Positions 1-64,000 of a stretch of DNA of 64,000 nt are shown here, one piece after another. Within the stretch, counting starts at the first letter, position 1, and each line of letters starts with the position of its first letter. Where the stretch lies: positions 2,609,341 to 2,673,340 of the forward strand of contig CAVYYE010000003.1 in NCBI GenBank assembly GCA_963772655.1. The letters are read 5' to 3'. This DNA is from an uncultured delta proteobacterium (lineage in GTDB: Bacteria; Myxococcota_A; Polyangia; Haliangiales; Haliangiaceae). The notes below the pieces were generated by a model. It was not told the origin of the DNA and did not search any database. It worked only from the letters and a program-made list of their open reading frames with translations. A program made the position numbers and the translations under genes.

Positions 1-41
1 CCGGCTGACAACCGGTCGACGATGCCGCGAATCGCGTCACT

Positions 42-728
42 TCACGCCGCGAGATCCTCCGTCTTCCCGAGCTGCGTGCGCAGCCGGGCGACGGCGCGCC
101 ACAGCAGCTGGCACGCACGCGACGCCGTGATGCCGAGCGTGGTCGCGATGTCCTGGAACGTCATCTCTTCGAGGTAGTGCAGGCCGAGGAGCGTGACGTC
201 GCGAGGCTCGAGGTGATCGAGGGCGGCACGAACGCGGGCCAGCATCTCGCTGCGCGCCGCGAGCTCGCTCGGCGACTTCTGCTGGTCGACGAGGATGGTC
301 GCGCCTTCGCCATCGATCGACTCGGTCTCGACGTGGAGCAGGGTCGCGAGGTTGTCGCGGTAGTTCTCGACCGAGACACCGAGCGAGCGGGCGACCCTCT
401 CGTCGGTGGCCTGCTCCCCGGTGAGCTCGATCTGGCGGATCGTCGCCGCGACCTTGCGGGCGGCTTGACGCACCCGTCTTGGAAGCAGGTCACCGCGCCG
501 CAGCTCGTCGAGCACGGCACCGCGAATGCGCTGCTCGGCGAACGACAGGAACGGCTCGGCGCGAGACGAATCGTAGCGGCGTGCCGCCTCGGTCAGTCCG
601 AGGAAGCCCGCCGAGACGAGGTCCTCGCGGGCAACCCAGCTCGGGCAACGGCGCGCCATCTTCAGTGCGATCCGCCTCGCGACCTCGGTGTGTTCGGCGA
701 TCAGTTGGTCTCGCTGGGTTTGTTCCAC
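42..728 (-). CDS. RNA polymerase sigma factor, sigma-70 family group 3 (FliA/WhiG/SigB-like); GTG start
   Basis: 228-aa ORF with sigma-70 region 2 (LVSAGFLGL..ARRYD), region 3 and region 4 HTH (MTFQDIATTLGITASRACQLLWRAVARLR); length typical of sigma-28-type factors. Confidence 0.8.
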   Translation of the reverse strand: MEQTQRDQLIAEHTEVARRIALKMARRCPSWVAREDLVSAGFLGLTEAARRYDSSRAEPFLSFAEQRIRGAVLDELRRGDLLPRRVRQAARKVAATIRQIELTGEQATDERVARSLGVSVENYRDNLATLLHVETESIDGEGATILVDQQKSPSELAARSEMLARVRAALDHLEPRDVTLLGLHYLEEMTFQDIATTLGITASRACQLLWRAVARLRTQLGKTEDLAA

Positions 729-791
729 GAAGGGTCGTCATAGCGACCTCGATGCCAGCTTTCGCTCGAGTCCGAGCTCCGAGAAACATCA

Positions 792-811
792 GTGATTACA
801 GCGTGATTACA
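792..811. promoter_or_regulatory. tandem direct repeat GTGATTACA-GC-GTGATTACA in AT-richer promoter region of sigma factor gene
   Basis: Two exact 9-mers with 2-bp spacer, 64-83 nt upstream of GTG start (728) of the minus-strand sigma gene, in a locally low-GC stretch. Confidence 0.3.
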
Positions 812-885
812 CCCACTCAGGTTGTCCTATCGTCGCGGGTCGACCTACCCTGGGTAACGTCTGACCCGTCTCGATCTACCCGGAT

Positions 886-1824
886 CTACAACGCCATCAT
901 CGGATCGTCGTGGTGCTTGGGCCGGGACAAGTCCAGGTGCCGGACCACGCCGAGAACGACCTGCCGCTGATCGAACCCTCCGTCGAGCACCGGCAACCGG
1001 GTCGCCGGATCGCGATCGCCACGATCGACGACGGCGTACTCGACGAACAGGTCCCAGCGCTTGATCGACAGTACCGTGCCGACGCGGAGGTCGAGACGGG
1101 GTTGCGGATCGACGTCCATCCCGGTCGTGGGATCCGTGCCGCGCGCGTCGACCGGCACCGCGTATCCGAGGCCGACCCACGCGCCCCAGTGCCCGGACGG
1201 CTCCCGGAACAGCGCCGAGCCTCCGCCCGCCAGCTCGGTGACGAACGCGCTGGTCGAACGCGGCGCGGTGATGCCGATGCCGTCGAGACCTCCCGAGAGA
1301 TCGAACGTCACGACGTCGTTGATCGGATGTCGCCACTGCACGGTCATCGACTCCTGCGTCCACATGCCGGCGTGATCGATCAGGTGACCGCCGCCGCCCT
1401 GGATCGCGAGCGCGACGCGCTTGGCGAGCGGACTGCGCAACCCGAGCGACACGCTCTGCCACGGTTTCTCGTCGGTATCCGAGGGTTGTTTGGCCAGGAA
1501 GCTGACCTGCCCCGAGAGCTCCAGCTTCGAGAACAACGCGTAGCGTCCGGACAGGGAGAACAGCGCGAGGTCGGAGAATCGCAACTGGCGATCGCCGATG
1601 CCCGTCGGATCGGTGATCGGATCCGCCATCACGAACCTCATCGATCCGCCGAGCTCGGCTCCGCTGGGAAGCACGATGTAGTCGCGGGCGACGCCGCGCG
1701 CGGATCCTCCCGACGACGATCCGGCCTCGTCGAGGGACGGTCTCGAGATCGGGGATGTCAGATCGTCGGCCGTCGCGGTCCGACCCAAGCTCGCGAGCGC
1801 TACCAGTGTCCAAGCCCATCGCAT
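886..1824 (-). CDS. secreted hypothetical protein (possible beta-rich/outer-membrane protein)
   Basis: Internal Met gives signal peptide MRWAWTLVALASLGRTATA; the longer ORF upstream of this Met has no protein-like composition; sits upstream of and co-oriented with the sigma factor gene. Confidence 0.45.
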   Translation of the reverse strand: MRWAWTLVALASLGRTATADDLTSPISRPSLDEAGSSSGGSARGVARDYIVLPSGAELGGSMRFVMADPITDPTGIGDRQLRFSDLALFSLSGRYALFSKLELSGQVSFLAKQPSDTDEKPWQSVSLGLRSPLAKRVALAIQGGGGHLIDHAGMWTQESMTVQWRHPINDVVTFDLSGGLDGIGITAPRSTSAFVTELAGGGSALFREPSGHWGAWVGLGYAVPVDARGTDPTTGMDVDPQPRLDLRVGTVLSIKRWDLFVEYAVVDRGDRDPATRLPVLDGGFDQRQVVLGVVRHLDLSRPKHHDDPMMAL

Positions 1825-1856
1825 GGACCCTGCAACGCACGCGGGGCCGATGTGAT

Positions 1857-2285
1857 CTATCGAGATGCCGTGGTGAAGCGTTCGAGCTGCCGGTGATCGA
1901 CGGCTCCCGCGCGCTGGCGCACCAGCTGGCCGCCATCGAACACCGCGAAGTTCGGGATGCTCTGGACCTGGTAGCGCTGCGCGAGCGTGGTCAGCCGATC
2001 GGTGTCGACCTTGAGCACGAGCGCCTTGCCCTGGAGGTGTCGAGCGGCCTTCTGGACCTCGGGGGCGACCGCCCGACAGGGCCCACACCACGCCGCCCAG
2101 AAGTCGACCAGCACGGGCACGCGCGCCTCGCCGACGATCGAGTCGAAGTCGCTGGTCGACTCGATCTTGATCGGGAAGTGCTGCGCTGGAAGCGGCGCGT
2201 GGCAGCGACCGCACTTCCCGGCATCCGCGAGGTGGCGGACCGGGATCCGGTTGACGGCATGACAGCTCTCGCAGGTCCGTTGCAT
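1857..2285 (-). CDS. trxC: thioredoxin, TrxC-type with N-terminal zinc-finger
   Basis: MQRTCESCH..CGRCH N-terminal CxxC..CxxC zinc finger followed by thioredoxin active site WAAWCGPC; 142 aa; long N-terminal extension of the ORF is low-complexity Gly/Phe and rejected. Confidence 0.75.
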   Translation of the reverse strand: MQRTCESCHAVNRIPVRHLADAGKCGRCHAPLPAQHFPIKIESTSDFDSIVGEARVPVLVDFWAAWCGPCRAVAPEVQKAARHLQGKALVLKVDTDRLTTLAQRYQVQSIPNFAVFDGGQLVRQRAGAVDHRQLERFTTASR

Positions 2286-2343
2286 GCGAACACCGTAATC
2301 ACGATCCGGCGAGACATCAGGGGCGGGTGTTACCGTCCGCGAC

Positions 2344-3222
2344 GTGGCGAAGACCAAGGGGAAGAAGCAACCAGCACGTAAACCCGCAAAGGCTGCGCCC
2401 GAGAAGACCAAGCCCGCGTCCAAGCCCAAACCGAAGAAGACCACGAAGGCCACGAAGGCCGCCCCGAAAACGAAGGCCGCCCCGAAGACGAAGACAGCCA
2501 AGAAGCCGCCGAAGCTGCCCACCCAGGCGGTCAAACCCAAGCGCGCGACCCGACCGTCGCTGCCGTTGCCGCCACCTCCGCCACCGCCACCGCCGACGCG
2601 CGACGAGCTCGTGGCCGATCGCGACATCGGCCGACTGCTTCGCTACGGCGAGAAGTTCGGCGCCAAGAAGATCGACGTGCGCATGTTGCCGCTCGCGCTA
2701 CCGGTGGGGTCGGGGGCGCTCGCACTCTGCGACCCGGGCGCACCGAAGAGCTGGAAGGTGCTCGACCGTCCCTCGGGGAGCGGCGCGTTTCGCGTCATGT
2801 TGTCGGTGGTACGCGAGCCGCCGCCACCGCGGAGCAAGGATCCGAATCCCGTCGAGCGGCTCGCGGCGGTGGTGATCCACGTCGGCCGGCCGCCGATCGA
2901 GCGCTGGACGGTGGCACACCTCGCCGGGCAGAAGCGCCCGAAGTCGATCGACAAGATCCCGCACTGGCCGGTCACCACCGGGTGGCTGGCGCTGGTCGAC
3001 GCCGGATCCGGATCGCCGGGAGTGATCGCGGTGCCGGAAGCACCGGCCGGGGTCACACCGGTCGAGGTCCCGCTCACGGACGGCCGCCGCGCCCTCGCCT
3101 TTCCCTGCGGTGCCGGCGAGTTCGCCGCGTACTGGGCGATCGACGCCGCCGACAAGCCCGTGTGTTTGGTGGTGGATTTCGACGTGTTCACGCAGAAGGA
3201 CTGGAAGGCCAAGCCGAGCTGA
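2344..3222 (+). CDS. hypothetical protein: Lys/Ala/Pro-rich histone H1-like N-terminal tail plus poly-Pro linker plus DUF4241-like C-terminal domain
   Basis: N-terminus MAKTKGKKQPARKPAKAAPEKTKP...KAAPKTKAAPKTK (AKP-type repeats), PPPPPPPPPP linker, globular C-terminal domain; good high-GC third-position codon usage. Confidence 0.6.
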   Translation: MAKTKGKKQPARKPAKAAPEKTKPASKPKPKKTTKATKAAPKTKAAPKTKTAKKPPKLPTQAVKPKRATRPSLPLPPPPPPPPPTRDELVADRDIGRLLRYGEKFGAKKIDVRMLPLALPVGSGALALCDPGAPKSWKVLDRPSGSGAFRVMLSVVREPPPPRSKDPNPVERLAAVVIHVGRPPIERWTVAHLAGQKRPKSIDKIPHWPVTTGWLALVDAGSGSPGVIAVPEAPAGVTPVEVPLTDGRRALAFPCGAGEFAAYWAIDAADKPVCLVVDFDVFTQKDWKAKPS

Positions 3223-3279
3223 CCGACCGCGTCCGGACCCGGACCCCACGAGCCACGCGATCCGCGATACACCTCCGGA

Positions 3280-3801
3280 ATGCGCCTGGTGTTCGTGTCG
3301 TTGCTCGCGATCGGGTGCGGGGGTTCGGGGACCAAACCTACCCACCCGCAGTCGACGCCGCCGGATGCGGCGAACGGCGACACCACCAAGGCCGTGGTCA
3401 AGACGCCGTTCTCGCTCGAGGTACTCGAGGTCGAGGCACGCAGCGAGGTGGCGCAGCCGTTCGCGGAGCAGCTGAGCAGCTCGTTGCGTGCCGCCGCGCG
3501 CGAGTACGACGCGATCAAGCTCGGCCCCGGCTCCCACAACCTGGTCGATCAGAAGGTGCTGGTGGCCTGCGACGACGAGGCGCCCACGTGCATGGCCAAG
3601 GTCGCGCACAACGTGCACGCCGACCGCATCGTGTACGGCTCGCTGGAGCCCAGCGGTCCCAAGCTCGACATCGTGCTGAAGTTGCTGGTCGCGAAGACCA
3701 AGTACGTGATCGAGTGGACGGGACGGGTCTCCCCCGACGACGCCAGCCTGAAGGCCACGGCACGCGATGCGATGGCGTCGCTCCTGAGCCGCGCACCATG
3801 A
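3280..3801 (+). CDS. lipoprotein, hypothetical
   Basis: Signal peptide with lipobox LLAIGC; 173 aa; first of three consecutive small lipoprotein genes. Confidence 0.5.
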   Translation: MRLVFVSLLAIGCGGSGTKPTHPQSTPPDAANGDTTKAVVKTPFSLEVLEVEARSEVAQPFAEQLSSSLRAAAREYDAIKLGPGSHNLVDQKVLVACDDEAPTCMAKVAHNVHADRIVYGSLEPSGPKLDIVLKLLVAKTKYVIEWTGRVSPDDASLKATARDAMASLLSRAP

Positions 3802-4172
3802 GGTGTGCCTGGGTCGCCGCGGTGGTGCTCGCCGGGTGCTCGAGCGGCCCGCCCAAGGATCCGACCTACACGCCGGCGGGCCCCAAACCGTGCGAGCGCA
3901 TGGCCGATCACCTGGTCGGCCTGATGCAGCCCAAGGATCCGAAGACCGGCAAGCCGATCGATCCGGATCCGGACACCGCCGACAAGATCACCCGGGTGTT
4001 GATCCGGACCTGTACCGACGACAAGTGGACGATCGACGCGCAGAGTTGCGTGGAGAAGCTGCAGTCGTTCGAGGACTTCGAGCGTTGCGCGCCGCTGCTC
4101 ACCGTCGAGCAGCGCAACTCGCTGGTCCACACGTTCGACGTCGCATTCCCGAAGCAGCCGTCCTCGCAGTAG
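3798..4172 (+). CDS. lipoprotein, hypothetical (paralog of next gene)
   Basis: Start overlaps previous stop (ATGA); signal peptide MRCAWVAAVVLAGCSS; conserved Cys pattern shared with 4174-4662. Confidence 0.5.
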   Translation: MRCAWVAAVVLAGCSSGPPKDPTYTPAGPKPCERMADHLVGLMQPKDPKTGKPIDPDPDTADKITRVLIRTCTDDKWTIDAQSCVEKLQSFEDFERCAPLLTVEQRNSLVHTFDVAFPKQPSSQ

Positions 4173-4173
4173 G

Positions 4174-4662
4174 ATGTCCGCCATGTTCAAGCTCGGTGGG
4201 ATCGCGCTTGCCGTCGTGCTCGCGGCGTGCGGCGCGGGGTCGAAGTCGTCGCAGCAGACCATGCCGATGGCGCAGCAACCGTCGGAGTGCGAGGTGATGG
4301 CGAAGCACGTCGCCGGAGTCGTGATGCGCTTCCAGGAGCCACCTCCGACCACCGAGGATGCCGTGGCCGACGTGATCGGCAGGCACTGCGAATCCGACGG
4401 CTGGAGCGCCGACGCCAAGCAGTGTCTCGGCGGAGCCACCGACGAGCCGTCGGTGAAGGCGTGCGTGTCGAGCCTGACCGAGCAGCAACACGATGCGGTC
4501 ATGACCGACTTCCGGGCGCTCGTCGGGGTCCACAAGGACGAGGCCAAGACGACGGACGCTTCGCCCCCTCCACCACCGCAGCCGGAACCGAACACCGGGG
4601 GCTCGATCCCGGGTGGCGGCGACGGCGGCGACGGCGCGGACCCCTGCGAGGGCGGCGAGTAA
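4174..4662 (+). CDS. lipoprotein, hypothetical (paralog of previous gene)
   Basis: Signal peptide/lipobox VVLAACGA; shares motif CE.MA.H..G...RxCxxDxWxxDAxxC with 3798-4172; Pro-rich acidic C-terminus. Confidence 0.5.
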
Positions 4663-4706
4663 GGTTTCGGCGCGGGGTCCGCGCGGGACGTGCTAAACGA
4701 CCTGCC

Positions 4707-6884
<2,178 letters not shown>

Positions 6885-6902
6885 CGCGGTAGCATCGTCG
6901 CG

Positions 6903-7460
6903 ATGCGCGAGCTCGCGAACTCCGTGACGATCATGGCGATCGCGATCGCGATCGCGGCGTGCGGCGGCCATCACTACGATGCCTCCGAGGCCCACGCGAT
7001 CACGACGTCGGCCGTCGCGGTCGGAGATCGTGCCCCGAGCTCCACGTTGACCGACGCGTCGGGGCATCCCGTCGCGCTCGCGACGATCATCGGAGCGCAC
7101 GAGCGAACGATCGTCACGTTCTATCGCGGCTTCTATTGAAGCAGCTGCACGCGCTGGCTCGGCGAGCTGGCGAATCATGCGAGCGATCTCGCGGCGCGCG
7201 ATGCCGTGGTGGTGGCGATCGCCGCGGACGAGGTCGAGGACATGGCCGCGCTACAGACCCGCATGCGCGGCATCGTGTTGTTGACCGATCCTGGCCTCAC
7301 CGTGCTGCGCGCGTGGGGGGCCTTACTCCCGGGAGCCGAGCACCCCAGCCCGATCACGTTCGTGGTGAGGCGTGACGAACGCATCAGCTACCGGCACCCA
7401 CTCGACGAACACGGCGATTGGCCGCCCTATGCCAACGTGTTCGACGCGTTGTCGCGATAA
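6903..7460 (+). CDS. redoxin/AhpC-TSA family thiol-disulfide oxidoreductase lipoprotein with in-frame TGA at the active site (candidate selenoprotein, U-x-x-C); alternatively a pseudogene
   Basis: ORFs 6903-7139 and 7206-7460 are in the same frame and separated by a single TGA (7137-7139); combined product reads ...VGDRAPSSTLTDASGHPVALATIIGAHERTIVTFYRGFY-[TGA]-SSCTRWLGELA..., aligning to the redoxin FYRGxWCPxC motif with TGA at the first Cys; lipobox AIAIAACGG. Confidence 0.5.
7152..7172 (+). promoter_or_regulatory. candidate SECIS-like hairpin about 12 nt downstream of the in-frame UGA
   Basis: Inverted complementarity CGCUGGCUC / GAGCUGGCG (with G-U pairs) forming a ~9-bp GC-rich stem with a small apical loop, starting ~12 nt 3' of UGA; folding not computed. 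Confidence 0.25.
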
Positions 7461-7528
7461 CGCCGCATCACGCATACACCGGGGGCTTTTGTGGGAAACT
7501 CGCCACGCGGTAATCTCGAAGCTGGCTG

Positions 7529-9256
7529 ATGACGGCGGCATCTCCATCGCCCGACACGCACGATGTCGAGCTCGGCACCGTGCTGGACGGGCGCTACCGC
7601 ATCGATGCGGTGCTCGGCACCGGCGGGATGGGATGCGTCTATCGTGGCGAGCACACCGGCATCGGTCGCCCGGTGGCGATCAAGGTGCTCCACGCCGACC
7701 TCAACCGTAACCGCGAGGCCGCGCAGCGGTTCCAGCGGGAGGCGATCGCCTCCGGTCGCCTCGATCATCCCAACATCGTCGGAGTCAGCGACTTCGGCGT
7801 CCTCGAATCGGGCTCGTGCTACCTGGTCATGGAGGTGCTCGAGGGAGAGTCGCTCGGGACGCGCCTCGAGCGGGAGCGCCGGATCCCGTGGCCCGAGGCG
7901 CTCGCGATCCTGCGCGGCGTGCTTCGCGGCCTCCACCACGCCCACGAACGTGGCGTCGTGCACCGCGACATCAAACCCGACAACATCTTCCTCGCACGCA
8001 AAGACGACGAGACCGTGGTCAAGATCCTCGATTTCGGGATCGCCAAGCTGTACGCCGGGAGCGCCGACGATCCGGCCTCGACGCGCGCCGGGATCACGGT
8101 CGGAACGCCTGCCTACCTGTCTCCGGAGCAGGCGGTCGGCGGCGAGATCAAGCCGGCCTCCGACATCTACTCGACGTCGATCGTGCTCTACGAGATGCTG
8201 ACCGGGCGCCCGCCGTTCGAGGACGAGGATCCGCTCGCGATGCTCGGCGCCCACGTCAGCCGGCCACCGCCGCCGTTCGCGGAGCGCGCGCCGGATCTCG
8301 ACGTCCCTCCCGAAGTCGAGGCGCTGATCGATCACGGACTGGCCAAGATCGCCGCCGAGCGCATCGGCTCGGCGAACGACTACATCGCCCAGATCGACGC
8401 GATCCTGGCCGCCAAGCCCAGAGGAGGCGTCGCCGCACTGATCGCCTCGGAGCTCGGCGGTGCACCCGCGCTCGGCACGCAACAGACCGACCTCGCGATC
8501 GCGACCTCGATGCCAGGCAACATTGCCACCCCGGTCCCGGGCGGCGAGGCGGGTGTCGTCACGCCACTTCCGCGTGCCGCGACGCCGTTTCCCCAGCTGG
8601 CCACGCCGGTCCCCGGCACCGTCACCCCCGTGCCCGGCACCGCCACGCCGGTCCCCAACACCCCCACGCCAGGCACCGCCACGCCGGTCCCCGGCACCGT
8701 CACGCCCGTGCCCGGCGGCATGCACGTCGCACGAGCGATCCGTGCGGTGTCGATCGCCGATGCGGCCCCGATCCCGCGGCGATGGCTCGTGCGCGGCGCG
8801 GTGATCGCCGCGATCACGATCGCGGTCGTCCTGCTACTGATCCTGTTGCGAGGGGGCAAGAGCGATCACGCGAAGTCCGGGTCGACCGATCGTTCCGTTC
8901 CCACCAGGGCCGCGCCAACCCCGACGTTGTTGTCCCCGACACCGGTCTACAACGAGCGCGACGACGAGGAACATCAGACCAAGCTCAAGGCTGCGCTGTA
9001 CGAGCTCAAGGAAGGCAAGACCTGCGAGGATCGACGTGCCGCGATCTCCGACTTGCTCGATCTCGACGATCCAGCGGCGATCCCGGATCTCAAGCGCGCG
9101 CGCTATCGCATGCGCGGCGGCGTGCTCGGGATCGGTGACTCGAACACCAACGGGTGCCTCCGCAAGGATGCCGAGGAGGCGATCCAGGAACTGTCGCGCA
9201 ACCTGCCCGATCCACCACCCCGCAAGCGGGGACGCGGACGCGGGCGGCATTTCTAG
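7529..9256 (+). CDS. serine/threonine protein kinase (Hanks-type) with Pro-rich TPVPG repeats, TM segment and C-terminal HEAT-like region
   Basis: Kinase subdomains GTGGMGCVY, AIK, HRDIKPDN, DFG, TPAYLSPE; repeats TPVPGTVTPVPGTATPVPNTPTPGTATPVPG; hydrophobic segment AVIAAITIAVVLLLILL. Confidence 0.9.
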   Translation: MTAASPSPDTHDVELGTVLDGRYRIDAVLGTGGMGCVYRGEHTGIGRPVAIKVLHADLNRNREAAQRFQREAIASGRLDHPNIVGVSDFGVLESGSCYLVMEVLEGESLGTRLERERRIPWPEALAILRGVLRGLHHAHERGVVHRDIKPDNIFLARKDDETVVKILDFGIAKLYAGSADDPASTRAGITVGTPAYLSPEQAVGGEIKPASDIYSTSIVLYEMLTGRPPFEDEDPLAMLGAHVSRPPPPFAERAPDLDVPPEVEALIDHGLAKIAAERIGSANDYIAQIDAILAAKPRGGVAALIASELGGAPALGTQQTDLAIATSMPGNIATPVPGGEAGVVTPLPRAATPFPQLATPVPGTVTPVPGTATPVPNTPTPGTATPVPGTVTPVPGGMHVARAIRAVSIADAAPIPRRWLVRGAVIAAITIAVVLLLILLRGGKSDHAKSGSTDRSVPTRAAPTPTLLSPTPVYNERDDEEHQTKLKAALYELKEGKTCEDRRAAISDLLDLDDPAAIPDLKRARYRMRGGVLGIGDSNTNGCLRKDAEEAIQELSRNLPDPPPRKRGRGRGRHF

Positions 9257-9265
9257 ACGCGAGGG

Positions 9266-10150
9266 CTAGCCCAGCGACGGCAGCGGTTCGCGCGACGCGC
9301 GCCACGACGGCGGGATCCCGTCGAGCCCGACCGCTCCGACCACGATTCCTCCCACCATCGCGCACGTGGTGTCGATGTCGCCGCCGACCTCGCCGCACGC
9401 CCACAGCGCACCGACGTAGTCCGCGAGGTGAGTCGCCGCACACCACAGCGCGAACGGCACGGTATCGGTCGCGAGCACGTTGCTGCCGTTGCCGAGCTCC
9501 GCGGCCACGGTGATCGGCTCCTCTCTCAACATGCCGGTCGCGCGACGCACGCCATCGCGCACGGGGCCGGCCGGGGTCTTGGCCATCACGGCCTCGAGCA
9601 ACCCACGCGCGTCGCGCTCGCCGGCGAACACCGCACCGGCCGCCACCGCGATCGCGATCGCTCCTGCGACGCCGTCGCGGTGTGCGTGGGTCGGTGCCGC
9701 CGAGCGGCGTGCGTGCTCGACCGCATCGTCGAGCGAATCGGCGAAGTACGCCCCGATCGGTCCGGCGCGCATGCCGCCGCCGTTACCGCACGACCCCTGG
9801 CCGCGAAACAGCGCGCGGGACGCCGCGTCGTAAGGCGTGCCGGCGGCGATCTGCCCGAGCACCTCGTGGGCACCGCTGCCGTAGCCGCGTGCCGGGTCGG
9901 CGAGGTAGCGACTCGCGAATGCCTGGGCGAGCACTTCGGTGTCGATGCCCGCGTGATCGCGCAGCACCTCGACGATCGAGAGCGCCATCGCGGTGTCGTC
10001 GGTCCACATCCAGCGTCGGGAGCGAGGGGGCCGGCGATCCGACAGCGCCTCGACGCGAGCCTGCGCTCCCTCGTGAAGGAGCTGCTCGCCGAATGCATCG
10101 GCCACCGATAGCCCCTCGAGACTCAACACCGCGCGCTCGTCTGGCTTCAT
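9266..10150 (-). CDS. ADP-ribosylglycohydrolase family protein (DraG-like)
   Basis: WTDDTAMALSIVEVL and later DTTCAMVGGIVVGAVG motifs typical of ADP-ribosylglycohydrolases; start set at MKPDERAV because the upstream part of the ORF overlaps the convincing + strand hydrolase gene. Confidence 0.8.
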   Translation of the reverse strand: MKPDERAVLSLEGLSVADAFGEQLLHEGAQARVEALSDRRPPRSRRWMWTDDTAMALSIVEVLRDHAGIDTEVLAQAFASRYLADPARGYGSGAHEVLGQIAAGTPYDAASRALFRGQGSCGNGGGMRAGPIGAYFADSLDDAVEHARRSAAPTHAHRDGVAGAIAIAVAAGAVFAGERDARGLLEAVMAKTPAGPVRDGVRRATGMLREEPITVAAELGNGSNVLATDTVPFALWCAATHLADYVGALWACGEVGGDIDTTCAMVGGIVVGAVGLDGIPPSWRASREPLPSLG

Positions 10151-10171
10151 GGTGTACCTATCACTCGTAAC

Positions 10172-10822
10172 ATGACTCCCCCGCCGCGGTTCCTCTACCT
10201 CCACGGCTTTGCCTCCGGGCCAACCTCGAAGAAGGGGTGCGCCTTCAGCGAGCATTTTGCCCCACGCGCCGCCATCGAGCGCTTGAACCTGCGAGTGCCG
10301 TCGTTCGAGCACCTGCGCTTGTCGGTCATGATCGACACCGTGACCCGGGCGCTCGGCGAGGCCCGCGATCGTGCCGTCGTGATCGGGAGCTCGCTCGGGG
10401 GGCTGACCGCGGCGCGTTCGGCGGAGCGCGATCCGCGGATCGCCGCGCTCGTGCTGATGGCGCCCGCGTTCCAGATCGCCGCGAGGTGGCGCGAACAGCT
10501 CGGCGACGAGCTCGAGACGTGGCGGCAGACCGGATGGCGCGAGGTGATCGATCACACCACCGATGCACCGGCGCGCGTCGACTTCGGTTTCTTCGAGGAT
10601 CTCGTGACCGTCGATGTCGACTTTCCCGACGTCCGCGTTCCGACCTTGATCCTTCACGGTCGTGGCGATGACGTGGTGCCGATCGAGCACTCGCGCCGGT
10701 TCGCCGCCGGCAAGCGGCACGTCGAGCTGATCGAGCTCGACGACGGTCACGAGCTCGTGCAGTCGATCCCGATCATCCTCGGGCACGCGGAGCGCTTCCT
10801 CGCGCCGTGGCTCGGAGCCTGA
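10172..10822 (+). CDS. alpha/beta hydrolase, YqiA-like esterase (UPF0227)
   Basis: FLYLHGFASGP ... GSSLGG nucleophile elbow ... LILHGRGDDVVP ... DDGHEL; 216 aa. Confidence 0.8.
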   Translation: MTPPPRFLYLHGFASGPTSKKGCAFSEHFAPRAAIERLNLRVPSFEHLRLSVMIDTVTRALGEARDRAVVIGSSLGGLTAARSAERDPRIAALVLMAPAFQIAARWREQLGDELETWRQTGWREVIDHTTDAPARVDFGFFEDLVTVDVDFPDVRVPTLILHGRGDDVVPIEHSRRFAAGKRHVELIELDDGHELVQSIPIILGHAERFLAPWLGA

Positions 10823-10835
10823 GCGCGTGTCGCGT

Positions 10836-11018
10836 CTACTCGCCGCTCGGGATGTGCGGCCCGATCAGCATCAGCAAGAACAGTAGCGCCAGCGAGATCC
10901 ACACGAACGTCATCACCCACTTCGTCGTCCGTGCCGTCGCCTCGCCGCTCTCGAGCCGAGCGTGCGGCAACGGGTCGGTCTGGACGTCGAAGTCACTCTG
11001 ACCAACTGACCGGGGCAT
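10836..11018 (-). CDS. small membrane protein, hypothetical
   Basis: 60-aa C-terminal portion of an ORF with one TM helix (WVMTFVWISLALLFLLMLIG); weak. Confidence 0.3.
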   Translation of the reverse strand: MPRSVGQSDFDVQTDPLPHARLESGEATARTTKWVMTFVWISLALLFLLMLIGPHIPSGE

Positions 11019-11112
11019 GGTCTTGAGATGCCGGATCCGGCGGCCAACGACGTGCGGCGCGTTGTCACGGGGAGGGTGTCCACCGCCCGGCCGGCTCGTG
11101 GCTCTTGTCGAC

Positions 11113-11517
11113 ATGCGCGCCGCCTACTTGCTCTCGTTCGCCCTCGCCGCATGTGTGGCCCATGCCGCCCCGGCGCCTACATCTTCGCGACCCGTGATGG
11201 TGGCCGTGGCCGGGCCCGCACCGGGTGTGGCGCAGTCGTGCAACGCCGGCGGAACCTGCGATTTCGACTGCGATCAGGGCAACTGCGGGTTCGTCTGCGA
11301 GGCCGGCAGTATCTGCAACGTCGAGTGCGATGGCGGGGCGTGCCTTGGCCAGTGCGAGCCGGGAGCGACGTGTAACTTCGAGTGCGACGGCGGGGGCTGC
11401 CGGTCGCTGTGCGACGGCGGTTCCACTTGCAACCTGGAGTGCGACGGTGGGGGCTGCCAGCAGGCGTGCGAAGGGGCGACGTGCGCCCGCGACTGCGAGG
11501 GCGGCGGCTGCGATTGA
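11113..11517 (+). CDS. secreted cysteine-rich repeat protein (four ~19-20-aa C-x2-G-x2-C-x3-C-x2-G-x-C repeats), C-terminal GGGCD
   Basis: Signal peptide MRAAYLLSFALAACVAHA; repeats CEAGSICNVECDGGACLGQ / CEPGATCNFECDGGGCRSL / CDGGSTCNLECDGGGCQQA / CEGATCARDCEGGGCD. Confidence 0.6.
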   Translation: MRAAYLLSFALAACVAHAAPAPTSSRPVMVAVAGPAPGVAQSCNAGGTCDFDCDQGNCGFVCEAGSICNVECDGGACLGQCEPGATCNFECDGGGCRSLCDGGSTCNLECDGGGCQQACEGATCARDCEGGGCD

Positions 11518-11582
11518 GCGGCTCGCCCTAGGCCGGCGTTACAAACGCGCGCTTTGTCGCGGCGGGTGGTACCGTTTTTTTC

Positions 11583-12116
11583 ATGCCGCTGTTCGTCGCG
11601 GTCGGGCTCACGATCATGATCGCGGTCGCGATTTCGTGGGTGTGGGTCTCGCGAGTACGCGTGACCGCCAAGCGCGTGCCGGTGATGACCAACCGGATCG
11701 CGTTTCCGGGTGGTCTGCGACTGCACGAGCCCGAGCTCGCGCTGGCGCGACTCGACGAGCCCGAGGAGATCGCGATCCCGTTCGAGAAGGCGACCCTGGT
11801 GATCGCGTATCCGCTCTCGACCCCGGCGTCGGTCGAGATCGTCGCGCCGATCGCACACGGGTTCACGCGTGCCGCGCTCGTGCGCGCGATCTGCGAGGAA
11901 TACGCCCACGTCTACGAGGCGGAGGCCGGCACCTCCGCGATCGAGCCGGAGGTCAGCGAGGAACGCAAACGCAACCGCACCGATGGCGCGTACGGGATCT
12001 GGGGCTACGACCTCCAGGATCTCGTGCTCACCGCCCTGCGGTGGACGCGGCGCCCCGACGGTACGGTCATGATCGACCTGCACGTCGAGAGCTGGGGGTT
12101 GCGGCTGACGCCCTAG
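11583..12116 (+). CDS. membrane-anchored hypothetical protein
   Basis: N-terminal TM (MPLFVAVGLTIMIAVAISWVWV), globular remainder; lies between the two Cys-rich repeat genes. Confidence 0.5.
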   Translation: MPLFVAVGLTIMIAVAISWVWVSRVRVTAKRVPVMTNRIAFPGGLRLHEPELALARLDEPEEIAIPFEKATLVIAYPLSTPASVEIVAPIAHGFTRAALVRAICEEYAHVYEAEAGTSAIEPEVSEERKRNRTDGAYGIWGYDLQDLVLTALRWTRRPDGTVMIDLHVESWGLRLTP

Positions 12117-12551
12117 TCAGTCGCAGCCGCCGCCGGAGCAGGTGGCATTGCACACCGACCCTTCGGCACACCCGAGGTGGCACTGCCCACCGCTGCACGC
12201 CGAGTTGCACGTCGCCCCGGACGCGCAGTCGGTCTGGCAGTTCCCGCCGGAGCAATCCGTGTTGCAGGTCGCACCGCCCGCGCACGCGAGCTGGCAGTTG
12301 CCACCGGAGCACGACACGTTGCAGGTGGCGCCACCCTGACAGCTGAACGCGCAGTTGCCCTCCGGGCACGTCCAGTTGCAGACCTCCCCGGTGCCGCACG
12401 CGGTGCCGGCCGCGCCGGGTCCAGGAGGAGGACCTTCTTCGACAACCGCTCCCGGTGGCGGTGGGGGCGGTCCCGCCGGGCCCTGCGGTGGAGGCGTCGA
12501 GACGACGCAGGCAACGAGGAACGACAGCCCGAGAGCGAACCGGAGCAGCAT
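12117..12551 (-). CDS. secreted cysteine-rich repeat protein, paralog of 11113-11517 (five repeats), C-terminal GGGCD
   Basis: Signal peptide MLLRFALGLSFLVACV, Pro-rich linker, repeats CQGGATCNVSCSGGNCQLA / CAGGATCNTDCSGGNCQTD etc; same terminal GGGCD as paralog. Confidence 0.6.
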   Translation of the reverse strand: MLLRFALGLSFLVACVVSTPPPQGPAGPPPPPPGAVVEEGPPPGPGAAGTACGTGEVCNWTCPEGNCAFSCQGGATCNVSCSGGNCQLACAGGATCNTDCSGGNCQTDCASGATCNSACSGGQCHLGCAEGSVCNATCSGGGCD

Positions 12552-12580
12552 GGCCGCATCCTATCGCAACGTCGCGTCCG

Positions 12581-14776
12581 TCAATCGGCGCGCCGGAACG
12601 ATAACGTCGACGCACCCGCGAGCTGTGCGTGCGAGATCGCCGCAGCATCGACCGGCACGCCGTCGAGCTCGATCGTGCCGACGTCGATCCCGGTGCCGTC
12701 GGCGGCGCCGTCGAAGTCGATCACGAGCTGGTGGCCGCCGACGGTGACGCGCGCCTGCGGGAACCGGGGCACGCCGAGGATCCAGCGATCGCTCCCCGGG
12801 ATCGGATAGACCCCGAGCGACGACAGCACGTACCAGGCACCGAGCGTTCCTCCGTCGTCGTTGCCGGCGACCCCGTCGGGGCCATCGCCGTACAGCGAGT
12901 CCTCGATCCAGCGCACCCACTGGCGCGTGAGGTCGGGGCGGCCGAGCTGGGCGAACAGGTACGACGCGTTCATGTCGGGCTCGTTGCCGTGCCAGTAGTA
13001 CGGACGCGGGAAGTTGGCGGCCGACTCGTCCGAGGTCTCGAAGTCGACCTTGGCGAGTTCGAAGAACATCTCGAGCTTCGCGATCGCCGCATCGCGACCC
13101 CCGAGGATCTCGGCGAGTCCATCGGGATCGTGGGCACCCGCCATCCACAGCGAGTGCCACGCGTTGGCCTCGGCGTAGTCGTCGCCGAGCTCGAGGGGAT
13201 CGAACTCGCCGGCGGGAAACGAACCGTCGGCGTTGCGCCCGCGCAAGAAGCCGACCGCGGGATCGTAGAGCTGGCGCCAGCCCTGACTGCGCGCGAGGAG
13301 CGCGTCGCGATCGCCCGTGTTGCCGAGCGCACCGGCGAGGTTCGCGAGCGCGAAGTCGTCGTGCGAGAACTCGGTGGTCAGCGACACCGTGCGGCCGGCG
13401 GTGCCGTCGCGCGGCACGTAGCCGAGATCGAGATACGGCTCGATCCCGCTGCGGCCACCGCGACCGGCCGCGGGCGGCGATGGATCCATCGCGGCCGCGC
13501 GCAATCCCGGCCACGCGCTGTCGGCGTCGATCCCGTCGACACCGCGCATCACCGCATCGGCGATCGCGATCTCGGCGCTGGCACCGAGCATCGTGCCGGT
13601 CTCGCCGATCGCGAGCGGCCACTTCGGAAACACGCCGGTGAGCTCCCCGAACGCGACCAGCGAGCGTGCGGAGTCGTGGGCGCTCGCGGGCGCGAGCCAC
13701 GCGTAGAGCGGCTGCACCGTGCGATAGGTGTCCCACAACGACAGATCCGACATCTGTCGCCAGCCGTCGCTCGTCGTCGGGTCGTGACCGGCGAGCACGA
13801 ACGAGTGATCGGCATCCTCGATCACCGTCGGCATCAGGAACGCGTGGTAGAGGCTGGTGTAGAACGTCCGGCGTTCGGCATCGCTCCCACCGGTGACCAG
13901 CACCGACGACAGTCGCGAGGTCCACTGCGCCCGTGCGGCGGTCGCCACCCGCTCGAAGTCGACGCCATCGGGGAGCTCGGCGGCGAGGTTCGCGCGCGCA
14001 CCCTCGAGCGAGACCAGCGAGATCGCGACGGCCAGCTCGATCGGCTCGCCGCCGGTATCGATCGCCGCGCCGGTCGCCCACGTCGCGATCGTGGCCAGCG
14101 GTCGCGACCCGGCGATCGCGAAGTAGATCGTGTAGCCGCCGTAGCGCCCACTCATCCCTCCGAGGTGGTGGAGGTAGCCCGTGAGCTCGCCACCATCGGC
14201 CGTGATCGCCGCATCGTCGACGGTACCGCCCTCGAGGGTCTTCGCGAGATCGATCACCACGGCGGCGGCGCCGGTGTAGCGGTGCACGCCGACGTGCGTG
14301 GTCGCCGTCAGCGCCACACCGATGCCGTTGTCGAGCGTGACCTCGTAGCGACCCGCCGACGCGTGCTCGTCGTCCTTGGAGAACCGCGTCTCGTAGTCGA
14401 CGACGCTCGTCATCGCGGGATCGAACGCGGCGACGGGCATCACGGAGAGCACGCCGTAGTCGGTCGCGCCGGCACCGTGGAGATGCACGTGGGAGAACCC
14501 GCGGATCTTGTTGTCCTCGGCGTAGTACCCCGAGTAGTGGAGGAAGTTGACGGTGCCGAACGGGCCGCTGGTGTCGGGGCCGAGCTTGACCAGACCGTGC
14601 GGGACGGCCGCCCCGACGAAGCAGCTCCCGTGGGCGAAGCCGAGCCCGCCGGTCCCGATCCGCGGGTCGACATAGGCCACCGGGTCGGTGACCTCGGGCG
14701 CGATCACCGGCTCGGTGAGGTTGTCACCACACGCGAGCACGTGAACGAGCGCGACCACGGCGAGTGCCCCTCGCAT
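12581..14776 (-). CDS. glycoside hydrolase family 92 (putative alpha-1,2-mannosidase), lipoprotein
   Basis: GH92 N-terminal motifs DPRIGTGGLGFAHGSCFVGA..LGPDT, GFSHVHLHGAG; ~730 aa; lipobox VLACGDN. Confidence 0.85.
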   Translation of the reverse strand: MRGALAVVALVHVLACGDNLTEPVIAPEVTDPVAYVDPRIGTGGLGFAHGSCFVGAAVPHGLVKLGPDTSGPFGTVNFLHYSGYYAEDNKIRGFSHVHLHGAGATDYGVLSVMPVAAFDPAMTSVVDYETRFSKDDEHASAGRYEVTLDNGIGVALTATTHVGVHRYTGAAAVVIDLAKTLEGGTVDDAAITADGGELTGYLHHLGGMSGRYGGYTIYFAIAGSRPLATIATWATGAAIDTGGEPIELAVAISLVSLEGARANLAAELPDGVDFERVATAARAQWTSRLSSVLVTGGSDAERRTFYTSLYHAFLMPTVIEDADHSFVLAGHDPTTSDGWRQMSDLSLWDTYRTVQPLYAWLAPASAHDSARSLVAFGELTGVFPKWPLAIGETGTMLGASAEIAIADAVMRGVDGIDADSAWPGLRAAAMDPSPPAAGRGGRSGIEPYLDLGYVPRDGTAGRTVSLTTEFSHDDFALANLAGALGNTGDRDALLARSQGWRQLYDPAVGFLRGRNADGSFPAGEFDPLELGDDYAEANAWHSLWMAGAHDPDGLAEILGGRDAAIAKLEMFFELAKVDFETSDESAANFPRPYYWHGNEPDMNASYLFAQLGRPDLTRQWVRWIEDSLYGDGPDGVAGNDDGGTLGAWYVLSSLGVYPIPGSDRWILGVPRFPQARVTVGGHQLVIDFDGAADGTGIDVGTIELDGVPVDAAAISHAQLAGASTLSFRRAD

Positions 14777-14833
14777 CGCCGCCGACTCTACACAACCAGG
14801 TCGGTGGTCGTCCCGATAGAACCGGTCGCCGGC

Positions 14834-16990
<2,157 letters not shown>

Positions 16991-17115
16991 ACGGATCTAA
17001 CCCGTCGCATCTCAAGGAGATTTTGGACTTTCTGAGTGTCGTTCTTCAGCGACACGTACGGCATCGTGCTCGTGACACCCCACCGCTACCCCATCCACGT
17101 ATGCTCGGTTGTGCG

Positions 17116-17478
17116 ATGACGAAGCCTCGCAATCCCTTTCAAGTGCTCGAGCACCTGCGCGAGACACTTCCTGAAGGAAATTCAGGTATTCCGGCTAACA
17201 ACTCGACCGCCGAAAGTGATCCAGCCCCAGCACCGAGAAACATCGCGCGTGCGGTCGTCCGGATCGAACGAAAAGGTCGTCGAGGAAAGGAAGCGACGGT
17301 GATCGAGAAGCTCGCGCTACCGGATTCGGAGCTCGAGATCTGGTGTCGCGAGCTCAAGCACGCACTCGGTTGCGGCGGCACCGTCGACGGAAACGCGATC
17401 GTGCTCCAGGGTGATCTGCGATCGCGACTCGAGGCAGTGCTGATCGCGCGCGGGGTCGCCAAGGTCACGATCGCGTAG
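17116..17478 (+). CDS. yciH: translation initiation factor SUI1/YciH family protein
   Basis: VRIERKGRRGKEATVIEKL...LKHALGCGGTVDGNAIVLQGDLR matches SUI1/eIF1 fold proteins; start at MTKPRNPF. Confidence 0.8.
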   Translation: MTKPRNPFQVLEHLRETLPEGNSGIPANNSTAESDPAPAPRNIARAVVRIERKGRRGKEATVIEKLALPDSELEIWCRELKHALGCGGTVDGNAIVLQGDLRSRLEAVLIARGVAKVTIA

Positions 17479-17693
17479 TCGCGTGCCGTGTCGCAGTGGC
17501 TAGTGAACCTGCCGTTCGATGGGGTCGCGCAAGTCCGTCGGCTGGCTGATCGAGTTGGCGCCGCGGCGCGTCGAATGCGGTGGGTGTGGTCGGCCCCTCG
17601 TAACAGGCTCGATCCACACGGCATCCGGACGCACAACACGAACGTGTTCGACCACTTGGATTGGCCTTCGCCTTGCTGAAACGAAGACCAGCC

Positions 17694-19331
17694 ATGCAGA
17701 CCCTCACCAAGCTCGCCCCCGCGCTGTTCCTCCTCGCAACTGCCTGCGGTATGTCGGCCGGTGAGGAAAAAGATCCACCCGTCCTCAAGGTGACGTCGCC
17801 CGAACGGAGCCTCGTCACGGACAACGGAGACATCACGGTCACCGGTACCGTCGCGCCGAACGCCGAGGGCATCCCGGTGCACCAGGTCTCGGTCAACGGC
17901 GTCGCGGCCACGGTCGAGGCCGACGGTTCGTTCCACGCCGCGATCCACGTCGAGGATGGCGCGAGCTTCATCGAAACCGTCGCGCTCGACGACGACGGCG
18001 GCAAGGCCACCGACACGCGTGCGGTGCAGGCCGGTGACCTCCGCGCTGCCGGCGGCACGGTCGACAGTGCGCTCACCGTCGCGATGTCGACGCAGGCGTT
18101 CGCCAAGATCTCGGCGGCCGCGGGCCCGATGATCAAGAGCATGGACCTCGGCGCGATGCTCGCGCCGATGCAGCCGATGCAGCACGCCGGCGACGAGAAC
18201 GGCGAGGACTGCCTGTTCGATCGCGTGTTCGTCGACGACCTCAAGCTCTCCGACATCTCGCTCTCGCTGACGCCGCAACAGGGTGGCCTCGCGTTCAGCG
18301 CGACGATCGACGGACTCGATGTGCCCGCCCACGCGCGCTACGCGGTGGCGTGCGTCTCCAATCAGACCGACTTGCGCGTCACCGCCGACCGCGTGGTCAT
18401 CTCGGGCACGCTGCTGGTCAGCCCCGACGGCATGCAGGGCTTCTCGACCGACCTCGTCAACCAGTCGGTCCAGCTCACCAACTTCAAGATCGACGCGTCG
18501 GGCATCCCCGGCACGATCATCGACCTGATCGACTTCAACGGCCTGGTCCAGACGGTGGTCGCCAAGGGTGCCGAGCTCGCGATGAAGCCGATGATGAACG
18601 CGGCGCTCGGCGGTCTCGCCGGTCCCAAGCAGGTCGACGTCCTCGGCCGCACGCTCACCGTCGAGGTGACGCCGAGCAACATCTCGTTCGACCCGCAGGG
18701 TGCGCTCGTCACCATGAACATGGCGATGCTGATCGGCGGTGCCGAGAACGCCAAGTACGTGTACACGCCGAACGGCCAGCCCGCGATGGATCCGGGCAAC
18801 GGCTTCCACCTCGGTCTCGCCGACGACCTCGCCAACGAGATGATGTCCGAGGCCAACGCGATCGGTCTACTGAACCTCGAGATGCCGGCCGCGGCCGGGA
18901 CGTTCGACTCGACGGCGATCGAGATGACGCTGCCCCCGATGATCAGCGCCGACCCGGTCGACGGCAAGATGCGCGTGTTCCTCGGCGACATGATGGCCAC
19001 CTACAAGAGCCACGGGGTCGCGGTCGCGAAGGCGGCGGTCAACGCCAAGCTGGACGTCAAGATCAACACCGCCGGCAACGGCTACGCGGTCGCCCTCGAG
19101 CTCGGCAAGCCCGACATCAAGTTCGACGTGCTCGACGACATCGCCAACGAAACCCGCCTGACCGACGAGGACCTTGCCTCGGCGTCGGCCGCCTGCCTCG
19201 ACGCGCAGATCGCTCACATCTCCGCGCTGCTCGTGAACATCCCGCTGCCGTCGATCGCCGGCCTCCAGATGCGCAACCTCGAGGTCGGGTCGAACAACGG
19301 CTACGTGATGGTGAAGGGCCAGTTCGAGTAG
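17694..19331 (+). CDS. lipoprotein, hypothetical (Met/Ala-rich, ~545 aa)
   Basis: Lipobox LFLLATACG; long ORF with coherent codon usage; start at the second Met preferred for signal peptide length. Confidence 0.65.
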   Translation: MQTLTKLAPALFLLATACGMSAGEEKDPPVLKVTSPERSLVTDNGDITVTGTVAPNAEGIPVHQVSVNGVAATVEADGSFHAAIHVEDGASFIETVALDDDGGKATDTRAVQAGDLRAAGGTVDSALTVAMSTQAFAKISAAAGPMIKSMDLGAMLAPMQPMQHAGDENGEDCLFDRVFVDDLKLSDISLSLTPQQGGLAFSATIDGLDVPAHARYAVACVSNQTDLRVTADRVVISGTLLVSPDGMQGFSTDLVNQSVQLTNFKIDASGIPGTIIDLIDFNGLVQTVVAKGAELAMKPMMNAALGGLAGPKQVDVLGRTLTVEVTPSNISFDPQGALVTMNMAMLIGGAENAKYVYTPNGQPAMDPGNGFHLGLADDLANEMMSEANAIGLLNLEMPAAAGTFDSTAIEMTLPPMISADPVDGKMRVFLGDMMATYKSHGVAVAKAAVNAKLDVKINTAGNGYAVALELGKPDIKFDVLDDIANETRLTDEDLASASAACLDAQIAHISALLVNIPLPSIAGLQMRNLEVGSNNGYVMVKGQFE

Positions 19332-19376
19332 CCAACTCCGAGTAGCACCCGGCCGCCTCGGCCGTACACTCGAGTC

Positions 19377-20231
19377 GTGCGACTCGAGTGTTTTGTCGTG
19401 ATGGCGGTGGTGACGCAGGCAGCCCACGTCGGGCGAGCCGCTCCGCCACGAATCCACGCCACCGAGCTGGTCGACACCGTCGTCAAGACGCTCGCCACGC
19501 CCGTCGACGCCCACACGCCGCGCGGCATCACCACCGAGGTCGCGACCGTCGGCAAGGCGAAGGCGCCGCTGGATCGCAAGACGGTGCGCGCCGCGCTCGA
19601 GAAGCATCAGCTACGGGTGATCGAGGATCGTTTCGACGGCGACGTCTTCACGCTCACCGTCGCGGCGGCAAGCGGTGCACGCGCATCGATCTCGTTCGGT
19701 CCCGACGGCGGCTCGATCTCCGCGACGCTGCGACCGGCGGCGAGCATCCCGCCTGGACGATGCCTCCCGATCCCGCAACTCTCCCACCACGTCTACGTGA
19801 CCTCGAGCGGGATCGACAACGACGGCGAGTTTCACGAGTCCGTGAACCGCTGGCTACTCGACACGTTTCGAGGGCTCGACGTCGATGGTGATGGCATCGA
19901 CGACGCGTTCGTCCCGATCGCCCCGAACCGAAATGCGTGTCCCGAGGAGGTGTCGTATCGCGTGTACGTCGTCCGCGGGAATTGCGGCCACGACCTCGGC
20001 GTCGTCGGCCCGGGAAGCGTGACTCCGAATCCGCGCACGCCGCTGGCCAGGTCGGGCTACCGGCCGATCGTGATGCAGGCCGAGGTCGCCTCCCACAAGC
20101 ACCGGATCCCCGACCTCTACACGACGACCCGCCGGTTCGAGGTTCGCGGCCGGCGCTACAAGCTGGTCAAGCAGACGAGGACAGGTGGCCAGTGCCACCA
20201 CTGCTCGACGTGGAGTTGCCACCACGAGTGA
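19377..20231 (+). CDS. hypothetical protein
   Basis: 284-aa ORF with reasonable codon bias and no recognisable domain; competing antisense ORFs look worse. Confidence 0.4.
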   Translation: MRLECFVVMAVVTQAAHVGRAAPPRIHATELVDTVVKTLATPVDAHTPRGITTEVATVGKAKAPLDRKTVRAALEKHQLRVIEDRFDGDVFTLTVAAASGARASISFGPDGGSISATLRPAASIPPGRCLPIPQLSHHVYVTSSGIDNDGEFHESVNRWLLDTFRGLDVDGDGIDDAFVPIAPNRNACPEEVSYRVYVVRGNCGHDLGVVGPGSVTPNPRTPLARSGYRPIVMQAEVASHKHRIPDLYTTTRRFEVRGRRYKLVKQTRTGGQCHHCSTWSCHHE

Positions 20232-20276
20232 CTTCGCGAGCGGGCACCCAGCGGGTAGGTAGACCGCGGAAGCGAA
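20222..20276. repeat. copy A of ~50-bp dispersed repeat (intergenic)
   Basis: CTTCGCGAGCGGGCACCCAGCGGGTAGGTAGACCGCGGAAGCGAAGTCGA; ~90% identical to 53380-53430. Confidence 0.6.
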
Positions 20277-20292
20277 GTCGAAACGTGAATGA

Positions 20293-22188
20293 CTAGTTCT
20301 CGGCGCGCTTGAGGATCAGGAAGTCCACGCGCCGGTTCTTCGCCCACGCGCGCTCGTTGTGTGCGCGGTCGATCGGCTGGGTCTCGCCGTAGCCCTGCGA
20401 CACCAGCCGCTTGGCATCGATCGGCGTCGAGTCGTGCTTCGTGCCGTGCGTGGTCAGGTACTTCATCACCGCCGCGGCGCGCCGATCCGAGAGCTCGAGG
20501 TTGTAGGCATCGTTGCCCCGCTCGTCGGTATGGCCGGCGACCTCGACGAGCTGGATGTCGGGGTTGCCCTGCATCGACGCGATCACCGCGTCGAGGATCG
20601 GATACGAGTCGGGCTTGATCACCGCCTTGTTGAACTCGAAGTTGATGGGTTTCATGATCACGATGCCGGTCTCGGTCTCCGTCGCGAGACCGTGGTCGGG
20701 GCAACCGTCCTCGTCCTCGAAGTTGTTGTAGGTCTCGGGCTCGTTCGGGCACCGATCGTCCTTGTCGAGGATCCGGTCCTTGTCGTTGTCGAGATCGGGG
20801 CAGCCGTCCTCGTCCTCGAACTTGTCGTAGTCCTCCGGATCGTTCGGACACAGGTCGTCGACGTCGAGGATCTGGTCGTTGTCGTTGTCGAGATCGGGAC
20901 AGCCGTCCTCGTCTTCGAAGTTGTCGTAGTCCTCCGGGTCGTCGGGGCACTTGTCGACGTTGTCGAGGATCTTGTCGTTGTCGCGGTCGTTGGCATTACC
21001 CTCGGGGCAGCCGTCCTCGTCCTGAAACCCGTCCCGGTCCTCCGGGATCAGCGGGCACTTGTCGTCGACGTCGAGGATGCCGTCGCGATCGTTGTCGAGA
21101 TCCGGGCACCCGTCGTCGTCCTCGAAACCGTCGCGGTCCTCCGGATCGTCGGGGCACTTGTCGACATCGTCCTTCAGCCCGTCGCCATCGCGATCGCCGA
21201 GATTGGGCTCGAACACGATGCCGACGAACGCACGCGCCTTCGGGTTACCGCCCTGGTTCGCGACCAGGCCGCGACCGGCACCGAGCGACAGGTACGAGTT
21301 GCGTGCGAGGTAGACCTTGATGCCGGCGAGCGCCTCTAACGGCTGGTAGTCCTGGTGCGTCCCGAGTGGCACCGCGCCGAACACCTCCGCCACGATGTCG
21401 AACTTCTGCGGCGACAGCGCGTACGCGAGACCGAGCCCGAACGGGAGCTCGGCCGCCGCGCTGATCGTCTGGCCGGTCGCCGGCGATCCCATGTCGCCGT
21501 TGTCGGTGAACGAGGTCTCGTCGCGCAGCCGGATGCCGCCGTTGATCGCCGCGCGGAACCGGCCGGTGCGGCCGAACTCCTTGTCGACGATGCCGACCAG
21601 CTGCGGCGTCAGGTGCTTCTCTCCCATGAACCGCTCGGCGGTCGCGGTCGGCAAGAACACGCTCGCGATCACTCCGACGCCTACGTGCGGCGGGCGCGAC
21701 GACGCGAGAAAGTGGGTCTTGAGGTGAAGGCCGACGTTTCCGATGCCCTGCCCGTCGAGCTTGAAGTTCTGATCGTCGTTGGGATTGCTGGGATCGCCGA
21801 GGTTGTCGGGACCGCGATCTCCGCTGACGATCGTGAGCGGCAGCGACGCGCCGAACTGCAAATCCGCGGGACCGAGGTGAAAGCCGACGGCACCGATCAG
21901 CGTCGCGGTCACGACGTCGTTGACCATGTATTGATCGCCGGCGGTGTCCTGGAACTCGAGCAGCTTGTGCCCCCACGACAGCGAACCGAGTCCGAACGAG
22001 ACCTCACCGTTGCCGAGCGTCTGCGACGCGTTGATCGTGAGGTAGCCGCGCGAGTCGATCGCCGGGCGAAACGGATCGAGCTGGATGTCACCGGCGGGTT
22101 GCGCGGCGGTCGCGGTGGGAAACACGGCGAGCGCGATCAGCGCTGACACGACGGTGGATACACGGATGCCGAGAGCCAGGCGTGGCAT
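20293..22188 (-). CDS. OmpA family outer membrane protein with thrombospondin type-3 (Ca-binding Asp-rich) repeats
   Basis: Signal peptide MPRLALGIRVSTVVSALIALAVFPTATAA; N-terminal beta-barrel-like region; repeated DxDxDGxxDxxDxCP units; C-terminal OmpA domain (VAGHTDERGNDAYNLELSDRRAAAV...RRVDF). Confidence 0.9.
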   Translation of the reverse strand: MPRLALGIRVSTVVSALIALAVFPTATAAQPAGDIQLDPFRPAIDSRGYLTINASQTLGNGEVSFGLGSLSWGHKLLEFQDTAGDQYMVNDVVTATLIGAVGFHLGPADLQFGASLPLTIVSGDRGPDNLGDPSNPNDDQNFKLDGQGIGNVGLHLKTHFLASSRPPHVGVGVIASVFLPTATAERFMGEKHLTPQLVGIVDKEFGRTGRFRAAINGGIRLRDETSFTDNGDMGSPATGQTISAAAELPFGLGLAYALSPQKFDIVAEVFGAVPLGTHQDYQPLEALAGIKVYLARNSYLSLGAGRGLVANQGGNPKARAFVGIVFEPNLGDRDGDGLKDDVDKCPDDPEDRDGFEDDDGCPDLDNDRDGILDVDDKCPLIPEDRDGFQDEDGCPEGNANDRDNDKILDNVDKCPDDPEDYDNFEDEDGCPDLDNDNDQILDVDDLCPNDPEDYDKFEDEDGCPDLDNDKDRILDKDDRCPNEPETYNNFEDEDGCPDHGLATETETGIVIMKPINFEFNKAVIKPDSYPILDAVIASMQGNPDIQLVEVAGHTDERGNDAYNLELSDRRAAAVMKYLTTHGTKHDSTPIDAKRLVSQGYGETQPIDRAHNERAWAKNRRVDFLILKRAEN

Positions 22189-22309
22189 GACGGTCCTTTC
22201 GCGGTGGCCGAGTTCGAGATCAGCCGTGCCGCAGGTGAGAGAAACGGGTTCTGCACGCACAGTGCACCGGCATCGCGATCCGGTTACACGTGCACGGTGT
22301 GCGCGCTAA

Positions 22310-23110
22310 CTAGGCGCGATCGCTCGGCCCGAACACGCGATTGCGTCCAGCCCGCTTGGCTTCGATCAGGTTCTCGTCGGCGGTCTGCAACGAGGTCGTC
22401 GAATCCGCGCCGAGCATCGCGACGCCGATCGAGACCGTGGCGCGGATCTGGTTCTGGTCGGCCTCGAACGGAACCGCAGAAAACTCGGGCTCGCAGGCGA
22501 CCCGGATTCGTTCGCCGAGCGCCTCCGCCTGTTCGACCGACGTGCCCGGCGCGACGATCACGAACTCCTCGCCGCCGTAGCGCCCGAGCAACATCGGCCA
22601 GGCGACGTGGCGCCGGATCCGCTCGGCGGTCAGCTGGATCACCTGATCGCCGGCCACGTGTCCGTAGTGGTCGCACAGCTTCTTGAGCCAGTCGATGTCG
22701 ATCAAGAGCAGCGCGCCGGCGGAGACTCGCTCGAGGTATCTCCACAACAGGCGCCGATCGAACAGGCCCGTCATCGGATCGACCACCGTATCGAGGTGAC
22801 GTTGCTCGCGCCGGGAGCTCTCTCCGTCACCCCCGAACAGCCGGAAGATGCGCGCGCCGATCACGAAGCGGTCGCCGTGGTGAAGCTCGACCTCGCTGGT
22901 CGCGAGCACATCTCCGACCATCGCGACAGAGGCACCGGGAATCAGTCGATAGCGACCGTCGCGGGCCGTGATCGTCGCGAGTGGCTGTTCGGGTGGCCCC
23001 TCCGGATCGAACAGCCCGCGACCGACAGGAAACCCGTAGGCGCCACCGATCGCGAGCTCGCCCTCGAACGTGACCCACCGCCGCGGCGACCTCCAGACTC
23101 CATCCACCAT
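22310..23110 (-). CDS. FHA domain-containing diguanylate cyclase (FHA-GGDEF)
   Basis: N-terminal FHA-like region (GRYRLIPGASVAMVGDVLATSEVELHHGDRFVIGARIF) and C-terminal GGDEF domain with intact RYGGEEF motif; start at MVDGVWRSP. Confidence 0.8.
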   Translation of the reverse strand: MVDGVWRSPRRWVTFEGELAIGGAYGFPVGRGLFDPEGPPEQPLATITARDGRYRLIPGASVAMVGDVLATSEVELHHGDRFVIGARIFRLFGGDGESSRREQRHLDTVVDPMTGLFDRRLLWRYLERVSAGALLLIDIDWLKKLCDHYGHVAGDQVIQLTAERIRRHVAWPMLLGRYGGEEFVIVAPGTSVEQAEALGERIRVACEPEFSAVPFEADQNQIRATVSIGVAMLGADSTTSLQTADENLIEAKRAGRNRVFGPSDRA

Positions 23111-23155
23111 CAACGTCGCGCGATCGCGGGCCACGATCGAGCTTACGATGTCCTC

Positions 23156-24181
23156 GTGGCCACGCGCGAGCAGCTCGCTGCCCAGATCACGGACACGCCG
23201 TACGACGACGAGCTGTACGTGATCTACGGCGACCTGCTGCAACAACATGGCGATCCGCGCGGCGAGCTGATCGCGATCGATGCCGCCGCGACCCGCGCTC
23301 CGGCCGACTTCGGTGCGTGGCGCCGGCGTCGCGTCGAGTGGCTGGCGGCACACCCCGAGCTGGTTCCCCCGAGCGACGGCGTCGAGCTGACCTGGCACCT
23401 CGGGTTCGTGAGACGCGTATCGGTGCACGAGCAATCCGCGCGACTCGCCGAGCTGGCCGCCCACCCGTCGCTCGCGTTCGCCACCGAGCTAACGCTGGAG
23501 CTGTCCAGGCTCGGTGCCGAGGACATCGCGACCACGACCGCCTCGTTTCCCCTCCTGTCGCGACTCGCGCTCGGCGATCCCGACGCGCGCTCGTGGGGTC
23601 GCGATGACGACACCGTCTACGACCTCGCCGTGATCGCACCGCGGCTCGAGGATCTCGTTTCCTCCGTGGCGGTCGCGTTCGAGCACGCGCCACGTCTGCG
23701 CCGGTTGTCCCTGCGGGAGGTCGACGCGCCCGCGCTCGCCCGCGTCGTGCGAGCCCGCCTCCCCACCCTCGAGGAGCTGTCGCTGAAACTCCAGCGTCCG
23801 CGATCGTACCGGCGCGCGAACCTGCCGCCGGTCGAGCTCGTCGAGCCCGACCATCTGCGCGAGTTGTTTCGCGCGCCTCCGCCACGACTGGCCACGCTCG
23901 AGCTGATCGACGCATTGCCCGGCGACGACGTGGTCGCGGCGCTCGTGGGGTCGCCGCTCCTCGCGCAGCTTCGCGTGCTCCGGCTGTGGAACGCCGATCT
24001 CACCGATGCGGCGGCGCGCTACCTGACGCGCGAGGCGTGCGGTCACCTCGAGCTACTCGACCTCACCGACCCGCTGCTCGACGGCGCGCTCGCCGCGCGG
24101 CTCTCGACCGCGTGCGACGACGTTCGCACGACGAACCCGGTACTCGATCACGTACTGGGGCGCGCTACTTCGAAGCCGTGA
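23156..24181 (+). CDS. leucine-rich repeat protein with N-terminal TIGR02996-like repeat-companion domain
   Basis: N-terminal YDDELYVIYGDLLQQHGDPRGELI matches the xYADWLEExGDPRGEFI motif of TIGR02996; leucine-rich C-terminal region; GTG start inferred; divergent from FHA-GGDEF gene. Confidence 0.55.
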   Translation: MATREQLAAQITDTPYDDELYVIYGDLLQQHGDPRGELIAIDAAATRAPADFGAWRRRRVEWLAAHPELVPPSDGVELTWHLGFVRRVSVHEQSARLAELAAHPSLAFATELTLELSRLGAEDIATTTASFPLLSRLALGDPDARSWGRDDDTVYDLAVIAPRLEDLVSSVAVAFEHAPRLRRLSLREVDAPALARVVRARLPTLEELSLKLQRPRSYRRANLPPVELVEPDHLRELFRAPPPRLATLELIDALPGDDVVAALVGSPLLAQLRVLRLWNADLTDAAARYLTREACGHLELLDLTDPLLDGALAARLSTACDDVRTTNPVLDHVLGRATSKP

Positions 24182-24854
24182 TCGCGGCGAGACGCGCGGC
24201 GACTCGCGTTTGCAAGAACGCCGGGGCCTGGTACTGGCAATACGTCGGCGTGACGGCGACCGGCGCGTTCTTCGCGCACGTCGCGTACTGCACCGTCCAA
24301 CGATCGCGGCGGCACGACTCCGCGAGCGCCGCCATTCGCGCGTCGGCGTCGGGCAGTCCCGGATAGCTGCGCTTCGTCGCCGTGCGGATGCCGTCGATGA
24401 TCGTCGAGCAGTTCGCGGGATCGACGACCTGCACCGTGACGCCGGGAAACAATCGCGGCGCGCAGTACGCCATCGCATCGCGCCCGTGCGAGGTGTACAC
24501 GCACGCGCGCTCCTCGCGGTCGAGTCGCAGCGCCGCGCACCGCGCGGTCTGCTCGCGCACGGCCGGAGCACGCGTCGCCGCGTCGGCGTAGTTCCCGATC
24601 TCGAGCGTGGCGAGGGCGAGTCCGACCTCGGCGCACGAGGTCTTGCGCGGCGTCAGCGAGGGCTGGGTCGGCCGGGTCGGGAGATCGGGATCCGGAGTCA
24701 CCCAGTCGTCGTCGGGTCCGGCGTACTGGCCGTCACTCCCGATCGCGAGCTCGCAGCCGCGATCCTGGGGACACGTCGATTCTCCTCGGGTGCCCCAACG
24801 GGCCTGCTGGGGGGTACTGCACGCCACCAGCGCGAATGCGATCCATGCACGCAT
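24165..24854 (-). CDS. cysteine-containing lipoprotein, hypothetical
   Basis: Signal/lipobox MRAWIAFALVACSTP; 229 aa; multiple conserved Cys. Confidence 0.45.
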   Translation of the reverse strand: MRAWIAFALVACSTPQQARWGTRGESTCPQDRGCELAIGSDGQYAGPDDDWVTPDPDLPTRPTQPSLTPRKTSCAEVGLALATLEIGNYADAATRAPAVREQTARCAALRLDREERACVYTSHGRDAMAYCAPRLFPGVTVQVVDPANCSTIIDGIRTATKRSYPGLPDADARMAALAESCRRDRWTVQYATCAKNAPVAVTPTYCQYQAPAFLQTRVAARLAAITASK

Positions 24855-25008
24855 GGTGGTGTCCCAACGCATGATCGGCCCTCGCGATCTGGGGAACTCT
24901 CGACACTTGGCCCGAGATGCGAAACCCAAAAGTGGGTTCGGTGTCTCAACCTCGCGAATAGACCGGAACAATCGCACGTTCGTCTGTAGCTCTCAACGAG
25001 GTGATCCG

Positions 25009-26367
25009 ATGGCCCTCCGTTCGATCTGCTTCTCGATCTGGCTCTCCACGTTATCCACGGCTCTGTTGTTCGGCTGTCTCGACACCGGACACCACGAGCC
25101 CTCCGACGCCGCGACTCCCAAACCACGCGAGGTCGATCACGCGAGATCCGAGCTCCCGCCGTTGCCGCTCTCGATGCACTCCGGCGGCACGCTGTCCGAG
25201 AACCTGATCCCGGTGAAGCTGCCGGCGACCAAGCCGGGCAAGGCGACGACGTTCCGGATCGGTCGCGAGACCGAGCGCAAGGCGTGGGTCGCCACGTTGC
25301 CCGGACGCCATCGCCTCGTGTCGGCCGCGTACGAGAACGGCAAGATCTTCGTCGGCGGCGGGTTCGAAACCAGCGCGATGTACGCGCTCGAGGCAACCAC
25401 CGGCAAGCGCCTGTGGGTCGCGTACAACCTCCAGGATCCCGGACCGACCTCCGCGGTCGTCGATCAGGACGAGCTCGCGTTCGACACGTTCAGCTGCAGC
25501 CTCGCCGTGCTCGCCGCGTCGACCGGCAAGGTCAAGTGGCAGAAATGGATCGGCTCGGAGACTCCGACCCAGCCCGCGTTCAGCAAGGACTACGTGCTCG
25601 CACCGCACCCGAGCGACGGCGGCTACGTGTTGACGGCGTACCACCGCGCGAACGGCGCCAATGCGTGGTCATCGGCGATCGACAATCACAGCTATGCGCC
25701 GATCGTGAGCGGCGACTCGGTGTACGTCGCGACCACGAGCGGCACGCTCTACCGGATCACGCTCGACGGCAAGCGAGTGTGGTCGCGCCGGATCCACGCG
25801 CTCAGCGCGCCGTGGATCTCCGGCGACGAGGTCCACGTCGCGGTGCGCGAGGGGAGTCAGGAAGCGCAGGTCGTCCTGTCCGCAGCCGACGGCAAGCGGC
25901 TGCGGACAGTGACCAGCGAGCGCGCCGTCAACGATGCACCCGGCGGCGACACCATGAGCTTGTGGTGGTACGAGGGCTCGCGTCCAGTGGTCGCGAACGG
26001 CGTGCAGTACTCGGCGATGGGCGACCGCGTCGAGGCGCGTGACGTCGCCACCAACCAGCTGCGCTGGGAGCGCCACGTCGACTCGGCGGCGAAGACGGCG
26101 ACTCGACGCAAGGTCGAGTCGGTCGTGGTTGCCGGGAGGCTCGCGCTGATCACCACGCGCGACGGCAAGATCGTCGGGCTCGACACCCGCACCGGCGCGC
26201 AGCGCATGGGCTTCGACTTCGACACGCCGATCACGGCGGAGCCGATCGTCGCGAAGGGTTGGATGTACGTCGCCACCGCGCGCGGTCAGGTGCTCGCGTT
26301 CGACCTCGGCGACGCGGCCAGCGACGGCTGGCACATGTGGGGCGGTAACGCCCAGCACAACCTGTAG
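25009..26367 (+). CDS. PQQ-like beta-propeller repeat lipoprotein (BamB-like fold)
   Basis: Lipobox ALLFGCLDT; repeated motifs with W/GxxxW and YV/YAL spacing characteristic of PQQ beta-propeller repeats (KRLWVAY, GKVKWQKW, GANAWSS, GKRVWSR, NQLRWER). Confidence 0.7.
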   Translation: MALRSICFSIWLSTLSTALLFGCLDTGHHEPSDAATPKPREVDHARSELPPLPLSMHSGGTLSENLIPVKLPATKPGKATTFRIGRETERKAWVATLPGRHRLVSAAYENGKIFVGGGFETSAMYALEATTGKRLWVAYNLQDPGPTSAVVDQDELAFDTFSCSLAVLAASTGKVKWQKWIGSETPTQPAFSKDYVLAPHPSDGGYVLTAYHRANGANAWSSAIDNHSYAPIVSGDSVYVATTSGTLYRITLDGKRVWSRRIHALSAPWISGDEVHVAVREGSQEAQVVLSAADGKRLRTVTSERAVNDAPGGDTMSLWWYEGSRPVVANGVQYSAMGDRVEARDVATNQLRWERHVDSAAKTATRRKVESVVVAGRLALITTRDGKIVGLDTRTGAQRMGFDFDTPITAEPIVAKGWMYVATARGQVLAFDLGDAASDGWHMWGGNAQHNL

Positions 26368-26398
26368 CGAACGCGATGGCGCGCGGTACGATGCGCGC

Positions 26399-29203
26399 AT
26401 GACGAAGTACGGCGCCGCGCTGGTTGTCTCGTTCGCGATCGCGTGCGGTCCACCGAAGCCCGCGGTCACCGTGCCAGCGCCGGTCGCGACGGCGAGCGAC
26501 ACGCCCACGGCCGACAACGCGCTCGAGCCGCCGCAGCCGACGCTACGCCTGCCGCGCAACTTCGCACCGACCTCGTACGAGGCGCGCCTCGCGATCGATC
26601 CGAAGAAGCCGACGTTCACCGGATCGATCGCGATCACCGGGACCGTCGGCATGCGGTCGCGGGTGATCTGGTTGCACGGCCGGCATCTCACGATCCAGAA
26701 GGCGGTCGCCCGTAGCGGTGAAACCGAGGTCCCGCTCGTCGTGACGCCGAAGACGGAGTCTGGAGAGCAAGACCTGCTCGAGGTGCGAGCCGACCCGCCG
26801 CTCGAGGCCGGCGAGTGGACGCTCGCGTTCGACTACGGCGGCGAGGTCGGGTCACTCGACACTGCCGGGATCTTCCGCCAGACCGTCGGCGACGCCAGCT
26901 ACGTGTACACGCAGTTCGAGGCGCTGTACGCGCGGCGCGCGTTCCCGTGCGTCGACGAGCCCGACTCCAAGGTGCCGTGGAAGCTGACGCTCGACGTGCC
27001 CAAGGACCTGATGGCGGTGTCGAACACGCCGGGGACCGAGACGCCGCTCGACGCCACGACCAAGCGCGTCGAGTTCGAGAAGACGCCGCCGCTACCGACG
27101 TACCTGGTCGCGTTCGGCGTCGGACCGTTCGAGGTCGTCGATGCCGGCAAGACCAAGCTCGGTACGCCGCTCCGCGTGATCACGCTCGCGAAGCGCAGCG
27201 CCGACGCCGCGTGGGCCGCGAAGACCGCGGCGCCGATCCTCGACGGACTCGAGTCGTGGTTCGGCGGGCGCCTGCCCTACCCCAAACTCGACCTGCTCTC
27301 GATCCCGCTGACCGTCGGATTCGGTGCGATGGAGAACGCCGGACTGATCACGTTCACGGAGGGCCTGATCCTCCACGACCCCGCCAAGGTATCCAAGGAG
27401 CGCGAGCATCGCTGGGTCGTGGTGTGCGCACACGAGATGGCGCACCAGTGGTTCGGCGATCTCGTGACGATGAAGTACTGGGACGACATCTGGCTCAACG
27501 AGGGCTTCGCGAACTGGATGGAGGCCAAGGTCACGAACGCGATCGACCCCACCTATCACGACGAGCTGTCCGAGCTCGAGATGCGCAACGGCGCACTCGG
27601 CGCCGACGCCCTGGTCAGCGCGCGGCAGATCCGGCAACCGATCGAGACGGCCGACGACATCCTGACGGCGTTCGACGGCATCACCTACAACAAGGGCGCC
27701 AGCATCCTGAACATGTTCGAGCACTACATCGGTGCCGAGACGTTCCGGCAGGGCGTGCGCGACTACCTGCAGTCGAAGGCGTTCGGCAACGCGACATCGA
27801 AGGACTTCGTGGCCGCGATCGCGGATGCCGATGGCGGCAAGCACGGTGACATCGCATCGGCGTTCGCGACGTTCCTCGATCGGCCGGGCGCACCGGAGAT
27901 CACGGCGACGAAGTCGTGCACGGGCAAACCGCGGATCGAGCTGACGCAGCGCCGCTACGTTCCGCCGGGAGCACCGTCGCCTCCCGAGAGTGGTCCGTGG
28001 GTGATCCCCGTGTGTGTCGCGTTCGACAACGCGAACCCGCGCGTGCGCAGCAAGCCCGCACGTGGCGAGGCCTGCACGCTGATGTCCACCACCACCGCGA
28101 CGCTCGACCTGCCGACGAAGTACTGCCCTCGGTGGGTGATGCCCGATGTCGAGGGCCGCAGCTATTACCGCTCCGCCTACACGGTCGCCGACGCGATCGC
28201 GCTGCGCGACGAGGCGTGGCCCCAGCTGTCGTCGAACGAGCGCCGCGCGGTGTACTTCGACATCAAGGCCGCGGCCACCGCGGGCAAGCTCCCGCTGCAG
28301 CTCGCGCTGTCGTTCATCCCCAAGCTCCTGATCGGCGACGACCGCTACACGATCGCCTCCGCCTTGAGCTTGCCGAACGGTCTCGACCATCTGGTCCCCG
28401 ATTCGCTGCGACCGAAATACGAATACTGGATGCGGACGCAGTTCGGGCCGGGCGCCCAGGCCGCCGGGTTCGTGGCCAAGGACACCGACACGCTCGACGT
28501 CGAGTCGATCCGCGAGGACCTCGTCGGCGCGGTGGCCTGGCACGGCCGCGATCCGGCGCTGATCGCCGAGGCGGTCAAGCTCGCGCGCAACTGGCGCGAC
28601 CTGCCGCAGTCGATCCGCGGCCTCGTGCTGTCGCTCGCCGTCGATGCCGACGCGGGCATGTTCTCCCGCGTCTTGAAAGACGTCTACTCCGAGACCGATC
28701 GCACGCGGCGTCGCGAGATGTTCTCCGCGCTCGGTGCGGCGCGCGATCCGGGGCGACATCAACGGGCGCTCGCGCTCGTGCTCGATCCGAAGCTCGACAT
28801 CCGCGAGACCTCCGGGATCCTGTTCTCCGGCGCGACCGAGGCCAACCACGCCGCGGGTCGTGCGTTCTTCAAGGCGCACGACAAGGCGATCATCGAGCGC
28901 TATCCGCACGATGGCACGGCGTCGCGGGTGTCCGGGTTTACCTACCTGTTCACCGCGACCTGCAAGGCCGACCAGCGAGATGCCGTGGTCTCGTACGTCA
29001 CCAAGACGTTCGCGCCGCTCGCGGGAGGACCGCGCACCGTCAAGCAAGCGATCGAGGGGATGGACCAGTGCATCGCGCGCCGCGCCGTGCTCGAACCCGA
29101 GATCCGGGCGTGGCTCGAGGGCCTCAAGATCCCGCGAGATCACAAGCGCGGCAAGCGCGGCAAGCGAAAGCGCGGCAAGCGCGGCAAGCGCGGCAAGCGC
29201 TAG
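26399..29203 (+). CDS. M1 family zinc metallopeptidase (aminopeptidase N-like) lipoprotein
   Basis: GAMEN, HEMAHQWFGDLVTMKYWDDIWLNEGFANWME (HExxH-x18-E); lipobox VSFAIACGPP; basic C-terminal tail KRGKRGKRKRGKRGKR. Confidence 0.9.
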   Translation: MTKYGAALVVSFAIACGPPKPAVTVPAPVATASDTPTADNALEPPQPTLRLPRNFAPTSYEARLAIDPKKPTFTGSIAITGTVGMRSRVIWLHGRHLTIQKAVARSGETEVPLVVTPKTESGEQDLLEVRADPPLEAGEWTLAFDYGGEVGSLDTAGIFRQTVGDASYVYTQFEALYARRAFPCVDEPDSKVPWKLTLDVPKDLMAVSNTPGTETPLDATTKRVEFEKTPPLPTYLVAFGVGPFEVVDAGKTKLGTPLRVITLAKRSADAAWAAKTAAPILDGLESWFGGRLPYPKLDLLSIPLTVGFGAMENAGLITFTEGLILHDPAKVSKEREHRWVVVCAHEMAHQWFGDLVTMKYWDDIWLNEGFANWMEAKVTNAIDPTYHDELSELEMRNGALGADALVSARQIRQPIETADDILTAFDGITYNKGASILNMFEHYIGAETFRQGVRDYLQSKAFGNATSKDFVAAIADADGGKHGDIASAFATFLDRPGAPEITATKSCTGKPRIELTQRRYVPPGAPSPPESGPWVIPVCVAFDNANPRVRSKPARGEACTLMSTTTATLDLPTKYCPRWVMPDVEGRSYYRSAYTVADAIALRDEAWPQLSSNERRAVYFDIKAAATAGKLPLQLALSFIPKLLIGDDRYTIASALSLPNGLDHLVPDSLRPKYEYWMRTQFGPGAQAAGFVAKDTDTLDVESIREDLVGAVAWHGRDPALIAEAVKLARNWRDLPQSIRGLVLSLAVDADAGMFSRVLKDVYSETDRTRRREMFSALGAARDPGRHQRALALVLDPKLDIRETSGILFSGATEANHAAGRAFFKAHDKAIIERYPHDGTASRVSGFTYLFTATCKADQRDAVVSYVTKTFAPLAGGPRTVKQAIEGMDQCIARRAVLEPEIRAWLEGLKIPRDHKRGKRGKRKRGKRGKRGKR

Positions 29204-29213
29204 GCACCACCGT

Positions 29214-30041
29214 TCAGGCGAGATCCGCCTGCGCGCCGCAGCACTGCTTCCACTTCTTCATCGATCCGCACGGGCACAGATCGTTGCGGCCCGGCTTCTT
29301 CGGCTTGAGGCGCGCCATCTCCTTGGGCGACGGATACTTCGACGGGCGCTTCGCGCGACCGATCGTCTCGGCCGCCTCGAACCGCGTCGCGATCTCGTCG
29401 AGCTTGCCCTCGGTGAACCAGTCGCGCGCCTCGTCCTCGAGTTGGTGCGCGAGCGCCATGTAGCGCCGGTTGTGGTTGAGGTGATCGTAGTGCGCGACCT
29501 TGCGGTAGCCCGCGGGGATATCGACGAGGGCATTGCCGCCGGGGAACCCGTAGGTTCCGACCTCGCGCGCCGGCAACAGCGGCCACTCGATCTGGAACAG
29601 CCGGTAGCCGACCGCGGAGATCCCGACCCACGCACGTGCCTCGTGCTGGTTGAACGTGTGGAGGTACGCCGCTTCCTCGGTGGGGGGAATCGACTCGGGA
29701 ACCCCGTACGGGAGCCCGACCGGCGTGCCGTAGTTGGGCGCTTCGGGATCGCCGCACATGGCGTGGATCAGCTCGTGGATGCAGAACCCGAGCAAGCGGC
29801 TGTGGATGCATGGACCGTCGCGCACCGCGACCCACTTCACTTCACCGAGCTGTTGCTGGATCCGCCACAGCGTCGGCGCCGCGAGATCCCAGATCACGGT
29901 CTGGCCCCAGCCGCGCATCGCATCGTCGAACCGGTACAGCGCCTCGATCCCCGCGACTCGATCTTCGAGCGAGAGCAGCTCGTGACACTGGCACGCGCAG
30001 GGAAGCGGCGATCGAACGGCATCGACGACGGTGGCCGGCAC
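29214..30041 (-). CDS. hypothetical protein with HExxH motif and C-terminal SEC-C metal-binding motif
   Basis: CIHELIHAMCG (HExxH) and C-terminal CPCGSMKKWKQCCG (SEC-C motif). Confidence 0.6.
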   Translation of the reverse strand: MPATVVDAVRSPLPCACQCHELLSLEDRVAGIEALYRFDDAMRGWGQTVIWDLAAPTLWRIQQQLGEVKWVAVRDGPCIHSRLLGFCIHELIHAMCGDPEAPNYGTPVGLPYGVPESIPPTEEAAYLHTFNQHEARAWVGISAVGYRLFQIEWPLLPAREVGTYGFPGGNALVDIPAGYRKVAHYDHLNHNRRYMALAHQLEDEARDWFTEGKLDEIATRFEAAETIGRAKRPSKYPSPKEMARLKPKKPGRNDLCPCGSMKKWKQCCGAQADLA

Positions 30042-30130
30042 GTCCGGAGCTTACCTCGGGTGATGCGGCGTGGCGCGCCGCGATCTGTACCACCCCTTGT
30101 GTGGCCGGGGCCGCGCGCCGGCTGGTACCA

Positions 30131-30991
30131 ATGGCCATGTCGCACGCGTTCCGGATCGTCAACGTGTTCACCGTCGACGGCGATCGGTTCTCCGGGAATC
30201 CACTATGCGTGTTCGAGGACGCGCGAGGGCTCGACGATCGCCAGATGCAGTCACTCGCGCGGCAGATGAACCTGTCGGAGACCACGTTCGTGTTGCCGCC
30301 CGAGCGCGGCGGCGACGCCCGGGTGCGGATCTTCACGCCCGGTTTCGAGATGCCATTCGCCGGGCATCCCACGCTCGGCACCGCCAGCGTCGTGGCCGGC
30401 GCGCGCGACAACGTGCGTCTCGAGATGATCGCCGGCATCGTCGAGGTCGCGCGCGGCGACGGCGAATGGACCCTGCGCACGGCGATCGCTCCCGAGACCC
30501 GTCCCGTCGAGACCTCGCGCGCCGAGCTCGCTCGCATGCTCGGACTTCCCGACGATGCCGTCGCCGGCGAGCCGCTGTGGGTGTCGACCGGCGTCGAGCA
30601 GCTCGTGATCCCGGTGCGCTCGGCAGAGCTCGTCGACACCGCGCGACCCGATCGCGAGCTGATCGAGCGGTTCGGCTACTCCTCCACCCGCCAGGAAGCG
30701 ATGGCGTACGTGTGGGCCCCCGATGGTGACGGCAAGCTCGCGGTCCGGTTCTTCTTCACGCTCGCCGGCTCGGTGATCGAGGATCCCGCGACCGGCTCGG
30801 CATGCGCGAACCTCGGCGGCTGGATGATCGCGACGAGCCAACCGCGGCCGGTCGACCTGATACTCCGCCAGGGATCCGCGGTCGGCCGACCGTCGCGGCT
30901 TCACTTGCGGGTGTCCACCGAGGGTGCGATCCACGTCGGTGGCGCCGTGATCGAGCTCGGCGGCGGCACCGTCGACGTCACCGCCGGATAA
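30131..30991 (+). CDS. PhzF family phenazine biosynthesis-like protein (DAP epimerase-like fold isomerase)
   Basis: FRIVNVFTVDGDRFSGNPLCVFEDARGLDDRQMQSLARQMNLSETTFV typical of PhzF/YddE family; 286 aa. Confidence 0.85.
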   Translation: MAMSHAFRIVNVFTVDGDRFSGNPLCVFEDARGLDDRQMQSLARQMNLSETTFVLPPERGGDARVRIFTPGFEMPFAGHPTLGTASVVAGARDNVRLEMIAGIVEVARGDGEWTLRTAIAPETRPVETSRAELARMLGLPDDAVAGEPLWVSTGVEQLVIPVRSAELVDTARPDRELIERFGYSSTRQEAMAYVWAPDGDGKLAVRFFFTLAGSVIEDPATGSACANLGGWMIATSQPRPVDLILRQGSAVGRPSRLHLRVSTEGAIHVGGAVIELGGGTVDVTAG

Positions 30992-31112
30992 CGCGACGCC
31001 GCGGATCGCGCCGGATCACGACGAATCCGACAGCGAATCAACTTCATCGCCAACCGGCAGGGTCGATCTGTGAACCGCCGTTCGCGGCGCGGAGGTTGCT
31101 GAAGGGCGCGGC

Positions 31113-31718
31113 ATGAAATCCCGCATGTTCGTCCTCGGGATCCCGGTCGTCTTGGGGATCGCATCACACGGGGCTCGCGCCGGCGAGCTCGATCTCGACC
31201 TCGGCCTCCAGGCCACCACCACGCAGTGGGACGGCGATCGCGGCGGCGGCCCGGCCCTGTCCGCCGCGTGGTTGTTCCGGCCGTGGATCGGCGCATCGTT
31301 CGTCGGCAAGGAGCACTACGCCAAGATCGACGACCGCTTGATGAGCTACTTCAGCGTCAACGCCGTGTTTCGTCGTGCGTTTCACCGTCTGCGACTGTCG
31401 GGCAGCGTCGGGCTCGTGCACCAGCACGAGGAACCGAAGACGGCGATCGATGCGATGCCCCTGGCGTCGGCGTTCGGCGTCGCCGATGGCATCCGCCACC
31501 GGATGGCGTCGCGCGCCGGCGTCCAGCTCGCGATCCCGTTTCGCGATCGCACGAGAGGCGACTGGTACATCGGGCTCGATCTCGATGCGACCGTGTTCGC
31601 CGAGGCGACGCGCGGTCCGAGATGGATGACCTCGGCCGGCGTGTCGGTCGGCTTCACGCACGACTTCGCGGCGGACAGATCGAGCGCGGCGACGACTCCG
31701 CCGGTGGCACGGCAATGA
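31113..31718 (+). CDS. secreted hypothetical protein
   Basis: Signal peptide MKSRMFVLGIPVVLGIASHGARA; 201 aa. Confidence 0.5.
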   Translation: MKSRMFVLGIPVVLGIASHGARAGELDLDLGLQATTTQWDGDRGGGPALSAAWLFRPWIGASFVGKEHYAKIDDRLMSYFSVNAVFRRAFHRLRLSGSVGLVHQHEEPKTAIDAMPLASAFGVADGIRHRMASRAGVQLAIPFRDRTRGDWYIGLDLDATVFAEATRGPRWMTSAGVSVGFTHDFAADRSSAATTPPVARQ

Positions 31719-32053
31719 CCCGCGCGCTCCTCCCGTGTCTCGCGCTCGCGGGTTGCATCGATTCGGCGATGCCGATCGACGAGGCGACCTGTCCGCCGAG
31801 CGGCACCACGCTGACCTACGACAACTTCGGCGCCGGGTTCCTCGCGACCTACTGCAACCGCTGTCATTCGAGCGCGAGCAACGGTGCGCCTCCCGACATC
31901 AAGTTCGACACGCTGGACGAGGTCCACGCCCATGCCGACCGGATCTTCATCCGCGCCGCCGGACCGAACGTGACCATGCCGCCCGGGCCCGACGATCCGC
32001 CCGCCGAACAGCGCGACCGCCTCGCCGAGTGGCTCGCCTGCGGTGCCAACTAG
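31715..32053 (+). CDS. lipoprotein, hypothetical (Cys-containing)
   Basis: Start overlaps previous stop; MTRALLPCLALAGCIDS lipobox; 112 aa; followed immediately by long palindrome. Confidence 0.45.
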   Translation: MTRALLPCLALAGCIDSAMPIDEATCPPSGTTLTYDNFGAGFLATYCNRCHSSASNGAPPDIKFDTLDEVHAHADRIFIRAAGPNVTMPPGPDDPPAEQRDRLAEWLACGAN

Positions 32054-32137
32054 GGTCAGACACAAGTTGCACAAGTTTGTACGGGGACAGACCGCGGTCT
32101 GTCCCCGCTACAAACTTGTGCAACTTGTGTCTGACCC
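32054..32137. repeat. perfect 84-bp palindrome (42-nt arms, centre CCGCGG), AT-rich arms
   Basis: GGGTCAGACACAAGTTGCACAAGTTTGTACGGGGACAGACCG|CGGTCTGTCCCCGTACAAACTTGTGCAACTTGTGTCTGACCC reads identically on both strands; starts immediately after stop codon of 31715-32053. Confidence 0.9.
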
Positions 32138-32231
32138 CCCTGCCGGCTAGCGCGGTAGCCATCCCGTGCCCACGTAGATCCGCGGCGATGGAGAGCGCCG
32201 CCGCTGGCATGCCGGGTGCTCTACCCGGGGC

Positions 32232-33674
32232 GTGTCGCGTACCCGTTCGATCGGTGGCTGTTTGTTCGTGGGTTTGGCGTGGTGCGTCGCGGGTTGTTCC
32301 GACGCGCCGGCCACCACGGATCAGGATCCCAACGCGGGTCTGCTGCGCGACTTCCTCGACGGCAAGTTCGACTCCGCAGGCCACCCGCTGAACGCGAAGG
32401 TGATCGAGGCCGAACAAGCATGCGCCGGTGAGGTCCGAGACGGCGCGGTGATCCTGCGCGAGGCCTGCACGATCGCACTTCCGGACAACGCGCAGAGCGG
32501 TGGCCTCGTGGTCGACCTGCGGCTGCGCATCGGCGAACACGCGCCCTCGGGCGAGCTGGTTCGCGCGACGGTGCTCGACGATCGCGGCGAGGTCGCGAGC
32601 GAGTCGCTGACCGTCGATCGGTTGCGCGAAGGCGACGACTGGATCGATCTCGCGGTCAGCTTTCACGGGAGCGCCCGCGAGCTACGCATCGATCCCGCGG
32701 CCGACGCGGGCATCGAGCTCGACAACGTCGAGGTGTTCCCGCAGCGCTTCGGGCTCGCGATCGCGCCGGGCTCCGGCGTGCTCGCCGATGACGACGTGCT
32801 CACCTTCGAGCTACCCGAGCTCCGCAAGCTCGACACGCTCACCGCCGACGGCGTCGATCTCCTGCCGAAGCTCGACGAGCTGTTCGCGAGCGGGGATGCC
32901 ACGCGCACGACCACCGACGTCCGGACGTTGATCGAGGTCCCGGTCGGCGCGCTGCTCCCCGATCGCGGCGAGGTCACCGAGCTCCGTGCGCACGGCGCCG
33001 GCGATGCGGCACGCATCCAGATCCGGCGCACGCCCGCCGCGTGCGAGTTCGAAGGCGACCCGAACGGCACCAAGGTGCTGGTCACCGGGTTCCAGCCGTT
33101 CCCCGCGGATGGCTGGCACGACAACGTGGCCGAGATCGCGGTCACCGCGATGGATCCGTCGGTGCTGCGCGGCGCGCAGGTGATGCGGATGGTGCTGCCG
33201 GTCGAATACGACCGCGCGGCCGACGCGATCTCCGACGCGATCGAACGCTGCAGCCCCGACGTCGTGATCAGCTTCGGTCAAGGTGGCGGCGCGATCGCGC
33301 TCGAGCACACCGCCTACAACCTGCAGGACACCGGAGAGATCGCCGGCGGCGTCCCCGACAACCGCGGCGTGATCCGCGGCGCCCAGCCGATCGATCCCGC
33401 AGCGCCACCCGAGCGCTCGACGCTGCTTCCGATCGACGACATCCGCGTCGCGCTCGAGGCGATCGGCGAGCAACCGCAGGACAGCACCGACCCCGGTCGC
33501 TACATCTGCAACAACGTCATGTTCCAGGACATCGCGGCCATGGGTCCGCGCGGCGGTCGCGCCGGGTTCATCCACCTGCCGTACACGGCCACGTTCGACG
33601 ACGACGTGCGCGCCCGCTTCGGCCACGTCGTCGAGGCCGCGATCCAGGCGACGATCGACGCCGGCCACGAGTAG
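32232..33674 (+). CDS. lipoprotein with C-terminal pyroglutamyl-peptidase I (peptidase C15)-like domain
   Basis: Lipobox WCVAGCSD; C-terminal KVLVTGFQPF...DVVISFGQGGG...PDNRG...GRYICNNVMF resembles pyrrolidone-carboxylate peptidase; ~270-aa N-terminal domain unknown. Confidence 0.7.
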   Translation: MSRTRSIGGCLFVGLAWCVAGCSDAPATTDQDPNAGLLRDFLDGKFDSAGHPLNAKVIEAEQACAGEVRDGAVILREACTIALPDNAQSGGLVVDLRLRIGEHAPSGELVRATVLDDRGEVASESLTVDRLREGDDWIDLAVSFHGSARELRIDPAADAGIELDNVEVFPQRFGLAIAPGSGVLADDDVLTFELPELRKLDTLTADGVDLLPKLDELFASGDATRTTTDVRTLIEVPVGALLPDRGEVTELRAHGAGDAARIQIRRTPAACEFEGDPNGTKVLVTGFQPFPADGWHDNVAEIAVTAMDPSVLRGAQVMRMVLPVEYDRAADAISDAIERCSPDVVISFGQGGGAIALEHTAYNLQDTGEIAGGVPDNRGVIRGAQPIDPAAPPERSTLLPIDDIRVALEAIGEQPQDSTDPGRYICNNVMFQDIAAMGPRGGRAGFIHLPYTATFDDDVRARFGHVVEAAIQATIDAGHE

Positions 33675-33745
33675 CGCCCCGCGAACGCCCGAGACGTTCG
33701 GCCTATTTCGTTGAATCGCGCGTGTCGATCGCGCATCCCTGATCC

Positions 33746-34885
33746 GTGCGGATCTACCTCGCGTCGTGCGTCGTGATGTCGGTCGCGTCGACGGTGGCCG
33801 CGGCTCCGGCGTTCGTGCCCGATCGCGCGGACATCGTCGGCCGGGTCGGCGACAAGGGAGCGTGGACGGACGCCGCCACCGAGGCGCGCGCCGACCAGAC
33901 CGCCGAGCTCGCCGCCGTGGTGATCGGCCATCGCGGGCGCCGGCGGGTCGTGCTCGCTCCTGCCGGCGTCTCGCGCGTCCGGCTGCGCGGCCGGCTCTAC
34001 CGCACCGAGCCCTTGATCGGTGCACGGCTGCGGTGGTCGACCGTCGAGCCGCACGGGTTCCGCGCGAATCCGGCGACCAACGGCGTGACCAGCGACTTCT
34101 ACTCCAACGTCTCGGTCGATGCCGGCACGTTCGGTCGCTGGGCCGGCTACGACACGATCGACTACTTCGAGCACGTGATGAAGCCGTGGAGCGACGCCGC
34201 GACGATCCCCGCGAAGGCGGTCGCCAGCGAACCTGGTGCCCAGACGCTGCCGGGTCTGGGCACGATCCGCTACAAGGTCGAGGTCGAGCTCGACGGTGTG
34301 CGCGTCGCGAGTCCAGGGTCGGCGGCGGTCGACACCGCCGGGATCCTGCCGTCGGTACACCGGGTGTCGATCCGCCGCGGCGATGACTTCCTCGGACGAC
34401 TGTCGGGCTACCTGCTGGTACCCGAGGTGTTCGGCTCGGCGGGCGGCGGTCGCAACCACCAGACCGAACGGTTCACCGGTGCCGACTGCGCCGACGTCAT
34501 GGTCGGTGCCGCGCGCCGGATGGGACGGCGCTACGCGTACACCAACGTCGCCGGCCTGCCGCGCTACGCGCGCACGATCGCCAAGCCCGTCGAGCTCGAC
34601 GACCACGGCACGCCCGCACACCCGATTCCCGGCGTGCAGCCCGGCGATCTGATCCGAATCGACTACGGCGGATCGCTACGCCACCACACGCCCCGCGCCT
34701 GGGATCACGTCGCCGCGTTGTGGCAGGACCGCAGCGACCCGGCCGGTCCCGCGCACGGAGGACCCGACGGCAAGCTCGACGGCTTCGACCTCGTGATCCA
34801 CATGGGTCACCCGCGCCTCGTGATCGAGCCGCTGGCCGAACAGGCGCCGGCGACGATCGACGTCCTGCGGTGGCGCGGTCGCTAG
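33746..34885 (+). CDS. secreted hypothetical protein
   Basis: Signal peptide MRIYLASCVVMSVASTVAAAPA; 379 aa, coherent codon usage. Confidence 0.55.
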   Translation: MRIYLASCVVMSVASTVAAAPAFVPDRADIVGRVGDKGAWTDAATEARADQTAELAAVVIGHRGRRRVVLAPAGVSRVRLRGRLYRTEPLIGARLRWSTVEPHGFRANPATNGVTSDFYSNVSVDAGTFGRWAGYDTIDYFEHVMKPWSDAATIPAKAVASEPGAQTLPGLGTIRYKVEVELDGVRVASPGSAAVDTAGILPSVHRVSIRRGDDFLGRLSGYLLVPEVFGSAGGGRNHQTERFTGADCADVMVGAARRMGRRYAYTNVAGLPRYARTIAKPVELDDHGTPAHPIPGVQPGDLIRIDYGGSLRHHTPRAWDHVAALWQDRSDPAGPAHGGPDGKLDGFDLVIHMGHPRLVIEPLAEQAPATIDVLRWRGR

Positions 34886-35604
34886 AAGTAGTACGACGCG
34901 CCGAGCGTGAACTGACCGCCCGACAGATCCTGCGCCGTGCGGACATCCGATGCGGGAGCCACCGGCGGCGGCTGCATCGCACCCGTGTCGGGGCTGACCG
35001 GTGGCGGTGCGGTGTTCGGATCGGACATGTCGCTGCGCGGGCTCATGCCGACGAATCGGAGCTCGGCGTGCAGCGCGAGGTGGCTGAACCGGCGCTCGAG
35101 CCCGACGCCGAACGCGACGTGACCGCGCTGTGCGGCATCGCGCTCGGCCTGGGTCGACTGCTGGTGCTCGATCACGGTCATGCCGAGACCGCCCATCAGC
35201 CACCAGTTCCACGCGCGTTCGGCGCGGAAGCGGTAGCGCGCGGCGAGCGTGCCGCCGCCCATCGCGAGGTCACCGTCTTCGCCGGTGTCGAGCACCTGGC
35301 GACCGCCCGAGAGCAACAGCTCGAGCTCGAAGTGCGGCGTCGCGCGATAGCGGATCGACAGCTCGCCGGTCCGGAAATCGGTCGGGGTCTGCGTGTCGTC
35401 CTGGTCGGCCGTCACCGACATGCCACCGACGTTGAGGCCGACCGCGAACCGGTTGGCCATCGGATCGATGCAGTCGCCGCACGGATCCGCGACCACCGCA
35501 GGTGTCGCGGGTGTAGGTGCGACCGGGGTGGTCTCACCCGGTGCTTGCGCGTAGGCGGCGGTGGCGAAGGCGGGAACCAGTGCGAGTCCGAGCCAGCGAG
35601 ACAT
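34882..35604 (-). CDS. outer membrane beta-barrel protein (OmpA-like/porin-family barrel)
   Basis: Signal peptide MSRWLGLALVPAFATAAYAQA; alternating beta-strand pattern; C-terminal aromatic (GASYYF). Confidence 0.65.
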   Translation of the reverse strand: MSRWLGLALVPAFATAAYAQAPGETTPVAPTPATPAVVADPCGDCIDPMANRFAVGLNVGGMSVTADQDDTQTPTDFRTGELSIRYRATPHFELELLLSGGRQVLDTGEDGDLAMGGGTLAARYRFRAERAWNWWLMGGLGMTVIEHQQSTQAERDAAQRGHVAFGVGLERRFSHLALHAELRFVGMSPRSDMSDPNTAPPPVSPDTGAMQPPPVAPASDVRTAQDLSGGQFTLGASYYF

Positions 35605-35695
35605 GGCCTCGATGATTCCACACTTCGTGCCAGCGCAAGTCGCCGAAAACGACCGTGCGCGACGTTTGCCACACGTCTCGATTACCGACATCCAG

Positions 35696-36487
35696 ATGGA
35701 TGATCGTGGGCGGTTCCTACACTACGATGATCCGGTGGCAGGTCGGACCTTTGCCATCGGGGACATCCACGGCGATCTCACGGCATTGCAGGTGCTGTTC
35801 GAACGGCTACCCGAACGCACCGCCGACGACACCATCGTATTCCTCGGTGACTACATCGACCGCGGCCCCGAATCGGCCGGCGTGATCGAGTTCGTGCGCA
35901 AGCTCGAGACCTCGGGACCCGCGAAGGTGGTCTCGCTGCGTGGCAATCACGAGGACGCGTGGCTACAGGTCATCGACAAGGGCTGGCCGGAGTTCATCAT
36001 GCCGCGCTCGAACGGCTGCCTCGAGTCGTACCGGTCCTTCACCAACGGCGACATTCCCGACGACGATGACCTCCCGGAGTCGAAAGAGCTCCAGGCGATG
36101 TTCGAGGGCGGGTTCTTCCCCAAGGACGTCGTGGCGTGGATGCGCGAGCTCCGTCACTTCTTCGAGGACGATCACGCGATCTACGTGCACGCCGGGATCA
36201 AACGCACTGCCGGTCGGTTCCCTCATCCCTCCGAGGTGTCGCCACCGCGCGCGCTACTGTGGTTACGCGATCGCGACTTCTTCGAGAACTACCGCGGCAA
36301 GCTCGTCGTGTTCGGTCACACCACGACGCGCACGTTGCCGAACGAGCTCTCGACCTACACGCCGGAGGACCCGACGGATCTCTGGGCCGGACCGGCGTGC
36401 GTCGGGCTCGACACCGCGTGCGGCAAGGGCGGGTTTCTGACGGCGTTCGAGCTGCCCGCGCGTCGCGTCTACGAATCTCGTGGCTGA
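35696..36487 (+). CDS. PPP-family serine/threonine protein phosphatase (metallophosphoesterase)
   Basis: GDIHGD, GDYIDRG, RGNHE motifs; start placed at MDDRGRF to avoid overlap with the convergent/divergent OMP gene. Confidence 0.8.
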   Translation: MDDRGRFLHYDDPVAGRTFAIGDIHGDLTALQVLFERLPERTADDTIVFLGDYIDRGPESAGVIEFVRKLETSGPAKVVSLRGNHEDAWLQVIDKGWPEFIMPRSNGCLESYRSFTNGDIPDDDDLPESKELQAMFEGGFFPKDVVAWMRELRHFFEDDHAIYVHAGIKRTAGRFPHPSEVSPPRALLWLRDRDFFENYRGKLVVFGHTTTRTLPNELSTYTPEDPTDLWAGPACVGLDTACGKGGFLTAFELPARRVYESRG

Positions 36488-38759
36488 CAGCGCTCCTCCG
36501 AAACACTCCACCGCCGGAACGCCGGCGATCCGGATGGCCCGCGCGCTCGCGTCGCCGCGCGGCGTGCTCGTCACGATCCCCCTGCTGGTGATCGCCGTCG
36601 GGCTCGGGATCCTGTTGCTCGGTCGCGACGCCACGCGCACCGCGAGCTCCGATCTCGCGCGACTCCAGATGACCGAGCAGGTCGAGAGCGTACAGGCCGA
36701 GGTCGCACGCGCACTCGATCAGGCGGAGCCGTTGATGGCACGCACGCGGGTGCTCGCCGAGCGCCTGCCCCCGGATCCCGATCTCACGGACGTGCTCCTC
36801 CACCTCCACGATCTGATCGTCGGGCGCCCCGGCGTGTCGTACATCAGCGTGAGCTTTCCCGACGGTCGCTACTACCATGCCAACGCGACCGCCTCCGGCG
36901 TGATCGAGGTCCAGGAGAGCCGGTTTCGCGACGACGGCAAGACGCGCGTGCGGTGGTTCACGATCTCGGGTCGCAAGCTGGTCGCACGGCGCGAGCTGAT
37001 CAACGACTACGATCCCCGGCAGCGGCCGTTCTACAAGATCGCCGTCGCCGCGCGCGCCCGCGCATGGACCAAGCCGTACACGTTCGCGCTCACGTTCGAT
37101 ACCGGGATCACCTGCACCGAGCCGGTGTTCGATACATCGGGCGCGGTGCGCGCAGTGCTCACCGTCGACTTCGATGTCGGCGCCCTCTCGCGCCTGGTAT
37201 CGCGGCCGACACTCGACGGTGCGCGCACGATCGTCTACACGGGCAAGGGCACGATCCTCGCGTACCCCTCGGCGGGCGAGAAACCACCGAAGCACGGCGA
37301 CGAGCTGCTGTCGTACCAGGCGCTGCACGATCCCGCGCTCGATGCACTGTTCGCGAAGTCCACTGCGTCGAGCGTGCAGCTCCTCGACCTCGGCGCCAGC
37401 AGCAGCGGGTGGCTCGCCGCGGTGGCACCGATCGGTGGCCGGCGCGCCGGCGTCAACGTGCCGCTCGACTGGTACGTCGCGACCATCGTCCCGAAGGCGA
37501 CGCTGCTCGGCCCGACCCGCACGCTCGAACGCCGCAGCTTGATCGCCAGTGGTGGCGCCCTCGCGATCGCCGTCGCGCTCGCCTTGATCCTGGCGTGGAA
37601 CCTGGTGCGGATGCGGCGGCAGGTCGCGCAGTCGCGCGAGGAAGCGCGCTCGGCGAACGCGCGTGCTCGGGAGCTCGGCAGCTACCGCCTGGTCGCGCAG
37701 CTGGGTTCCGGCGGCATGGGCGAGGTGTGGCGCGCCGAACACCGGATGCTGGCGCGCACTGCCGCGATCAAGTTGATCCGCCCCGAGGCGATGCGCGATC
37801 CGGACAGCATCGCCGAGGTACGCGAACGGTTCCGGCGCGAAGCGCAGACGCTCGCATCGATGAAGTCGCACCACACGATCGCGCTCTACGACTACGGAGT
37901 CACCGAGCACGGCGTGTTCTACTACGTGATGGAGCTCCTCGACGGTATCGACCTCGAGTCGCTGGTCGTGCGTTATGGCGCGCAGCCCGCCGCACGCGTG
38001 ATCCGGATCCTCATCCAGGCGTGCGCGTCGCTCGCGGAGGCCCACGACGCCGGGCTGCTCCACCGTGACATCAAGCCACCCAACCTGTTCCTCTGCCGCG
38101 AGGCCGACGAGCTCGACGTCGTCAAGCTGCTCGACTTCGGCATCGTCGCGACGCCCAACGATCCCGAGCTCGAGGCCGCGAAGCACACGCCCGAGCCCGA
38201 ACCCGAGCCCGAGCCCGAGGCGCCGACCAGCCTTGCTCACTCCAAGCTGACGCGACTCGGTGCGATGGTCGGAACGCCGGGGTTCATGGCGCCCGAGCAG
38301 ATCCTCGGCATGGAGCTCGACGGTCGCTCGGATCTCTACGCGCTCGGGTGCTGCGCGTGGTGGCTGCTGGTCGGGCACGAGGTGTTCACGCGCGAGCAGA
38401 GCCACGGCAAGTTCCTGCACCAGCACATCCACGACACACCGCCGTCGCTCCGACTCGCGATGCAGGGATGGTGTCCACCCGAGCTCGAACACGTGATCCA
38501 CGCGTGTCTCGCGAAGACGCCGGAGGAACGCCCCGCCGACGCGCGAGTCCTCGCCGCACGATTGCGCGCGATCGAGATCCCCGACGAGCACGCGTGGACC
38601 GAGGCCGATGCCATTTCGTGGTGGGCCACCTACGAGCCACCGCCGGTCAGGCTGCCGCCGACCGGCGAGGTCCACGTGATCATGCCCGGGCGCACCGACC
38701 AGCGGCCGATGGCCGCGACGTCGGACGAAGCGATCGGCCCGACGATCGCGCAACGCTAA
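36480..38759 (+). CDS. sensor serine/threonine protein kinase with N-terminal extracytoplasmic domain between two TM helices
   Basis: TM1 VLVTIPLLVIAVGLGILLL, ~300-aa extracytoplasmic domain, TM2 LIASGGALAIAVALALILAW, kinase domain LGSGGMGEVWRAEH..AIKLI..HRDIKPPN..DFGIV..GTPGFMAPE; start may be at a downstream Met. Confidence 0.85.
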   Translation: MADSAPPKHSTAGTPAIRMARALASPRGVLVTIPLLVIAVGLGILLLGRDATRTASSDLARLQMTEQVESVQAEVARALDQAEPLMARTRVLAERLPPDPDLTDVLLHLHDLIVGRPGVSYISVSFPDGRYYHANATASGVIEVQESRFRDDGKTRVRWFTISGRKLVARRELINDYDPRQRPFYKIAVAARARAWTKPYTFALTFDTGITCTEPVFDTSGAVRAVLTVDFDVGALSRLVSRPTLDGARTIVYTGKGTILAYPSAGEKPPKHGDELLSYQALHDPALDALFAKSTASSVQLLDLGASSSGWLAAVAPIGGRRAGVNVPLDWYVATIVPKATLLGPTRTLERRSLIASGGALAIAVALALILAWNLVRMRRQVAQSREEARSANARARELGSYRLVAQLGSGGMGEVWRAEHRMLARTAAIKLIRPEAMRDPDSIAEVRERFRREAQTLASMKSHHTIALYDYGVTEHGVFYYVMELLDGIDLESLVVRYGAQPAARVIRILIQACASLAEAHDAGLLHRDIKPPNLFLCREADELDVVKLLDFGIVATPNDPELEAAKHTPEPEPEPEPEAPTSLAHSKLTRLGAMVGTPGFMAPEQILGMELDGRSDLYALGCCAWWLLVGHEVFTREQSHGKFLHQHIHDTPPSLRLAMQGWCPPELEHVIHACLAKTPEERPADARVLAARLRAIEIPDEHAWTEADAISWWATYEPPPVRLPPTGEVHVIMPGRTDQRPMAATSDEAIGPTIAQR

Positions 38760-39334
38760 CGGCGCGCGCCCAGCAACTTCCGAAGTGGATTGCGACGCTG
38801 TGCGCGAAGCGCCGCGCCCGCCGAGGCGGTGCGGGCGCGTGCCGCGTGCTTGGCGTGCATGAAGCGCTCGCGCTCGCTACCCACGAACACCTCGCGCGTA
38901 CCGGCGAACATGTCGAACCACGACCACACGACGCCGAAGTTCTTGTCCTGATCCCCCATGTGGTGATCGTAGTGATGCGGTAGGTGATCTCGTCCCCAGC
39001 TCGGATCGAGATGCGAGCGCTTGTGCTCGCGGCGGTAGCGGGCGAGGCAGTACCAGATCGTCGACGTGTAGAACGGCACGACCGGAAACAGCGGCGCGTG
39101 CGCGAGCCCGATCGCGATCAAGCCGATCGCCTCGCGCGCCTGCGTCGTCGAGCTCCACGGCGGTCCCTCGTACGCCGGGTCGTAACCGCCGTTACGGCGC
39201 ACCGACTGATGATGCTCGTGATAGTGAAACGAGAACCGGCTCTTGCGATCGCGGCCCAGCCCGTGAAGCAGGTACTTGTGCGTGGCCCACTCCCCGTACC
39301 CGAACACGGCAAGGCCGAGCGGAATCCCGATCAT
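38756..39334 (-). CDS. fatty acid hydroxylase / sterol desaturase superfamily membrane protein
   Basis: Histidine boxes FHYHEHH and HHYDHH, hydrophobic segments; 192 aa. Confidence 0.7.
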   Translation of the reverse strand: MIGIPLGLAVFGYGEWATHKYLLHGLGRDRKSRFSFHYHEHHQSVRRNGGYDPAYEGPPWSSTTQAREAIGLIAIGLAHAPLFPVVPFYTSTIWYCLARYRREHKRSHLDPSWGRDHLPHHYDHHMGDQDKNFGVVWSWFDMFAGTREVFVGSERERFMHAKHAARARTASAGAALRAQRRNPLRKLLGARR

Positions 39335-39393
39335 GTGCGGATCCTCCCAGCGCGATGTATCGGCGGCAACACTTCTTTACGCTGCGAGGTAAC

Positions 39394-40692
39394 ATGCGCT
39401 CGATGTTCGTGCGACGAGGTCTGGCCACCGCCACGGTCGCACTGTGCGGTTGCTCGTACACGCCGCCCGACACGCCGGTCGACGCACCACCCGACACCGG
39501 CGCATGCGCCAACGCGCACGCCGAGTGCGTCGACGACACGTTGTTCTCGTGCGCGGCTCCCGGCGCCCCGCTCGTCGAGGAAGCCTGCACGTGGGGTTGC
39601 GAGACCAGTGACGGCGCACACTGCCGTCGCATCACGCCCGCGGGTGGTGGTGCCACCGCGAACGATCTCGATCCGGAAAACTACTCCGGCATCGTGTCGT
39701 ACAGCCTCGCCGGCGTGCTCGACGGCGGCATCGGTACGATCAACGGCAACCCCGCGGGCAGCATCGGCGTCGGCTACCAGATCGAGAACGGTGTCGCGGT
39801 GTTCCGGTTCGCGGATCTCTCGGTCGGCGTCGTCAAGCTCACCGGCACGGTCCCGATCGCGCTGGTCGCAGACGGTCCGATCGTCGTGTCCGGCATCATC
39901 GACGCAACCGGTCAATGCGTCACCGGCTCGCCGGAGATCGCCGGACCGGGAGGTGCAAACGGCGGACTGACGAGCGGCGTCGATGGCGGCGATCCCGGTG
40001 GTGGCAGCGGTGGCAATGCCAACCTCGGCCTCGGCGGTGGCGCGGGTGGCGGTCACGGTGTCGACGGCAGCATCTCGGGCAACGCCGAGCCCGGTGGTTC
40101 CGCGTTCGGCGACGACGCGATCACCGAGTTGCGCGGTGGTGGTGGTGGCGGTGCCGGTCGCGGCACCGGCGCGACCTCGTTCGTGGGCGGTGGCGGAGGC
40201 GGTGCGATCCAGCTGGTGTCGAACACGTCGATCGAATTCATGGCGACCGGCAGCATCAACGCCGGTGGTTGCGGCGGTCAGCGCGGCGCGCAGATCGGTG
40301 ACGAAGGTGGTGGTGGTGGTGCGGGGGGAACGATCCTTCTCGAGGCACCCACCGTTCACCTCGGCCCGACCAGCATCCTCGCGGTCAACGGCGGCGGTGG
40401 GGGCGGTGCCGCCGGCGGGAGCACCACGGCGCAAGCGGGTGCCACGGGAGGACTCACCCGCACGCCGGCGAACGGTGGCAACGGCGGGACCGGCGGTGGC
40501 TCCGGTGGCGTCGGCGGGGCCGGCGTGTTGCCCTCGGGGTTGCCGGGTAGCAATCCGGCCGGTGGCGGTGGCGGCGCGGTCGGTCGCATCCGGATCAACA
40601 CGCTCGCGGGCAGCGCGAGCATCGAGGGCACGATGAGCCCCGACTTCGGAGACGTGTCGACGGCGACCCAGGGCGTCGCCACCACGCAATAG
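39394..40692 (+). CDS. glycine-rich repeat lipoprotein, hypothetical
   Basis: Lipobox TVALCGCS; long Gly-rich repetitive region (GGGGGGAGRGTG...GGGGGGAAGGS...NGGNGGTGGGSGG). Confidence 0.55.
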   Translation: MRSMFVRRGLATATVALCGCSYTPPDTPVDAPPDTGACANAHAECVDDTLFSCAAPGAPLVEEACTWGCETSDGAHCRRITPAGGGATANDLDPENYSGIVSYSLAGVLDGGIGTINGNPAGSIGVGYQIENGVAVFRFADLSVGVVKLTGTVPIALVADGPIVVSGIIDATGQCVTGSPEIAGPGGANGGLTSGVDGGDPGGGSGGNANLGLGGGAGGGHGVDGSISGNAEPGGSAFGDDAITELRGGGGGGAGRGTGATSFVGGGGGGAIQLVSNTSIEFMATGSINAGGCGGQRGAQIGDEGGGGGAGGTILLEAPTVHLGPTSILAVNGGGGGGAAGGSTTAQAGATGGLTRTPANGGNGGTGGGSGGVGGAGVLPSGLPGSNPAGGGGGAVGRIRINTLAGSASIEGTMSPDFGDVSTATQGVATTQ

Positions 40693-40696
40693 ATCG

Positions 40697-41053
40697 CTAC
40701 AGGCGATCCTCGGTCGTCGGATCGGACTCCTCGATCGAGCAGTCGATCCGCACCGCATCGCACGATCCCTCTTCGTCGAGCTGGATCCCGATGCGGCGAA
40801 CCGCGAGCGCGATGCCGAACGCGACACCCTTGTCCTCGATCACCTTCCGATACGGGTCGACGGTGGCTTCTTCCCAGTTGACCTCGTCGAGATCGGCCGC
40901 GTTGAGGATCCAACCCACCGCAGGAACCGTCGGCAGCCACACCGTGAACGTGCCCACGTAGACGCCGTTACCCGAGGTCAGCTCGCGGCCGAACACGCGA
41001 ACCAGCGCTCGCATACGATCCAGTTTCGCCATCGGCCGGGGAATGTACGTCAA
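40697..41053 (-). CDS. hypothetical protein
   Basis: 118-aa ORF with acceptable codon usage, no recognisable motif. Confidence 0.4.
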   Translation of the reverse strand: MTYIPRPMAKLDRMRALVRVFGRELTSGNGVYVGTFTVWLPTVPAVGWILNAADLDEVNWEEATVDPYRKVIEDKGVAFGIALAVRRIGIQLDEEGSCDAVRIDCSIEESDPTTEDRL

Positions 41054-41133
41054 ACCCGAGTGTCTGGGGGCAGTTGCAGGTCGTTGTCTCGATCCGAGGC
41101 GGTCGTGCGACGACCCGGTGAAAGGACCAAGAC

Positions 41134-41565
41134 ATGTTCAGCATCGACACCACCATCGACATCCCTGCTCCACTCGCCACCGTTCGCACCGCGATCACCA
41201 CGCTCGAAGGCTTTCGCGGCTGGTGGACCGAGGACACCGAGATCGACGACGCCACGCAGGAGGCGACGTTCCGGTTCGTCAAGACCGAGACCATGCAGTC
41301 GACCTTCCGCATCGATCGCATCGACGACCGCGGCATCGCGATGACGTGCGTTCGCGAGATCAACAGTCCCGACTGGCGCGGCACCGAGCTCGTGATCGAG
41401 GTCGAGCCCGCCGGGGACGGCACGCGCGTTCACCTCGTGCACTCGGGGTATCGCACCAAGAACGAGACCTACGACATGTGCACGAAGGGTTGGGCGTTCT
41501 TCCTCGGTAGCCTCGTCAAGTACGTCACCACGGGCACCGGCGAGCCATTCGCGCGGGCCGCATGA
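41134..41565 (+). CDS. SRPBCC family protein (Activator of Hsp90 ATPase homolog 1-like)
   Basis: IDIPAPLATVRTAITTLEGFRGWWT resembles the IDAPxExVWxALTDPExxxxW N-terminus of AHSA1/SRPBCC proteins; 143 aa. Confidence 0.75.
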   Translation: MFSIDTTIDIPAPLATVRTAITTLEGFRGWWTEDTEIDDATQEATFRFVKTETMQSTFRIDRIDDRGIAMTCVREINSPDWRGTELVIEVEPAGDGTRVHLVHSGYRTKNETYDMCTKGWAFFLGSLVKYVTTGTGEPFARAA

Positions 41566-41577
41566 TAGGAGCGAGCC

Positions 41578-41958
41578 ATGCCTAACCCCGATCCACAAAC
41601 CACCGGTGTTGCGATGCTGCTGTTTCGCGACGAAGGAATCGACTGGTCGGAGTACGAAGACGACGAGCGCGGCAAGGCGATGTTCCAGCGGTTCGTCGAC
41701 TGGGCGGCCGACCTCGATCGGCGAGGCATCCTGGTCGGCGTCGATCCGCTGGTGCGCGGCGGCAAGACCGTGCGGCGCAAGGGCGCCAGCATCGTGATCG
41801 ACGGGCCCTACGCCGAGGGACGCGAGGCCGTGCTCGGCTACTACATGGTGCGCGCCGCCGATCTCGACGAGGCGTGCGAGCTCGCTGCGGAGGCACCGCA
41901 CACCCAGCTCGGAGGAGCGACCGAGGTCCGGATGATCGGCGCGTTCCCCAAGCCGTGA
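41578..41958 (+). CDS. YciI-like / DGPF (YCII-related) domain protein
   Basis: 126 aa; IVIDGPYAEGREAVLGYYMVRAADLDEACELAAEAP matches YCII-related domain (DGP[FY]AE..E..GG); adjacent to ECF sigma gene. Confidence 0.75.
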   Translation: MPNPDPQTTGVAMLLFRDEGIDWSEYEDDERGKAMFQRFVDWAADLDRRGILVGVDPLVRGGKTVRRKGASIVIDGPYAEGREAVLGYYMVRAADLDEACELAAEAPHTQLGGATEVRMIGAFPKP

Positions 41959-41968
41959 GGCTCTCGGC

Positions 41969-43165
41969 TCAGCGCAGCTCGGCGAGGCGGTCCTCGAGGA
42001 ACCGGCGCTCGGGCTCGGTGCCCGCCAGCTCGAGCGCCCGCCGGTAGGCCGTGCGCGCCGCGCGCTTGTCACCGCGTTGCGCCTGCAACTGACCGATCGC
42101 CGCAGCCAGCACCGGATCGTCGTCGAGCCGCGCGTCGCCCGCGACTTGCTGGAGGGCGCGCAACCCGACCTTCGGTCCGTGGGCATGCCCGATCGCGATC
42201 GCGCGCTGCATCGCGACCACCGGCGAGGGTTGCAGGGCGAGCAGACGATCGTAGAGCGCGACGATTCGCGCCCAATCGGTCGCGTCATACACGGGGGCCA
42301 ACGCGTGACACGCCGCGATCGCCGCCTCGACGTGATATGGCGACATCGCGTCGCCGGCCGAAGCCGTCGCGAGATGCGCGAGCCCGGTCTCGATCATGCC
42401 GCGGTCCCAGCGCGTGCGGTCCTGCCGATCGAGCGACACCAGGTTTCCGGCCTCGTCGACGCGCGCCGCCAGCCGCGCCGTCTGGAGCAAGAACAACGCG
42501 TGCAACGCGTGGCCTCGCGGGGTCGGAAACCGTTCGAGCACCAACTCGTGGAGCCGGATGGCCGTGCGGCAGAGATCCTCGTCGATCTGTTGCTCGCCCG
42601 CGTGGACGCTATAGCCCTCCAGGAACAGCACGTACAGCGTTCGCAGGACCGCGTCGAGCCGCAGTTCGACATCGTCGGTCAGCTCGAGCTCGACGCCGAG
42701 CTCTCGCAGCGTCTGGCGAGCGCGCAACAGCCGCTTCGCGATCGCCGCCTCGTCGGCGTACAGCGCGCGGCACAGCGCCGGCACCGGGAACCCGCACAGC
42801 GTGCGCAACGCCAGCGCCAGCGCACTCTCCACCGGCAACGCGGGGTGGCAACACACGAACATCATCCGCAGCAGCGCGTCATCTCCCGTCGGCGGATCGG
42901 GAACCGCTTCGATCGCGTCGAGCTCGTCGGGTGGCGCGAACCGTGCCGCGCGACGCAACGCATCGATCACGCGCCGGCGCGCGACCTCGTGGAGCCAGGC
43001 CGCCGGCCGTTCCGGTGGAGTCTCGCCCCAGGCCTCGAGCGCGGCGACGAACGCTTCCTGCACGCCGGCTTCGATCACATCCAACCGGTGCGGCCCGAAC
43101 GCGTGGGCGAGCGACGCGATGAGGAACGGCGCGTGCTCGCGATACAGCGCGTCGAACGAGATCAC
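41969..43165 (-). CDS. ECF sigma factor with C-terminal TPR-like extension (ECF42-type)
   Basis: N-terminal sigma-70 region 2 (FDALYREHAPFLIASL..) and region 4 (LRTLCGFPVPALCRALYADEAAIAKRLLRAR), ~200-aa C-terminal helical/TPR-like extension; GTG start inferred. Confidence 0.8.
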   Translation of the reverse strand: MISFDALYREHAPFLIASLAHAFGPHRLDVIEAGVQEAFVAALEAWGETPPERPAAWLHEVARRRVIDALRRAARFAPPDELDAIEAVPDPPTGDDALLRMMFVCCHPALPVESALALALRTLCGFPVPALCRALYADEAAIAKRLLRARQTLRELGVELELTDDVELRLDAVLRTLYVLFLEGYSVHAGEQQIDEDLCRTAIRLHELVLERFPTPRGHALHALFLLQTARLAARVDEAGNLVSLDRQDRTRWDRGMIETGLAHLATASAGDAMSPYHVEAAIAACHALAPVYDATDWARIVALYDRLLALQPSPVVAMQRAIAIGHAHGPKVGLRALQQVAGDARLDDDPVLAAAIGQLQAQRGDKRAARTAYRRALELAGTEPERRFLEDRLAELR

Positions 43166-43671
43166 GGCGCGAGCATCGCACGCGACGCCGAAAGTGCCGA
43201 ACCCCCTCCACGCTTGCGCGGGAAGGGGGCTCGTCGGAGTTGTCTTTGGTGGCGTGATCGGGGTGTCGGCGTGTGCGAACCGTAGCGTGCTAGGCCGGCG
43301 AGAGCCGGGGCGACGAGCTAAGCGGTCATTCCACACAACGTCGCGACGACGGCGACCAGCGCGTTCTCCTTCTACAGCTTACGGATCGTCACGTGCGTGC
43401 AACAAATGCGACCTCCATCGGTAACCCGGCTGACTCGAAGAGTCCCGTGGCTTTGCGTAGCCCGCTCGCGCGGGGGTTGCCGTTTCGTGGCGCGGGATGT
43501 TCCCCGCCTGGTGTCGATACGACTACCTCGAAGGACCTGCCCTGATACGAGTCGCTGTTCTCACTCTCCTCCTTTGGTTGGTCGAAGGTGATTGATTCCA
43601 CCGTAACGGAAGCGAGTGCGAGTTGTCACGAGAAAATCGACGACGAGAGATCGTCATCGCGCAAGCGCGCG

Positions 43672-43983
43672 CTACGACTCGGGCAAGTACGCGCGCGGTA
43701 TCGCAGCACCGCGAAGAAACTGTCCGCGACGGCGACGACGATTGAGTCGGTAGGTACCGAGCAGTGTGCCGAAACCGAGGAACACTCCCGATAACGCGAA
43801 CAGCCATGACACGCCGAGCGCCGGAACCAGCAGGCCGACGGTGAGTACGACACCGGTCCCACCGAGCGAGCACCACACGATGTCGGCGGCGTACCGACGC
43901 GACCACGCGTCGTACTCGAGCTCGCAGCTCGCACACCACTCGCGCTCGTCTTCGATCTCGCCGTTGCAGCGCGGGCAGGTCAC
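43672..43983 (-). CDS. zinc-ribbon membrane protein, hypothetical (possible anti-sigma-like factor)
   Basis: N-terminal CPRC-x13-CASC zinc ribbon, two TM helices, basic tail RRRRR; upstream and co-oriented with the ECF sigma gene. Confidence 0.5.
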   Translation of the reverse strand: MTCPRCNGEIEDEREWCASCELEYDAWSRRYAADIVWCSLGGTGVVLTVGLLVPALGVSWLFALSGVFLGFGTLLGTYRLNRRRRRGQFLRGAAIPRAYLPES

Positions 43984-44006
43984 GGGGGAACCGTACCGCG
44001 AAACGG

Positions 44007-44675
44007 TCAGGTGCGCCGAGGGAAGCCTTCGAACAGGTAGCCCTTGTCGACCCCGCTATCGATCAGGCGGATCGAGCAGTTCTGCGGGTTGCGCTCGTTC
44101 TCGAACCACTCGGGCGACAGGTGGCACCACATCATGACAAACGCGCGCAGGGTGACGCCGTGGCAGATCACGACGATGTCGTGGATGCCGTGGAACTCGG
44201 CGTCGCGATGGAAGGTGCCGAACGCCTGGTGGATCCGCTTGGCGACGTCGAACCGGCTCTCGCCCTGCGGCATCCGCGCCCAGAACTTGCCGCCGAACCG
44301 GCACTGCATGTCGTAGTACGCGAACTCCTGAGGGAACCGGATCGGGAGCTCCTCGTCGGGCACGCCGTCGAACACGCCGAACTGCTGCTCGCACAGGAGG
44401 ATGTGCTCCTTGCGATCGGTGATCACCGCACCCGCCGCGGCCTGGATCGCGTCGGCGGTCTGCCGCGTGCGCTTGTAAGGGCTGACCCACAACCGGACGT
44501 GGCGAAGACCGACGACGTGCTGCCGACCGAAGTGCTCGGCGATCTGGAGGCCAGCCTCGTGCGCCTGCTCTTGCCCGCGGTCGGACAGCGGGATGGTGTG
44601 GTCGGCGGTGGTGGCGTGGATCGTGGGATCGACGTTGCCCATCGACTCGCCGTGCCGCACCAGCAGGATCCGCAT
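44007..44675 (-). CDS. histidine phosphatase family protein (phosphoglycerate mutase-like)
   Basis: MRILLVRHGESMGN catalytic RHG motif; 222 aa. Confidence 0.8.
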   Translation of the reverse strand: MRILLVRHGESMGNVDPTIHATTADHTIPLSDRGQEQAHEAGLQIAEHFGRQHVVGLRHVRLWVSPYKRTRQTADAIQAAAGAVITDRKEHILLCEQQFGVFDGVPDEELPIRFPQEFAYYDMQCRFGGKFWARMPQGESRFDVAKRIHQAFGTFHRDAEFHGIHDIVVICHGVTLRAFVMMWCHLSPEWFENERNPQNCSIRLIDSGVDKGYLFEGFPRRT

Positions 44676-44926
44676 CTGCGACCATCGTAGCTGCGTTCCT
44701 GAATCAGGTGCTCCGTTCGAGCCGGCGTTCGTTCGCCCGCTGCCAACGGCGGTGGCAGGTCGTCGCTCTCGCGCGCAGTGCCGAGCTCGAGCTTTTGCCG
44801 AAGCGATCGCCAACCGAGTGTACGATCCGTGATCGATCGCCAACCCGATTGGCGGCGAATCGAGTTGCCGGTCCAATGACGATCGCGAGTTAGCGCGTGG
44901 AACTCGCGTTGCACACAGTGCGCGCC

Positions 44927-46330
44927 ATGTCGCTCCTTCGCTTCGCCTTGCTCACGACGTTGCTGTTCGCCTGCAGTGGTGGTGGGAGTGGGACCGGTGA
45001 CGACGACGTCGGACCCGACGCCAGCGTCACCCCGCCAGGCTCCACCGATCCGCTCGACGGACTCCCCACCGGTGTCGACCAGTGGAACGCGCTGTGCGCC
45101 AAGGGGTACGGCGACATGATCAGCGCGAAGTTCTGTGCGGGTTCGACACCGCCGACCATCACATCGCTCGCCCAGCTCGAGCAGTTCCTCGGGCTACGCG
45201 TGCAGCCCAATCCCAACAACGACCCCAACATCAACAAGACCATCCGGTGGACGCTGACCGGTCACTCGACGGGACTCGGCCTGCGCTCGGTGACGCCGCT
45301 GACCCCGCGCGCGTTCATCATGACCACGCCCAACAACACGGCGCCCAACCCGCAGTACCAGGTGGTGTCGTTCTCGCGCGGCGAGCCGCTGGTCGAGCTG
45401 GTCGCCAACGATCCCAACGCCAACACGTTGCGGTTCTTCCTGGTCAGGTTCCACCCGGCGTGCGAGGCCACGGGCTGCAATGCCGCCGACCTGCTGACGC
45501 CGTCGATCGAATCGGGCTGGACCGACTACACGATCTACGACGACGACACGATCAAGAACACCACGCTCGACTGTCTGACCTGTCATCAGCCGAACGGTCC
45601 CAACACCACCAAGATGCTGCGGATGCAGGAGCTCGCCGGCCCGTGGGCGCACTGGTTCTATATCGAGCACAACTCCAACAAACTCACGATGGACGACTTC
45701 CACGCCGCGCACGGCAACGAGGACTACGCCGGCATTCCGATGTCCGCGATCAACCCGTCGCGCCCGATCCAGTTGATGAAGCTGGTGCAGAACAACGGGT
45801 TCGCCAACCAGCCCGACTCGTTCGACAGCACCACGATCGAGAACGAGCTCGCGGCCACCGGCACCAGCGCGACCTGGAACGCGCGGTACGCCAAGACGGT
45901 CGCCGGCACCGCGATCCCGGCGCCGTACTACGGGATCCCGCAGACCGATCCGGTCAAGGTCGCCCAGATGGTCCAGGCCTACTCCGCCACGATGGCCGGC
46001 ACGCTGCCGCGCGACCAGATGCCCGACATCAACGACACCCTGCTCGATAGCGCGCTACCCGCGATGTCGATCCGCCCGAAGGCCGGCCTCGACGGCAAGG
46101 GCATCCTCGATCACATGTGCCGGATGTGTCACAACGGCCTGCTCGACCAGACCATCACCCGTGCGCGGTTCGACATTTCGCAGCTGTCGTCGATGTCGCG
46201 CGGCGAGAAGGACGAGGCGATCCGGCGGCTGATGCTCCCGGAGACCGACGCCAAGCACATGCCCCCGGCGCGGTTCCACACGCTGTCGGACGCCGAGCGC
46301 GACCTCGCGATCCAGGAGCTGTCGCAGTAA
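44927..46330 (+). CDS. putative di-heme c-type cytochrome lipoprotein
   Basis: Lipobox LLFACSGG; two CxxCH heme-binding motifs (CLTCH, CRMCH) ~180 aa apart. Confidence 0.65.
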   Translation: MSLLRFALLTTLLFACSGGGSGTGDDDVGPDASVTPPGSTDPLDGLPTGVDQWNALCAKGYGDMISAKFCAGSTPPTITSLAQLEQFLGLRVQPNPNNDPNINKTIRWTLTGHSTGLGLRSVTPLTPRAFIMTTPNNTAPNPQYQVVSFSRGEPLVELVANDPNANTLRFFLVRFHPACEATGCNAADLLTPSIESGWTDYTIYDDDTIKNTTLDCLTCHQPNGPNTTKMLRMQELAGPWAHWFYIEHNSNKLTMDDFHAAHGNEDYAGIPMSAINPSRPIQLMKLVQNNGFANQPDSFDSTTIENELAATGTSATWNARYAKTVAGTAIPAPYYGIPQTDPVKVAQMVQAYSATMAGTLPRDQMPDINDTLLDSALPAMSIRPKAGLDGKGILDHMCRMCHNGLLDQTITRARFDISQLSSMSRGEKDEAIRRLMLPETDAKHMPPARFHTLSDAERDLAIQELSQ

Positions 46331-46382
46331 GCGCGCAGGCAGTAACACCCGCCCTGCGTGCGTGGTATGAGACGTCTGCCCG

Positions 46383-49300
46383 ATGGCCGACGTCGACCTG
46401 GAGCTCGCCAGCATCGGCGTCGTGCTCGTCGAGGAGCGAGTGCTCCGACGCGTCATCAAGGGCCACCGCAAGTTGCGCGGGGTCGGCCTGCTGGTCCCGC
46501 ACGCGCATTGCTACCAGCTCCCCAAGGCCGACCTCGTCGACCACGTCGATGACGACGAGCTGACGGTCGACCTCGACAAGCTGCCCGAGCGGATCGTCCT
46601 GTTGCCCTCCGAGCGCGGCCGCGCGACGACCCCGGAGGAGTGGACCGCGGCGTGGCGAGAGATCTTCCACGCGCGGATTCACCTCGCGTTCGAGGACAAG
46701 CTCGCGGAGCGCCGGCTGACGCTGTCGGCGATCCGCGAGCGGATCAACCGTCTCGGCCAGACCGAGTTCGACGAGATCCGGTCGGTGCTCAAGCAGGAGG
46801 CGCTGCTGCTGCCTCCGGTCGACGACATCGCGACCTACGTCGAGTTCGCGGCGCTCTACCTCGAGCTCGAGAACTTCGCACCGACAGCGATCGAGCGCAC
46901 GTTCCCGGCGCTGTTCGACACCGCCCGGGTCGATGCCACGCTGGCGCTCGACCTCGACGCCGCGGAGCTCCTGGCGGCGGCCCGACCGCCGAGCGCCCCC
47001 TCGACCCCGGTGATCGCGTCGCACGTCGCCCAGATCCAGCGCGACACGCGCGCGGCAGTGCTCAGCGACACGGCGAAGCAAGCGGCCCACGAAGCCGCGC
47101 TGACCGCACGCGACAAGGGCAATCGCTCGCGCGCCGCGATCCTGCACTACCGCGCCGGGATGGCGGTCGCCGGGCGCGCCGACATCGAGGAGCTGGTCGC
47201 GCGCCTGTCGCGCGCGCTCGATCCGCCCGAGCTCCCGGAAGCCGCCGAGGCGGTCTCGACGTCGCGGCGGAGCACGGCGCCGCTGCCCGCGGTCGACAAG
47301 GAGACCGCGCAGCGCTGGGTCGACGAGCTGTGCAAGGTCGCCGAGTACGCGGCGCGCCAGACCTCGCTGCGGTTCTCGATCGGCGCGCGGCTGCTCTACG
47401 ATCTGCAGGCGGCGTGCGTGGTCGCCGAGCGCGAGGTCAAGGTCGTCGACGTCGCGACCTGGGCGCTGTCCCGCGGCAAGCGACCGATCGTGCGCGAGCT
47501 GCCCGCGACGCGCGAGGTCCGCATCGCGAAGCACGTCAAGGGCGCGGTCGCCAAGGTGCCGACGTGCGGCGTGCCGACGCCCGATCTCACGGCGGTGCTG
47601 CGCGACGTCCAGGCGCGCGCCGACGGCAACGTCCGCGCGGTGATGCGGCCGAAGATCGAAGTAGCGCTCGATCAGGTCGACCTCCATCCGCACAGCCTCC
47701 CCGAGCGCGTCGGAGAGAAGAAGCTTGTCGACGAGCTACTCGACCGCGCGGTCGCCGTAGGCCGCCTCTCGATCGGCAGCCTGCGCGACGCGCTGTCGAA
47801 GAACGACCTCAAGACCAACGACCTCACGCTGTCCGAGCTCAAGACCGGCGATCAGCTACTGCGTTGCGACGACATCCTGTCGCACTCGATGGACGGCGTG
47901 TACCGGCGCGGCGAGCAGTACATGCGGGGGCTCCAGCGCTTCAGCTCGGTGCTGTTCGGCACTCGCGTCGGCCGCTGGCTCACCCTGTACCTGATCCTGC
48001 CCGCGCTCGGCGCACTCGCCGTGATGGAGGGGCTCCAGCACACGGTCGGCCTCTTGATCCACAAGCTCACCGGCAACGAGCCCGAGATCTCGACGCAGAC
48101 CTCGAAGCTGGCGTGCGCCGCGTTCCTGTTCCTGCTGATCCACGTCAAGCCGTTCCGCAAGCTCGCGATCTGGGTCGGCCTCAAGATCTGGTGGCTGATC
48201 AAGCTGCTGCTGTGGGACCTCCCGCTCGCGATCTGGCGCCACCCGATCGCGAACCGCTACTTCGAGAGTCGCTTCCACGGCTGGATCGTCCGACCCGCGC
48301 TGCTCGGCGCGATCGCGTGGCTCGCGATCCCGAGCCGGTTCGAGATCCCGCTCGCCCGCGAGCTCCGTCACGTCGTCGCCGTCGGCGTGGTCATCCTCGC
48401 CATGGTCGTGATGAACACGCGGATGTGGAAGGTGCTGCAGGAGCGGATGGCCGACTGGGCCGTGCGCTCGGGCCGTCACGTCACCACGCGGCTGTTGCCG
48501 GGCGCGCTCAAGCTGATCCTCGAGGTGTTCAGCAAGTTGATCGAGCGCTTCGATCGCGCGATCTACCGCGTCGACGAGATGCTGCGGTTCCGCAAGGGCC
48601 AGTCGAAGATCGTCGTCGTCTTCAAGGGCACGTTCGGCGCGCTGTGGTTCATCGTCACCTACGTCCTGCGGCTCTACATCAACCTGTTCGTCGAGCCGAC
48701 GATCAACCCGATCAAGCACTTCCCCGTGGTCACGGTCGCGGCGAAGCTGATCATCCCGATCTTGCCGTCGCTGCTCGAGGGCATCACCAACGCGACGCAG
48801 CCGCTATTCGGAGCGTTCGCCGGCACGTTCGCCGGCTTCACGGTGCTCGTGCTTCCCGGGCTCGCCGGCTTCTTGGTGTGGGAGTTCAAGGAGAACTGGC
48901 GTCTGTACCGCGCGACGCGCCCGACGATCGTCCACGCGCAGGCGATCGGACATCACGGCGAGACCATGATCGCGTTCCTCAAGCCCGGCTTCCACTCGGG
49001 CACGATCCCGAAGCTGTACACGCGCCTGCGCCGCGCGGCGTGGCGCGACGACGAGCGCGGTGTCGCCAAGGCCAAGGAAGGGCTGCACCACGTCGAGGAA
49101 GCGATCGCCACGTTCGTCGATCGCCAGCTGGTGTCGATGCTCAACGAGGTCGAGTCGTTCACACCGACCGACGTCACGGTCACCCACGTCGAGATCGGAT
49201 CGAACCGCGTGCAGATCGAGCTCGCGTGTCCGAGCGTGGCGCGCGAAGCAGCGCGGATCCGGTTCGAGCAACAATCCGGGTGGCTGGTCGCGAGCATCCC

Positions 49301-49712
49301 GGAGCGCGGGTGGCTCGCTCACCTCGACGACCACGCGCGCCGGATCTTCGAGATCTCCTTGACCGGGTTCTACAAGCTGTCGGGGGTCGAGCTCGTACGC
49401 GAGCAGCTCGAGTACGCGTTGCGCGGCGAGAGCGGCACGCCGCCGCCGTACGACGTCGCCGACGAGGGGCTGCTGGTGTGGCCCGCCGGCGCCTACAACA
49501 CCGAGGCGATCTACGATCTCCACCGCGCCAAGCTGACGCCCACGATGCGCGGCGAGCCGTACGGTGGTGGGCTCCCCGATCTCGCGCGCCACCACGCGCT
49601 GTTCGCGCGCGAACCGCTGTACTGGTCGGTGTGGTCGACGGCGTGGCAACAGATCGCGCGCGGCGAACAGCCGATGCCGCTGCTCGTGGGGCCGCACCTG
49701 CTCGCGGCCTAG
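46383..49712 (+). CDS. large hypothetical membrane protein (soluble ~550-aa N-terminal region plus polytopic C-terminal region)
   Basis: 1109-aa ORF with consistent codon usage; multiple predicted TM helices in C-terminal half (e.g. WLTLYLILPALGALAVM, LACAAFLFLLIHV, IWWLIKLLLW, VVAVGVVILAMVVM, FGALWFIVTYVL). Confidence 0.7.
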   Translation: MADVDLELASIGVVLVEERVLRRVIKGHRKLRGVGLLVPHAHCYQLPKADLVDHVDDDELTVDLDKLPERIVLLPSERGRATTPEEWTAAWREIFHARIHLAFEDKLAERRLTLSAIRERINRLGQTEFDEIRSVLKQEALLLPPVDDIATYVEFAALYLELENFAPTAIERTFPALFDTARVDATLALDLDAAELLAAARPPSAPSTPVIASHVAQIQRDTRAAVLSDTAKQAAHEAALTARDKGNRSRAAILHYRAGMAVAGRADIEELVARLSRALDPPELPEAAEAVSTSRRSTAPLPAVDKETAQRWVDELCKVAEYAARQTSLRFSIGARLLYDLQAACVVAEREVKVVDVATWALSRGKRPIVRELPATREVRIAKHVKGAVAKVPTCGVPTPDLTAVLRDVQARADGNVRAVMRPKIEVALDQVDLHPHSLPERVGEKKLVDELLDRAVAVGRLSIGSLRDALSKNDLKTNDLTLSELKTGDQLLRCDDILSHSMDGVYRRGEQYMRGLQRFSSVLFGTRVGRWLTLYLILPALGALAVMEGLQHTVGLLIHKLTGNEPEISTQTSKLACAAFLFLLIHVKPFRKLAIWVGLKIWWLIKLLLWDLPLAIWRHPIANRYFESRFHGWIVRPALLGAIAWLAIPSRFEIPLARELRHVVAVGVVILAMVVMNTRMWKVLQERMADWAVRSGRHVTTRLLPGALKLILEVFSKLIERFDRAIYRVDEMLRFRKGQSKIVVVFKGTFGALWFIVTYVLRLYINLFVEPTINPIKHFPVVTVAAKLIIPILPSLLEGITNATQPLFGAFAGTFAGFTVLVLPGLAGFLVWEFKENWRLYRATRPTIVHAQAIGHHGETMIAFLKPGFHSGTIPKLYTRLRRAAWRDDERGVAKAKEGLHHVEEAIATFVDRQLVSMLNEVESFTPTDVTVTHVEIGSNRVQIELACPSVAREAARIRFEQQSGWLVASIPERGWLAHLDDHARRIFEISLTGFYKLSGVELVREQLEYALRGESGTPPPYDVADEGLLVWPAGAYNTEAIYDLHRAKLTPTMRGEPYGGGLPDLARHHALFAREPLYWSVWSTAWQQIARGEQPMPLLVGPHLLAA

Positions 49713-49733
49713 TGCGAGCTCGCGAGCGCGTTC

Positions 49734-50807
49734 CTACGGCACGAGCGGCGAGAACACGAACATCGAGTCGGTAGGCTCGAACGTCAGCGTGGTTGCACCA
49801 CCGGGCACGAACAGCCGCCCGGCGACCACCGCGCCGTGCGCACCCGCGCGCGGCTCCGGCATCGGTGCGTGCAAGGTCGGGTTGGCGGGATCCGGACCGG
49901 TCTCCCAGGTGTCGAGCGTCGGATCGTAGATCTCGACGACATCGAGCGCGTCGAGCCCGGCCTCGCCTCCCGCGCACACCAGGCGGCCGTACAGCGTCCC
50001 GTACGCGCAACCTCCTCGCGACGTCGGCATCGACGCGCGCAGCTCCCACACCGGGTTCGTGCCGTTCGCCGGCGATTGCAGCTCGGCGAGCGACATCGCG
50101 TAGACATCGCCGAGCGGACGCGTCGTCGTGAGGTCCTCGAGTCCGCCGGCGACGATCATCGTGCCGTCGTACATGCGCATCGCCGCGGGATGCGAGCGCG
50201 GCGTCGGCAGATCGACGGGGAACTGCGACCACGGGGACTCGCCCTCGGGAACACCGAGGTCGAAGTCGAGGATCGACGCCAGCGCGCGATCGGTGGAGGC
50301 GCCGCCGACGAGGAAGATGTGCCCGGGCGACACCACGACGGCCGAAGCGCCGCGTTCCTCGCCGATCGGCATCGACGCGAGCTGCTTCCACTGCGGATCC
50401 GGAACCCCGGTCTGGAGTGCGTAGACGTCGCCGCGCGCGACGAACGATCGACCCTCGAGCCCGCCCAGCAGGTAGACCACGCCACCGACCGCCGCGACGT
50501 TCGCGTGTGTCCACGCGACCGGGGCCGGTGGGAGCGAGCCCCATTCGCCGGTCAGCGTGTCGTAGGTCAGGACGTCCATCGTGATCGGGAGTCCCTCGGT
50601 CATGCTGGCCGAGAACCCGCCCACGATCACGAGCTTGGTGCCGAGCGAACCCGCGGCGGCCTCGAGGCGACGCGAGGGCATGCCGGTACCGTCGTCCGGA
50701 AACGGCACGGAGTCCCAGGTTTCCTGGAGCGATTGCGGCTCGGTCGTGGTGTCGCACGCCACCACCATGGCGAGAGCGATCGACAAACCGGCGCGGACCA
50801 CGCCCAA
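49734..50807 (-). CDS. Kelch-repeat beta-propeller lipoprotein
   Basis: Lipobox AMVVACDT; repeated GG/W/Y Kelch-like blades (VIVGGFS, VYLLGGLEG, IFLVGGAS, MIVAGGLED, LVCAGGEAG, LFVPGGAT). Confidence 0.7.
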   Translation of the reverse strand: MGVVRAGLSIALAMVVACDTTTEPQSLQETWDSVPFPDDGTGMPSRRLEAAAGSLGTKLVIVGGFSASMTEGLPITMDVLTYDTLTGEWGSLPPAPVAWTHANVAAVGGVVYLLGGLEGRSFVARGDVYALQTGVPDPQWKQLASMPIGEERGASAVVVSPGHIFLVGGASTDRALASILDFDLGVPEGESPWSQFPVDLPTPRSHPAAMRMYDGTMIVAGGLEDLTTTRPLGDVYAMSLAELQSPANGTNPVWELRASMPTSRGGCAYGTLYGRLVCAGGEAGLDALDVVEIYDPTLDTWETGPDPANPTLHAPMPEPRAGAHGAVVAGRLFVPGGATTLTFEPTDSMFVFSPLVP

Positions 50808-50863
50808 GTTTAGACCGAGCCGAGGTGTCGTGCGTGCAACTCCCCCACGGGAGCCTCGTCCGG

Positions 50864-51478
50864 ATGCCTGTGACCCTCCATCGCACCGTGGTACTCGCGG
50901 CGCTGCTCGCCTCGGCGGGAACGGCCGCCGCGGACGACGGCGATGCTGCCGATGGCCCGCCGGTGCCGCACCACGCGATCACCGTCGGTGGGATCGGCTA
51001 CGGCGGCCGGGTCGCCGGCGTACCGGAAGGCGGCTGGGGCGTCGATACCGAGCTATCGCTCGGACAGGGGCGCTACCAGCTGTTCGTCGAGGGGGCGGTG
51101 ATGGGCGCGATCCTCGGCGAGGATACCGATCGCCGTCATGGTCTCGCGCTCCGCGGCGCGGGCGGCGTGCGCTGGCTCGCACGAACGTTCGAGGTCAACC
51201 CCGGGGCGGTGCTCGACATGCACCTCGAAGCCTTCGGCGGTGCGGTTCGCGTCGACGTCGAGGATACCGATCCGGTGCTTCGCCCCGAGCTCGGCGTCGG
51301 GGTCGGCTACCAGGTGCGGAAACTCTCGGGGCGCCACCTCGGATTCCGGCTGTCCGCACGGCTGTGGTTCTCGCCGACATCGAAGGCGATGGCCACGGCG
51401 GTGTGCCGAGGCAGCTGTCCGACGGCCGGATACGACGCCAGCAGCGGCCTCGCGGTCGTGTTCGGAGTGCAGTTTTGA
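50864..51478 (+). CDS. secreted beta-barrel-like hypothetical protein
   Basis: Signal peptide MPVTLHRTVVLAALLASAGTAAA; Gly-rich alternating pattern; C-terminal VVFGVQF. Confidence 0.5.
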   Translation: MPVTLHRTVVLAALLASAGTAAADDGDAADGPPVPHHAITVGGIGYGGRVAGVPEGGWGVDTELSLGQGRYQLFVEGAVMGAILGEDTDRRHGLALRGAGGVRWLARTFEVNPGAVLDMHLEAFGGAVRVDVEDTDPVLRPELGVGVGYQVRKLSGRHLGFRLSARLWFSPTSKAMATAVCRGSCPTAGYDASSGLAVVFGVQF

Positions 51479-52107
51479 TCGCACGAGCTTTCGCGATCGC
51501 GGTCGTGGCCGTCACGCTATCCGGCGGCCGCGCGCGCGCCGAGATGATCGCGTTGCCAGACCCGCCGACGAGCGCGAGCGACGACACGGACGACGACGCC
51601 ATGCCGTCCATGCTCGGATTCCGGTTCGGGGGTGGCACCGCGGAGCTTCCTCACGGCCCGGTGTTCGAGATGGGCCTCGGGATCGGCGTCGAGCACCACC
51701 TGTTCGGTCGCTGGCGCCTCGGTGGCGAGTACGAGTACCTGTTTCTCTCCGACGACACCGAGCTGATGGCGGGAAACGAACGCGCGCAGACCAGCGTCGG
51801 GCGCGGCCACCGCGCTCACGTCCTGCTGCGTCGCCGGATGCTCGAGAGTCGATGGATTCAAGGGCGCATCCGGTTCTTCGCCGATGCCGAGCTCGGCGGC
51901 GGGATGCTGCTCGCTTCGGTTCCGAGCGAGACGATCGTCGCGCCGCACGCGTTCGTCGGCGTGCGTGCCGGTTACGACATCTCCTCGCTCGGCGACTCGC
52001 GTGGCTCGCGGATCTGGGAATCCGAGATCCTCGTCCGCGCGATCGCGAACCGTCGCGACGGCACCGTCGGGTGGATGTTCGGGATCGGGATGAACTGGGG
52101 CGACTGA
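51475..52107 (+). CDS. secreted hypothetical protein (beta-rich); start codon uncertain (TTG/GTG)
   Basis: C-terminal 210 aa of long ORF; putative signal peptide LIARAFAIAVVAVTLSGGRARA. Confidence 0.4.
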   Translation: MIARAFAIAVVAVTLSGGRARAEMIALPDPPTSASDDTDDDAMPSMLGFRFGGGTAELPHGPVFEMGLGIGVEHHLFGRWRLGGEYEYLFLSDDTELMAGNERAQTSVGRGHRAHVLLRRRMLESRWIQGRIRFFADAELGGGMLLASVPSETIVAPHAFVGVRAGYDISSLGDSRGSRIWESEILVRAIANRRDGTVGWMFGIGMNWGD

Positions 52108-52128
52108 CCCTCTTCGAGCCGGGCTAGA

Positions 52129-52776
52129 TCACGTGGGGAGATCGAGCCAGCGCATCGCGTGCGGCCAGTCGTTCTTCAGCATGCCGCGCACGCACCACAG
52201 CTGACACAGCGCCTCGATCGGCCGCGCCGACTGCACGCCCCCCATGTCCGCCGTGTGCCATCCGAACGCGGTGAGGATCTCGGTGACCGTGGCCTTCGCA
52301 CCATCGTCGTCGCCGCAGATGAACATCGTCGGCGTCGGCTGGAACGCAGGCTTGACCATGAACGCGTTGCCGATGCTGTTGAACGCCTTCACGAACTTCG
52401 CCTGGGGCACCTTGGCCTGCAAGCGCTCCATCAGCGACTCGTTGGCCTTCGTGAAGTAACGGATCACGCCGTTGTCGGGCTTCTCGTCGGCGATCGGGTT
52501 GGTCGCGTCGATCACGACCTTGCCAGCGATGCTGCCGGCGATGTCGCCGACGATGCTCTCGACGGCCGTCCCCTTGACGGCGAGCACGACCACGTCGCCC
52601 CACTTCGCGGCTTCAGCGAACGTGCCCGCCGAGGCGTCGCCCTTGGCACTCGACTTCCACTCGTCGAGCTTCTTGGGGTCGCGCGACGCGCGCATCACGG
52701 CGTCACCGCGATCGAGGAAACCCTTGGCCAGCGCCGCACCGACCTGACCGGAACCGAGGATGGCGATCTTCTTCAT
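52129..52776 (-). CDS. NADPH-dependent F420 reductase-like oxidoreductase (NpdG/ProC-like Rossmann)
   Basis: MKKIAILGSGQVGAALAKGF dinucleotide-binding motif; 215 aa; upstream part of the ORF rejected. Confidence 0.8.
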   Translation of the reverse strand: MKKIAILGSGQVGAALAKGFLDRGDAVMRASRDPKKLDEWKSSAKGDASAGTFAEAAKWGDVVVLAVKGTAVESIVGDIAGSIAGKVVIDATNPIADEKPDNGVIRYFTKANESLMERLQAKVPQAKFVKAFNSIGNAFMVKPAFQPTPTMFICGDDDGAKATVTEILTAFGWHTADMGGVQSARPIEALCQLWCVRGMLKNDWPHAMRWLDLPT

Positions 52777-53738
52777 GCCGCCGACCTTCGCATAGCTCCG
52801 CGTGGCTTGTTCGGGAGTGCGTCGCGCATCCGCGCCGCTCCGGTCTTCAAGTAGAACGACCAGTAGCCGATGTGCCGGCCGTAGCGGCGGCGGATCTCGC
52901 ACTCGTCGAACGAGGCGCCGTACAACGCCGGACCATCGCCCGCGAACACCGCCCGGGGCACGTCGTCCATCCGACCGAGGCCGCGGAGCAGGATCGCCGC
53001 CGCCGAGAACGGCCCGATGCCCGGGATGCGAAGAAGAGCATCGCGTGCCTCCGTATACGGTGCCTCGCACAGGATCGTCTCGCCGATCGCAGCGACGCCG
53101 CGCACCACGTTCGCGATCTGCTCGCCCCTGCGCCGGTTTCCGATCGCCTCGGAGATATCCTCGGGATCGAGCGCGACCAGACCGTCGAGCTCGGGGAACG
53201 CGCGCAGCGTGGTATCGCCGACTCGGACCTCGAGTCCGAACCGCTCGAGGAACCGCCGCTTGAGCGTGGCCGCCATCGCGATCGGCGCGCGCTGCATCAT
53301 CACGCAGTACACCGCGATCTCCGCGAGGGTCAAAAACCTCACGTGATGCAGCCCGTGTAGCGAACCTACGATCGAAGGCTTCGCGAGCGGGCACCCAGCC
53401 GGGAGGTCGACCGCGGAAGCGAAGCCGAGCAAGAAAGCCATCACCGGATCGCCCTCGGCCGCATCGTAGAACGGTGCCAAGTCGTCCCGGGCACCGACGA
53501 AGTCCGCCGCCACGCGCGCGACGCGATCGATCGATCGCCGCTCGGTGTCGATCACCAGCTCGCCGTCGCGATCGAACAACGTGAACGGCACCGCGCGACC
53601 GTCGATCGCGATCGCCGCGGTGAGCGATCGATCGCCGAGCACGTAGTCGGTGCTGACCGGCAGGAACCGCCGGATGAAGGTCAGCGTGTGGTCGAACGAG
53701 AACGGCTGGGTGGTCGCGATCGTGCGCTGCATGTCCAC
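52773..53738 (-). CDS. alkA: DNA-3-methyladenine glycosylase II (AlkA-like), HhH-GPD family
   Basis: HhH-GPD motif LLRIPGIGPFSAAAILLRGLGRMD with catalytic Asp; 4-bp overlap with downstream reductase gene. Confidence 0.8.
   Translation of the reverse strand: MDMQRTIATTQPFSFDHTLTFIRRFLPVSTDYVLGDRSLTAAIAIDGRAVPFTLFDRDGELVIDTERRSIDRVARVAADFVGARDDLAPFYDAAEGDPVMAFLLGFASAVDLPAGCPLAKPSIVGSLHGLHHVRFLTLAEIAVYCVMMQRAPIAMAATLKRRFLERFGLEVRVGDTTLRAFPELDGLVALDPEDISEAIGNRRRGEQIANVVRGVAAIGETILCEAPYTEARDALLRIPGIGPFSAAAILLRGLGRMDDVPRAVFAGDGPALYGASFDECEIRRRYGRHIGYWSFYLKTGAARMRDALPNKPRGAMRRSAA
53380..53430. repeat. copy B of ~50-bp dispersed repeat (inside alkA-like CDS)
   Basis: CTTCGCGAGCGGGCACCCAGCCGGGAGGTCGACCGCGGAAGCGAAGCCGA; encodes FASAVDLPAGCPLAKP on minus strand. 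Confidence 0.6.
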
Positions 53739-53812
53739 GTGATATGCGACCGGAGTGTCAGCCTCTTGTCAGGTTTGAATGGCGGACCAACGCTCGCGAC
53801 GCGAGCGAACGC

Positions 53813-55138
53813 TCACCCCAGCTTCTTGTAGGGGGATTTGCCGGTGACCTTCGTGTAGACGTGATACCCGAGCCAGCGAAACGGCTCGGGCGGGATGCCC
53901 GAGGGACGCAGGTTGTAGAACGCGCAGTCCTTCCAGGCGTCGCGATTGCCATCGTAGAGGTCGGCGATCACGCGACCCGCGAGGTTCGCGAGCGTGATGC
54001 CGTGGCCGCTGTAGCCGAGCCCGTAATACACGTTGTCGTGATCGCCGATCACGCCGATGCCGCAGTGCCGCGGAAGCGTGAGATCGAGCGGACCGCTCCA
54101 GCGATGCGCGAGCGGAACGTCGGCGAGCTCGGGGAAGTAGCGCAGCATCGATCCGTGGAGCGCGCGGGTCGCGTGGTCGCCGAGCTTCGCGTCGTAGGTG
54201 GTCGCGTTGTTGAACCGGTAGCCGTACGACGCGGTGGTGCCGCCGCCGAAGATCATCCGGCGCTGGTGATCGACGCAGCCGTACGCGAGGCGCGGCAGGT
54301 CGTCGAACCAGCCGGCGAGCTTGCCGAGGCCGAGGCGATCGACGGTCGCCTCGGGCAGCGGCTCGGTCGCGATCACGTGCGAGATCACCGGCAAGAGGCC
54401 GCCGCGAAAATATCCGAGCCGCGGCGTGTAGCCACTGGTCGCGAGCACGATCGCCTTCGCGCGCACGGTGTGCCCGCCGGCCACGAGCTCGATCGTCGCG
54501 CCCTCGCGGATCCGTTCGACCGGCGTGCCCTCGTAGATCTTCACGCCGCGCTCGACCAGCACCGGCCGCAACGCGCGCACGAGATCGACGCCGGCGAGCT
54601 GCGCCTCCGTCGGATCGAGCACCGCCCCGTACGCGTTCTCGATTCGCAACACGCCGGGCAGCTCGTCGCGGGTCAGGTAGCGCACGGGCACGCCGCGCTC
54701 GCCGAGGAGCTCGACGATGCGGTGCGCTTCTTCGGCTGACTCCGTGGTGGTCGACACGTGCACGCAACCGTCGCGGCGAAACCGCACCGGCAGCTCGTGC
54801 TCGCGGATCATCGCCTCGATGCCGTCGATCGCCTCGCGGGTGACCCGGTGCTCGCGCGCCATCACGTCGGGATCGATGTCCTTCACCGTGATGCCGTTGA
54901 GGACGAGCCCGCCGTTGCGCCCGCTCGCGCCGTTGCCGAGTCGCGTGGCCTCGAACAGGGCGATGCCGAGCTCGGGATGGCGACCGGCGAGGTGATATGC
55001 GGTGGTCACGCCGGTGAACCCGCCACCGACGATCGCGACGTCGACCTCGAGATCGCGGTCGAGCGCCGCCGCCGGCCGATCTGCCGGCGCGTCGACCACC
55101 CACGACGAGATGTTGTCGTCGAACGAGCGATCCGACAT
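53813..55138 (-). CDS. FAD-dependent oxidoreductase (DAO family; gamma-glutamylputrescine oxidase/amine oxidase-like)
   Basis: VDVAIVGGGFTGVTTAYHLA FAD-binding Rossmann; 441 aa. Confidence 0.85.
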   Translation of the reverse strand: MSDRSFDDNISSWVVDAPADRPAAALDRDLEVDVAIVGGGFTGVTTAYHLAGRHPELGIALFEATRLGNGASGRNGGLVLNGITVKDIDPDVMAREHRVTREAIDGIEAMIREHELPVRFRRDGCVHVSTTTESAEEAHRIVELLGERGVPVRYLTRDELPGVLRIENAYGAVLDPTEAQLAGVDLVRALRPVLVERGVKIYEGTPVERIREGATIELVAGGHTVRAKAIVLATSGYTPRLGYFRGGLLPVISHVIATEPLPEATVDRLGLGKLAGWFDDLPRLAYGCVDHQRRMIFGGGTTASYGYRFNNATTYDAKLGDHATRALHGSMLRYFPELADVPLAHRWSGPLDLTLPRHCGIGVIGDHDNVYYGLGYSGHGITLANLAGRVIADLYDGNRDAWKDCAFYNLRPSGIPPEPFRWLGYHVYTKVTGKSPYKKLG

Positions 55139-55144
55139 CGATGG

Positions 55145-56575
55145 CTAGACCACGCCCGCGAAGCTGACGAGCTTGGTCTCGAGGTTGTCGTAGAGCCCCT
55201 CGCGCCCGCACTCGTGGCCGACACCGCTGTCCTTGCGACCGGAGAACGGTGCCTCGGTGGCCTGCGGCGCCCAGTCGTTGACGCCGATCATGCCGAACTC
55301 GAGGCGCTCGTAGGCGTGCATCGCCGCGCGCAGGTCGTTGGTGAACACGTACGCGGCGAGCCCGTAGCGCGTGGCGTTGGCCTGCACGATCGCCTCGTCG
55401 AGCTTGGCGAACGAGGTCAGCGCGAACAGCGGCCCGAACACCTCGTCGGTGTACGCCGGCATCGACGCCTGGATGCCCGACAGCACGGTCGGCTCGAGGA
55501 AGTAGCCCTTGCGAGCGGGTCGCTTGCCGCCCGCTCGCACCTTGGCCCCCGCGGCGGTCGCCTGCGCGATCAACCCCTCGACGCGATCGCGGTGACGCGG
55601 GCTGATCAGCGGTCCGACGCGACTCGCCGGATCGGTGCCCGGCCCGACCGGAAGCTTGCGGGTCTCCTCGACGACGACCTCCTCGAACGCCTTCGCCTTC
55701 GCCGCATCGATCATGAACCGCTGCGGCGACACGCAGACCTGCCCGGCGTTGCGGAACTTCGCGGACACCGCACTCTTCGCCACCGCCTCGATGTCGGCGT
55801 CGGGCAGCACCAGCACGGGCGCGTTGCCGCCGAGCTCGAGCGACAGTCGCGTCATCGTCTTCGACGCGCCGTCCATCAGGATGCGGCCGACGGGCACGCT
55901 ACCGGTGAAGCTGATCTTGCGCAGCTCGGGATGATCGAGCATCGCCTTACCCATCGCGGCCGGATCGCCGTTGACGACGTTGATCGCGCCAGCCGGTACT
56001 CCGGCTTCCGCGAGCAACTCCCCCATCGCCATCCCCGACAGCGGGGTCAGCTCCGACGGCCGCATCACGACGGTGCAGCCGGCCGCCAGCGCCGCGGCGA
56101 CCGCGCGCGCCGGGTTGTAGGCCGGAAAGTTCCACGCCGTGATCACGCCGACGACACCGATCGGCTCGTGGAGCACGAGGATCCGCTTGCCCGCGACCCG
56201 CGACGGCACGGTGTGGCCGCTCACGCGCTTACCCTCCTCGGCGAAGAACTCGAACAGATCGCCGGCGATCTTCCACTCGCGCACGGCGTCGCCTCGCGGC
56301 TTGCCGCTCTCGCGCACCGTCACATCGGCGAGCTGTTCCGCGCGTTCGCGCATCAGGTTCGCCGCACGGATCAAGATCGCGCCACGGTCGTACGCGGTGC
56401 GTGCCCGCCATGCCGGCAGCGCCGCGTGCGCCGCATCGATCGCTCGGTTGGTATCGGCGGCGCCACCGAACGGCAACGACGCGATCGTCTCCTCGGTTCC
56501 GGGATCGATCAGGTCCCAGCGACCACCGTCGATCGCGTCGACCCAGTTTCCATCGATGAGTAGTTGCTGCTTCAT
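55145..56575 (-). CDS. NAD(P)-dependent aldehyde dehydrogenase (succinate-semialdehyde / aminoaldehyde dehydrogenase-like)
   Basis: ALDH catalytic motifs LELGGNAP and FRNAGQVCVSPQR (Cys nucleophile), GSVPVGRILM. Confidence 0.9.
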   Translation of the reverse strand: MKQQLLIDGNWVDAIDGGRWDLIDPGTEETIASLPFGGAADTNRAIDAAHAALPAWRARTAYDRGAILIRAANLMRERAEQLADVTVRESGKPRGDAVREWKIAGDLFEFFAEEGKRVSGHTVPSRVAGKRILVLHEPIGVVGVITAWNFPAYNPARAVAAALAAGCTVVMRPSELTPLSGMAMGELLAEAGVPAGAINVVNGDPAAMGKAMLDHPELRKISFTGSVPVGRILMDGASKTMTRLSLELGGNAPVLVLPDADIEAVAKSAVSAKFRNAGQVCVSPQRFMIDAAKAKAFEEVVVEETRKLPVGPGTDPASRVGPLISPRHRDRVEGLIAQATAAGAKVRAGGKRPARKGYFLEPTVLSGIQASMPAYTDEVFGPLFALTSFAKLDEAIVQANATRYGLAAYVFTNDLRAAMHAYERLEFGMIGVNDWAPQATEAPFSGRKDSGVGHECGREGLYDNLETKLVSFAGVV

Positions 56576-56577
56576 GG

Positions 56578-57930
56578 CTAGACTCCGTTGACCTCGACGT
56601 GGTGGAGCGCCTCGGCGATCACGGCGAGTCCCTCGCGAACCTCGTCCTCGGTGATCGTCAACGGCGGCATGAACCGGATGCAATTCGAGTACAACCCCGC
56701 GCGGATCAGCACCACGCCGTTACCGACGGCTCGCTTGATCGCGGCCAGCGCGTGCTGGGGAGCAGGCGTCCGCGCCTGGCGATCGGTGACCAGCTCGATC
56801 AGGAGCATCGGTCCCTCGCCGCGAACGTCGCCGATCAACGTGCCCGCCGCCTGCATCTTCTCGAGCTCGGTGCGCATGATCTCTCCGATCCGGCGAGCGT
56901 GATCGAAGAATGCGGGCGTGTTGATCTGCTTGATCGCCTCGATCGCGGCGACGCACGCCACCGGACTACCTCCGTAGGTGCCGCCGACGCCGCCGAGGTG
57001 CGGCGCATCCATGATCTCCGCGCGTCCGGTGGTCGCGCTGATCGGCATGCCCGCACCGAGGGACTTGGCGGTCGTGATGACGTCCGGCACCACGCCCGCG
57101 TGCTCGACGGCGAACAGCGTCCCGGTGCGTCCGAATCCGGTCTGCACCTCGTCCGCGATCATCACGATGCCGTGCTGGTCGCAGAGCTCGCGGATCCGGC
57201 GCAGGAACCGGTGCGGCATCGGAATGAACCCGGCCTCGCCCTGCACCGGCTCGATGATGATCGCGGCGAGCGCCGACGGATCGATCTGCGCGACCATCGC
57301 GCGGTCGAGTGCCGCGATGCAGGCATCCGTGTACGCCTCCTCGGTCATCTCGTTCATCGCCGCCGGCCGGTGGTAGTAGTCGGGCGCGGCGATCCGGTAG
57401 ACCTCGGGTGCGAACGGTCCGAATCCCTGCTTGAACAACCCGTACTTGCTGGTCAGCGTCAGCGTCAGGAGCGTGCGGCCGTGATAGCCGCCCTCGAAAC
57501 ACAGCACGCCCGCACGTTTGGTGTGAGCGCGAGCGACCTTGATCGCGTTCTCCACCGCCTCGGCGCCGCTGTTGCCGAGCAGCGTCTTCTTCGGAAACTT
57601 CCCCGGCGTGACGGCATTCAGCAACTCGCACAGCGCGACGTACGGCTCGTAGGTGGTGACCAGCGCGCAGGTGTGAAGAAGCTGCTTGGCCTGCTGCTCG
57701 ATCGCGGCGACCACCTTCGGCGGACAGTGTCCGACGCCGATCATGCCGATACCGCCGGCGAGATCGATCAGGGTGTTGCCGTCGACATCGGTCACCAGCG
57801 CGCCACGACCGCTCGCGACCACGACGTCGGTCGATCTCGCGAGCCCTCGCATCACGGCGTTCGCTCGCCGATCGAGGATCGCACGACTCTTCGGACCCGG
57901 AATCTCGGTGACCTTGTGGATCGCTCCCAT
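56578..57930 (-). CDS. gabT: 4-aminobutyrate aminotransferase-like class III PLP aminotransferase
   Basis: IADEVQTGFGRTG and ITTAKSLGAG (PLP-binding Lys) motifs; 4-bp overlap (ATGA) with downstream aldehyde dehydrogenase. Confidence 0.9.
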   Translation of the reverse strand: MGAIHKVTEIPGPKSRAILDRRANAVMRGLARSTDVVVASGRGALVTDVDGNTLIDLAGGIGMIGVGHCPPKVVAAIEQQAKQLLHTCALVTTYEPYVALCELLNAVTPGKFPKKTLLGNSGAEAVENAIKVARAHTKRAGVLCFEGGYHGRTLLTLTLTSKYGLFKQGFGPFAPEVYRIAAPDYYHRPAAMNEMTEEAYTDACIAALDRAMVAQIDPSALAAIIIEPVQGEAGFIPMPHRFLRRIRELCDQHGIVMIADEVQTGFGRTGTLFAVEHAGVVPDVITTAKSLGAGMPISATTGRAEIMDAPHLGGVGGTYGGSPVACVAAIEAIKQINTPAFFDHARRIGEIMRTELEKMQAAGTLIGDVRGEGPMLLIELVTDRQARTPAPQHALAAIKRAVGNGVVLIRAGLYSNCIRFMPPLTITEDEVREGLAVIAEALHHVEVNGV

Positions 57931-57963
57931 GCGCGAACGGTCGCACGAATTCCGGTCGGGCAC

Positions 57964-58629
57964 CTACGGGTACGGCACGTCCCGATCGGCGGGCAACACC
58001 AGCACCACGCCGTAGCCATCGCACACGGGGTCGTCGATGTATCCGGCGATCAGGCCGCGAAGCTCGAAGCCGATCTTGCGCTGCGCCGACACCGTCGGAT
58101 CGGAGCGCGTGCCGGCAACCAGCTCGTCGTAGTAGGCCTCGGCGGAGAGGTGATCCTTGACCACGCCATAACCGCTCGGCATCCCGACCGTGACCTGGCC
58201 GTCGAGCCCGAGCCGACGTACGACCTCGTGACGGGCGGCATAGAGGGCGCGCGCGATCCCGCGACCGCGATAGTCCGGATGGGTACCGACGTCGGCCCCG
58301 TAGAGCCACGGGCCGGTCGGATCGTGCGAGGTCAGGTAGCCGCCCTGGATGATGTCGGCGAAGGTGTGGTTCGGGTGATCGAAGTCGAAGCGGTAGCGGA
58401 TCGTCGAGGTCATGCCGACGACGCGATCACCGGCGTTGGTATCGATCACGCAACACTGACCGTCGGGAAATAGCTCGACGTGCCTGGCGTAGTGGCGGGC
58501 CTCGAAGCGCTCGGCGGGCGCCAGCGTCGGGAACACGATGCGCTGCAGCTCCTCGAGCTGCGCGTAGTGCTCGGGCCCGGTACGCACGACCGCGAGGCCG
58601 TCGCCGAACCGATGGATCGCGTCGGTCAC
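57964..58629 (-). CDS. GNAT family N-acetyltransferase
   Basis: Acetyl-CoA binding region HPDYRGRGIARALYAARHEVVRRLG; 221 aa; paralogous to N-terminal domain of next gene. Confidence 0.8.
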   Translation of the reverse strand: MTDAIHRFGDGLAVVRTGPEHYAQLEELQRIVFPTLAPAERFEARHYARHVELFPDGQCCVIDTNAGDRVVGMTSTIRYRFDFDHPNHTFADIIQGGYLTSHDPTGPWLYGADVGTHPDYRGRGIARALYAARHEVVRRLGLDGQVTVGMPSGYGVVKDHLSAEAYYDELVAGTRSDPTVSAQRKIGFELRGLIAGYIDDPVCDGYGVVLVLPADRDVPYP

Positions 58630-60164
58630 ACCTCGCTCCGCTTACCACCCTCGGTGTAACGCACGGCGTAGAGATCCGTGCGCCGGTCGAGCCACGTGCG
58701 GATGCCGGCGGTGAGGCGGTAGCGGCGCAGCGCCTCGATGTCGAGCTCCTGCACCACCATGGTCTCGACATTCGGCGTTGCCTCCTCGGCCACACCGTCG
58801 CGCGAGAACGCGACGTCGCTCGGCGTCAGGATGCAGGCCTCGCCGTAGTGGATGTCGGCGCCCTGAACGAACGGCAGGTTTCCGATCGGACCGGCGAGCA
58901 CGGCGTACATGCCGTTCTCGATGCAGCGCGCCGCGGAGCACGACCGGATCCGCATGTAGCCCGAGCGGATGTCGGTGTTGAACGGCACGAACAGCAGCAT
59001 CGCTCCCTTGGAGGTCGCCACCCGGACGACCTCGGGGAACGACACGTCGTCACCGATCATGATCGAGATCTTGCCGCGGTCGGTATCGAACACGCCGATC
59101 TCGCTGCCCGGCGAGACGCCCCACCAGCGCAGCTCCGACGACGAGATGTGCAGCTTGAACTGGCGCTCGACCGAACCGTCGCGGCGAAACAGCGAGGCGA
59201 TGTTGTAGAGCTTGCCGCCCTCCTTCGTCAGGTGGCTGCCCCCGATGATGTTGAGGTTGTACTTCATCGCCATCTTGATGAAGAACTCGTTGTACGCCTT
59301 GGTGAACTCGTCGAGCCGACGCGCGGTCGCCGACGATTCCGGAGCCGGTACCAGGACCTGCAGCTGGTTGGTCACCATCTCCGGAAACAACAAGAAGTCC
59401 ATCCGATACTCGGACGCGGTGTCGATGAAGAACTCGCACTGCTTCGAGAACTGCTCGAAGCTCTCGATCGGCCGCATCTGGTACTGGACGGCCGCGACAC
59501 GCACGGTGCGCACGGCGGCTGGCATGTCGTCGGGGTGGTGCGTCGGGTTCAGCCACTCCATGAACACCGCGTAGCCACTCGACTCGGTGTCCGACGGCAG
59601 GTAGCCGCGGAACACCTCGCGCACGCTGAACCCCTGTGCGAGCTGTGCGGTGAGCACGGGATCCTTGTCCTTGAGGTCCTTGCGGATGACGCGCCGGACG
59701 TACTCCTCGGCGGTCATCTTGTCGGCCTGTTTTCCGTAGCCGGGGATCCGGCCGGCGATCAGGATCGCGCGCAGGTTGCGCTGGCGAGCGAGCTCCTTGC
59801 GAGCCTCGTAGATCCGGCGCGTCAGGTGTACGCCACGGTGCTTGGGATCGACCGCGATGTCGATGCCGTACAGCGTGTCTCCCTCGGGATCGTGGTTGCG
59901 GATGTAGCCGTGGTCGCTGACCTCGTCGAACGTGTGGTAGGCGCCGAAATCCTCCTCGTCGACGATCAGCGAGCTCGAGGTGGCGACCAGCTGGCCATCG
60001 ATCTCGACGCCGATCTGACCTTCCGGAAAGATCGCGAGCTGGCTCTCGAGTTGGTCCTTGGTCCACGGCTCGATCGGAAACGACCGCTTCTGGATCTCCT
60101 GGATGGCGCGCAGGTCGGACTTGCGAAGCTGGCGAACCAAGAGTCGGGCGCGGGACTGAGACAT
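58626..60164 (-). CDS. bifunctional GNAT N-acetyltransferase / carbon-nitrogen hydrolase (nitrilase superfamily) protein
   Basis: N-terminal GNAT (DPKHRGVHLTRRIYEARKELA), C-terminal CN-hydrolase (VAAVQYQM..., FPEM, catalytic Cys in YGEACILTP region). Confidence 0.85.
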   Translation of the reverse strand: MSQSRARLLVRQLRKSDLRAIQEIQKRSFPIEPWTKDQLESQLAIFPEGQIGVEIDGQLVATSSSLIVDEEDFGAYHTFDEVSDHGYIRNHDPEGDTLYGIDIAVDPKHRGVHLTRRIYEARKELARQRNLRAILIAGRIPGYGKQADKMTAEEYVRRVIRKDLKDKDPVLTAQLAQGFSVREVFRGYLPSDTESSGYAVFMEWLNPTHHPDDMPAAVRTVRVAAVQYQMRPIESFEQFSKQCEFFIDTASEYRMDFLLFPEMVTNQLQVLVPAPESSATARRLDEFTKAYNEFFIKMAMKYNLNIIGGSHLTKEGGKLYNIASLFRRDGSVERQFKLHISSSELRWWGVSPGSEIGVFDTDRGKISIMIGDDVSFPEVVRVATSKGAMLLFVPFNTDIRSGYMRIRSCSAARCIENGMYAVLAGPIGNLPFVQGADIHYGEACILTPSDVAFSRDGVAEEATPNVETMVVQELDIEALRRYRLTAGIRTWLDRRTDLYAVRYTEGGKRSEV

Positions 60165-60211
60165 CTTGGCAACCTACCGCAACGGTCGCGTCCCGGCTCC
60201 GCGGGCCAAGC

Positions 60212-62353
60212 CTATTCGAGGCGACCTGCGGTGCTGACCTTGCCGCGCTCGCGATACATGCGCTCGATGGTCGCCCGAAGCAACGGTTCGTCGATCTCGG
60301 TACCGGCCGCGCCGGCGACGTAGGCGGCACGTTCGCAGGCCACCTTGATGAAGCCACCCGACAGCTCGTAGGCATCGGCCAGCGCGTCGAAGTCGATCTC
60401 GGGCGACGACTCATCGTCGCCATCTGCCCGACCCGGATTCTTCGGGAGCGTTCGCCGCCACAGCTCGGCGCGCATGTCTGGACTGGGGAAGCTGAAGAAC
60501 ACGTCGTAGGTGAACCGGCGCTTGAACGCCTGGTCGATCGCGCTGGTCAGGTTGGTGGTCAGGATCGCGAGCCCACCGAACCGCTCGAGCCGCTGCAACA
60601 GGTAGTTGGTTTCGAGGTTGGCGTAGCGATCGTTGCTGCTCTTGACCTCGGACGTGCGCTTGCCGAACAGCGAGTCGGCCTCGTTGAACAACAGCACGAC
60701 GTGGCCGGGCTCGGCGGCGTCGAACACGTCGGACAGGTTCTTCTCGGTCTCGCCGAGCCACTTCGACACCACCTGCGACAGGTCGACCTCGTAGATGTCG
60801 AGGCCGAGCCGCTTCGCGAGCACGGTGCCCGACATCGTCTTGCCGACGCCGGGGTGGCCGGAGAACAGCACGCTGATGCCCTGCGCACCCCGCAGCTTGA
60901 ACTGGTCGCGGATCGTGCGCCGCTGGTTGGCGGCCGCGGCGATCTCGAGCAGTGCGGACCGGGTGTCGTCGTCGAGGATCAGGTCGTCGAGGTCGAACGG
61001 TGTCGACAGCTTCTTGCCGAGCCGGCTGATCCGCTGGTGGAGCTGCGCGGCGACCGCGGCCGCGAGGTCGTCGGGCGCGGGAGGACCGGCATCCGGCATG
61101 CGACCTGCGGCGGCCGCCTGAGCCGCGGCGACGATGATGCCGCCCGGGATCGCGAACCGGTTCGACAGGTTGTTCGCGTCGGCGGTGCTCAGCGTCGGGG
61201 CGACGTCCTGCCACATCGTCGCGCGGGTCGCGAGATCGGGCACCTCGAGCGAGACGTGGACCAGCGGTCGCTGATGGATGCGCGGCAGGCGTTCGCGGTT
61301 GAACGTGATCGCGAGCGGGCCTGCCCACTCGTCGATCAACGCGTCGACGAACGGCGGGAGCTCGTCGTGCGTGTCCTCGAGCTGGACGGCATCGTCGAGG
61401 TCGGCGAACACGGGAATCGCGTCGAGCAACCGGAGCTCGCGCACGATCGACCGGATCGCGAGCGGACGGACGGAGACCGGCAGCTGGCCGAGTCGTCCCG
61501 CGTCGATCGTCAGGATGCGCTGGCCCCAGTGACCGGCCGCGACCTGGAGCAGCAGCTTCTTGCCGAGACCGCGCTGACCCTGCACCGCGAGCACGACCTC
61601 GTTCGATCGCAGCGCCGCCTCCGCGCGCTCGACCGCGATCGGTGGAAACGCGCCCCGGTCCGAGCTCGGGCGAAGCTCGCAGATGTCGGCGAGCTCGGGA
61701 TCGAGATCGATCGCCGTGCCGTCGAGCAGGTACACCAGCCGCGACGCCGCGCGGATCCGGCGGAACATGATCGAGTCGCCGCTCGCGGTCGGTGTACTGA
61801 CGTCGACCAGCCGGTAGCGCACCAGCGGCGAGCTCGGCGACAGGTCGCGCGCCATCAGCGACCGCGACGTCGGCGTGTCGTAGACCAGGAGCGCGAGCAA
61901 CCGTCCGTCGAGCCCGCGGCAACCGTCATCGCGGGCGAGGTAGCGATAGGCCTGCACCAGGTTCGGATCGGTGTCGGGGAGCAGCGCGAACATCAGGGTC
62001 GACCACTGCCGCGGTGTGAGACCGAACGTCCGGATCAGATCGATCAGCGCGGAGCGTTGCTTGGCTTCGACGGTCGCTCGGATCCGCGCCTCGACGTCGC
62101 GATGCTTGGCGAGCCACTGCTCGAGCACCGTGCTCGCACCGGCGTCATCGCCGGTCGGTGCCTGACCGCGGGCCTGCGCGAACAGCCGGCCGATGTCGGT
62201 CGCGCCGATCGCGTCGTCGGTGATGTTGACGCGACCCTTCGTCCACGCGAGCCGGACCTGGTACTCGACCCTGAGCCACGCGCGCTCGAGCTCGTCGCGC
62301 AGGTGAGTCGCGACGTCCGGGTACGGCCCGGCTTCCGGTTTCTCGCGAACCAC
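60212..62353 (-). CDS. AAA+ family ATPase (C-terminal canonical AAA domain, degenerate N-terminal AAA-like domain)
   Basis: Walker A GHPGVGKT, Walker [10 protein letters not shown], sensor/arginine finger region; degenerate upstream module GQRGLGKK. Confidence 0.85.
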
Positions 62354-62412
62354 CGAGCGATCGTAGCCGATCTAGCCCCGGGCGAGCTTGCGAGCCGATC
62401 TTCGCGACCCGA

Positions 62413-63222
62413 TCAGACGAGCTCGCGATCGGCTTGCTGTAGCCCCAGCTCCTCGGCGACCACGGCGGGCTCCTGCTCCTGCTCGGGCTTCACCTTGGCC
62501 TTCTCCTCGTGTCGTGCCTCCTGCTTGGGCGCCGCCTTCGGCTCTTCCTTCGGCTTGTTCTCGGCCGCTTCGAACTCGCGGGCGAGCGCCTTCATCTGGT
62601 CGATCAACGGCACCGTGTACAGGTCCGCCGAGATCCGCAACCGTTGCGCCAGCGGAACCTTGGCGTCCTCGTTGCTGTTCGCGGAGCCGAACATGCGATC
62701 GAACTTGTGATCGCCGAACTCGTCGCGCAGCTCGTCGAGATCGTGGGCGACACCGGCCACGCGATAGTCGGCGATCGTCGGACCCTTGATGAAGTCCTGC
62801 ACCGCCTTCGACGCGCTGGTGCCCTTCTTGAGCTCCCACGCGTAGATCCGGCGATTCTCGTACGGCTGCTCCCAGCCGTCGGCCGCGGTGTGCCCGGCGC
62901 GGTAGTAGTCCTGCCACTTCTCCGGCTTGCCGGCCTTCTCGCAGGATGCCTTGTACTCCTGCGGAGTGTGGATGCCTCGATCGAGGTGCGAGGTGTCCTT
63001 CTCGACCTGCGGCTCTTCTTCCTTCTTGTCCTGACCGAAGGCAAGCTCGGAGGCCGTGGCGGTCGCCGCCGTCGCGGTGGCTGCCCCCTGCGCGACGGCG
63101 GGAAGATCGCCCTCCGAGGTGAACTCGGTCTTCTTGGCCTCCGGTTCTTGCTCGACCGGAGCGGGAACCTCGGTTTCCTCGGCGGCTTTTTGCTCGACGT
63201 CGCGTGCGGGCATGGCTGACAT
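62413..63222 (-). CDS. hypothetical protein with acidic/Lys-rich termini and conserved central domain
   Basis: Start at MSAMPARD; conserved-looking core YYRAGHTAADGWEQPYENRRIYAWELKKG... Confidence 0.55.
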   Translation of the reverse strand: MSAMPARDVEQKAAEETEVPAPVEQEPEAKKTEFTSEGDLPAVAQGAATATAATATASELAFGQDKKEEEPQVEKDTSHLDRGIHTPQEYKASCEKAGKPEKWQDYYRAGHTAADGWEQPYENRRIYAWELKKGTSASKAVQDFIKGPTIADYRVAGVAHDLDELRDEFGDHKFDRMFGSANSNEDAKVPLAQRLRISADLYTVPLIDQMKALAREFEAAENKPKEEPKAAPKQEARHEEKAKVKPEQEQEPAVVAEELGLQQADRELV

Positions 63223-63343
63223 GATACGTGCAAACGGCCGGTCGGCTTCCCAAAGCCGGGTATCATCGAAGGCGAAAGTTCTCGTGGGATTTGGCATCGA
63301 TCGCCGCGCTCGCTCCCGTCGTCCGAAGGGAGGATTGCGTGGA

Positions 63344-64000
63344 TTGTTCAGCAAGACGCCCGACGTGCGCGAGGTCGGGGCTCGTCTCGGGCGGCTCGCG
63401 CGTCGCGTGTTCAAGGGAGCACGTGTCGACGTGTCGCCGACCAAGGTGACCGCCAAGCTCCATCGCTACGCATCGCCGGTACGGATCTCGGTGTTGCCCG
63501 ACGGCGAGATCGAGATCCACGCCACGACGTCGCGCCTGGGCGCGGCGTATCACAGAGAGGTCATGGCGCGCATCGCGCCGATCCTCGACGAGCTCGACTA
63601 CGTGCTCGAAGGCGACGACGGTGATCCCGAGGCCGACATGCTGGCGTGGCTCGCCTCCGAGCTCGAGGACGGCGCGACGAGGATCGGCATGCCGGCCGAT
63701 CGCACGTTCAAGCTCGACGCCGCGGTCCAGACCGCGATGGGTCCGCGCGACGAAGCGTGGCGCGATGCGGTGATCGCCGACCCGACGCGTGGCACCGACG
63801 CGTTCGCCTGGTGGACCGCCGGCCCAGGTCGAGCGGAGCTCGCGAGCGCCCTGCTCGCGATGTGGCTCGATGTTCCGTGGCGCGAACCGCTCGACAACGC
63901 CGAACGCGATCTGATGGATCGCGTCGACGAGGATCTCACCGCCGCGATGCGTGCGAATCCGGATCTCCCGCTGCCGTGGGCCGACTGGTCGGAGATGCTC
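63344..64000 (+). CDS. hypothetical protein (5' part; runs off window end)
   Basis: Open frame with strong GC3 bias from ~63335 to window end (...VRISVLPDGEIEIHATTSRLGAAYHREVMARIAPILDELDYVLEGDDGDPEADMLAWLASELEDG...); GGGAGG ~10 nt upstream of in-frame TTG; not in ORF track because no stop in window. Confidence 0.4.
   Translation, partial: MFSKTPDVREVGARLGRLARRVFKGARVDVSPTKVTAKLHRYASPVRISVLPDGEIEIHATTSRLGAAYHREVMARIAPILDELDYVLEGDDGDPEADMLAWLASELEDGATRIGMPADRTFKLDAAVQTAMGPRDEAWRDAVIADPTRGTDAFAWWTAGPGRAELASALLAMWLDVPWREPLDNAERDLMDRVDEDLTAAMRANPDLPLPWADWSEML

Follow-up and report, generated by a model that had tools for sequence, protein, structure and literature searches.

Selenoproteins with a U-x-x-C motif in a peroxiredoxin (Prx)-like PF00578 domain are an established family (PMC2398784 Table 2; PMC1088965), and membership of the Prx-like thiol:disulfide oxidoreductases is defined by domain and motif, not by orthology (PMC9312934; PMC1088965). 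Members of the UxxC family ('Prx-like 1' of the GOS/Sargasso Sea studies; reference WP_010940744.1, from Geobacter) combine the AhpC-TSA domain with U-x-x-C in place of the TxxU of Sec-peroxiredoxins; the motif is not UGC, homologs have Cys in place of Sec, and a bacterial SECIS (bSECIS) hairpin lies just past the UGA. The SelL-related redox proteins (NCBIfam NF040769; Prx-like2), a group that includes Sec forms, combine a Prx-like thioredoxin fold with a CxxC-type motif in the corresponding place; SelL, which is eukaryotic, has UxxU and uses a SECIS in the 3'-UTR (PMC2398784). ResA, TlpA, CcmG/DsbE, and the pneumococcal lipoprotein Etrx2 (PDB 1su9, 3gl3, 2yp6) are thioredoxin-fold proteins with a membrane or lipid anchor; they have in common an additional β-hairpin at the N-terminus, a CxxC where helix α1 starts, and a P-T/x-T-F cis-Pro segment.

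The SECIS of E. coli fdhF is a hairpin within the coding sequence shortly past the UGA, with a small apical loop that offers G-U/G-G to SelB. In the work of Huttenhofer/Bock and of Liu et al. (1998), the 17-nt minimal upper stem-loop of fdhF reportedly starts 11 nt past the UGA and has G23 and U24 in its loop. The published bSECIS criteria are an apical loop of 3–9 nt with a G in its first two positions, an upper stem of 4–16 bp, 16–37 nt from UGA to loop, and a minimum free energy (MFE) of -7.5 kcal/mol or lower (PMC13188914, Fig. 2). The Sec trait occurs in Myxococcota, for example in Anaeromyxobacter (PMC1794560); a literature search on Sec in Haliangium/Myxococcales returned nothing specific.

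The locus described here lies in a 64-kb stretch of DNA, which we refer to as the window. We found that positions 6903–7460 of the forward strand form a single frame of 185 codons, in which the sole internal stop is a TGA at 7137–7139 and the true stop is a TAA at 7458–7460; the two ORFs at 6903–7139 and 7206–7460 share this frame. The TGA falls within the motif FYRGFY-TGA-SSC and is the predicted Sec codon (U79), the first position of U-x-x-C. Its predicted resolving partner in U79-S-S-C82 is Cys82 (codon TGC, 7146–7148, forward strand), which is Cys in 16/16 sequences. The third-position GC content (GC3) is of the coding type on either side of the TGA (0.86 and 0.84). Nowhere else in the window, save for one antisense artefact, does an in-frame TGA have coding-type sequence before and after it in the same frame, and a scan of the window and related loci for further in-frame TGA candidates gave none that is credible beyond this redoxin family. 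TGA also serves as a normal terminator here, closing 17 of the 38 large ORFs of the window and acting as the true stop in 9 of 13 redoxin-family genes. A contig from run ERR11594398 agrees with the window at 1564 of 1565 nt and has an identical TGA. We propose that 6903–7460 is very probably one complete and functional gene for an exported thioredoxin-fold lipoprotein, in which the UGA at 7137–7139 would be decoded as selenocysteine.

The window and 17 further distinct homologous sequences, 44–66% identical, have a TGA in one and the same column, which never holds TAA, TAG, or a sense codon in them. These 17 sequences come from loci L001–L015, L021, and L022/L023, several of which are syntenic; two additional contigs have the same split-ORF layout and are known from that layout alone. 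The frame is intact on both sides of the TGA in all 17, with no extra stop or frameshift, and the TGA-form sequences differ from one another at roughly every second synonymous site (mean pairwise pS ~0.4). Median pairwise dN/dS stands at 0.63 for the part before the TGA and at 0.45 for the part after it, as estimated by NG86, which is unreliable under strong GC3 bias, and the N-terminal value is only moderately below 1. All members of the redoxin family have U-x-[S/A/T]-C. The subclade is small: at E<=1e-3 it has some 55 representatives in 1.84 billion. Its members come from Haliangiales/Polyangiales-type Myxococcota and from metagenomes of soil and groundwater.

Four full-length orthologs from within this clade have TGC (Cys) in the TGA column, and more distant homologs have WCPxC there. 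In five Cys-form homologs, the residue aligned with the column is the first Cys of FYRG-x-W-C-P-x-C. The initial annotation had proposed a selenoprotein from one frame broken only by a TGA at the first active-site Cys, and had named alignment to Cys-containing homologs as a check. Translation agrees with the first of these points, the four close TGC orthologs and the distant CxxC homologs establish the U/C correspondence, and the proposal as a whole is strongly supported by the comparative evidence of the TGA column, the Cys orthologs, and the co-occurrence of a hairpin with the TGA.

The predicted bSECIS hairpin spans 7152–7172 of the forward strand, with a conserved core of CUGGCUC (7154–7160), the loop GGC (7161–7163), and GAGCUGG (7164–7170). 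In the window it has 9 bp (7152–7160 paired with 7164–7172), 7 of which are conserved. The spacer from UGA to stem is 12 nt for the 9-bp stem and 14 nt for the conserved 7-bp stem, and the loop lies 21 nt from the UGA. All 18 of 18 TGA forms fit the published bSECIS model, with a 3-nt GGY loop, a 7–9 bp stem, the 21-nt spacing, and MFE values of -7.7 to -13.3 kcal/mol. Compared with fdhF, the stem here starts 12–14 nt past the UGA, G-G-Y stands at nt 25–27, the loop is a triloop, and there is no bulged U. Rfam has no model that covers this hairpin: at the gathering threshold and at E<=10, no SECIS-type family matched, and a match to ASdes at E=7.8 is attributed to chance. A lower stem hinted at by some MFE folds, pairing the Ser-Cys with the His-Ala codons, was rejected, as it is 60% paired and no better than in shuffled or slid sequences.

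The hairpin is encoded by the W-L-G-E-L-A codons, and its 7-bp stem is invariant in nucleotide sequence in 16/16 sequences and identical in L021 and L022. The degenerate codons of the stem are all fixed (CTC 16/16, GAG 16/16, CTG 16/16), and all other invariant Leu columns vary in codon (P=0.007). The loop codon is GGT in 10/16 sequences compared with 8% GGT elsewhere, and GGG and GGA are never used; all four Ala codons are used just outside the stem. These patterns reveal an RNA-level constraint on synonymous sites, and the conservation of the hairpin is partly confounded with that of the WLGELA peptide. No covariation is possible because all seven pairs are invariant, and none is seen. In the four Cys forms, by contrast, the equivalent segment folds at -4.8, -3.2, -3.4, and -6.5 kcal/mol and falls outside the bSECIS criteria in every case, and the WLGELA peptide is no longer invariant, so that a qualifying hairpin is present in 18/18 TGA forms versus 0/4 Cys forms. 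The initial annotation had placed a GC-rich hairpin ~12 nt past the UGA and took this to be where a bacterial SECIS is expected. The position stands, and a stem-loop that fits the published model (PMC13188914) is present at the expected spacing; taken alone, the hairpin is not statistically remarkable, since the single-hairpin fold in this 68% GC sequence is no stabler than shuffled controls (z-score +1.64, not significant) and a bSECIS-passing hairpin accompanies 12.5% of the UGA trinucleotides of the window, one as good 3.2%. What makes the hairpin significant is that it strictly accompanies the TGA across homologs, not how stable it is.

The read-through product is matched by Pfam AhpC-TSA (PF00578) over residues 40–163, across the TGA, with E=4.7e-18 and a score of 65.7 bits against a cutoff of 26, covering profile positions 1–123 of 124. 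It begins with a putative lipoprotein signal peptide, MRELANSVTIMAIAIAIAAC (6903–6962, forward strand), read from the sequence, with the lipobox IAAC and the codon of the Cys to be lipidated, Cys20, at 6960–6962. By pattern inspection, the N-terminus is hydrophobic in all homologs and leads into a lipobox-like x-x-[GAS]-C, and this conserved lipobox suggests that the redoxin is an exported lipoprotein. By domain and motif, the redoxin fits the Prx-like thiol:disulfide oxidoreductase family (PF00578, UxxC/UxxU), as a putative and previously unannotated member of a well-known class. It has in common with the UxxC members of this family the domain, the U-x-x-C motif, the Sec/Cys pairing, and the hairpin just past the UGA, but belongs to a distinct subclade that has a lipoprotein signal and FYRGF[YWF]-U-x-S-C and is without a 24-residue insertion. 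The best NCBIfam match is the SelL-related model NF040769, whose curated cutoff is 120 bits; the redoxin scores 33.7 bits and is therefore not a member of that group.

The closest solved structures by sequence (E=3.8e-5) and by fold (TM 0.73–0.83) are BCP/PrxQ and AhpE (PDB 3drn, 2cx3, 1xvw). In HMMER alignments to 2cx3 and 2ywn, Cys82 falls in the peroxidatic Cys (Cp) column of BCP-type peroxiredoxins, and this is the only Prx active-site column that is retained. The canonical PxxxT/SxxC motif and its Arg are absent: the Pro column holds Arg75 (16/16), the Thr/Ser column holds Sec79, and the catalytic Arg column in the 2cx3 alignment holds Pro150 (codon 7350–7352, forward strand). Pro150 lies in the segment P-x-T-F-V-V and corresponds to the cis-Pro of thioredoxin-like oxidoreductases; the column is Pro in 12 of 13 complete family sequences and in CxxC homologs as well. 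In the AF2 model of the Cys ortholog P0009 (pLDDT 89), the Sec-equivalent Cys71 stands immediately before helix 72–83 (α1). With the Prx Pro, Thr, and Arg replaced, thioredoxin-like dithiol/selenolthiol exchange would be expected in place of peroxide reduction at a Cp-Thr-Arg site, and the active-site columns indicate a probable thiol:disulfide oxidoreductase of the thioredoxin type, not a peroxidase. The Foldseek E-values for ResA, TlpA, CcmG, and Etrx2 are similar to those of the Prx matches, and the anchored fold, the CxxC position, and the cis-Pro segment are shared with them; these proteins use Cys where the redoxin would use Sec, they resemble it only weakly in sequence (the NCBIfam ResA model scores 21 bits, with a cutoff of 170), and beside the redoxin gene nothing evident corresponds to their substrates (apocytochrome c, MsrAB). 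The earlier description as an AhpC-TSA-fold lipoprotein holds for the Pfam domain and the lipobox, and is refined to a thioredoxin-like thiol:disulfide oxidoreductase on a Prx/AhpC-TSA scaffold.

Could the TGA be a chance nonsense mutation, TGC to TGA, that inactivated a redoxin gene at its catalytic Cys codon? It is one substitution away from the TGC of the Cys-form orthologs, all public gene calls treat the locus as two fragments, and Sec machinery is not seen within the window. A decaying gene is hard to reconcile with a TGA column that is identical in 17 further diverged sequences free of added stops and frameshifts, with the constraint on the downstream part, or with a stop that is always TGA and accompanied by the hairpin in the TGA forms and not in the Cys forms; nor are the homologs one clonal population, as their divergence and differing genomic contexts attest. 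A pseudogene is effectively refuted by these data and has next to no probability, in keeping with the initial annotation, which had held such a mutation to be unlikely and had named decayed orthologs as a check; 17/17 further TGA sequences keep an intact frame.

It is also very improbable, if marginally less so, that the locus holds two small genes, namely a 78-residue lipoprotein ending at the TGA and a separately translated C-terminal redoxin fragment, possibly forming a split enzyme. Gene finders do call two ORFs, and some homologs (P0001, P0008, and P0010) have a GTG four codons past the TGA. No start codon is conserved past the TGA, however: 11/16 sequences have Thr (ACN) instead of a start at codon +4, and translation from the first in-frame start of the window, 23 codons downstream, would leave out the invariant C82 as well as the RWLGELANHA segment. 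The downstream fragment, without a signal peptide, would be left in the cytoplasm, apart from the exported N-terminal half, and the two parts would be divided within the CxxC active site, between β1 and α1 of one compact domain, where the Cys-form orthologs are single polypeptides. Somewhat less remote, and still improbable, is read-through without Sec, either by near-cognate insertion of Trp or Cys stimulated by the hairpin or by Sec machinery that inserts Cys. A hairpin past a stop codon can stimulate such read-through too, and the data show selection for read-through and not the identity of the inserted residue. Nevertheless, the recoded site is exactly the column of the nucleophilic Cys in a CxxC motif, where the only alternative among orthologs is Cys, and this is the signature of Sec; a Trp at residue 79 would leave the enzyme inactive; the hairpin shows what is specific to a bSECIS, namely G-G/U in a small loop at its apex, 16–37 nt from the UGA; and UxxC on PF00578 is a documented selenoprotein class.

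Decoding as Sec at one continuous gene is thus the reading that we prefer, and we infer the following course from it. The coding-sequence hairpin 14 nt past the UGA (CUGGCUC-GGY-GAGCUGG) would recruit SelB·GTP·Sec-tRNA(Sec), and Sec would be inserted at the UGA in place of termination. The full-length pre-protein would then be exported, lipidated, and cleaved at Cys20, and the mature redoxin would work outside the cytoplasm as a thiol:disulfide (selenenylsulfide) oxidoreductase. Sec79, at the N-terminus of helix α1, would be the attacking nucleophile and Cys82 the resolving residue. We searched the window and related loci for the machinery that such decoding calls for. ARAGORN found no tRNA of any kind, and so no tRNA-Sec, in the 64-kb window or in L001–L015; tblastn with the E. 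coli SelA, SelB, and SelD proteins (NC_000913) against the window and related loci (~100 kb) gave chance matches only (E>0.1); and Pfam annotation of ~40 window genes showed nothing related to selenium.

Downstream of the redoxin gene, at 7529–9256 on the forward strand, lies a gene for a Ser/Thr protein kinase (Pfam Pkinase) with one transmembrane helix and a C-terminal extracytoplasmic domain of ~90 residues that contains two invariant Cys, and which by its syntenic context is a possible partner. The kinase follows the redoxin gene in L002, L013–L015, L021, and L026, and kinase-like genes are found in L004, L007, and L008; the adjacency is seen in at least six orthologous loci, one of them Cys-form, and the kinase is absent in the divergent L022 context. 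A speculative and rather unlikely reading is that the Sec-lipoprotein redoxin and the kinase form a conserved extracytoplasmic redox-signalling module, in which the selenoprotein would oxidise, reduce, or relay peroxide/disulfide stress to the Cys pair of the kinase and so switch its activity. The case for it consists of the gene adjacency and the conserved Cys pair. If true, the module would give a bacterial eukaryote-like kinase a sensor input that depends on selenium.

All the public gene calls that we saw for the redoxin family, from JGI, NCBI, ENA, and Logan, are truncated fragments, labelled 'peroxiredoxin', 'redoxin domain-containing protein', or 'hypothetical', and none of the curated NCBIfam models reaches its threshold on the redoxin; a dedicated Sec-aware model would therefore repair dozens of entries. 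The finding leaves the current understanding of selenoproteins unchanged, and adds an apparently exported, lipid-anchored example to the UxxC Prx-like class. It indicates Sec use in Haliangiales/Polyangiales-type Myxococcota of soil and groundwater, which are not featured in the selenoproteome surveys that we searched. Sec forms and nested Cys forms occur together in one small clade, and the hairpin and WLGELA are conserved only with the TGA, so the clade shows both a SECIS that constrains protein sequence and the decay of that SECIS after Sec-to-Cys replacement.

The redoxin gene (6903–7460, + strand) forms one frame of 185 codons, with a TGA at 7137–7139 as its sole interruption and a TAA at 7458–7460 as its true stop. 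The initial annotation had described two same-frame ORFs separated only by this TGA, which we confirmed, and both have the GC3 typical of real genes (0.86 and 0.84, in a window of 68% GC). It had also called the read-through product a redoxin/AhpC-TSA lipoprotein; indeed, Pfam AhpC-TSA (PF00578) matches that product with E=4.7e-18 in an alignment that crosses the TGA, and the N-terminus, MRELANSVTIMAIAIAIAAC, is a lipoprotein-type signal with the lipobox IAAC. The sequence flanking the internal stop is FYRGFY-TGA-SSC. A scan of the whole window for in-frame TGAs with coding-type composition on both sides returned only this site and one at 45264 (− strand), antisense to a gene at 44897–46330 (+). 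We rejected the latter as a second selenoprotein candidate, because the antisense frame shares third positions with the strongly coding + strand gene, making its coding-like GC3 on both sides a compositional artefact. The in-frame TGA is thus a real observation rather than a common chance pattern.

The first protein search found few relatives, the best being the database protein P0001 (56% identity), which starts four residues past the TGA column; on its contig, a 73-aa ORF in the same frame ends 9 nt upstream of P0001. Scans of metagenome and genome collections yielded 15 homologous loci (L001–L015), three of them from MAGs labelled Deltaproteobacteria, Proteobacteria and Haliangiales, and a later look-up added the closest relative, L021 (66% identity), and L022/L023 (44% identity, in a different gene context). 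The codon at the column is TGA in all 15 loci, in L021 and in L022/L023, and never TAA, TAG or a sense codon. Decay of the orthologs had been named as a possible objection, and we found none: all these loci keep an open, conserved frame before and after the TGA. Synonymous divergence among the TGA forms is substantial (mean pairwise pS ~0.4), with a median dN/dS of 0.63 before the TGA and 0.45 after it. In L002, L013–L015 and L021 the same neighbours recur at 55–82% identity (a YgiQ-type radical SAM protein, a Ser/Thr kinase, an ADP-ribosylglycohydrolase, an alpha/beta hydrolase and GH92), identifying these loci as orthologous. A contig assembled from run ERR11594398 is identical to the window at 1564 of 1565 nt and carries the same TGA, which argues against an assembly artefact, though the same raw data may underlie both.

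The correspondence between Sec and Cys, which the initial annotation had proposed to check by alignment, is seen at two levels of relatedness. Five distant homologs, with 26–31% identity over a full-length alignment, contain W-C-P-[YF]-C, whose first Cys falls in the TGA column. Exhaustive representative and family-profile searches also recovered four full-length Cys forms inside the same lipoprotein subfamily (P0009, P0013, P0017 and P0062; 45–61% identity to the Sec forms), whose motifs are FYRGFW-C-ETC or FHRGFY-C-HSC and whose DNA has TGC at the TGA column in every case. In a neighbour-joining tree that included P0009, P0013 and P0017, was computed without support values and has CxxC proteins as its outgroup, these three fall on separate branches among the Sec forms, which suggests a gain of Sec close to the clade's base, followed by more than one replacement with Cys.

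The predicted bacterial SECIS (bSECIS) hairpin, CUGGCUC-GGY-GAGCUGG, lies in the W-L-G-E-L-A codons (core 7154–7170, with a 9-bp extension at 7152–7172, + strand). Counting the U of the UGA as 1, its arms are nt 18–24 and 28–34 and its loop is nt 25–27. Published criteria for bSECIS elements are a loop of 3–9 nt, a stem of 4–16 bp, a G in the first two loop positions, usually then G or U, a UGA-to-loop distance of 16–37 nt and an MFE <= -7.5 (PMC13188914). The window hairpin agrees with every one of these, with a spacing of 21 nt, so its earlier placement at a SECIS position stands; its stability alone, however, is unremarkable, as the fold is no more stable than that of shuffled sequence (z=+1.64). 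In addition, a hairpin that passes the published criteria follows 12.5% of the window's UGA trinucleotides, and an equally good one follows 3.2%. No Rfam family matches the hairpin, and a candidate lower stem below it was tested and rejected.

The hairpin in one sequence alone is therefore weak evidence, but three comparative results are convincing. All seven base pairs are identical in 16 of 16 aligned sequences and in L021 and L022; this invariance means that covariation is not demonstrable. Three synonymous stem sites are fixed (Leu CTC, Glu GAG and Leu CTG, each 16/16), while every other invariant Leu column of the gene varies in codon and all four Ala codons are used just outside the stem; the probability that three conserved-residue columns would all be codon-invariant is P=0.007. 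The loop codon is GGT in 10 of 16 sequences, although GGT makes up only 8% of the Gly codons in the rest of these genes, and it is never GGG or GGA, versus 34% together elsewhere, indicating that the third loop base is held as a pyrimidine. Finally, the hairpin is present in 18/18 TGA forms, which all fold at -7.7 to -13.3 kcal/mol, and is below threshold in 4/4 Cys forms, where the corresponding stretch reaches only -4.8, -3.2, -3.4 and -6.5 kcal/mol and the WLGELA peptide has relaxed to RLGELS, WLRALA, WLSDLQ and WLGELS. The hairpin thus tracks the TGA, and the pattern also shows that it is the RNA, rather than the protein, that keeps WLGELA invariant.

We consider it very probable that the UGA at 7137–7139 is decoded as selenocysteine. 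The initial annotation had placed Sec at the first active-site Cys of a U-x-x-C motif; the observation is confirmed, and TGA conservation, the Sec/Cys pair and the hairpin support the interpretation. The conservation pattern excludes a pseudogene interrupted by a nonsense mutation. A split into two independent genes at the TGA is disfavoured, as a conserved restart codon is lacking, the split would cut the active site of a single domain, and the second half would stay cytoplasmic. Read-through of the UGA without Sec is likewise disfavoured, given the Sec/Cys alternation at the predicted catalytic nucleophile and the SECIS-specific loop features. TGA is otherwise an ordinary stop, terminating 17 of the window's 38 large ORFs. 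It is also the genuine terminator of 9 of the 13 complete family genes among L001–L015, ~100 codons past the Sec-UGA (e.g. 1629–1631 in L001); hence one mRNA uses UGA both ways, told apart only by the adjacent hairpin. Neither the 64-kb window nor the fetched loci contain selA, selB, selC or selD, an absence that over 64 kb carries no weight either way, and Pfam annotation of ~40 window genes gave nothing selenium-related.

The closest solved structures by sequence are BCP/PrxQ peroxiredoxins (3drn, E=3.8e-5). AlphaFold modelling of the Cys ortholog P0009 (pLDDT 89, pTM 0.82) puts the Sec-equivalent Cys71 just before helix 72–83 and Cys74 in its first turn, which is standard thioredoxin-fold CxxC geometry. 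Foldseek with this model ranked AhpE and Bcp at the top (TM 0.73–0.83) and returned ResA, DsbE and the pneumococcal surface lipoprotein thioredoxin Etrx2 at similar E-values, so the fold alone cannot decide the chemistry. The active-site columns do decide it. Of the peroxiredoxin set P-x-x-x-T/S-x-x-C...R, the Cys (C82) alone is kept, whereas Arg75 takes the Pro column, Sec79 the Thr/Ser column and Pro150 the Arg column, within P-x-T-F-V-V. From fold knowledge (e.g. Copley et al. 2004), we take this segment to hold the cis-Pro position of thioredoxin-like oxidoreductases. The product is not a canonical peroxiredoxin, and these columns lead us to infer that it works as a thioredoxin-type thiol:disulfide oxidoreductase, in which Sec79 would make the nucleophilic attack and the selenenylsulfide would be resolved by Cys82. 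The conserved lipobox would make the protein membrane-anchored and active outside the cytoplasm, with export, lipidation and substrate all predicted.

A Ser/Thr protein kinase gene (7529–9256, +) lies downstream of the redoxin gene. The same arrangement occurs in at least six orthologous loci (L002, L013, L014, L015, L021 and L026), including one Cys-form locus, and kinase-like genes are found at three more redoxin loci. Past its kinase domain, the protein continues with a Pro/Thr-rich linker and a single TM helix, and ends in an extracytoplasmic domain of ~90 aa in which two Cys are invariant (GKTC...N.N.CL). Judging by adjacency, it may serve the exported selenoprotein as redox partner or target, the two together forming a redox-signalling pair. 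The linker contains a Pro/Thr-rich, tandem-like repeat of TPVPGT variants (~8480–8640, +), whose length differs greatly among orthologs: long in the window and L021, and almost missing in L002, L013 and L015. Upstream, a YgiQ-family radical SAM gene (Radical_SAM_N + Radical_SAM + DUF3362; 4227–6884, +) ends 18 nt before the redoxin start. It also adjoins the redoxin gene in L021, L014 and L015 but is on the opposite strand in the latter two, and so is not a strict operon partner. Elsewhere in the window, a c-di-GMP-I riboswitch aptamer (43417–43491, −; Rfam RF01051, 52.8 bits vs a gathering score of 35, E=1.8e-7) has an ECF-type sigma factor gene (Sigma70_r2 + DUF6596; 41969–43336, −) ~80 nt downstream, a placement which suggests that c-di-GMP controls this sigma factor. 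A GGDEF diguanylate cyclase is encoded at 22310–23464 (−).

Prx-like proteins that combine PF00578 with a thioredoxin-like UxxC motif have long been an established selenoprotein class. The Sargasso Sea study described a Prx-like family, a distant relation of Prx, predicted to have a thioredoxin-like UXXC active site where Sec-containing Prx has TXXU (PMC1088965), and 'Prx-like 1, pfam00578, UxxC' ranks with the most abundant families of the GOS data set (PMC2398784 Table 2). Recent reviews that classify by domain plus motif list 'Prx-like thiol:disulfide oxidoreductase, PF00578, UxxC/UxxU' as a high-confidence predicted family (PMC9312934, PMC13188914), and by that rule the predicted product belongs to it. 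It is not a member of the NCBIfam SelL-related family (33.7 bits vs a cutoff of 120). The subfamily seems to have gone unrecognised so far. Among 1.84 billion, just ~55 representatives were found at E<=1e-3, and JGI, NCBI, ENA and Logan gene calls systematically split or truncate the family at the TGA (e.g. P0001, P0007, P0008, P0010 and P0063–P0085, with P0076 corresponding to window 7206–7460, +), with no full-length Sec-containing entry found among them. All non-Cys entries found are truncated fragments of 70–106 aa, named peroxiredoxin, AhpC, redoxin domain-containing protein (one from a Polyangiales MAG) or hypothetical. Within Myxococcota, Anaeromyxobacter has a documented Sec trait (PMC1794560), and our literature search found nothing on it in Haliangiales. 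The redoxin gene is an unannotated new member, and arguably a new subfamily, of a known selenoprotein class. While no surprise to a specialist, it is of use for annotation and offers a clear example of a protein constraint imposed by a SECIS.

Follow-up and report, generated by a model that had tools for sequence, protein, structure and literature searches.

In the window, i.e., the whole 64,000-nt stretch of DNA analysed here, two genes (A and B) encode paralogues made of a 19-residue four-Cys/Gly repeat. Judging by their N-termini, both proteins are probably lipoproteins with a Pro/Ala-rich tether. We propose that A and B are lipid-anchored, disulfide-locked beta-solenoids, which may serve as a non-enzymatic module of the cell envelope. 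Taken as a whole, this proposal seems to us slightly favoured, and the lipoprotein plus beta-solenoid architecture by itself is quite probable. The host is a Kofleriaceae-type myxobacterium.

Cysteine repeat, lipoprotein signal and family

A sequence-only reading of the window had proposed the two open reading frames with the coordinates listed here, which our analysis supports. The features of both genes are the following.

11113-11517, plus strand: gene A, 134 aa, putative Cys-repeat lipoprotein (open reading frame, translation, conserved lipobox and domain cysteines, AF2 model, orthologues, GC3)
11152-11154, plus strand: codon of Cys14 in the lipobox L-A-A-C of A (translation)
Residues 15-42 of A: Pro/Ala-rich linker
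11239-11514, plus strand: predicted beta-solenoid domain of A, Cys43-Asp134, 20 Cys, net charge -14
11314-11458, plus strand: tandem DNA repeat in gene A, 57 nt (19 codons), 2.5 copies, 76% matches (Tandem Repeats Finder)
12117-12551, minus strand: gene B, 144 aa, putative Cys-repeat lipoprotein, paralogous to A
12507-12509, minus strand: codon of Cys15 in the lipobox L-V-A-C of B, followed by a Pro-rich linker
12120-12398, minus strand: repeat domain of B, Cys52-Asp144, 20 Cys, net charge -6
12169-12326, minus strand: tandem DNA repeat in gene B, 57 nt, 2.8 copies, 72% matches (Tandem Repeats Finder)

Both proteins hold 21 cysteines, one of which belongs to the signal peptide (Cys14 in A, Cys15 in B). 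The remaining 20 recur with spacings of 6, 4, 5 and 4, the sole departure being the last rung of A, which is one residue shorter (spacing 5), and both proteins end in GGGCD; spacings and ends are as the sequence-only reading had described them. This is also reflected in the DNA, i.e., the direct-repeat family D1 of gene A has a spacing of 57 and agrees with the period from Tandem Repeats Finder. The suggested paralogy is confirmed by an alignment of A and B over their full length (40% identity, E = 7e-25). On the conserved face, B carries Ser/Asn in place of the Asp/Glu of A. Among 32 aligned family members, all domain cysteines as well as the lipobox cysteine are invariant such that the cysteine pattern is not a product of chance. 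That A and B are spurious open reading frames of a GC-rich genome is ruled out by the family-wide conservation, by indels of whole rungs and by the GC3 of their reading frames, which is 0.82-0.83 (A: 0.83) compared to 0.68 for the whole window.

With regard to export, the N-termini read MRAAYLLSFALAAC for A and MLLRFALGLSFLVAC for B. That is, both begin with a short signal in which a positive n-region precedes a hydrophobic core and a lipobox of the form [LVI][ASTVI][GAS]C, where the lipobox was read by eye. The residue in front of the lipobox cysteine (A or G) is at least 90% conserved in the 32 aligned sequences. The signal peptides expected beforehand are thus present, but since the lipobox cysteine is invariant, they point to lipoproteins rather than to the freely secreted proteins that had been assumed. 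Both proteins would be exported by the Sec system and then lipidated at this cysteine. In the mature form, the lipid anchor would be followed by a flexible tether rich in Pro/Ala (~25-35 residues) and then by a rigid beta-solenoid of ~95 residues.

The family is rare: 5.8 billion proteins contain 77 clusters of it, and an exhaustive search yields 797 representatives. Orthologues of A have a domain identity of 76-79%, and B-type orthologues are found in the related loci L007/L008 (domain identity 61%) and L040. A sister subfamily (P0026-P0035) has Asp/His-rich C-terminal tails. Elsewhere, proteins of the OmpA, VWA, CARDB, FG-GAP, esterase and kinase-sensor types carry the repeat as an added module at their C-terminus, and all of its fusion partners are extracytoplasmic domains. 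An adhesion GPCR-like protein (P0308) shows the same Cys spacings of 4, 5, 4 and 6-7 in its ectodomain. HMM scans of A and B (E up to 10), in line with the check suggested by the sequence-only reading, place them in no Pfam or NCBIfam family. When M, the gene between them, is included and PADLOC is added to the two databases, nothing meaningful is returned either, and tblastn with A and with M finds no match in a plasmid collection. No description of the family was found in the literature on disulfide solenoids, Myxococcota Cys repeats and Kofleriaceae lipoproteins. Two papers considered as possible accounts of it, on diatom trail proteins (which carry DUF4215) and on knotted solenoids of Caulobacteraceae, turned out to be unrelated.

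Predicted fold and proposed disulfide pattern

The AF2 run for A yields a two-sheet beta-solenoid with a pLDDT above 95 (95-98 over residues 41-134), in accordance with the solenoid or beta-helix suggested beforehand. Strands of 6 and 4 residues alternate with a period of 19. The prediction thus shows what defines the beta-solenoid class, namely stacked rungs of parallel strands with one sequence repeat (here a 19-residue unit) per rung. Foldseek against the PDB finds nothing significant (best E = 1.4), and a profile search of the family against all PDB sequences gives 0 matches at E up to 10. The unit consensus has cysteines at positions 4, 8, 13 and 17 and hydrophobic residues at 6 and 15, while T3, N5, E7 and D9 are conserved.

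In the proposed structure, the solenoid would comprise five rungs, one unit (G-A-T-C-N-Phi-E-C-D-G-G-x-C-x-x-x-C-A-P) each. Every unit would form two strands and two tight Gly-rich arcs, with a core made of the cysteines and one hydrophobic pair. The 20 domain cysteines would be oxidised to 10 disulfides between sequence-consecutive cysteines, i.e., one bridge (C-x4-C) would span the D-G-G arc and the other (C-x5-C) the A-P-G arc, thereby joining a rung to the next one. A periplasmic DsbA-type oxidase could form such a consecutive pattern vectorially during export. This would give a beta-roll-like rod, locked not by Ca2+ but by disulfides, whose faces would present a conserved polar/acidic ladder (Thr-Asn-Glu-Asp in A, Thr-Asn-Ser/Thr-Ser in B) and a surface of small residues.

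The array boundaries and Cys parity speak for disulfides that join consecutive cysteines, with one such bridge over each arc. Every full-length member has 16 or 20 domain cysteines, and its array always starts with a C17-type and ends with a C13-type cysteine. In the wider family, arc spacing at both start and end is observed for 188/243 arrays (~25% expected at random), and 195/243 arrays have an even number of cysteines. We consider the resulting disulfide map somewhat probable; against it counts that cysteines stacked in beta-solenoids are not always bonded (PMC13123833).

Neighbouring genes and the inverted A-M block

The following features surround or include A and B.

11583-12116, plus strand: gene M, 177 aa, single-pass membrane protein with a conserved ~150-aa domain
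10836-11018, minus strand: small tail-anchored membrane protein, 60 aa (MPRSxxQSDF ... GPHIPSGE), conserved, divergent from A
12581-14776, minus strand: GH92 alpha-mannosidase-family gene directly upstream of B (Pfam GH92 and GH92N, E = 1.7e-122)
11113-12116, no strand: A-M block, inverted relative to its flanks when set against related genomes, breakpoints ~11019-11112 and 12116/12117

M is membrane-anchored by an N-terminal hydrophobic helix, as had been claimed. Its topology is probably N-out/C-in, given the five positive charges directly after the helix. The M domain is strongly conserved, with an invariant RNRTDGAYGIWG, and the profile of the M family gives 0 matches to PDB sequences. M starts 65 bp downstream of A, and both genes are probably co-transcribed. 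A terminator between them was considered and rejected: the intergenic sequence holds no more than a weak 5-bp hairpin with a T7 run behind it, and the region folds no better than shuffled sequence (z = 0.18).

On the other side, B shares its strand with the GH92 gene and starts 29 bp downstream of it, and the two are probably co-transcribed in this clade. The GH92 protein has its own N-terminal lipobox (V-L-A-C). Elsewhere, the gap between GH92 and the Cys-repeat gene is 2 bp in L007 (to a B-like gene) and 59-65 bp in L004 and L005. The small tail-anchored protein has no Pfam match. Its gene lies directly behind M or directly behind the Cys-repeat gene in relatives. A scan of related loci for its motif found it in 11 loci (7 distinct ones after merging near-duplicate contig pairs), all with a Cys-repeat gene, and never in loci having M alone.

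The sequence-only reading had further treated A, M and B as a trio, with the two Cys-repeat genes bracketing M. This unit is not conserved. The layout in relatives is GH92, (B), A, M and the small gene, all co-directional, i.e., the ancestral arrangement is a tandem GH92-(B)-A-M, and M often occurs without a nearby Cys-repeat gene (~11 of the 19 M loci whose upstream sequence extends to at least 2.5 kb). In blastn comparisons with L003, L005 and L007, window positions 11238-12114 match the plus strand, but both flanks (9278-10822 and 12648-16953) match the minus strand. The layout with A and B both pointing towards M is repeated on the independent contigs L040, L041 and L042. As judged from these alignments, the bracketing is a clade-specific inversion of the A-M block and not an ancestral unit. 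Recombination between A and B was rejected as its cause: the ancestral copies were direct repeats, and the present inverted arms are 49 nt long with 71% identity.

Wherever both occur, the Cys-repeat gene is located upstream of M on the same strand, with a gap of 69-81 bp in the closest relatives. A Cys-repeat gene without M is found in L038, and B is absent from most relatives. GH92 is a conserved upstream neighbour in the closer clade, while a more distant Kofleriaceae clade has the Cys-repeat gene without a nearby GH92 (L001, L002, L017, L020, L022, L024, L038). The linkage of Cys-repeat genes to GH92 and to M thus falls with phylogenetic distance. Given this decay and the M loci lacking a Cys-repeat gene, the neighbours may mirror inherited gene order and not shared function. 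M is tied to A and B by position only, and direct contact with either is disfavoured since its conserved domain is probably cytoplasmic.

Possible roles and comparison with known systems

A and B could act as an envelope or surface module, i.e., as a binding surface or spacer for a cation, a glycan or an envelope polymer. Such a non-enzymatic role of a rigid, acidic module is a tentative suggestion, which we rate as possible but somewhat below even chances. It fits the use of the repeat as a C-terminal add-on in the fusion proteins, and the net charge is -8 to -15 in most members of the family.

A more specific reading makes A and B glycan-binding partners of the GH92 lipoprotein, where the polar ladder would present mannose-rich polymers to the enzyme, as in polysaccharide-utilisation loci of Bacteroidota. 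GH92 always lies immediately ahead of the Cys-repeat gene(s) in the closer clade and points in the same direction, it carries a lipobox too, and carbohydrate binding is common among beta-helix folds (structural match list and general knowledge). However, the distant clade keeps the Cys-repeat gene without GH92, the domain does not show the aromatic platform typical of glycan sites, and no carbohydrate-binding-module family is matched in the Pfam scan, such that we regard a GH92 partnership as unlikely. It is quite unlikely that A, M, B and the small membrane protein form one envelope complex, i.e., that the bracketing marks a functional three-gene module. The fixed position of the Cys-repeat gene upstream of M and the constant co-occurrence of the small gene with it would fit this idea, but the bracketing stems from the inversion, B is missing in most relatives, and each of M and the Cys-repeat gene is found without the other. 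Moreover, the M domain probably resides in the cytoplasm while A and B are exported, and the neighbouring genes belong to a long, vertically inherited syntenic block.

Other readings concern the cysteines and the ladder themselves; the metal-binding and antifreeze-like roles, which the sequence-only reading had raised, are speculative. The four inward cysteines per rung might stay reduced and bind Cu(I), Zn or Cd, comparable to the Cys-lined cores of copper storage proteins. Cysteine makes up ~21% of the domain and lines the core in the prediction, the Asp/His-rich tails of the sister subfamily are typical of metal-binding proteins, and unbonded solenoid cysteines have the precedent cited above. 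Such a thiolate store or buffer is nevertheless very unlikely: the Sec/lipoprotein signal leads to an oxidising compartment, the array boundaries are offset by one cysteine and break four-Cys rungs at both ends while consecutive pairing leaves no cysteine unpaired, the domain of A offers no His or Met ligands, and the conserved neighbourhood holds no metal-resistance or metal-homeostasis genes. We give equally little credence to the idea that the unit is an ancient extracellular domain of bacteria and animals with a redox- or metal-active Cys core (a stacked thiolate/metal wire or a reversible redox switch), which would account for why Ser/Thr kinases have taken it up on their periplasmic sensor side. 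Finally, the Thr-x-Asn and Glu/Asp ladder might be a lattice-matching surface of a Ca2+-dependent or ice/mineral-binding adhesin, cf. the Tenebrio antifreeze protein with its T-C-T face or the Marinomonas ice adhesin, whose 19-residue repeats bind Ca2+. This is highly improbable: the family profile has no similarity (E up to 10) to any solved structure including antifreeze proteins, the Foldseek search is negative, neither a GGxGxD motif nor a Pfam HemolysinCabind match is present, there are five rungs only, and many relatives come from general soil MAG sets. In addition, Thr and Asn ladders are common as purely structural features of beta-helices.

To our knowledge, beta-solenoids with a disulfide core are limited to a few antifreeze proteins. 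Should the prediction of a disulfide-locked solenoid hold, A and B would represent a bacterial family, absent from Pfam, NCBIfam and PDB, in which each 19-residue rung has two disulfides. The domain would be a natural candidate for a hyperstable scaffold, of interest to protein engineers, and could provide a new domain annotation for several hundred proteins of the envelope, among them some linked to OmpA, VWA or kinases. For Kofleriaceae, a conserved, uncharacterised envelope gene set is flagged, i.e., the GH92 lipoprotein, the Cys-repeat lipoproteins, M and the small tail-anchored protein.

The fold type of A and B is familiar but the family is unnamed. The Myxococcus cysteine-rich repeat (TIGR02232/DUF4215, TraA stalk) is likewise a Cys-rich, extracytoplasmic tandem repeat of Myxococcota. 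It differs by its ~40-residue unit and its Cys pattern, and its NCBIfam and Pfam models do not match at E up to 10, in agreement with the sequence-only reading, which had set the two repeats apart. A and B have no Pfam match to DUF3060; in P0269 and P0289, a DUF3060-type repeat is located N-terminally, apart from the C-terminal Cys repeats (position read from the sequence). Beta-helix lipoproteins of the DUF2807 type (GIN domain, 'putative adhesin'; PDB 3pet, 3ljy, 3jx8; Legionella Dot/Icm core component 6x62_DX, 7muc_AM) have hydrophobic cores with few or no cysteines and show no sequence or HMM relation to A and B, which do not match the Pfam model. The passenger beta-helices of Ag43 and TibA also have 19-residue repeats but are three-sided, much longer and exported by type V secretion, with no Cys ladder and no sequence relation found. 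The likeness to the RTX beta-roll (GGxGxDxUx nonapeptides, e.g., adenylate cyclase toxin blocks, PDB 6sus, 9p6c) is at the fold level only: in A and B, disulfides presumably hold the arcs where RTX rolls use Ca2+, the consensus has no GGxGxD, and export relies on a lipoprotein signal compared to type I secretion.

The antifreeze protein of Tenebrio molitor is a beta-helix of 12-residue TCTxSxxCxxAx repeats with a disulfide-filled core. A and B differ from it in their period (19 vs 12 residues) and in sequence, as seen from the profile search against the PDB. Like A and B are predicted to be, it is a small beta-solenoid with regularly spaced disulfides instead of a hydrophobic core, and both share a T-C-x motif with inward cysteines, outward polar residues and a very high Cys content.

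Cys-repeat genes and their predicted fold

The locus comprises the following features:

10836-11018 (-): small tail-anchored membrane protein, 60 aa (60-77 aa overall; MPRSxxQSDF ... GPHIPSGE)
11113-11517 (+): gene A, Cys-repeat protein, 134 aa
11583-12116 (+): gene M, membrane protein
12117-12551 (-): gene B, Cys-repeat protein, 144 aa
12581-14776 (-): GH92, alpha-mannosidase-family gene with its own lipobox (MRGALAVVALVHVLAC)

The sequence-only reading had proposed A and B as two paralogous secreted proteins built from a regular Cys repeat, and their coordinates are borne out. Each protein holds 21 Cys, i.e., one in the signal peptide and 20 in the repeat domain. The latter recur with the proposed spacing 6,4,5,4, the lone exception being a one-residue shortening in the last rung (repeat unit) of A, and are all invariant among 32 aligned family members. 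Paralogy is confirmed by an end-to-end alignment (40% identity, E = 7e-25), and both proteins end in GGGCD as noted. Tandem Repeats Finder reports a 57-nt period (19 codons) in the DNA of both genes, and their GC3 is 0.82-0.83 vs. 0.68 window-wide. That is, A and B are real genes and the Cys periodicity is not due to chance. The 3' ends encoding the GGGCD terminus also form a 49-nt inverted repeat (11469-11517 / 12117-12165, arms 71% complementary), whose arms exactly flank M plus its leader.

The consensus of 170 units is G1-A2-T3-C4-N5-Phi6-E7-C8-D9-G10-G11-x12-C13-x14-x15-x16-C17-A18-P19 (Phi, hydrophobic), with T3, N5, E7 and D9 being 58-78% conserved. The domain net charge is -14 for A and -6 for B, while most family members range between -8 and -15.

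Given the 32-sequence family alignment, AlphaFold2 models residues 41-134 of A with pLDDT 95-98, where six- and four-residue strands alternate with a period of 19 residues. A is thus predicted to be a two-sheet beta-solenoid (beta-roll) of about five rungs with one repeat each, in accordance with the solenoid/beta-helix proposed earlier. Since successive beta-strand residues point to opposite sides, C4, Phi6 and C8 of one strand and C13, x15 and C17 of the other would form the core. T3, N5, E7 and D9 would constitute a conserved outer face, and small, variable residues the second one. Known folds are compared in the table below. Foldseek gave no significant match, and the family profile matched none of the PDB sequences at E up to 10.

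Fold comparison (structure; score; superposition)
Ag43 (7koh); 10.5; 12.5 Å, not a close superposition
DUF2807 'putative adhesin' proteins, several of them lipoproteins (3pet, 3ljy, 6x62_DX); 8.6-9.6; 2.1-2.4 Å over 94-96 residues
TibA; 8.6; 2.2 Å
CsgA fibril (8enq); 8.6; 8.4 Å, not a close superposition
Marinomonas antifreeze protein (3p4g); 7.8; 13.4 Å, not a close superposition
RTX blocks; 7.6-7.9; 2.0-2.1 Å

Proposed Cys pairing and probable membrane anchoring

In the family members examined, the repeat domain starts with a C17-type and ends with a C13-type Cys, and all full-length members have 16 or 20 domain Cys. We infer that disulfides join sequence-consecutive Cys in A and B, i.e., C17 of one unit would pair with C4 of the next across the A-P-G arc (a turn between strands), and C8 with C13 across the D-G-G arc. 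Given the observed domain ends, this would leave no Cys over. A rung-internal C4-C17 pairing or a four-Cys metal site would instead imply broken rungs at both domain ends. Within the wider family, 188/243 arrays both start and end on arc spacing (~25% expected at random), and the Cys count is even in 195/243. All-consecutive pairing is what a DsbA-type oxidase yields during export. Stacked Cys in solenoids are, however, not bonded in every case (PMC13123833).

The signal-peptide Cys is part of a lipobox (L-A-A-C14 in A, L-V-A-C15 in B); it is invariant, and its preceding residue nearly so, in the 32 aligned sequences. Of the suggested secretion, the signal peptides hold while plain secretion does not: reading the lipobox motif, A and B would be lipoproteins, such that the mature proteins would consist of a lipid anchor, a Pro/Ala-rich linker (modelled at low confidence, pLDDT 48-60) and the repeat domain. 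For Myxococcus lipoproteins, Lys at +2 is the inner-membrane retention signal. A and B carry Val or Gly at this position, which would suggest sorting to the outer membrane.

Gene order and neighboring genes

A and B bracket M as noted, but synteny does not support the trio as a conserved unit. In the closer relatives, i.e., loci with M at least 73% identical (L003-L010, L028), the order is Ser/Thr kinase, GH92, (B-like), A-like, M and small membrane protein, on one strand throughout. The A-like gene is 45-81 bp upstream of M in 5/6 distinct arrangements; in L005/L006, a PD40/Tricorn gene is inserted and there is a gap of 1.6 kb. Only L007/L008 have a B-like copy. Against six related genomes, the A-M segment of the window (11113-12116) aligns opposite to its flanks, with breakpoints at about 11019-11112 and 12116/12117, and the stop codons of M and B abut (0 bp between). 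Since this A->M<-B layout recurs in three independent metagenome contigs (L040, L041, L042) at 86% and 97% nucleotide identity, the inversion is real and clade-specific.

Domain identities are 66-79% between A and its A-like orthologues (76-79% for the two closest), 61% between B and the L007 copy, and 47% between A and B. Judged by these values, the A/B duplication is older than the split from the L007 lineage. Downstream of GH92, B begins at a distance of 29 bp, and the B-like gene of L007 at one of 2 bp, which suggests a GH92-B operon.

In more distant Kofleriaceae, M is preceded on its own strand by a Cys-repeat gene at 0.5-2 kb, and the small gene often comes next after the latter. The Cys-repeat gene is absent altogether from about 11 of the 19 loci with enough flank, and L038 has it without M. 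The region as a whole has been inherited vertically as a long syntenic block and is not a mobile island. This Kofleriaceae neighborhood also repeatedly holds further small Cys-containing lipoproteins (helical-looking, with an LxAC lipobox and 4-6 Cys; L002 7159-7710; L038 6333-6866 and 7616-7996; L005 14055-14930; L007 8873-9268). Elsewhere in the window, 43417-43491 (-) holds a c-di-GMP-I riboswitch aptamer (Rfam RF01051, 52.8 bits vs. a gathering score of 35).

M is indeed a membrane protein, namely a single-pass one, with at least 299 homologues (59-98% identity) restricted to Kofleriaceae/Haliangiales MAGs of 28 GTDB species and no match in Pfam or PDB. Five positive charges immediately after its helix suggest that the conserved domain is cytoplasmic. 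Just before its start codon (11561-11582), a seven-T run follows a weak 5-bp hairpin in this 68% GC genome; RNA folding of the intergenic stretch does not exceed that of shuffled sequence. The small tail-anchored protein is conserved and has no Pfam match. It was found in 11 related loci, or 7 distinct ones after merging near-duplicate contig pairs; each of them also has a Cys-repeat gene, and it was never seen where M stands alone.

Family distribution and putative function

HMM searches of the repeat against Pfam, NCBIfam (incl. TIGRFAMs) and PADLOC matched no known family. The Pfam/NCBIfam result also rules out the Myxococcus cysteine-rich repeat, a difference already noted. Word-indexed searches of 5.8 billion clusters returned only 35 relatives of A, which the family profile raised to 77; these are hypothetical proteins throughout, with few organism names, mostly Kofleriaceae or other Myxococcota MAGs. 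Exhaustive HMMER search of 1.84 billion representatives gave 797 matches with E up to 1e-3, of which 267 have E up to 1e-10. Where longer proteins carry the repeat, it usually forms the C-terminal module of extracytoplasmic architectures, with partners including OmpA (four cases), DUF3060+OmpA, VWA, CARDB, FG-GAP, a DUF676 esterase and a Ser/Thr kinase (membrane span, Cys repeat, then PEGA domain). Four eukaryote-like matches (P0308, P0282, P0224, P0167) share the 4,5,4,6-7 Cys spacing in regions covered by no Pfam model, P0308 with a 7tm_2 adhesion-GPCR domain and a GPS-like motif; compositional bias may inflate their scores. A sister subfamily (P0026-P0028, P0033-P0035) combines 16 Cys with long C-terminal tails rich in Asp/His (e.g., HESHAEDGDHDDDHDNDGDHDDDHDDD), suggestive of metal or cation binding.

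The structural part of our reading is firm, i.e., a tethered beta-roll with a lipid anchor, locked by disulfides and bearing a single conserved polar/acidic ladder, where the fold is predicted and the disulfides are inferred. Because neither a catalytic motif nor an enzyme family was detected, and the domain recurs attached to adhesion-, wall- and sensor-type proteins, we favour a putative envelope module without enzymatic activity, serving in binding or as a spacer. A glycan-binding partner of the adjacent GH92 is considered unlikely, and a complex of their own that A and B would form with M and the small protein appears similarly doubtful. We likewise consider thiolate metal storage by the Cys, or a Ca2+-, ice- or mineral-binding surface, to be improbable.

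The repeat family is unnamed and has no solved relative. Its significance would rise with confirmation of the disulfide-stapled beta-roll, or if the Cys column proved redox- or metal-active. The fold class itself is common, and Cys-rich beta-solenoid repeat proteins are familiar from the insect antifreeze proteins, which A and B resemble in this respect. The latter differ from them by a period of 19 instead of 12 residues, by four Cys per rung and by their bacterial lipoprotein context.

Follow-up and report, generated by a model that had tools for sequence, protein, structure and literature searches.

A palindrome next to a lipoprotein gene of a Kofleriaceae-like myxobacterium: a probable gene-less, REPIN-like dimer of repeats associated with TIRYT transposases

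The palindrome that is the subject of this analysis is located between two co-directional genes in a window of 64 kb, i.e. the whole stretch of DNA that was analysed (64,000 nt); its features and its neighbours are collected in Table 1. The product of the upstream gene (MTRALLPCLALAGC...) carries a lipobox and a haem-binding-type motif, CNRCH; an exact-protein look-up of this 112-aa product returned no record, and its ortholog at the closest orthologous locus that we have found (L005, 74% at the amino-acid level) has a weak match to Cytochrome_CBB3. The reading frame ends on the first base of the element, the first G of the palindrome being the final base of the TAG stop codon (32051-32053), so the original prediction was correct in placing the palindrome immediately after a lipoprotein gene. 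The element is situated ~95-130 nt 5' of the downstream gene, which also encodes a lipoprotein. No regulator gene adjoins the element, no Rfam family matches at the palindrome at gathering thresholds, and neither tRNA nor tmRNA genes have been found. Across the whole window, Rfam matches at one place only, 43417-43491, where it recognises a c-di-GMP-I riboswitch.

Table 1. Features of the palindromic element, its neighbouring genes and the related gene-less dimers. Positions refer to the window, except for those of the three dimers in the last row, which are preceded by the name of the locus.
Feature	Position	Strand	Basis or remark
Upstream gene, 112-aa lipoprotein with CxxCH	31715..32053	+	ORF translation
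Whole palindromic element, 85 nt	32053..32137	.	Sequence, folds, TIR-profile matches
Left unit, 42 nt: GGGTCAGA-CACAAGTTG-CACAAGTTT-GTAC-GGGGACAGAC-CG	32053..32094	+	Sequence
Left-arm outer end motif (A)GGGTCAG-A, 7/8 to GGGGWSAS	32053..32060	+	Sequence; motif from PMC3733652, PMC6006769
Two tandem 9-bp boxes, CACAAGTTG and CACAAGTTT; the low-GC core of the original prediction	32061..32078	+	Sequence
GC-rich centre around CCGCGG	32083..32106	.	16-nt perfect central palindrome
Right unit, 43 nt; the left unit reverse-complemented, with an extra C at 32108	32095..32137	-	Sequence, fold
Unpaired single C, sole break in the symmetry	32108	+	Sequence, RNA and DNA folds
Mirrored 9-bp boxes, plus-strand AAACTTGTG and CAACTTGTG	32112..32129	-	Sequence
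Right-arm outer end motif GGGGTCAG, exact GGGGWSAS	32131..32138	-	Sequence
Downstream lipoprotein gene with pyroglutamyl-peptidase (C15) domain	32268..33674	+	ORF/domain
Gene-less dimers	L061 4317-4399; L101 2337-2420; L105 5224-5317		All intergenic

The palindrome had been described as a flawless inverted repeat of 84 bp at positions 32054-32137. The long inverted repeat is indeed present, but neither its extent nor its perfection has stood: the element comprises 85 nt at 32053-32137, and its right arm reads CCCCGCTACAAAC instead of the CCCCGTACAAAC given before, with an extra C at position 32108, so that the arms differ in length (42 versus 43 nt) and the fold has one bulge. It is because of this extra C that a scan for inverted repeats returns a 34-nt pair and, separately, the 16-nt palindrome at the centre. 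Two other properties have been confirmed, namely the CCGCGG centre, at 32092-32097, and the low G+C content of the arms: the element has 55% G+C and its core (32061-32081) 38%, with 68% in the window and 70% in the flanks of ±500 nt. The RNA fold of the element reaches -87.5 kcal/mol (z -12.3), with none of 200 shuffles folding as well, and the DNA fold reaches -49.1 kcal/mol (z -15.6); the palindrome is far beyond chance.

Symmetry of this kind may also be produced by an error of sequencing or assembly, for instance by a chimera of the fold-back type or by a wrong join of contigs at a palindrome: fold-back reads can create palindromes, and the contig of the Logan short-read assembly ERR11594398 does not span the element, as it stops at position 32110, inside the palindrome. 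The same contig, however, contains the right arm over its outer 28 nt, followed by the downstream flank, and it agrees with arm and junction base for base. Furthermore, the single-base asymmetry is unlike a fold-back product, and the same kind of dimer occurs in independently assembled metagenomes. The genes on the two sides are not the same, and their order is that of L005; there is therefore no large inverted duplication. We consider an artefact to be highly improbable.

The element is composed of two inverted units of the TIR type, joined head-in, with their GGG(G) ends outward, and it resembles a transposon without an interior. The end of the left arm, AGGGTCAG, matches the GGGGWSAS motif at 7/8 positions, and at the right end the run of C reaches position 32140, 1-3 bases past the complementary stem. 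Each arm also contains a second, inward motif of the GGGGWSAS type (GGGGACAG at 32083-32090, with its mirror CTGTCCCC at 32099-32106). The arm taken alone is not self-complementary, and its end is tagged with GGGGWSAS and not with GTAG.

Inside the 64-kb window the element has no second copy, either with up to three mismatches, or in the inverted-repeat scan, or with nhmmer profiles; the number of chance matches expected in the window for the 19-mer core of the arm is 0. Uniqueness, which had been named among the points that would refute the original prediction, holds inside the window, but it is lost once other genomes and metagenomes are searched. Among 185,579 species-representative genomes, the 19-mer arm core has three single-arm chance matches (Ruminococcus, Arenimonas and Bacteroidetes), none of them palindromic, so that close copies are rare among sequenced genomes. 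In metagenomes, a scan with the 17-mer CACAAGTTGCACAAGTT has led to high-GC contigs with GGGTCAG(A/G)CACAAGTTGCACAAGTT, i.e. with the same ends as the arms in the window. In viral contigs, all 38 matches of the 17-mer are low-GC chance or tandem-repeat matches and do not belong to the family.

At one locus (L098), two inverted copies of the repeat, ~1 kb apart, enclose an ORF of 293 aa. The same repeat, of 25-26 nt, is similarly inverted around genes for HUH/Y1 transposases of ~295 aa at eight further metagenomic or MAG loci for which DNA was available (10-11 contigs: L164, L165, L166/167, L168/169, L170, L171, L172 and L173-175), whose proteins are 48-82% identical, with direct copies upstream of the gene and inverted copies downstream. 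We take these genes to be TIRYT genes, a TIRYT being a TIR-associated tyrosine transposase, which belongs to subclass 2.1 of TnpA_REP, is RAYT-like and of the HUH/Y1 type, and ends in a DNA-binding domain that resembles DnaA domain IV; such a gene together with its flanking repeats would constitute a TIRtron. With L098 included, the TIRYT gene is flanked on both sides by the inverted repeat at nine loci in all (12 contigs).

From the repeats that flank TIRYT genes, and solely from these, we have built a 26-nt TIR profile, leaving out the sequences of the window and of the dimers. The profile matches the window at 32053-32077 (+) and at 32137-32113 (-), with an E of 1.8e-8 for each match, and nothing else in the 64 kb lies below E 3. 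The periodic 9-bp boxes are found at all nine TIRYT gene loci, with 2-4 tandem boxes per TIR, and the end motif GGGGTCAG(A/G) is invariant across proteins that are 48-100% identical. Single TIR units contain a small GC hairpin, TGTCCG-N4-5-CGGACA, and they fold weakly (z -0.7 to -3.0). Around one TIRYT gene, three samples have 4+3, 2+4 and at least 2+6 repeat units, and a separate array of five units is located 3 kb from that gene; the family is therefore dynamic, as the unit number differs among the three samples. The 64-kb window does not contain a TIRYT gene, and none of the 120 listed homologues is located on the window's own contig.

The identity of the enclosed protein has been examined for the ORF of L098. 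Its match to Pfam Y1_Tnp scores 28.1 bits (cut-off 23), its top match in NCBIfam, REP_Tyr_transpos, scores 46.6 bits, below the cut-off of 80, and its C-terminus matches Bac_DnaA_C with E 2e-4, below the cut-off of that model. The label that JGI gives to homologues is 'REP element-mobilizing transposase RayT', and in 78 homologues neither the HUH histidines, H60 and H62, nor Tyr118 varies. When modelled with AlphaFold (mean pLDDT 90.4), the protein has its top fold match in the PDB with 4ER8 (E 6e-7), the REP-associated tyrosine transposase of E. coli with a REP hairpin; further fold matches of the catalytic domain are 2XM3, 2VJV and others (E 1e-4 to 1e-2). The C-terminus of the model superposes on 3PVP, the DNA-binding domain of M. 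tuberculosis DnaA, solved with its 9-bp box, with a TM of 0.80 and an rmsd of 2.3 Å over 95 residues. Fold comparison was needed here: sequence searches of the PDB, with a single sequence or with a 7-sequence profile, missed 4ER8 and returned weak matches to DnaA and Xre.

Besides the repeats at transposase genes, three more palindromic dimers with the same ends have been found, on three contigs of one metagenome, and two of the three lie 5-8 nt past a stop codon. With the window's element, four dimers are known, each with a different centre, so they have not simply been copied from a single master; a full element that collapses locally would look identical to the transposition of a mini-element. 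In the window, the density is low, with one dimer per 64 kb.

We conclude that the palindrome is probably a gene-less dimer of TIRs, similar to a REPIN, from a family of the TIRYT (RAYT subclass 2.1) or TIRtron type; its host is a Kofleriaceae-like myxobacterium. By its sequence, the element belongs to a repeat family that is placed on both sides of TIRYT genes, gene-less dimers of this family are found at other intergenic sites, and the copy number of the repeat varies between samples. Of the four candidates that the original prediction put forward without choosing among them, one, the remnant of a small mobile repeat, is thus supported, both by the match between the arms and the TIRYT-flanking repeats and by the gene-less dimers elsewhere.

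The position of the element next to a stop codon raises a different explanation, in which the host has selected an RNA hairpin (a tail-less terminator, a stabiliser of the 3' end of the mRNA or an RNase III site) and the likeness to transposon ends is secondary. A stem of -87.5 kcal/mol starts exactly at the stop codon between co-directional genes, and two other dimers also follow stop codons, at 5-8 nt; E. coli REP elements stabilise the upstream mRNA, and those that are located less than ~15 nt from the stop codon reportedly reduce translation. The nearest relative, however, does not share the hairpin: L005 has kept both flanking genes, but at the position of the palindrome it has unrelated sequence, and the structure is therefore not conserved at this position. 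In addition, it is the sequence itself, beyond the structure, that matches the transposase-flanking repeats, and a stem of 42 bp is not needed by ordinary terminators. We find it unlikely that selection for an RNA function accounts for the element. An ordinary intrinsic terminator, in particular, is unsupported, because the stem is followed by CCCTGCCGG, with no T/U tract; the number of terminator-like sites in 31000-33000 is 0.

The orthologous spacer also bears on the possibility of a palindromic operator or cruciform, through which a host transcription factor or a nucleoid protein would control the downstream peptidase gene. The dyad symmetry, the four copies of the 9-bp box and the distance of ~95-130 nt to the next gene would fit such a site, but the same boxes recur elsewhere, both beside transposase genes of unrelated loci and in intergenic DNA that is equally unrelated, an adjacent regulator gene is absent, and the orthologous promoter region is without the element. 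Moreover, the gene-proximal ~95 nt (~32142-32235) that precede the downstream gene at 32268 are conserved with the 74% ortholog, where they occur without the element; the element thus occupies exactly the non-conserved part of the spacer. A comparison with the orthologous intergenic region had been proposed along with the palindrome, and since the closest such region, that of L005, has no palindrome, a host cruciform, regulatory or protein-binding site is unsupported; we hold an operator to be very unlikely.

The bulged base and the start at the stop codon would also be compatible with another kind of recombination site, which might be the attC of an integron, the target of a protelomerase (for telomere resolution) or a MITE that stems from a DDE transposon. 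An attC is an imperfect palindrome, 57-141 bp long, which directly follows the stop codon of the cassette and contains extrahelical bases. Neither of the attC core sites, RYYYAAC and GTTRRRY, is present on either strand in 32031-32160, and the window has no array of similar sites. The flanks of the element (CCAACTA on the left and CCCTGCC on the right) show no target-site duplication; Y1 transposons leave none, and its absence argues against a DDE-type MITE. As the TIRYT family already explains the sequence, a recombination site of another kind is scarcely credible.

For the gene-less TIR dimer, the reading that we prefer, we propose a mechanism in which each arm would represent one TIR, made of the constant GGGGTCAG(A/G) end, two 9-bp boxes of the CACAAGTTG type and a GC-rich segment; the two TIRs would face each other with GGGG outward, as at the ends of a full element, and with nothing between them. 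By analogy with E. coli TnpA_REP and with the TnpA of IS200/IS605, a TIRYT whose gene is located in another part of the genome may have placed or copied the element in trans. The substrate would be single-stranded DNA at the replication fork, on which the dimer would snap into its hairpin of 42 bp: cleavage by the HUH/Tyr domain would fall on the constant GGGGWSAS end or close to it, and the DnaA-like domain would probably read the 9-bp boxes, which would be duplex again in the folded hairpin. If the element is co-transcribed with the upstream gene, the RNA stem (-87.5 kcal/mol), extending from the stop codon, could shield the upstream mRNA from 3' exonucleases, serve as a substrate of RNase III, or interfere with termination and the release of ribosomes; such effects on the RNA would be side-effects and not the reason for the existence of the sequence.

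A more tentative suggestion, which we regard as possible but would not yet favour, is that the repeat is a site of two parts, with the constant GGGGTCAG(A/G) end serving the HUH/Y1 domain and the 2-4 duplex 9-bp boxes serving the module that resembles DnaA domain IV; the palindromic dimer would then be the preferred substrate, because the folding of single-stranded DNA restores duplex boxes. The sequence of the box shifts with that of the putative recognition helix: TQQAVS is found with CACAAGTTG, SPQAVS with CGCAAGTTG/ATCAAGTTG, SPQRVS with CTCAACTTG and SQPSAS with CATGCGTTC, in a comparison of six independent lineages, which are too few for statistics. The box AGTTGCACA agrees with the DnaA box TT[AT]TNCACA at 7/9 positions; by our estimate ~0.65 such matches are expected in an 85-mer, and this resemblance is within chance and not significant alone. 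The covariation of the box and the DnaA-like helix is possibly a new lead.

If this suggestion is true, it describes a mode of recognition that is undescribed for HUH/Y1 transposases, and it gives a function to the DnaA-like domain, which was left open by Quentin et al. (2018); the correlation of box and domain is in any case a concrete biochemical hypothesis, and a cheap one. In annotation, neither a special terminator nor an operator nor a fault of the assembly should be seen in the palindrome, which is to be read as selfish or domesticated DNA. To the field of RAYTs and REPINs, our findings add a myxobacterial (Kofleriaceae-like) repeat family that is tied to the poorly studied TIRYT / TnpA_REP subclass 2.1, where varying arrays around the genes, together with gene-less dimers, form the pattern expected if TIRYTs disperse their repeats in the way that RAYTs disperse REPINs. 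In the host, the expression of the upstream cytochrome-like lipoprotein may be modified by the 42-bp stem at its stop codon, which is a candidate for such an effect.

Several known systems share part of these properties. MITEs such as Correia/NEMIS, ERIC and RUP share with the element the small size, the lack of genes, the intergenic position and a largely palindromic sequence, and they form stable RNA if co-transcribed; they derive, however, from IS elements with DDE transposases and carry target-site duplications, whereas no duplication is present here and the associated enzyme is of the Y1/HUH type. With the IS200/IS605 elements (IS608, ISDra2), the family has in common the HUH/Y1 catalytic fold, the lack of a target-site duplication and the expectation of single-stranded hairpins as substrates, but the ends of those elements are subterminal hairpins that differ between left and right, and not identical inverted repeats, and the elements carry their transposase (with or without TnpB) and are multi-copy as whole elements.

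The likeness to REPINs (PMC3116915; PMC3337134, Bertels & Rainey 2011) extends to two inverted units in one hairpin of ~85-100 nt, to the extragenic and non-autonomous character of the element, and to the tie with a single HUH/Y1 gene that is itself flanked by repeats, with 4ER8 (E. coli TnpA_REP) as the top fold. The differences concern the unit, which here is a TIR of 26 nt that is not palindromic and contains direct repeats of 9 bp, and not a REP, an imperfect palindrome of 20-40 nt that typically has a GTAG tag; the junction, where the units abut without a unique spacer; and the density, which is one per 64 kb here versus 57-140 per replicon for the 16-mers of Group 2/3 RAYTs (PMC5581495). 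Classical REPIN populations are much denser, with tens to hundreds of copies in a genome. The transposase is also ~130 aa longer, because of the DnaA-like domain.

TIRtrons, lastly, are described as TIRYT genes flanked by TIRs that share GGGGWSAS, and these TIRs are found singly, as dimers or in clusters (PMC3733652, Di Nocera, De Gregorio & Rocco 2013). TnpA_REP subclass 2.1, with its Bac_DnaA_C/HTH C-termini, has been equated with the TIRYTs (PMC6006769, Quentin et al. 2018), and that systematic survey reports no REP-like sequences near subclass 2.1 genes. The family introduced here differs from the described TIRtrons in its high-GC hosts, which are of the Myxococcota/Kofleriaceae-like type and of which text searches of PMC3733652 and PMC6006769 have found no mention; in the 2-4 tandem 9-bp boxes and the GC hairpin of its single units; and in the window itself, where a dimer occurs without a gene. 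It shares with them the GGGGWSAS end, the repeats that are inverted around a RAYT-like Y1 gene and that also occur away from the gene, and the associated transposase with a Bac_DnaA_C/HTH C-terminal extension.

The structure that we have analysed is a very long inverted repeat, located at positions 32053-32137 of the window (85 nt), and its first base is at the same time the final G of the upstream gene's TAG stop codon (32051-32053). The original prediction of a perfect 84-bp palindrome at 32054-32137 describes a real long inverted repeat, placed directly after a lipoprotein gene and centred on CCGCGG (32092-32097), but slightly misses its start and length; the palindrome is also not flawless, as an extra C at position 32108 of the right arm (CCCCGCTACAAAC), missing from the earlier transcription, results in arms of 42 and 43 nt and one bulged base in the fold. 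The arms are indeed less GC-rich than their surroundings: the whole palindrome has a G+C of 55%, falling to 38% within its core (32061-32081), compared with 68% in the window. The predicted folding energies are -87.5 kcal/mol as RNA (z -12.3) and -49.1 kcal/mol as DNA (z -15.6), with none of 200 shuffled sequences folding as well, i.e. the palindrome is far beyond chance. An inverted-repeat scan of the 64-kb window has found no second structure of this kind, the runner-up local repeats being 19-27 nt long and 70-89% complementary. The structure is not a canonical intrinsic terminator, since no U tract follows the stem.

A fold-back assembly artefact, which can create palindromes, is unlikely, because the palindrome lies between two distinct genes whose order matches that of the closest orthologous locus (contig L005). 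An independent Logan short-read contig (L004, from ERR11594398) carries the same downstream gene and is identical to the window over the shared part; its position 1 corresponds to window position 32110, inside the right arm. The exact identity of the arms extends over only 29 nt and no 31-mer of this contig is shared between them, so that the break is less likely due to a graph repeat than to coverage dropping at the hairpin or to strains that differ at the bulged C.

The gene downstream of the palindrome encodes a lipoprotein carrying a C15 (pyroglutamyl-peptidase) domain. Its product is 100% identical to a protein of a 2.89-Mb NCBI/ENA contig, and the next relatives, at 74% identity or less, are MAG proteins from Kofleriaceae/Myxococcota. 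The orthologous locus likewise has the cytochrome-like gene next to the peptidase gene; sequence conservation extends as far as the stop codon and resumes over the ~95 nt preceding the peptidase gene, while between these blocks the orthologous spacer contains about 240 nt that are unrelated to the window and no hairpin. The palindrome occupies exactly this non-conserved part, and the comparison of the orthologous region, proposed together with the original prediction, indicates that it is not a conserved feature of the spacer. No target-site duplication is present at its flanks, which is consistent with a Y1 enzyme and speaks against a DDE-type MITE. The conserved ~95 nt, which include GCCGGCTAG, GATCCGCGG.GATG, GCTGGCA and GTGCTCTAC...GGCGTG, may be a promoter or leader.

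In a transcript shared with the upstream gene, the RNA stem would begin at the stop codon; it could protect the upstream message, be a target of RNase III, or hinder termination and the release of ribosomes, the last being an effect reported for REPs of E. coli located up to about 15 nt from a stop codon (Liang, Rudd and Deutscher, in 2015). Elsewhere, the window contains a c-di-GMP-I riboswitch directly upstream of a gene with ECF-type sigma factor architecture, and a diguanylate cyclase gene (see the table).

Coordinates of the features in the window and in the compared contigs
Feature	Contig	Position (strand)	Remarks
Upstream ORF	window	31715-32053	112 aa; lipobox LALAGC, CNRCH motif
Conserved block directly 5' of the C15 lipoprotein gene	window; L005	~32142-32235; ~1402-1495	
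GGDEF diguanylate cyclase gene	window	22310-23488 (-)	
c-di-GMP-I riboswitch	window	43417-43491 (-)	Rfam RF01051, 52.8 bits (gathering score 35)
Sigma70_r2 + DUF6596 + TPR protein gene	window	41969-43378 (-)	
Gene-less dimer	L061	4317-4399	palindromic
Gene-less dimer	L101	2337-2420	palindromic
Gene-less dimer	L105	5224-5317	palindromic
P0138 locus	L173	6197-7680	
P0138 locus	L174	2786-4132	
P0138 locus	L175	20-1659	
Separate array, five direct units	L173	2988-3330	intergenic, 3 kb from P0138 locus
Arrays with truncated units	L164; L172	5623-5936; 302-1700	upstream of TIRYT genes
CTAG outside the GGGTCAG end	window	32050-32053	left end
CTAG outside the GGGTCAG end	L170	5871-5874, 6950-6953	both TIRs
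Frame of the gene adjoining the TIRYT element, running through the TIR	L098	7475-7750 (-)	ORF 6527-7750

The exact 19-mer core of the arms is absent from 185,579 species-representative genomes, save three chance single hits. A metagenome scan with the 17-mer CACAAGTTGCACAAGTT has revealed, among many low-GC chance matches, a set of high-GC contigs where the 17-mer sits inside GGGGTCAG(A/G)CACAAGTTGCACAAGTT..., with an end identical to that of the window arms; the further copies of the arm that were to be sought are found in metagenome contigs, and none elsewhere in the 64-kb window. Three of these contigs, all from one metagenome project, hold gene-less palindromic dimers constructed like that of the window, with the same outward ends, three to four 9-bp boxes per arm and a GC-rich centre that differs among them (DNA fold z -5.6 to -12.4); all three are intergenic and two are placed 5-8 nt past a stop codon. 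Low- to mid-GC phage and metagenome contigs (viral L129, L130/L132/L144 and L157; L028, L029, L057) carry tandem (GCACAAGTT)n of the same 9-mer, or several 17-mers, without the GGGGTCAG end; these are probably unrelated tandem repeats.

On one contig (L098), two inverted copies of the repeat, about 1 kb apart, bracket a 293-aa ORF that matches Pfam Y1_Tnp (IS200-like; 28.1 bits, cut-off 23), its best NCBIfam match being REP_Tyr_transpos (46.6 bits, under the cut-off of 80), and that ends in a Bac_DnaA_C-like segment. The protein has 420 homologues in the database; among the matches listed, many carry the JGI label 'REP element-mobilizing transposase RayT' and most are located on short contigs, as is expected for genes embedded in repeats. 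Across 78 homologues, no variation occurs at the HUH histidines (H60, H62) or at Tyr118, which is part of the segment AYIHNNPVRA. The best PDB match of the AlphaFold2 model (mean pLDDT 90.4) is 4ER8 (E 6e-7), a complex of the REP-associated tyrosine transposase of E. coli with a REP hairpin, followed by IS200/IS605 TnpA structures. The ~95 residues at the C-terminus of the model superpose on 3PVP, the DNA-binding domain of M. tuberculosis DnaA with its bound DnaA box (TM 0.80, rmsd 2.3 Å). The adjoining gene has a frame that runs through the terminal inverted repeat (TIR) without a stop, hence this element may have replaced or extended the end of its neighbour.

All eight further gene loci with DNA (ten contigs; proteins 48-82% identical) share this layout: the gene is preceded by one or several direct copies, whose GGGG end is the one farther from the gene, and followed by at least one inverted copy. 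A profile made solely from these gene-flanking repeats matches the window at 32053-32077(+) and 32137-32113(-), with E 1.8e-8 each and no other match below E 3; no TIRYT-like (TIR-associated, RAYT-like HUH/Y1) transposase gene is present in the window. At the level of sequence, the window arms belong to this repeat family, the family is associated with TIRYT genes, and gene-less dimers exist outside the window. In our judgement, the palindrome is quite likely a REPIN-like TIR dimer of a TIRYT/TIRtron family, a TIRtron being a TIRYT gene with its flanking TIRs.

Each unit consists of GGG(G)TCAG(A/G), two to four tandem 9-bp boxes of the CACAAGTTG type, and a GC-rich segment that forms a small hairpin in single units (e.g. 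TGTCCG-N4-5-CGGACA). The window palindrome consists of two opposed units whose GGGG ends point outward, as they would in a TIRtron devoid of its interior; each arm also has an inward second GGGGACAG. The repeat copy number changes between samples: at the same genomic site, the gene of TIRYT P0138 is flanked by 4+3, 2+4 and at least 2+6 units in three samples. In two arrays, truncated units such as GAAGGGTCAGGAGG and GGGGTCAGGC, followed directly by the full GGGGTCAGGCACAAG..., are similar to the inward GGGGACAGAC in the arms of the window palindrome, a likeness that suggests breakage and joining immediately past the GGGGWSAS(R)C motif. The tetranucleotide adjoining the left end in the window, and both TIRs in L170, on the outside is CTAG; L061, L101, L105 and L164 have CGGA(A)C there instead. 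The CTAG flank could reflect a preferred target or cleavage site, or be coincidental.

By analogy with TnpA_REP and IS200/IS605 TnpA, the element would be mobilised in trans on single-stranded DNA, where the dimer would fold into a 42-bp hairpin and the HUH/Tyr domain would cleave at or near the constant end; the window dimer can be read either as transposition of a mini-element or as local collapse of a full one. All nine TIRYT gene loci have the GGGTCAG(A/G) end in common, while the 9-bp boxes differ between lineages and covary with the helix that aligns with the DNA-reading helix of DnaA: TQQAVS occurs with CACAAGTTG, TQQAAS with CACAACTTG/CACAAGTTG, SPQAVS with CGCAAGTTG/ATCAAGTTG, SQQAVS with CACAACTTG/CGCAACTAA, SPQRVS with CTCAACTTG and SQPSAS with CATGCGTTC. 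Domain IV of DnaA reads 9-bp duplex boxes, and folding of the dimer on single-stranded DNA would make its boxes double-stranded again. The covariation, seen in six lineages and without statistics, may be a new lead; the likeness of the box to a DnaA box (7/9) is not significant.

With regard to known systems, very abundant flanking 16-mers occur only in RAYT groups 2 and 3, the other groups having modest numbers (Bertels et al. 2017, PMC5581495), with which the low density in the window is compatible. TnpA_REP subclass 2.1, which takes in most TIRYTs, is marked by C-terminal Bac_DnaA_C, HTH_23 or HTH_28 extensions; REP-like sequences were not found near its genes, and GGGG[AT][CG]A[CG] is unlike a DnaA box (Quentin et al. 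2018, PMC6006769). The TIRYTs and TIRtrons were named by Di Nocera et al. 2013 (PMC3733652) for RAYT-like genes flanked by terminal inverted repeats instead of REPs; in some genomes these repeats occur as singles, dimers or clusters, and many of them share GGGGWSAS, a motif that both ends of the window palindrome fit (right GGGGTCAG, left AGGGTCAG).

Follow-up and report, generated by a model that had tools for sequence, protein, structure and literature searches.

An ECF42-type sigma factor gene preceded by a predicted c-di-GMP-I riboswitch leader in an uncultured delta proteobacterium

ECF42 is among the most widespread groups of ECF sigma factors, and to our knowledge neither its physiological inputs nor the functions of its DGPF, SRPBCC and VOC targets have been established. 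Work on the group has covered Sinorhizobium meliloti RpoE10, Streptomyces venezuelae SVEN_0747/4377/7131 and Pseudomonas putida ECF-10. ECF42 factors have been described as local regulators with small regulons (PMC7776599), and in S. venezuelae the C-terminal extension is reported to be needed for activity (see the reviews PMC8999054 and PMC9023288). The mapped promoters of RpoE10 read TGTCGG-N17-CGTC, and YCII, glyoxalase/VOC and AHSA1 genes make up the classes of its experimentally defined regulon (PMC6180224). On the RNA side, described c-di-GMP-I (GEMM-I) riboswitches include Vc2 of Vibrio cholerae and the GEMM-I/Ib elements of Geobacter.

Here, we analyse a sigma factor locus in a 64-kb stretch of DNA (the window), for which a preliminary description had listed an SRPBCC protein, a YciI/DGPF protein, an ECF42-type sigma factor and a zinc-ribbon membrane protein. 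All four ORFs were confirmed at their coordinates; absent from that description was a c-di-GMP-I riboswitch in the 506-nt gap upstream of the sigma gene. We consider it probable that the locus is a three-gene ECF42 cassette in which sigma drives SRPBCC-YciI, with the c-di-GMP riboswitch leader as its likeliest extra regulator and the zinc-ribbon gene unrelated to it. Like the studied ECF42 factors, the window sigma combines a sigma2-sigma4 core with a C-terminal extension of about 200 aa that ends in TPR-like repeats, has a YCII-related/DGPF gene but no anti-sigma factor next to it, and has a predicted small local regulon (SRPBCC-like and YCII, with VOC/glyoxalase in relatives) and a promoter of the type TGTC(C/G)G-N17-CG(T/A)C. 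It differs from them in several respects. In the commoner ECF42 layout YciI lies directly upstream in the same orientation, whereas in the myxobacterial clade SRPBCC-YciI is convergent with sigma; the clade has the -10 element CGAC rather than the usual CGTC; the window protein carries DGPY rather than DGPF; and a c-di-GMP-I leader precedes the window sigma gene, a case not found in the ECF42 literature searched.

The sigma gene (41969-43165, minus strand) encodes 398 aa. In Pfam searches its product matched Sigma70_r2 (4e-9, 36.5 bits, cut-off 24) and DUF6596 (4e-32, 111 bits, residues 226-325 of the long ORF), and Sigma70_r4_2 scored 16.7 bits (0.006), under the cut-off of 25.7; PF08281 is recorded in several homologues of 69-72% identity. 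The NCBIfam sigma70-ECF model also remained under its cut-off (9e-10), and the domain search gave no match to region 1 or region 3. The N-terminal part is matched by M. tuberculosis SigE in Foldseek as well as in PDB phmmer, so that the sigma2 and sigma4 core expected of an ECF factor is found in the combined Sigma70_r2, SigE and homologue PF08281 evidence. As for the extension, Pfam recognized only weak, sub-threshold TPR_7 and TPR_15; the AF2 model (pLDDT 86) is all-alpha with 20 helices, of which those in residues ~166-396 are paired, and the best PDB matches of the model are the TPR proteins Tom70, consensus TPR, LGN and TTC0263. DUF6596, these helices and the Foldseek matches bear out the TPR-like C-terminal extension proposed in the preliminary description. 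At least 7889 homologues exist, and every one listed carries PF04542 and PF20239. The start at 43165 agrees with the homologue lengths of 396-420 aa and recurs in an independent gene call on an identical contig, and the in-frame extension upstream to 43336 has a non-coding-like codon-position GC content. No anti-sigma family was matched among the neighbours in Pfam or NCBIfam.

On the opposite strand, the SRPBCC/AHSA1-family gene (41134-41565, plus strand, 143 aa; Pfam AHSA1 9.9e-9, Polyketide_cyc2 2.5e-7) is followed after 12 nt by the YCII-related/DGPF-type gene (41578-41958, plus strand, 126 aa; Pfam YCII, PF03795, 2.4e-12), whose motif is DGPY at residues 75-78. The SRPBCC protein is 50-57% identical to its same-cassette copies in L001-3 and L005-8 (62% for a partial copy in L008). 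These two genes had been described as lying beside sigma: their domains are confirmed and the adjacency is kept in orthologues, but they are convergent with the sigma gene rather than co-oriented. The stop codons of YciI and sigma are 10 nt apart, with no terminator found between them. A YciI/DGPF gene lies near 62 of the 80 homologous sigma genes, which, together with the PF03795 match, upholds the proposed YciI/DGPF neighbour. With the domain architecture and the promoter described below, it supports a link of both SRPBCC and YciI to sigma.

A search for ECF42-type -35/-10 elements located one upstream of SRPBCC-YciI that is conserved and resembles the mapped RpoE10 promoters. It reads TGTCTC-N17-CGAC (TGTC-N19-CGAC; 41085-41111, plus strand); a Shine-Dalgarno-like GAAAGGA (41120-41126) comes next, ahead of the SRPBCC start codon, ATG, at 41134. 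In myxobacterial relatives (L001-3, L005-7, L091 and L093), TGTCCG-N17-CGAC and a conserved 5' UTR stand upstream of SRPBCC, and the upstream block of about 50 nt is conserved in orthologues whose sigma is 66-73% identical to that of the window. The window -35, TGTCTC, deviates from the clade consensus TGTCCG. At distant loci, the first YciI gene has TGTCC-N18-CGTC in front of it (41 of 84 hits). The 101 ORFs that follow the motif include 41 YCII, 26 glyoxalase/VOC and 11 AHSA1, which are the gene classes of the RpoE10 regulon. Note that the bare motif is not above chance in the window (3 found, 4.4 expected), and therefore the support for the window promoter is its position and conservation; no second plausible ECF42-type site was found in the 64 kb. 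We infer that sigma uses the promoter at 41085-41111, with SRPBCC leading the operon that is predicted to depend on sigma. Domain architecture, the YciI/DGPF neighbours and the ECF42-type promoter agree with the ECF42 identity given in the preliminary description, and this assignment is supported on the grounds of architecture, neighbourhood and promoter.

The riboswitch aptamer is 75 nt long (43417-43491, minus strand), with its 3' end 251 nt ahead of the sigma start codon. It matches Rfam RF01051 with 52.8 bits, where the gathering score is 35 (E=1.8e-7 across the 64-kb window; model positions 1-87 of 87), and is the sole Rfam match in the 64 kb; RF03167 scored 50.6 bits on it, under the gathering score of 59. 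As in described GEMM-I elements, the full model is covered, P1b is capped by a GNRA loop, P2 and the canonical ligand-contact nucleotides are present, and the aptamer is part of a long 5' leader that points the same way as the downstream gene. In the alignment there is an unpaired G before a GC pair (position 20), an A after ACGC (position 47) and an intact GUUACCG, identical to the 3' strand of Vc2. We take these alignment positions to correspond to the contacts A47 and C92 in Vc2 numbering, where G47 would presumably denote the GGC variant. G at position 20 selects c-di-GMP and A20 selects cGAMP (PMC6456294). From G20, the predicted ligand is c-di-GMP rather than cGAMP.

The pairing of such a riboswitch with a sigma gene was seen in one genome only. 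No riboswitch occurs in 8 orthologue loci, no riboswitch-sigma pairing among 94 loci (1.39 Mb including the window), and none among 120 loci whose GEMM-I P2 helix is similar. The similar GEMM-I elements sampled are followed by genes for secreted or surface proteins, receivers, secretion or motility, unlike the ECF sigma gene in the window. A homologue of the whole leader, about 480 nt in length, was found on another contig (L137) before a T3SS-type ATPase gene. The comparison of the leader involves these two sequences. They are homologous from end to end, as far as 21 nt ahead of the sigma start, and show compensatory changes; the two aptamers are 97% identical, with one compensatory change, from C-G to U-A.

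The 3' part of the leader conserved with L137 (43187-43299, minus strand) is a candidate expression platform. It contains the blocks GCCGGCCTAGCACGCTACGG (43299-43280) and TTCGGCACTTTCGGC (43201-43187), the latter of which could pair with the former or with the 5' strand of the aptamer, and a covarying hairpin (43232-43199) that RNAalifold keeps and in which both partners of 5 pairs have changed. The platform spans about 230 nt; no canonical intrinsic terminator and no helix sequestering the ribosome-binding site was found in the leader, whose folding z-scores are unremarkable. At its other end, a putative housekeeping-type promoter, GTGACA-N18-TACGGT (43600-43629, minus strand), was recognized by eye and recurs identically in L137; it did not pass a strict consensus promoter scan. 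In orthologous sigma genes the GTG start lies 7-12 nt from a promoter, TTGTAA-N17-TACGTT. The window has the leader in place of the -35 region of the orthologues, and its -10 reads GATGCT, with the first base changed; this degenerate ancestral -10 next to the sigma start could still fire.

Based on the above, the following mechanism is proposed. Sigma would direct RNA polymerase to the promoter at 41085-41111, from which the convergent SRPBCC-YciI(DGPF) operon would be transcribed. By analogy with the studied ECF42 members, its activity would be governed by the fused extension, with no membrane anti-sigma factor. Its synthesis would depend on the leader, made up of the promoter at 43600-43629, the aptamer at 43417-43491 and the structured region to 43187, which would have taken the place of a housekeeping-type promoter. 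We infer, the control of sigma from position only, that this RNA binds c-di-GMP, that it gates the expression of sigma and in which direction it does so; in this organism, c-di-GMP would thereby act on sigma synthesis and through it on SRPBCC-YciI. In terms of evolution, there is about an even chance that an intact c-di-GMP-I leader, linked elsewhere to a T3SS/flagellar-type ATPase gene, was recruited before the ECF42 sigma gene and replaced that gene's own promoter.

The cassette alone would be a new ECF42 member with a clade-specific convergent layout, and nothing more. The riboswitch may tie this little-understood family to a second messenger. If functional, it would give an ECF42 regulon a defined input, c-di-GMP, that can be tested, and would provide a natural case of a whole riboswitch leader moving between unrelated genes. 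The proposed mechanism, if true, would amount to a riboswitch-gated ECF sigma factor, whose SRPBCC and DGPF/YciI regulon is controlled by a second messenger through RNA, and would exemplify the rewiring of a sigma regulon by a portable riboswitch leader.

Could the leader instead be a passenger, duplicated or displaced from its usual place before another gene, such as one for a T3SS/FliI-type ATPase, which regulates nothing or ends as a terminated short RNA, so that sigma is constitutive from the promoter remnant and controlled only by its C-terminal extension? The same leader before a different gene in L137, the lack of the riboswitch at the other ECF42 loci examined, the receivers and secreted proteins rather than sigma factors encoded after similar riboswitches, and the remnant of the orthologous -10 still beside the sigma GTG would all agree with this. 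However, the aptamer is intact and far over the Rfam cut-off, the leader is conserved end to end with compensatory changes, and the ancestral promoter has lost its -35 and differs in the first -10 base. In addition, sigma is the only ORF on the minus strand after the leader and before the convergent YciI, leaving the leader no other available target gene. We therefore regard the passenger explanation as possible but doubtful, and the c-di-GMP-I leader as the most likely extra regulator of sigma. A similarly tentative place is given to the idea that YciI/DGPF, perhaps with SRPBCC, is a ligand-sensing partner of the TPR extension that switches sigma in a self-contained sensor or feedback loop. 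A regulatory role of YciI has been proposed in a review (PMC8999054), TPR folds make protein-protein contacts and the tight tail-to-tail sigma/YciI layout is conserved, whereas the YCII gene of S. meliloti was not induced on RpoE10 overexpression (PMC6180224). This partnership is compatible with the riboswitch-led mechanism and does not exclude it. That sigma belongs to another ECF group and carries an incidental helical C-terminal extension might be suspected from the sub-threshold Pfam TPR matches and from an assignment that draws on architecture, neighbourhood and promoter; but the DUF6596 match is strong, and the DGPF neighbour, the promoter and the downstream gene classes are as published for ECF42, which makes another group very unlikely.

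The preliminary description had itself named a different candidate for an additional regulator, the zinc-ribbon protein encoded at 43672-43983 (minus strand); in such a role it might act as an anti-sigma-like or signal-transducing partner. In keeping with that description, the gene is upstream of and co-oriented with sigma, and the product has two CxxC pairs and two hydrophobic segments, as in many membrane anti-sigma factors. The ORF is a real gene with 56 homologues of 45-73% identity, which share four invariant cysteines (C3, C6, C17 and C20; the motif contains no histidine), the pair of hydrophobic segments and, at the C terminus, an invariant PRAYLP. In having cysteine pairs and transmembrane segments the protein recalls the membrane ZAS/zf-HC2 anti-sigma factors, but the HxxxCxxC motif, a family match and co-occurrence with sigma are missing: no Pfam or NCBIfam family was matched, anti-sigma families included. 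The gene occurs in none of the 80 sigma-homologue loci, the 8 closest orthologues among them, and was not called in three further close sigma contexts; conversely, no sigma gene lies within 6 kb of it in five independent relatives. Such lack of conservation beside orthologous sigma genes is what the preliminary description had named as telling against its proposal, and the regulatory role is not borne out. What the zinc-ribbon gene keeps in the five contexts is FA_hydroxylase (4-nt overlap to ~50-nt gap) and His_Phos_1 (4-nt overlap to ~10-nt gap). In the window it is 23 nt downstream of the histidine-phosphatase gene and 506 nt upstream of sigma, a gap that holds the riboswitch leader and, directly past the zinc-ribbon stop, a terminator-like hairpin with a T-run (43631-43659, minus strand; 9-bp stem at 43659-43638, then ATTTTCT), which would separate the zinc-ribbon transcript from the riboswitch-sigma unit. 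An anti-sigma identity of this protein is rejected on the lack of co-occurrence and of any anti-sigma domain (ZAS HxxxCxxC, zf-HC2 or RskA). We give almost no credence to the zinc-ribbon protein as an ECF42 regulator; on this gene-context evidence it is an unrelated neighbour of sigma. A plausible-looking but false candidate is thereby removed, and the protein is assigned to another conserved pair, with an FA_hydroxylase-family membrane enzyme.

The juxtaposition of the two genes in the window is due to an insertion of about 3 kb within the His-phosphatase/zinc-ribbon/FA-hydroxylase block. The inserted segment (40693-43671; 2,979 bp) is missing at this position in relatives, where the zinc-ribbon gene and the homologue of the Gly-rich-protein gene stand tail-to-tail with a 3-nt gap (L085) or a 7-nt overlap (L081). 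It contains the small orphan gene hyp118, SRPBCC-YciI, sigma and the riboswitch leader, and no flanking repeats were found in a search for them. Judged from these comparisons, the cassette, the orphan gene and the ~480-nt leader together interrupt a conserved gene block as a lineage-specific insertion. The order of sigma followed by convergent YCII and AHSA1 is also present in L001-3, L007, L008, L091, L093 and the P0060 contig, and the tail-to-tail gap between sigma and YciI measures 10-40 nt in most cassettes, that of the window included, and 119 nt in L008; in L093 the genes overlap. Among 84 YciI homologue hits, 70 have DGPF in the motif column and 10 have DGPY, as the window does.

The four ORFs named in the preliminary description are all present in the window, whose G+C content is ~68%, and the coding status of each is backed by codon-position GC. 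The SRPBCC protein gene (41134-41565, plus strand) matches AHSA1 and Polyketide_cyc2, and the YciI gene (41578-41958, plus strand) matches the YCII family. The sigma ORF (41969-43165, minus strand) matches Sigma70_r2 and DUF6596 (E=4e-32), with weak Sigma70_r4_2 and TPR matches, and the zinc-ribbon ORF (43672-43983, minus strand) is without Pfam or NCBIfam match. A longer sigma ORF (start 43336, 455 aa) was rejected, since its 57-codon in-frame extension has a non-coding-like composition (GC1/2/3 of 0.63/0.72/0.70) and its length disagrees with those of homologues (396-420 aa) and with an independent 398-aa gene call on an identical contig, both of which fit the start at 43165. The SRPBCC and YciI genes do lie beside the sigma gene as described, but on the opposite strand and convergent with it; 10 nt separate the YciI and sigma stop codons, and no terminator was found between the two genes. 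Similarly, the zinc-ribbon gene is co-oriented with the sigma gene, but it is located 506 nt upstream, with a terminator-like hairpin in between.

The zinc-ribbon membrane protein had been put forward as a candidate additional regulator of the sigma factor. It belongs to a genuine conserved family of small proteins, for which 56 homologues were found. Its cysteines C3, C6, C17 and C20 and its C-terminal PRAYLP are invariant, and it also has an arginine run and two hydrophobic segments. However, the expected co-occurrence failed: the zinc-ribbon gene is missing from all 80 sigma loci and from three further close sigma contexts, and no sigma gene was found in five independent contexts of zinc-ribbon homologues. 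In those five contexts the gene follows His_Phos_1 (4-nt overlap to 10-nt gap) and precedes an FA_hydroxylase-family gene (4-nt overlap to 50-nt gap), within a block ordered as 470-aa cytochrome-like protein, His-phosphatase, zinc ribbon, optional Gly-rich protein, FA_hydroxylase, dCache Ser/Thr kinase and Metallophos. The same His-phosphatase / zinc-ribbon / FA_hydroxylase block is present in the window, where the zinc-ribbon gene is 23 nt downstream of the histidine-phosphatase gene and has the terminator-like hairpin at its 3' side. On co-occurrence and synteny, the zinc-ribbon protein was rejected as a regulator of the sigma factor, which is the outcome that the preliminary description had named as refuting its proposal.

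The proximity of the two genes is a by-product of an insertion. The zinc-ribbon and Gly-rich genes are tail-to-tail in two relatives, separated by 3 nt in L085 and overlapping by 7 nt in L081, whereas in the window they are 2,979 bp apart. The inserted segment (40693-43671) holds the small gene hyp118, the SRPBCC-YciI pair, the sigma gene and the 506-nt gap. Neither direct or inverted repeats nor mobility genes were found at its borders, so that no mobile-element signature was seen. The orphan hyp118 (40697-41032/41053, minus strand) is divergent from the SRPBCC gene; it has only three database matches, one of which is the copy in the genome of the window. A single further context was looked at, and it has no relation to the sigma cassette.

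The zinc-ribbon contexts (L081-L090) also outlined the surrounding block. In the window the zinc-ribbon gene (43672-43983), the His-phosphatase gene (44007-44675) and the FA_hydroxylase gene (38756-39334) are all on the minus strand, and the syntenic block around the insertion extends over 36480-49712, with a ~1100-aa membrane protein at its start and an OMP beta-barrel at its end (L081, L083, L085, L087, L089). The 470-aa protein of the block is cytochrome-c-like, and the Gly-rich gene (39355-40692; 430-445-aa proteins) is without Pfam match and occurs only in some relatives. The zinc ribbon and the FA_hydroxylase-family membrane protein form a conserved gene pair, whose stop and start codons often overlap, and a histidine-phosphatase gene usually comes before the zinc ribbon. 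It might be speculated that the zinc ribbon is a membrane-anchored metal-binding partner of this di-iron-type enzyme.

The assignment of the sigma factor to ECF42 is based on the published defining features, namely architecture, neighbourhood and promoter, which were checked singly. The protein has a sigma2/sigma4 core followed by a long C-terminal extension. Proteins of the sigma-70 family are reported to be nearly the only ones with DUF6596, which they carry at the C-terminus (PMC11119718). With 38 homologues as input, AlphaFold2 gave a model (pLDDT 86, pTM 0.82) of 20 helices, and its best PDB matches are TPR proteins (Tom70, consensus TPR arrays, LGN and TTC0263), with the N-terminal part matched by M. 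tuberculosis SigE; neither the sequence search nor the fold search found a solved ECF42 structure. The DUF6596 match, the helical model and the structural matches bear out the C-terminal TPR-like extension proposed earlier. The family is large, with at least 7889 proteins at E<=1e-10, and among the matches listed all carry PF04542 and PF20239. Among 80 loci with sigma homologues (38-72% identity) in GTDB genomes, 62 have a YciI homologue within 10 kb, in agreement with the view of the DGPF/YciI protein as an ECF42 neighbour. Of 84 YciI matches, 70 show the name-giving motif as DGPF and 10 as DGPY; the window has DGPY.

A search upstream of the SRPBCC and YciI genes, as the preliminary description had advised, identified an ECF42-type promoter, TGTCTC-N17-CGAC (41085-41111, plus strand), followed by a Shine-Dalgarno-like GAAAGGA and the SRPBCC ATG at 41134. 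The bare motif has no weight alone, because it occurs in the window at chance level (3 found, 4.4 expected). The site is conserved in orthologues: a ~50-nt block, GTCGTTGTCCGGAAC...TTCGACGACCC.GTGAAAGGAC, is kept upstream of SRPBCC in the myxobacterial orthologues, and the sequence farther upstream is unrelated. For distant loci (Verrucomicrobiota and others), TGTCC-N18-CGTC precedes the first YciI-type gene by 40-90 nt (41 of 84 matches). Altogether 124 occurrences of the motif were found in 1.29 Mb of sigma loci, and the 101 ORFs directly downstream include 41 YCII, 26 glyoxalase/VOC, 11 AHSA1 and 6 3-dmu-9_3-mt proteins. These classes are those reported for the regulon of RpoE10, the ECF42 factor of S. 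meliloti, whose mapped promoters read TGTCGG-N17-CGTC and whose regulon comprises an operon linked to YCII as well as glyoxalase-like proteins and a protein that binds hydrophobic ligands (PMC6180224). ECF42 factors have been described as local regulators with small regulons (PMC7776599). Based on the architecture, the neighbourhood, the conserved promoter, the RpoE10-like target classes and this description, we accept that the sigma factor is an ECF42 member linked to SRPBCC-YciI, and we infer that it would itself use the promoter at 41085-41111. Autoregulation was rejected, since no TGTC...CG[AT]C exists on the sigma strand in 43166-43671 and the orthologues carry a housekeeping-type promoter. 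Further targets in the window were also rejected, because the sole other strict motif matches are at 20.8 kb, within coding sequence rich in repeats. This stretch (~20780-21120) has repeated units GTCGTTGTCGAGATCGGG(G/A)CAGCCGTCCTCGTC, its other strand encodes Asp-rich DxDxDG-type repeats, and the matches are considered to be chance.

We consider the most interesting element at the locus to be an RNA one, which the preliminary description does not mention. The Rfam scan of the whole window gave a single match, a full-length c-di-GMP-I aptamer (RF01051) at 43417-43491 on the sigma strand (minus), which scores 52.8 bits (gathering score, 35). Its ligand-contact nucleotides are canonical in the alignment to the consensus. 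The c-di-GMP-I-GGC variant was ruled out, since RF03167 scores below its own cut-off and position 47 (Vc2 numbering), which we take to be a ligand-contact site, is A. A cGAMP-specific aptamer was ruled out as well, because position 20 is G, which indicates c-di-GMP and not cGAMP (PMC6456294). On the sigma strand, the sigma gene is the only gene from the zinc-ribbon terminator to the convergent YciI gene. Two smaller candidate targets were dismissed: for AAGGAG at 43371-43366, no start codon (ATG, GTG or TTG) is suitably spaced, and a 70-aa ORF (43389-43601) shows poor GC3 and runs across the aptamer.

A longer leader (43187-43629) encloses the aptamer. About 480 nt of the 506-nt gap align with a metagenomic contig (L137:2100-2745), and six blocks on the minus strand are in common: a promoter-like GTGACA-N18-TACGGT (43629-43600), 43546-43530, the aptamer (43491-43417; 97% identity and a single compensatory change, C-G to U-A), 43401-43382, 43299-43280, and a hairpin (43232-43199) with TTCGGCNCTTTCGGC (43201-43187) after it. 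In the hairpin the two contigs differ in sequence but not in pairing, five pairs being changed on both sides. The 43201-43187 block has two alternative partners for pairing, the 43299-43280 block and the aptamer core's 5' strand. Expression platforms are expected to show such alternative pairing, and on a comparison of two sequences only this region is a candidate for one. The gene behind the leader in L137 (2754-4241; PF00006 + PF18269) encodes a T3SS/FliI-type ATPase, which suggests that whole riboswitch leaders may move between unrelated genes. Orthologous sigma genes (L001-L008) have a promoter-like element, TTGTAA-N17-TACG(T/C)T, 7-12 nt from the conserved GTG start, implying nearly leaderless sigma mRNAs. 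The window differs from this: its leader stops 21 nt short of the sigma GTG and has taken the place of the -35 element, and GATGCT stands at the -10 position. The string GCACGCTACG recurs upstream of sigma in L001-L008 and in the window leader (43291-43282).

The riboswitch-sigma pairing was seen in this genome only. It was absent from eight orthologue loci, from a set of 94 loci (1.39 Mb including the window), and from 120 loci whose GEMM-I P2 helix is similar, where the downstream genes encode receivers, Ig/fn3 surface proteins and proteases. Consequently, the leader could have been displaced and have lost any regulatory role, in which case the sigma gene would be driven by what is left of its own promoter. 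We hold this to be rather unlikely. Neither a canonical terminator nor a ribosome-binding-site-sequestering helix was found downstream of the aptamer, and the folding energies there are unremarkable, the minimum-free-energy folds being no better than shuffles.

What was observed directly is the identity of the genes, the conserved cassette, the promoter motif, the synteny, the match to the aptamer and the homology of the leader; the regulatory steps of a functional leader are inferred. Most likely, the leader promoter would start a transcript near 43593 and the aptamer would sense c-di-GMP. Whether transcription or translation reaches the sigma gene would then be decided by the conserved structured region or, possibly, by a C-rich, G-poor tract (43290-43215); the switch may act in either direction, that is, c-di-GMP may raise or lower sigma. 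Once made, sigma would direct RNA polymerase to 41085-41111 and SRPBCC-YciI would be expressed. Judging from the ECF42 members that have been studied, sigma activity would also depend on the fused extension, possibly via a protein partner (PMC8999054, PMC9023288). Because the genes are convergent without a terminator, sigma-driven transcription of the target operon would enter the 3' end of the sigma gene, and feedback via transcriptional interference or antisense RNA is conceivable. The feature added here is a complete and apparently portable c-di-GMP-I leader replacing the sigma gene's own promoter, which we did not find described in the literature searched; a search for c-di-GMP riboswitches upstream of ECF sigma genes returned nothing relevant, which is not proof of absence. 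The leader and the ECF42 cassette are a new combination of two known parts, not a new mechanism.

The cassette itself is an additional member of the well-described ECF42 type, and its convergent layout is specific to the clade. The closest relatives are MAGs of Myxococcales and Polyangiaceae and metagenome contigs whose sigma is 61-73% identical; in them YCII and AHSA1 follow the sigma gene in tail-to-tail orientation to it, with sigma/YCII gaps mostly from a 4-nt overlap to 40 nt, and 119 nt in L008. In distant lineages YciI is usually co-oriented with sigma, directly upstream or downstream. In some relatives the same promoter precedes an additional gene divergent from sigma, either a further AHSA1 gene or a short ORF without annotation. 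For example, L093 has a second AHSA1 gene (1172-1603) with an ECF42-type promoter, and L004 and L007 have an unannotated upstream ORF with such a promoter, which begins MPESTAVSIALAHVDAWTHHDW in L007. Therefore, the local regulon of this clade is sometimes larger than that of the window. In another close relative, L091, the sigma gene (2493-3695) overlaps the end of a Ser/Thr kinase gene (589-2496; Pkinase + PatA_N) by 4 nt, which hints at a possible kinase coupling of the ECF42 factor in that organism.
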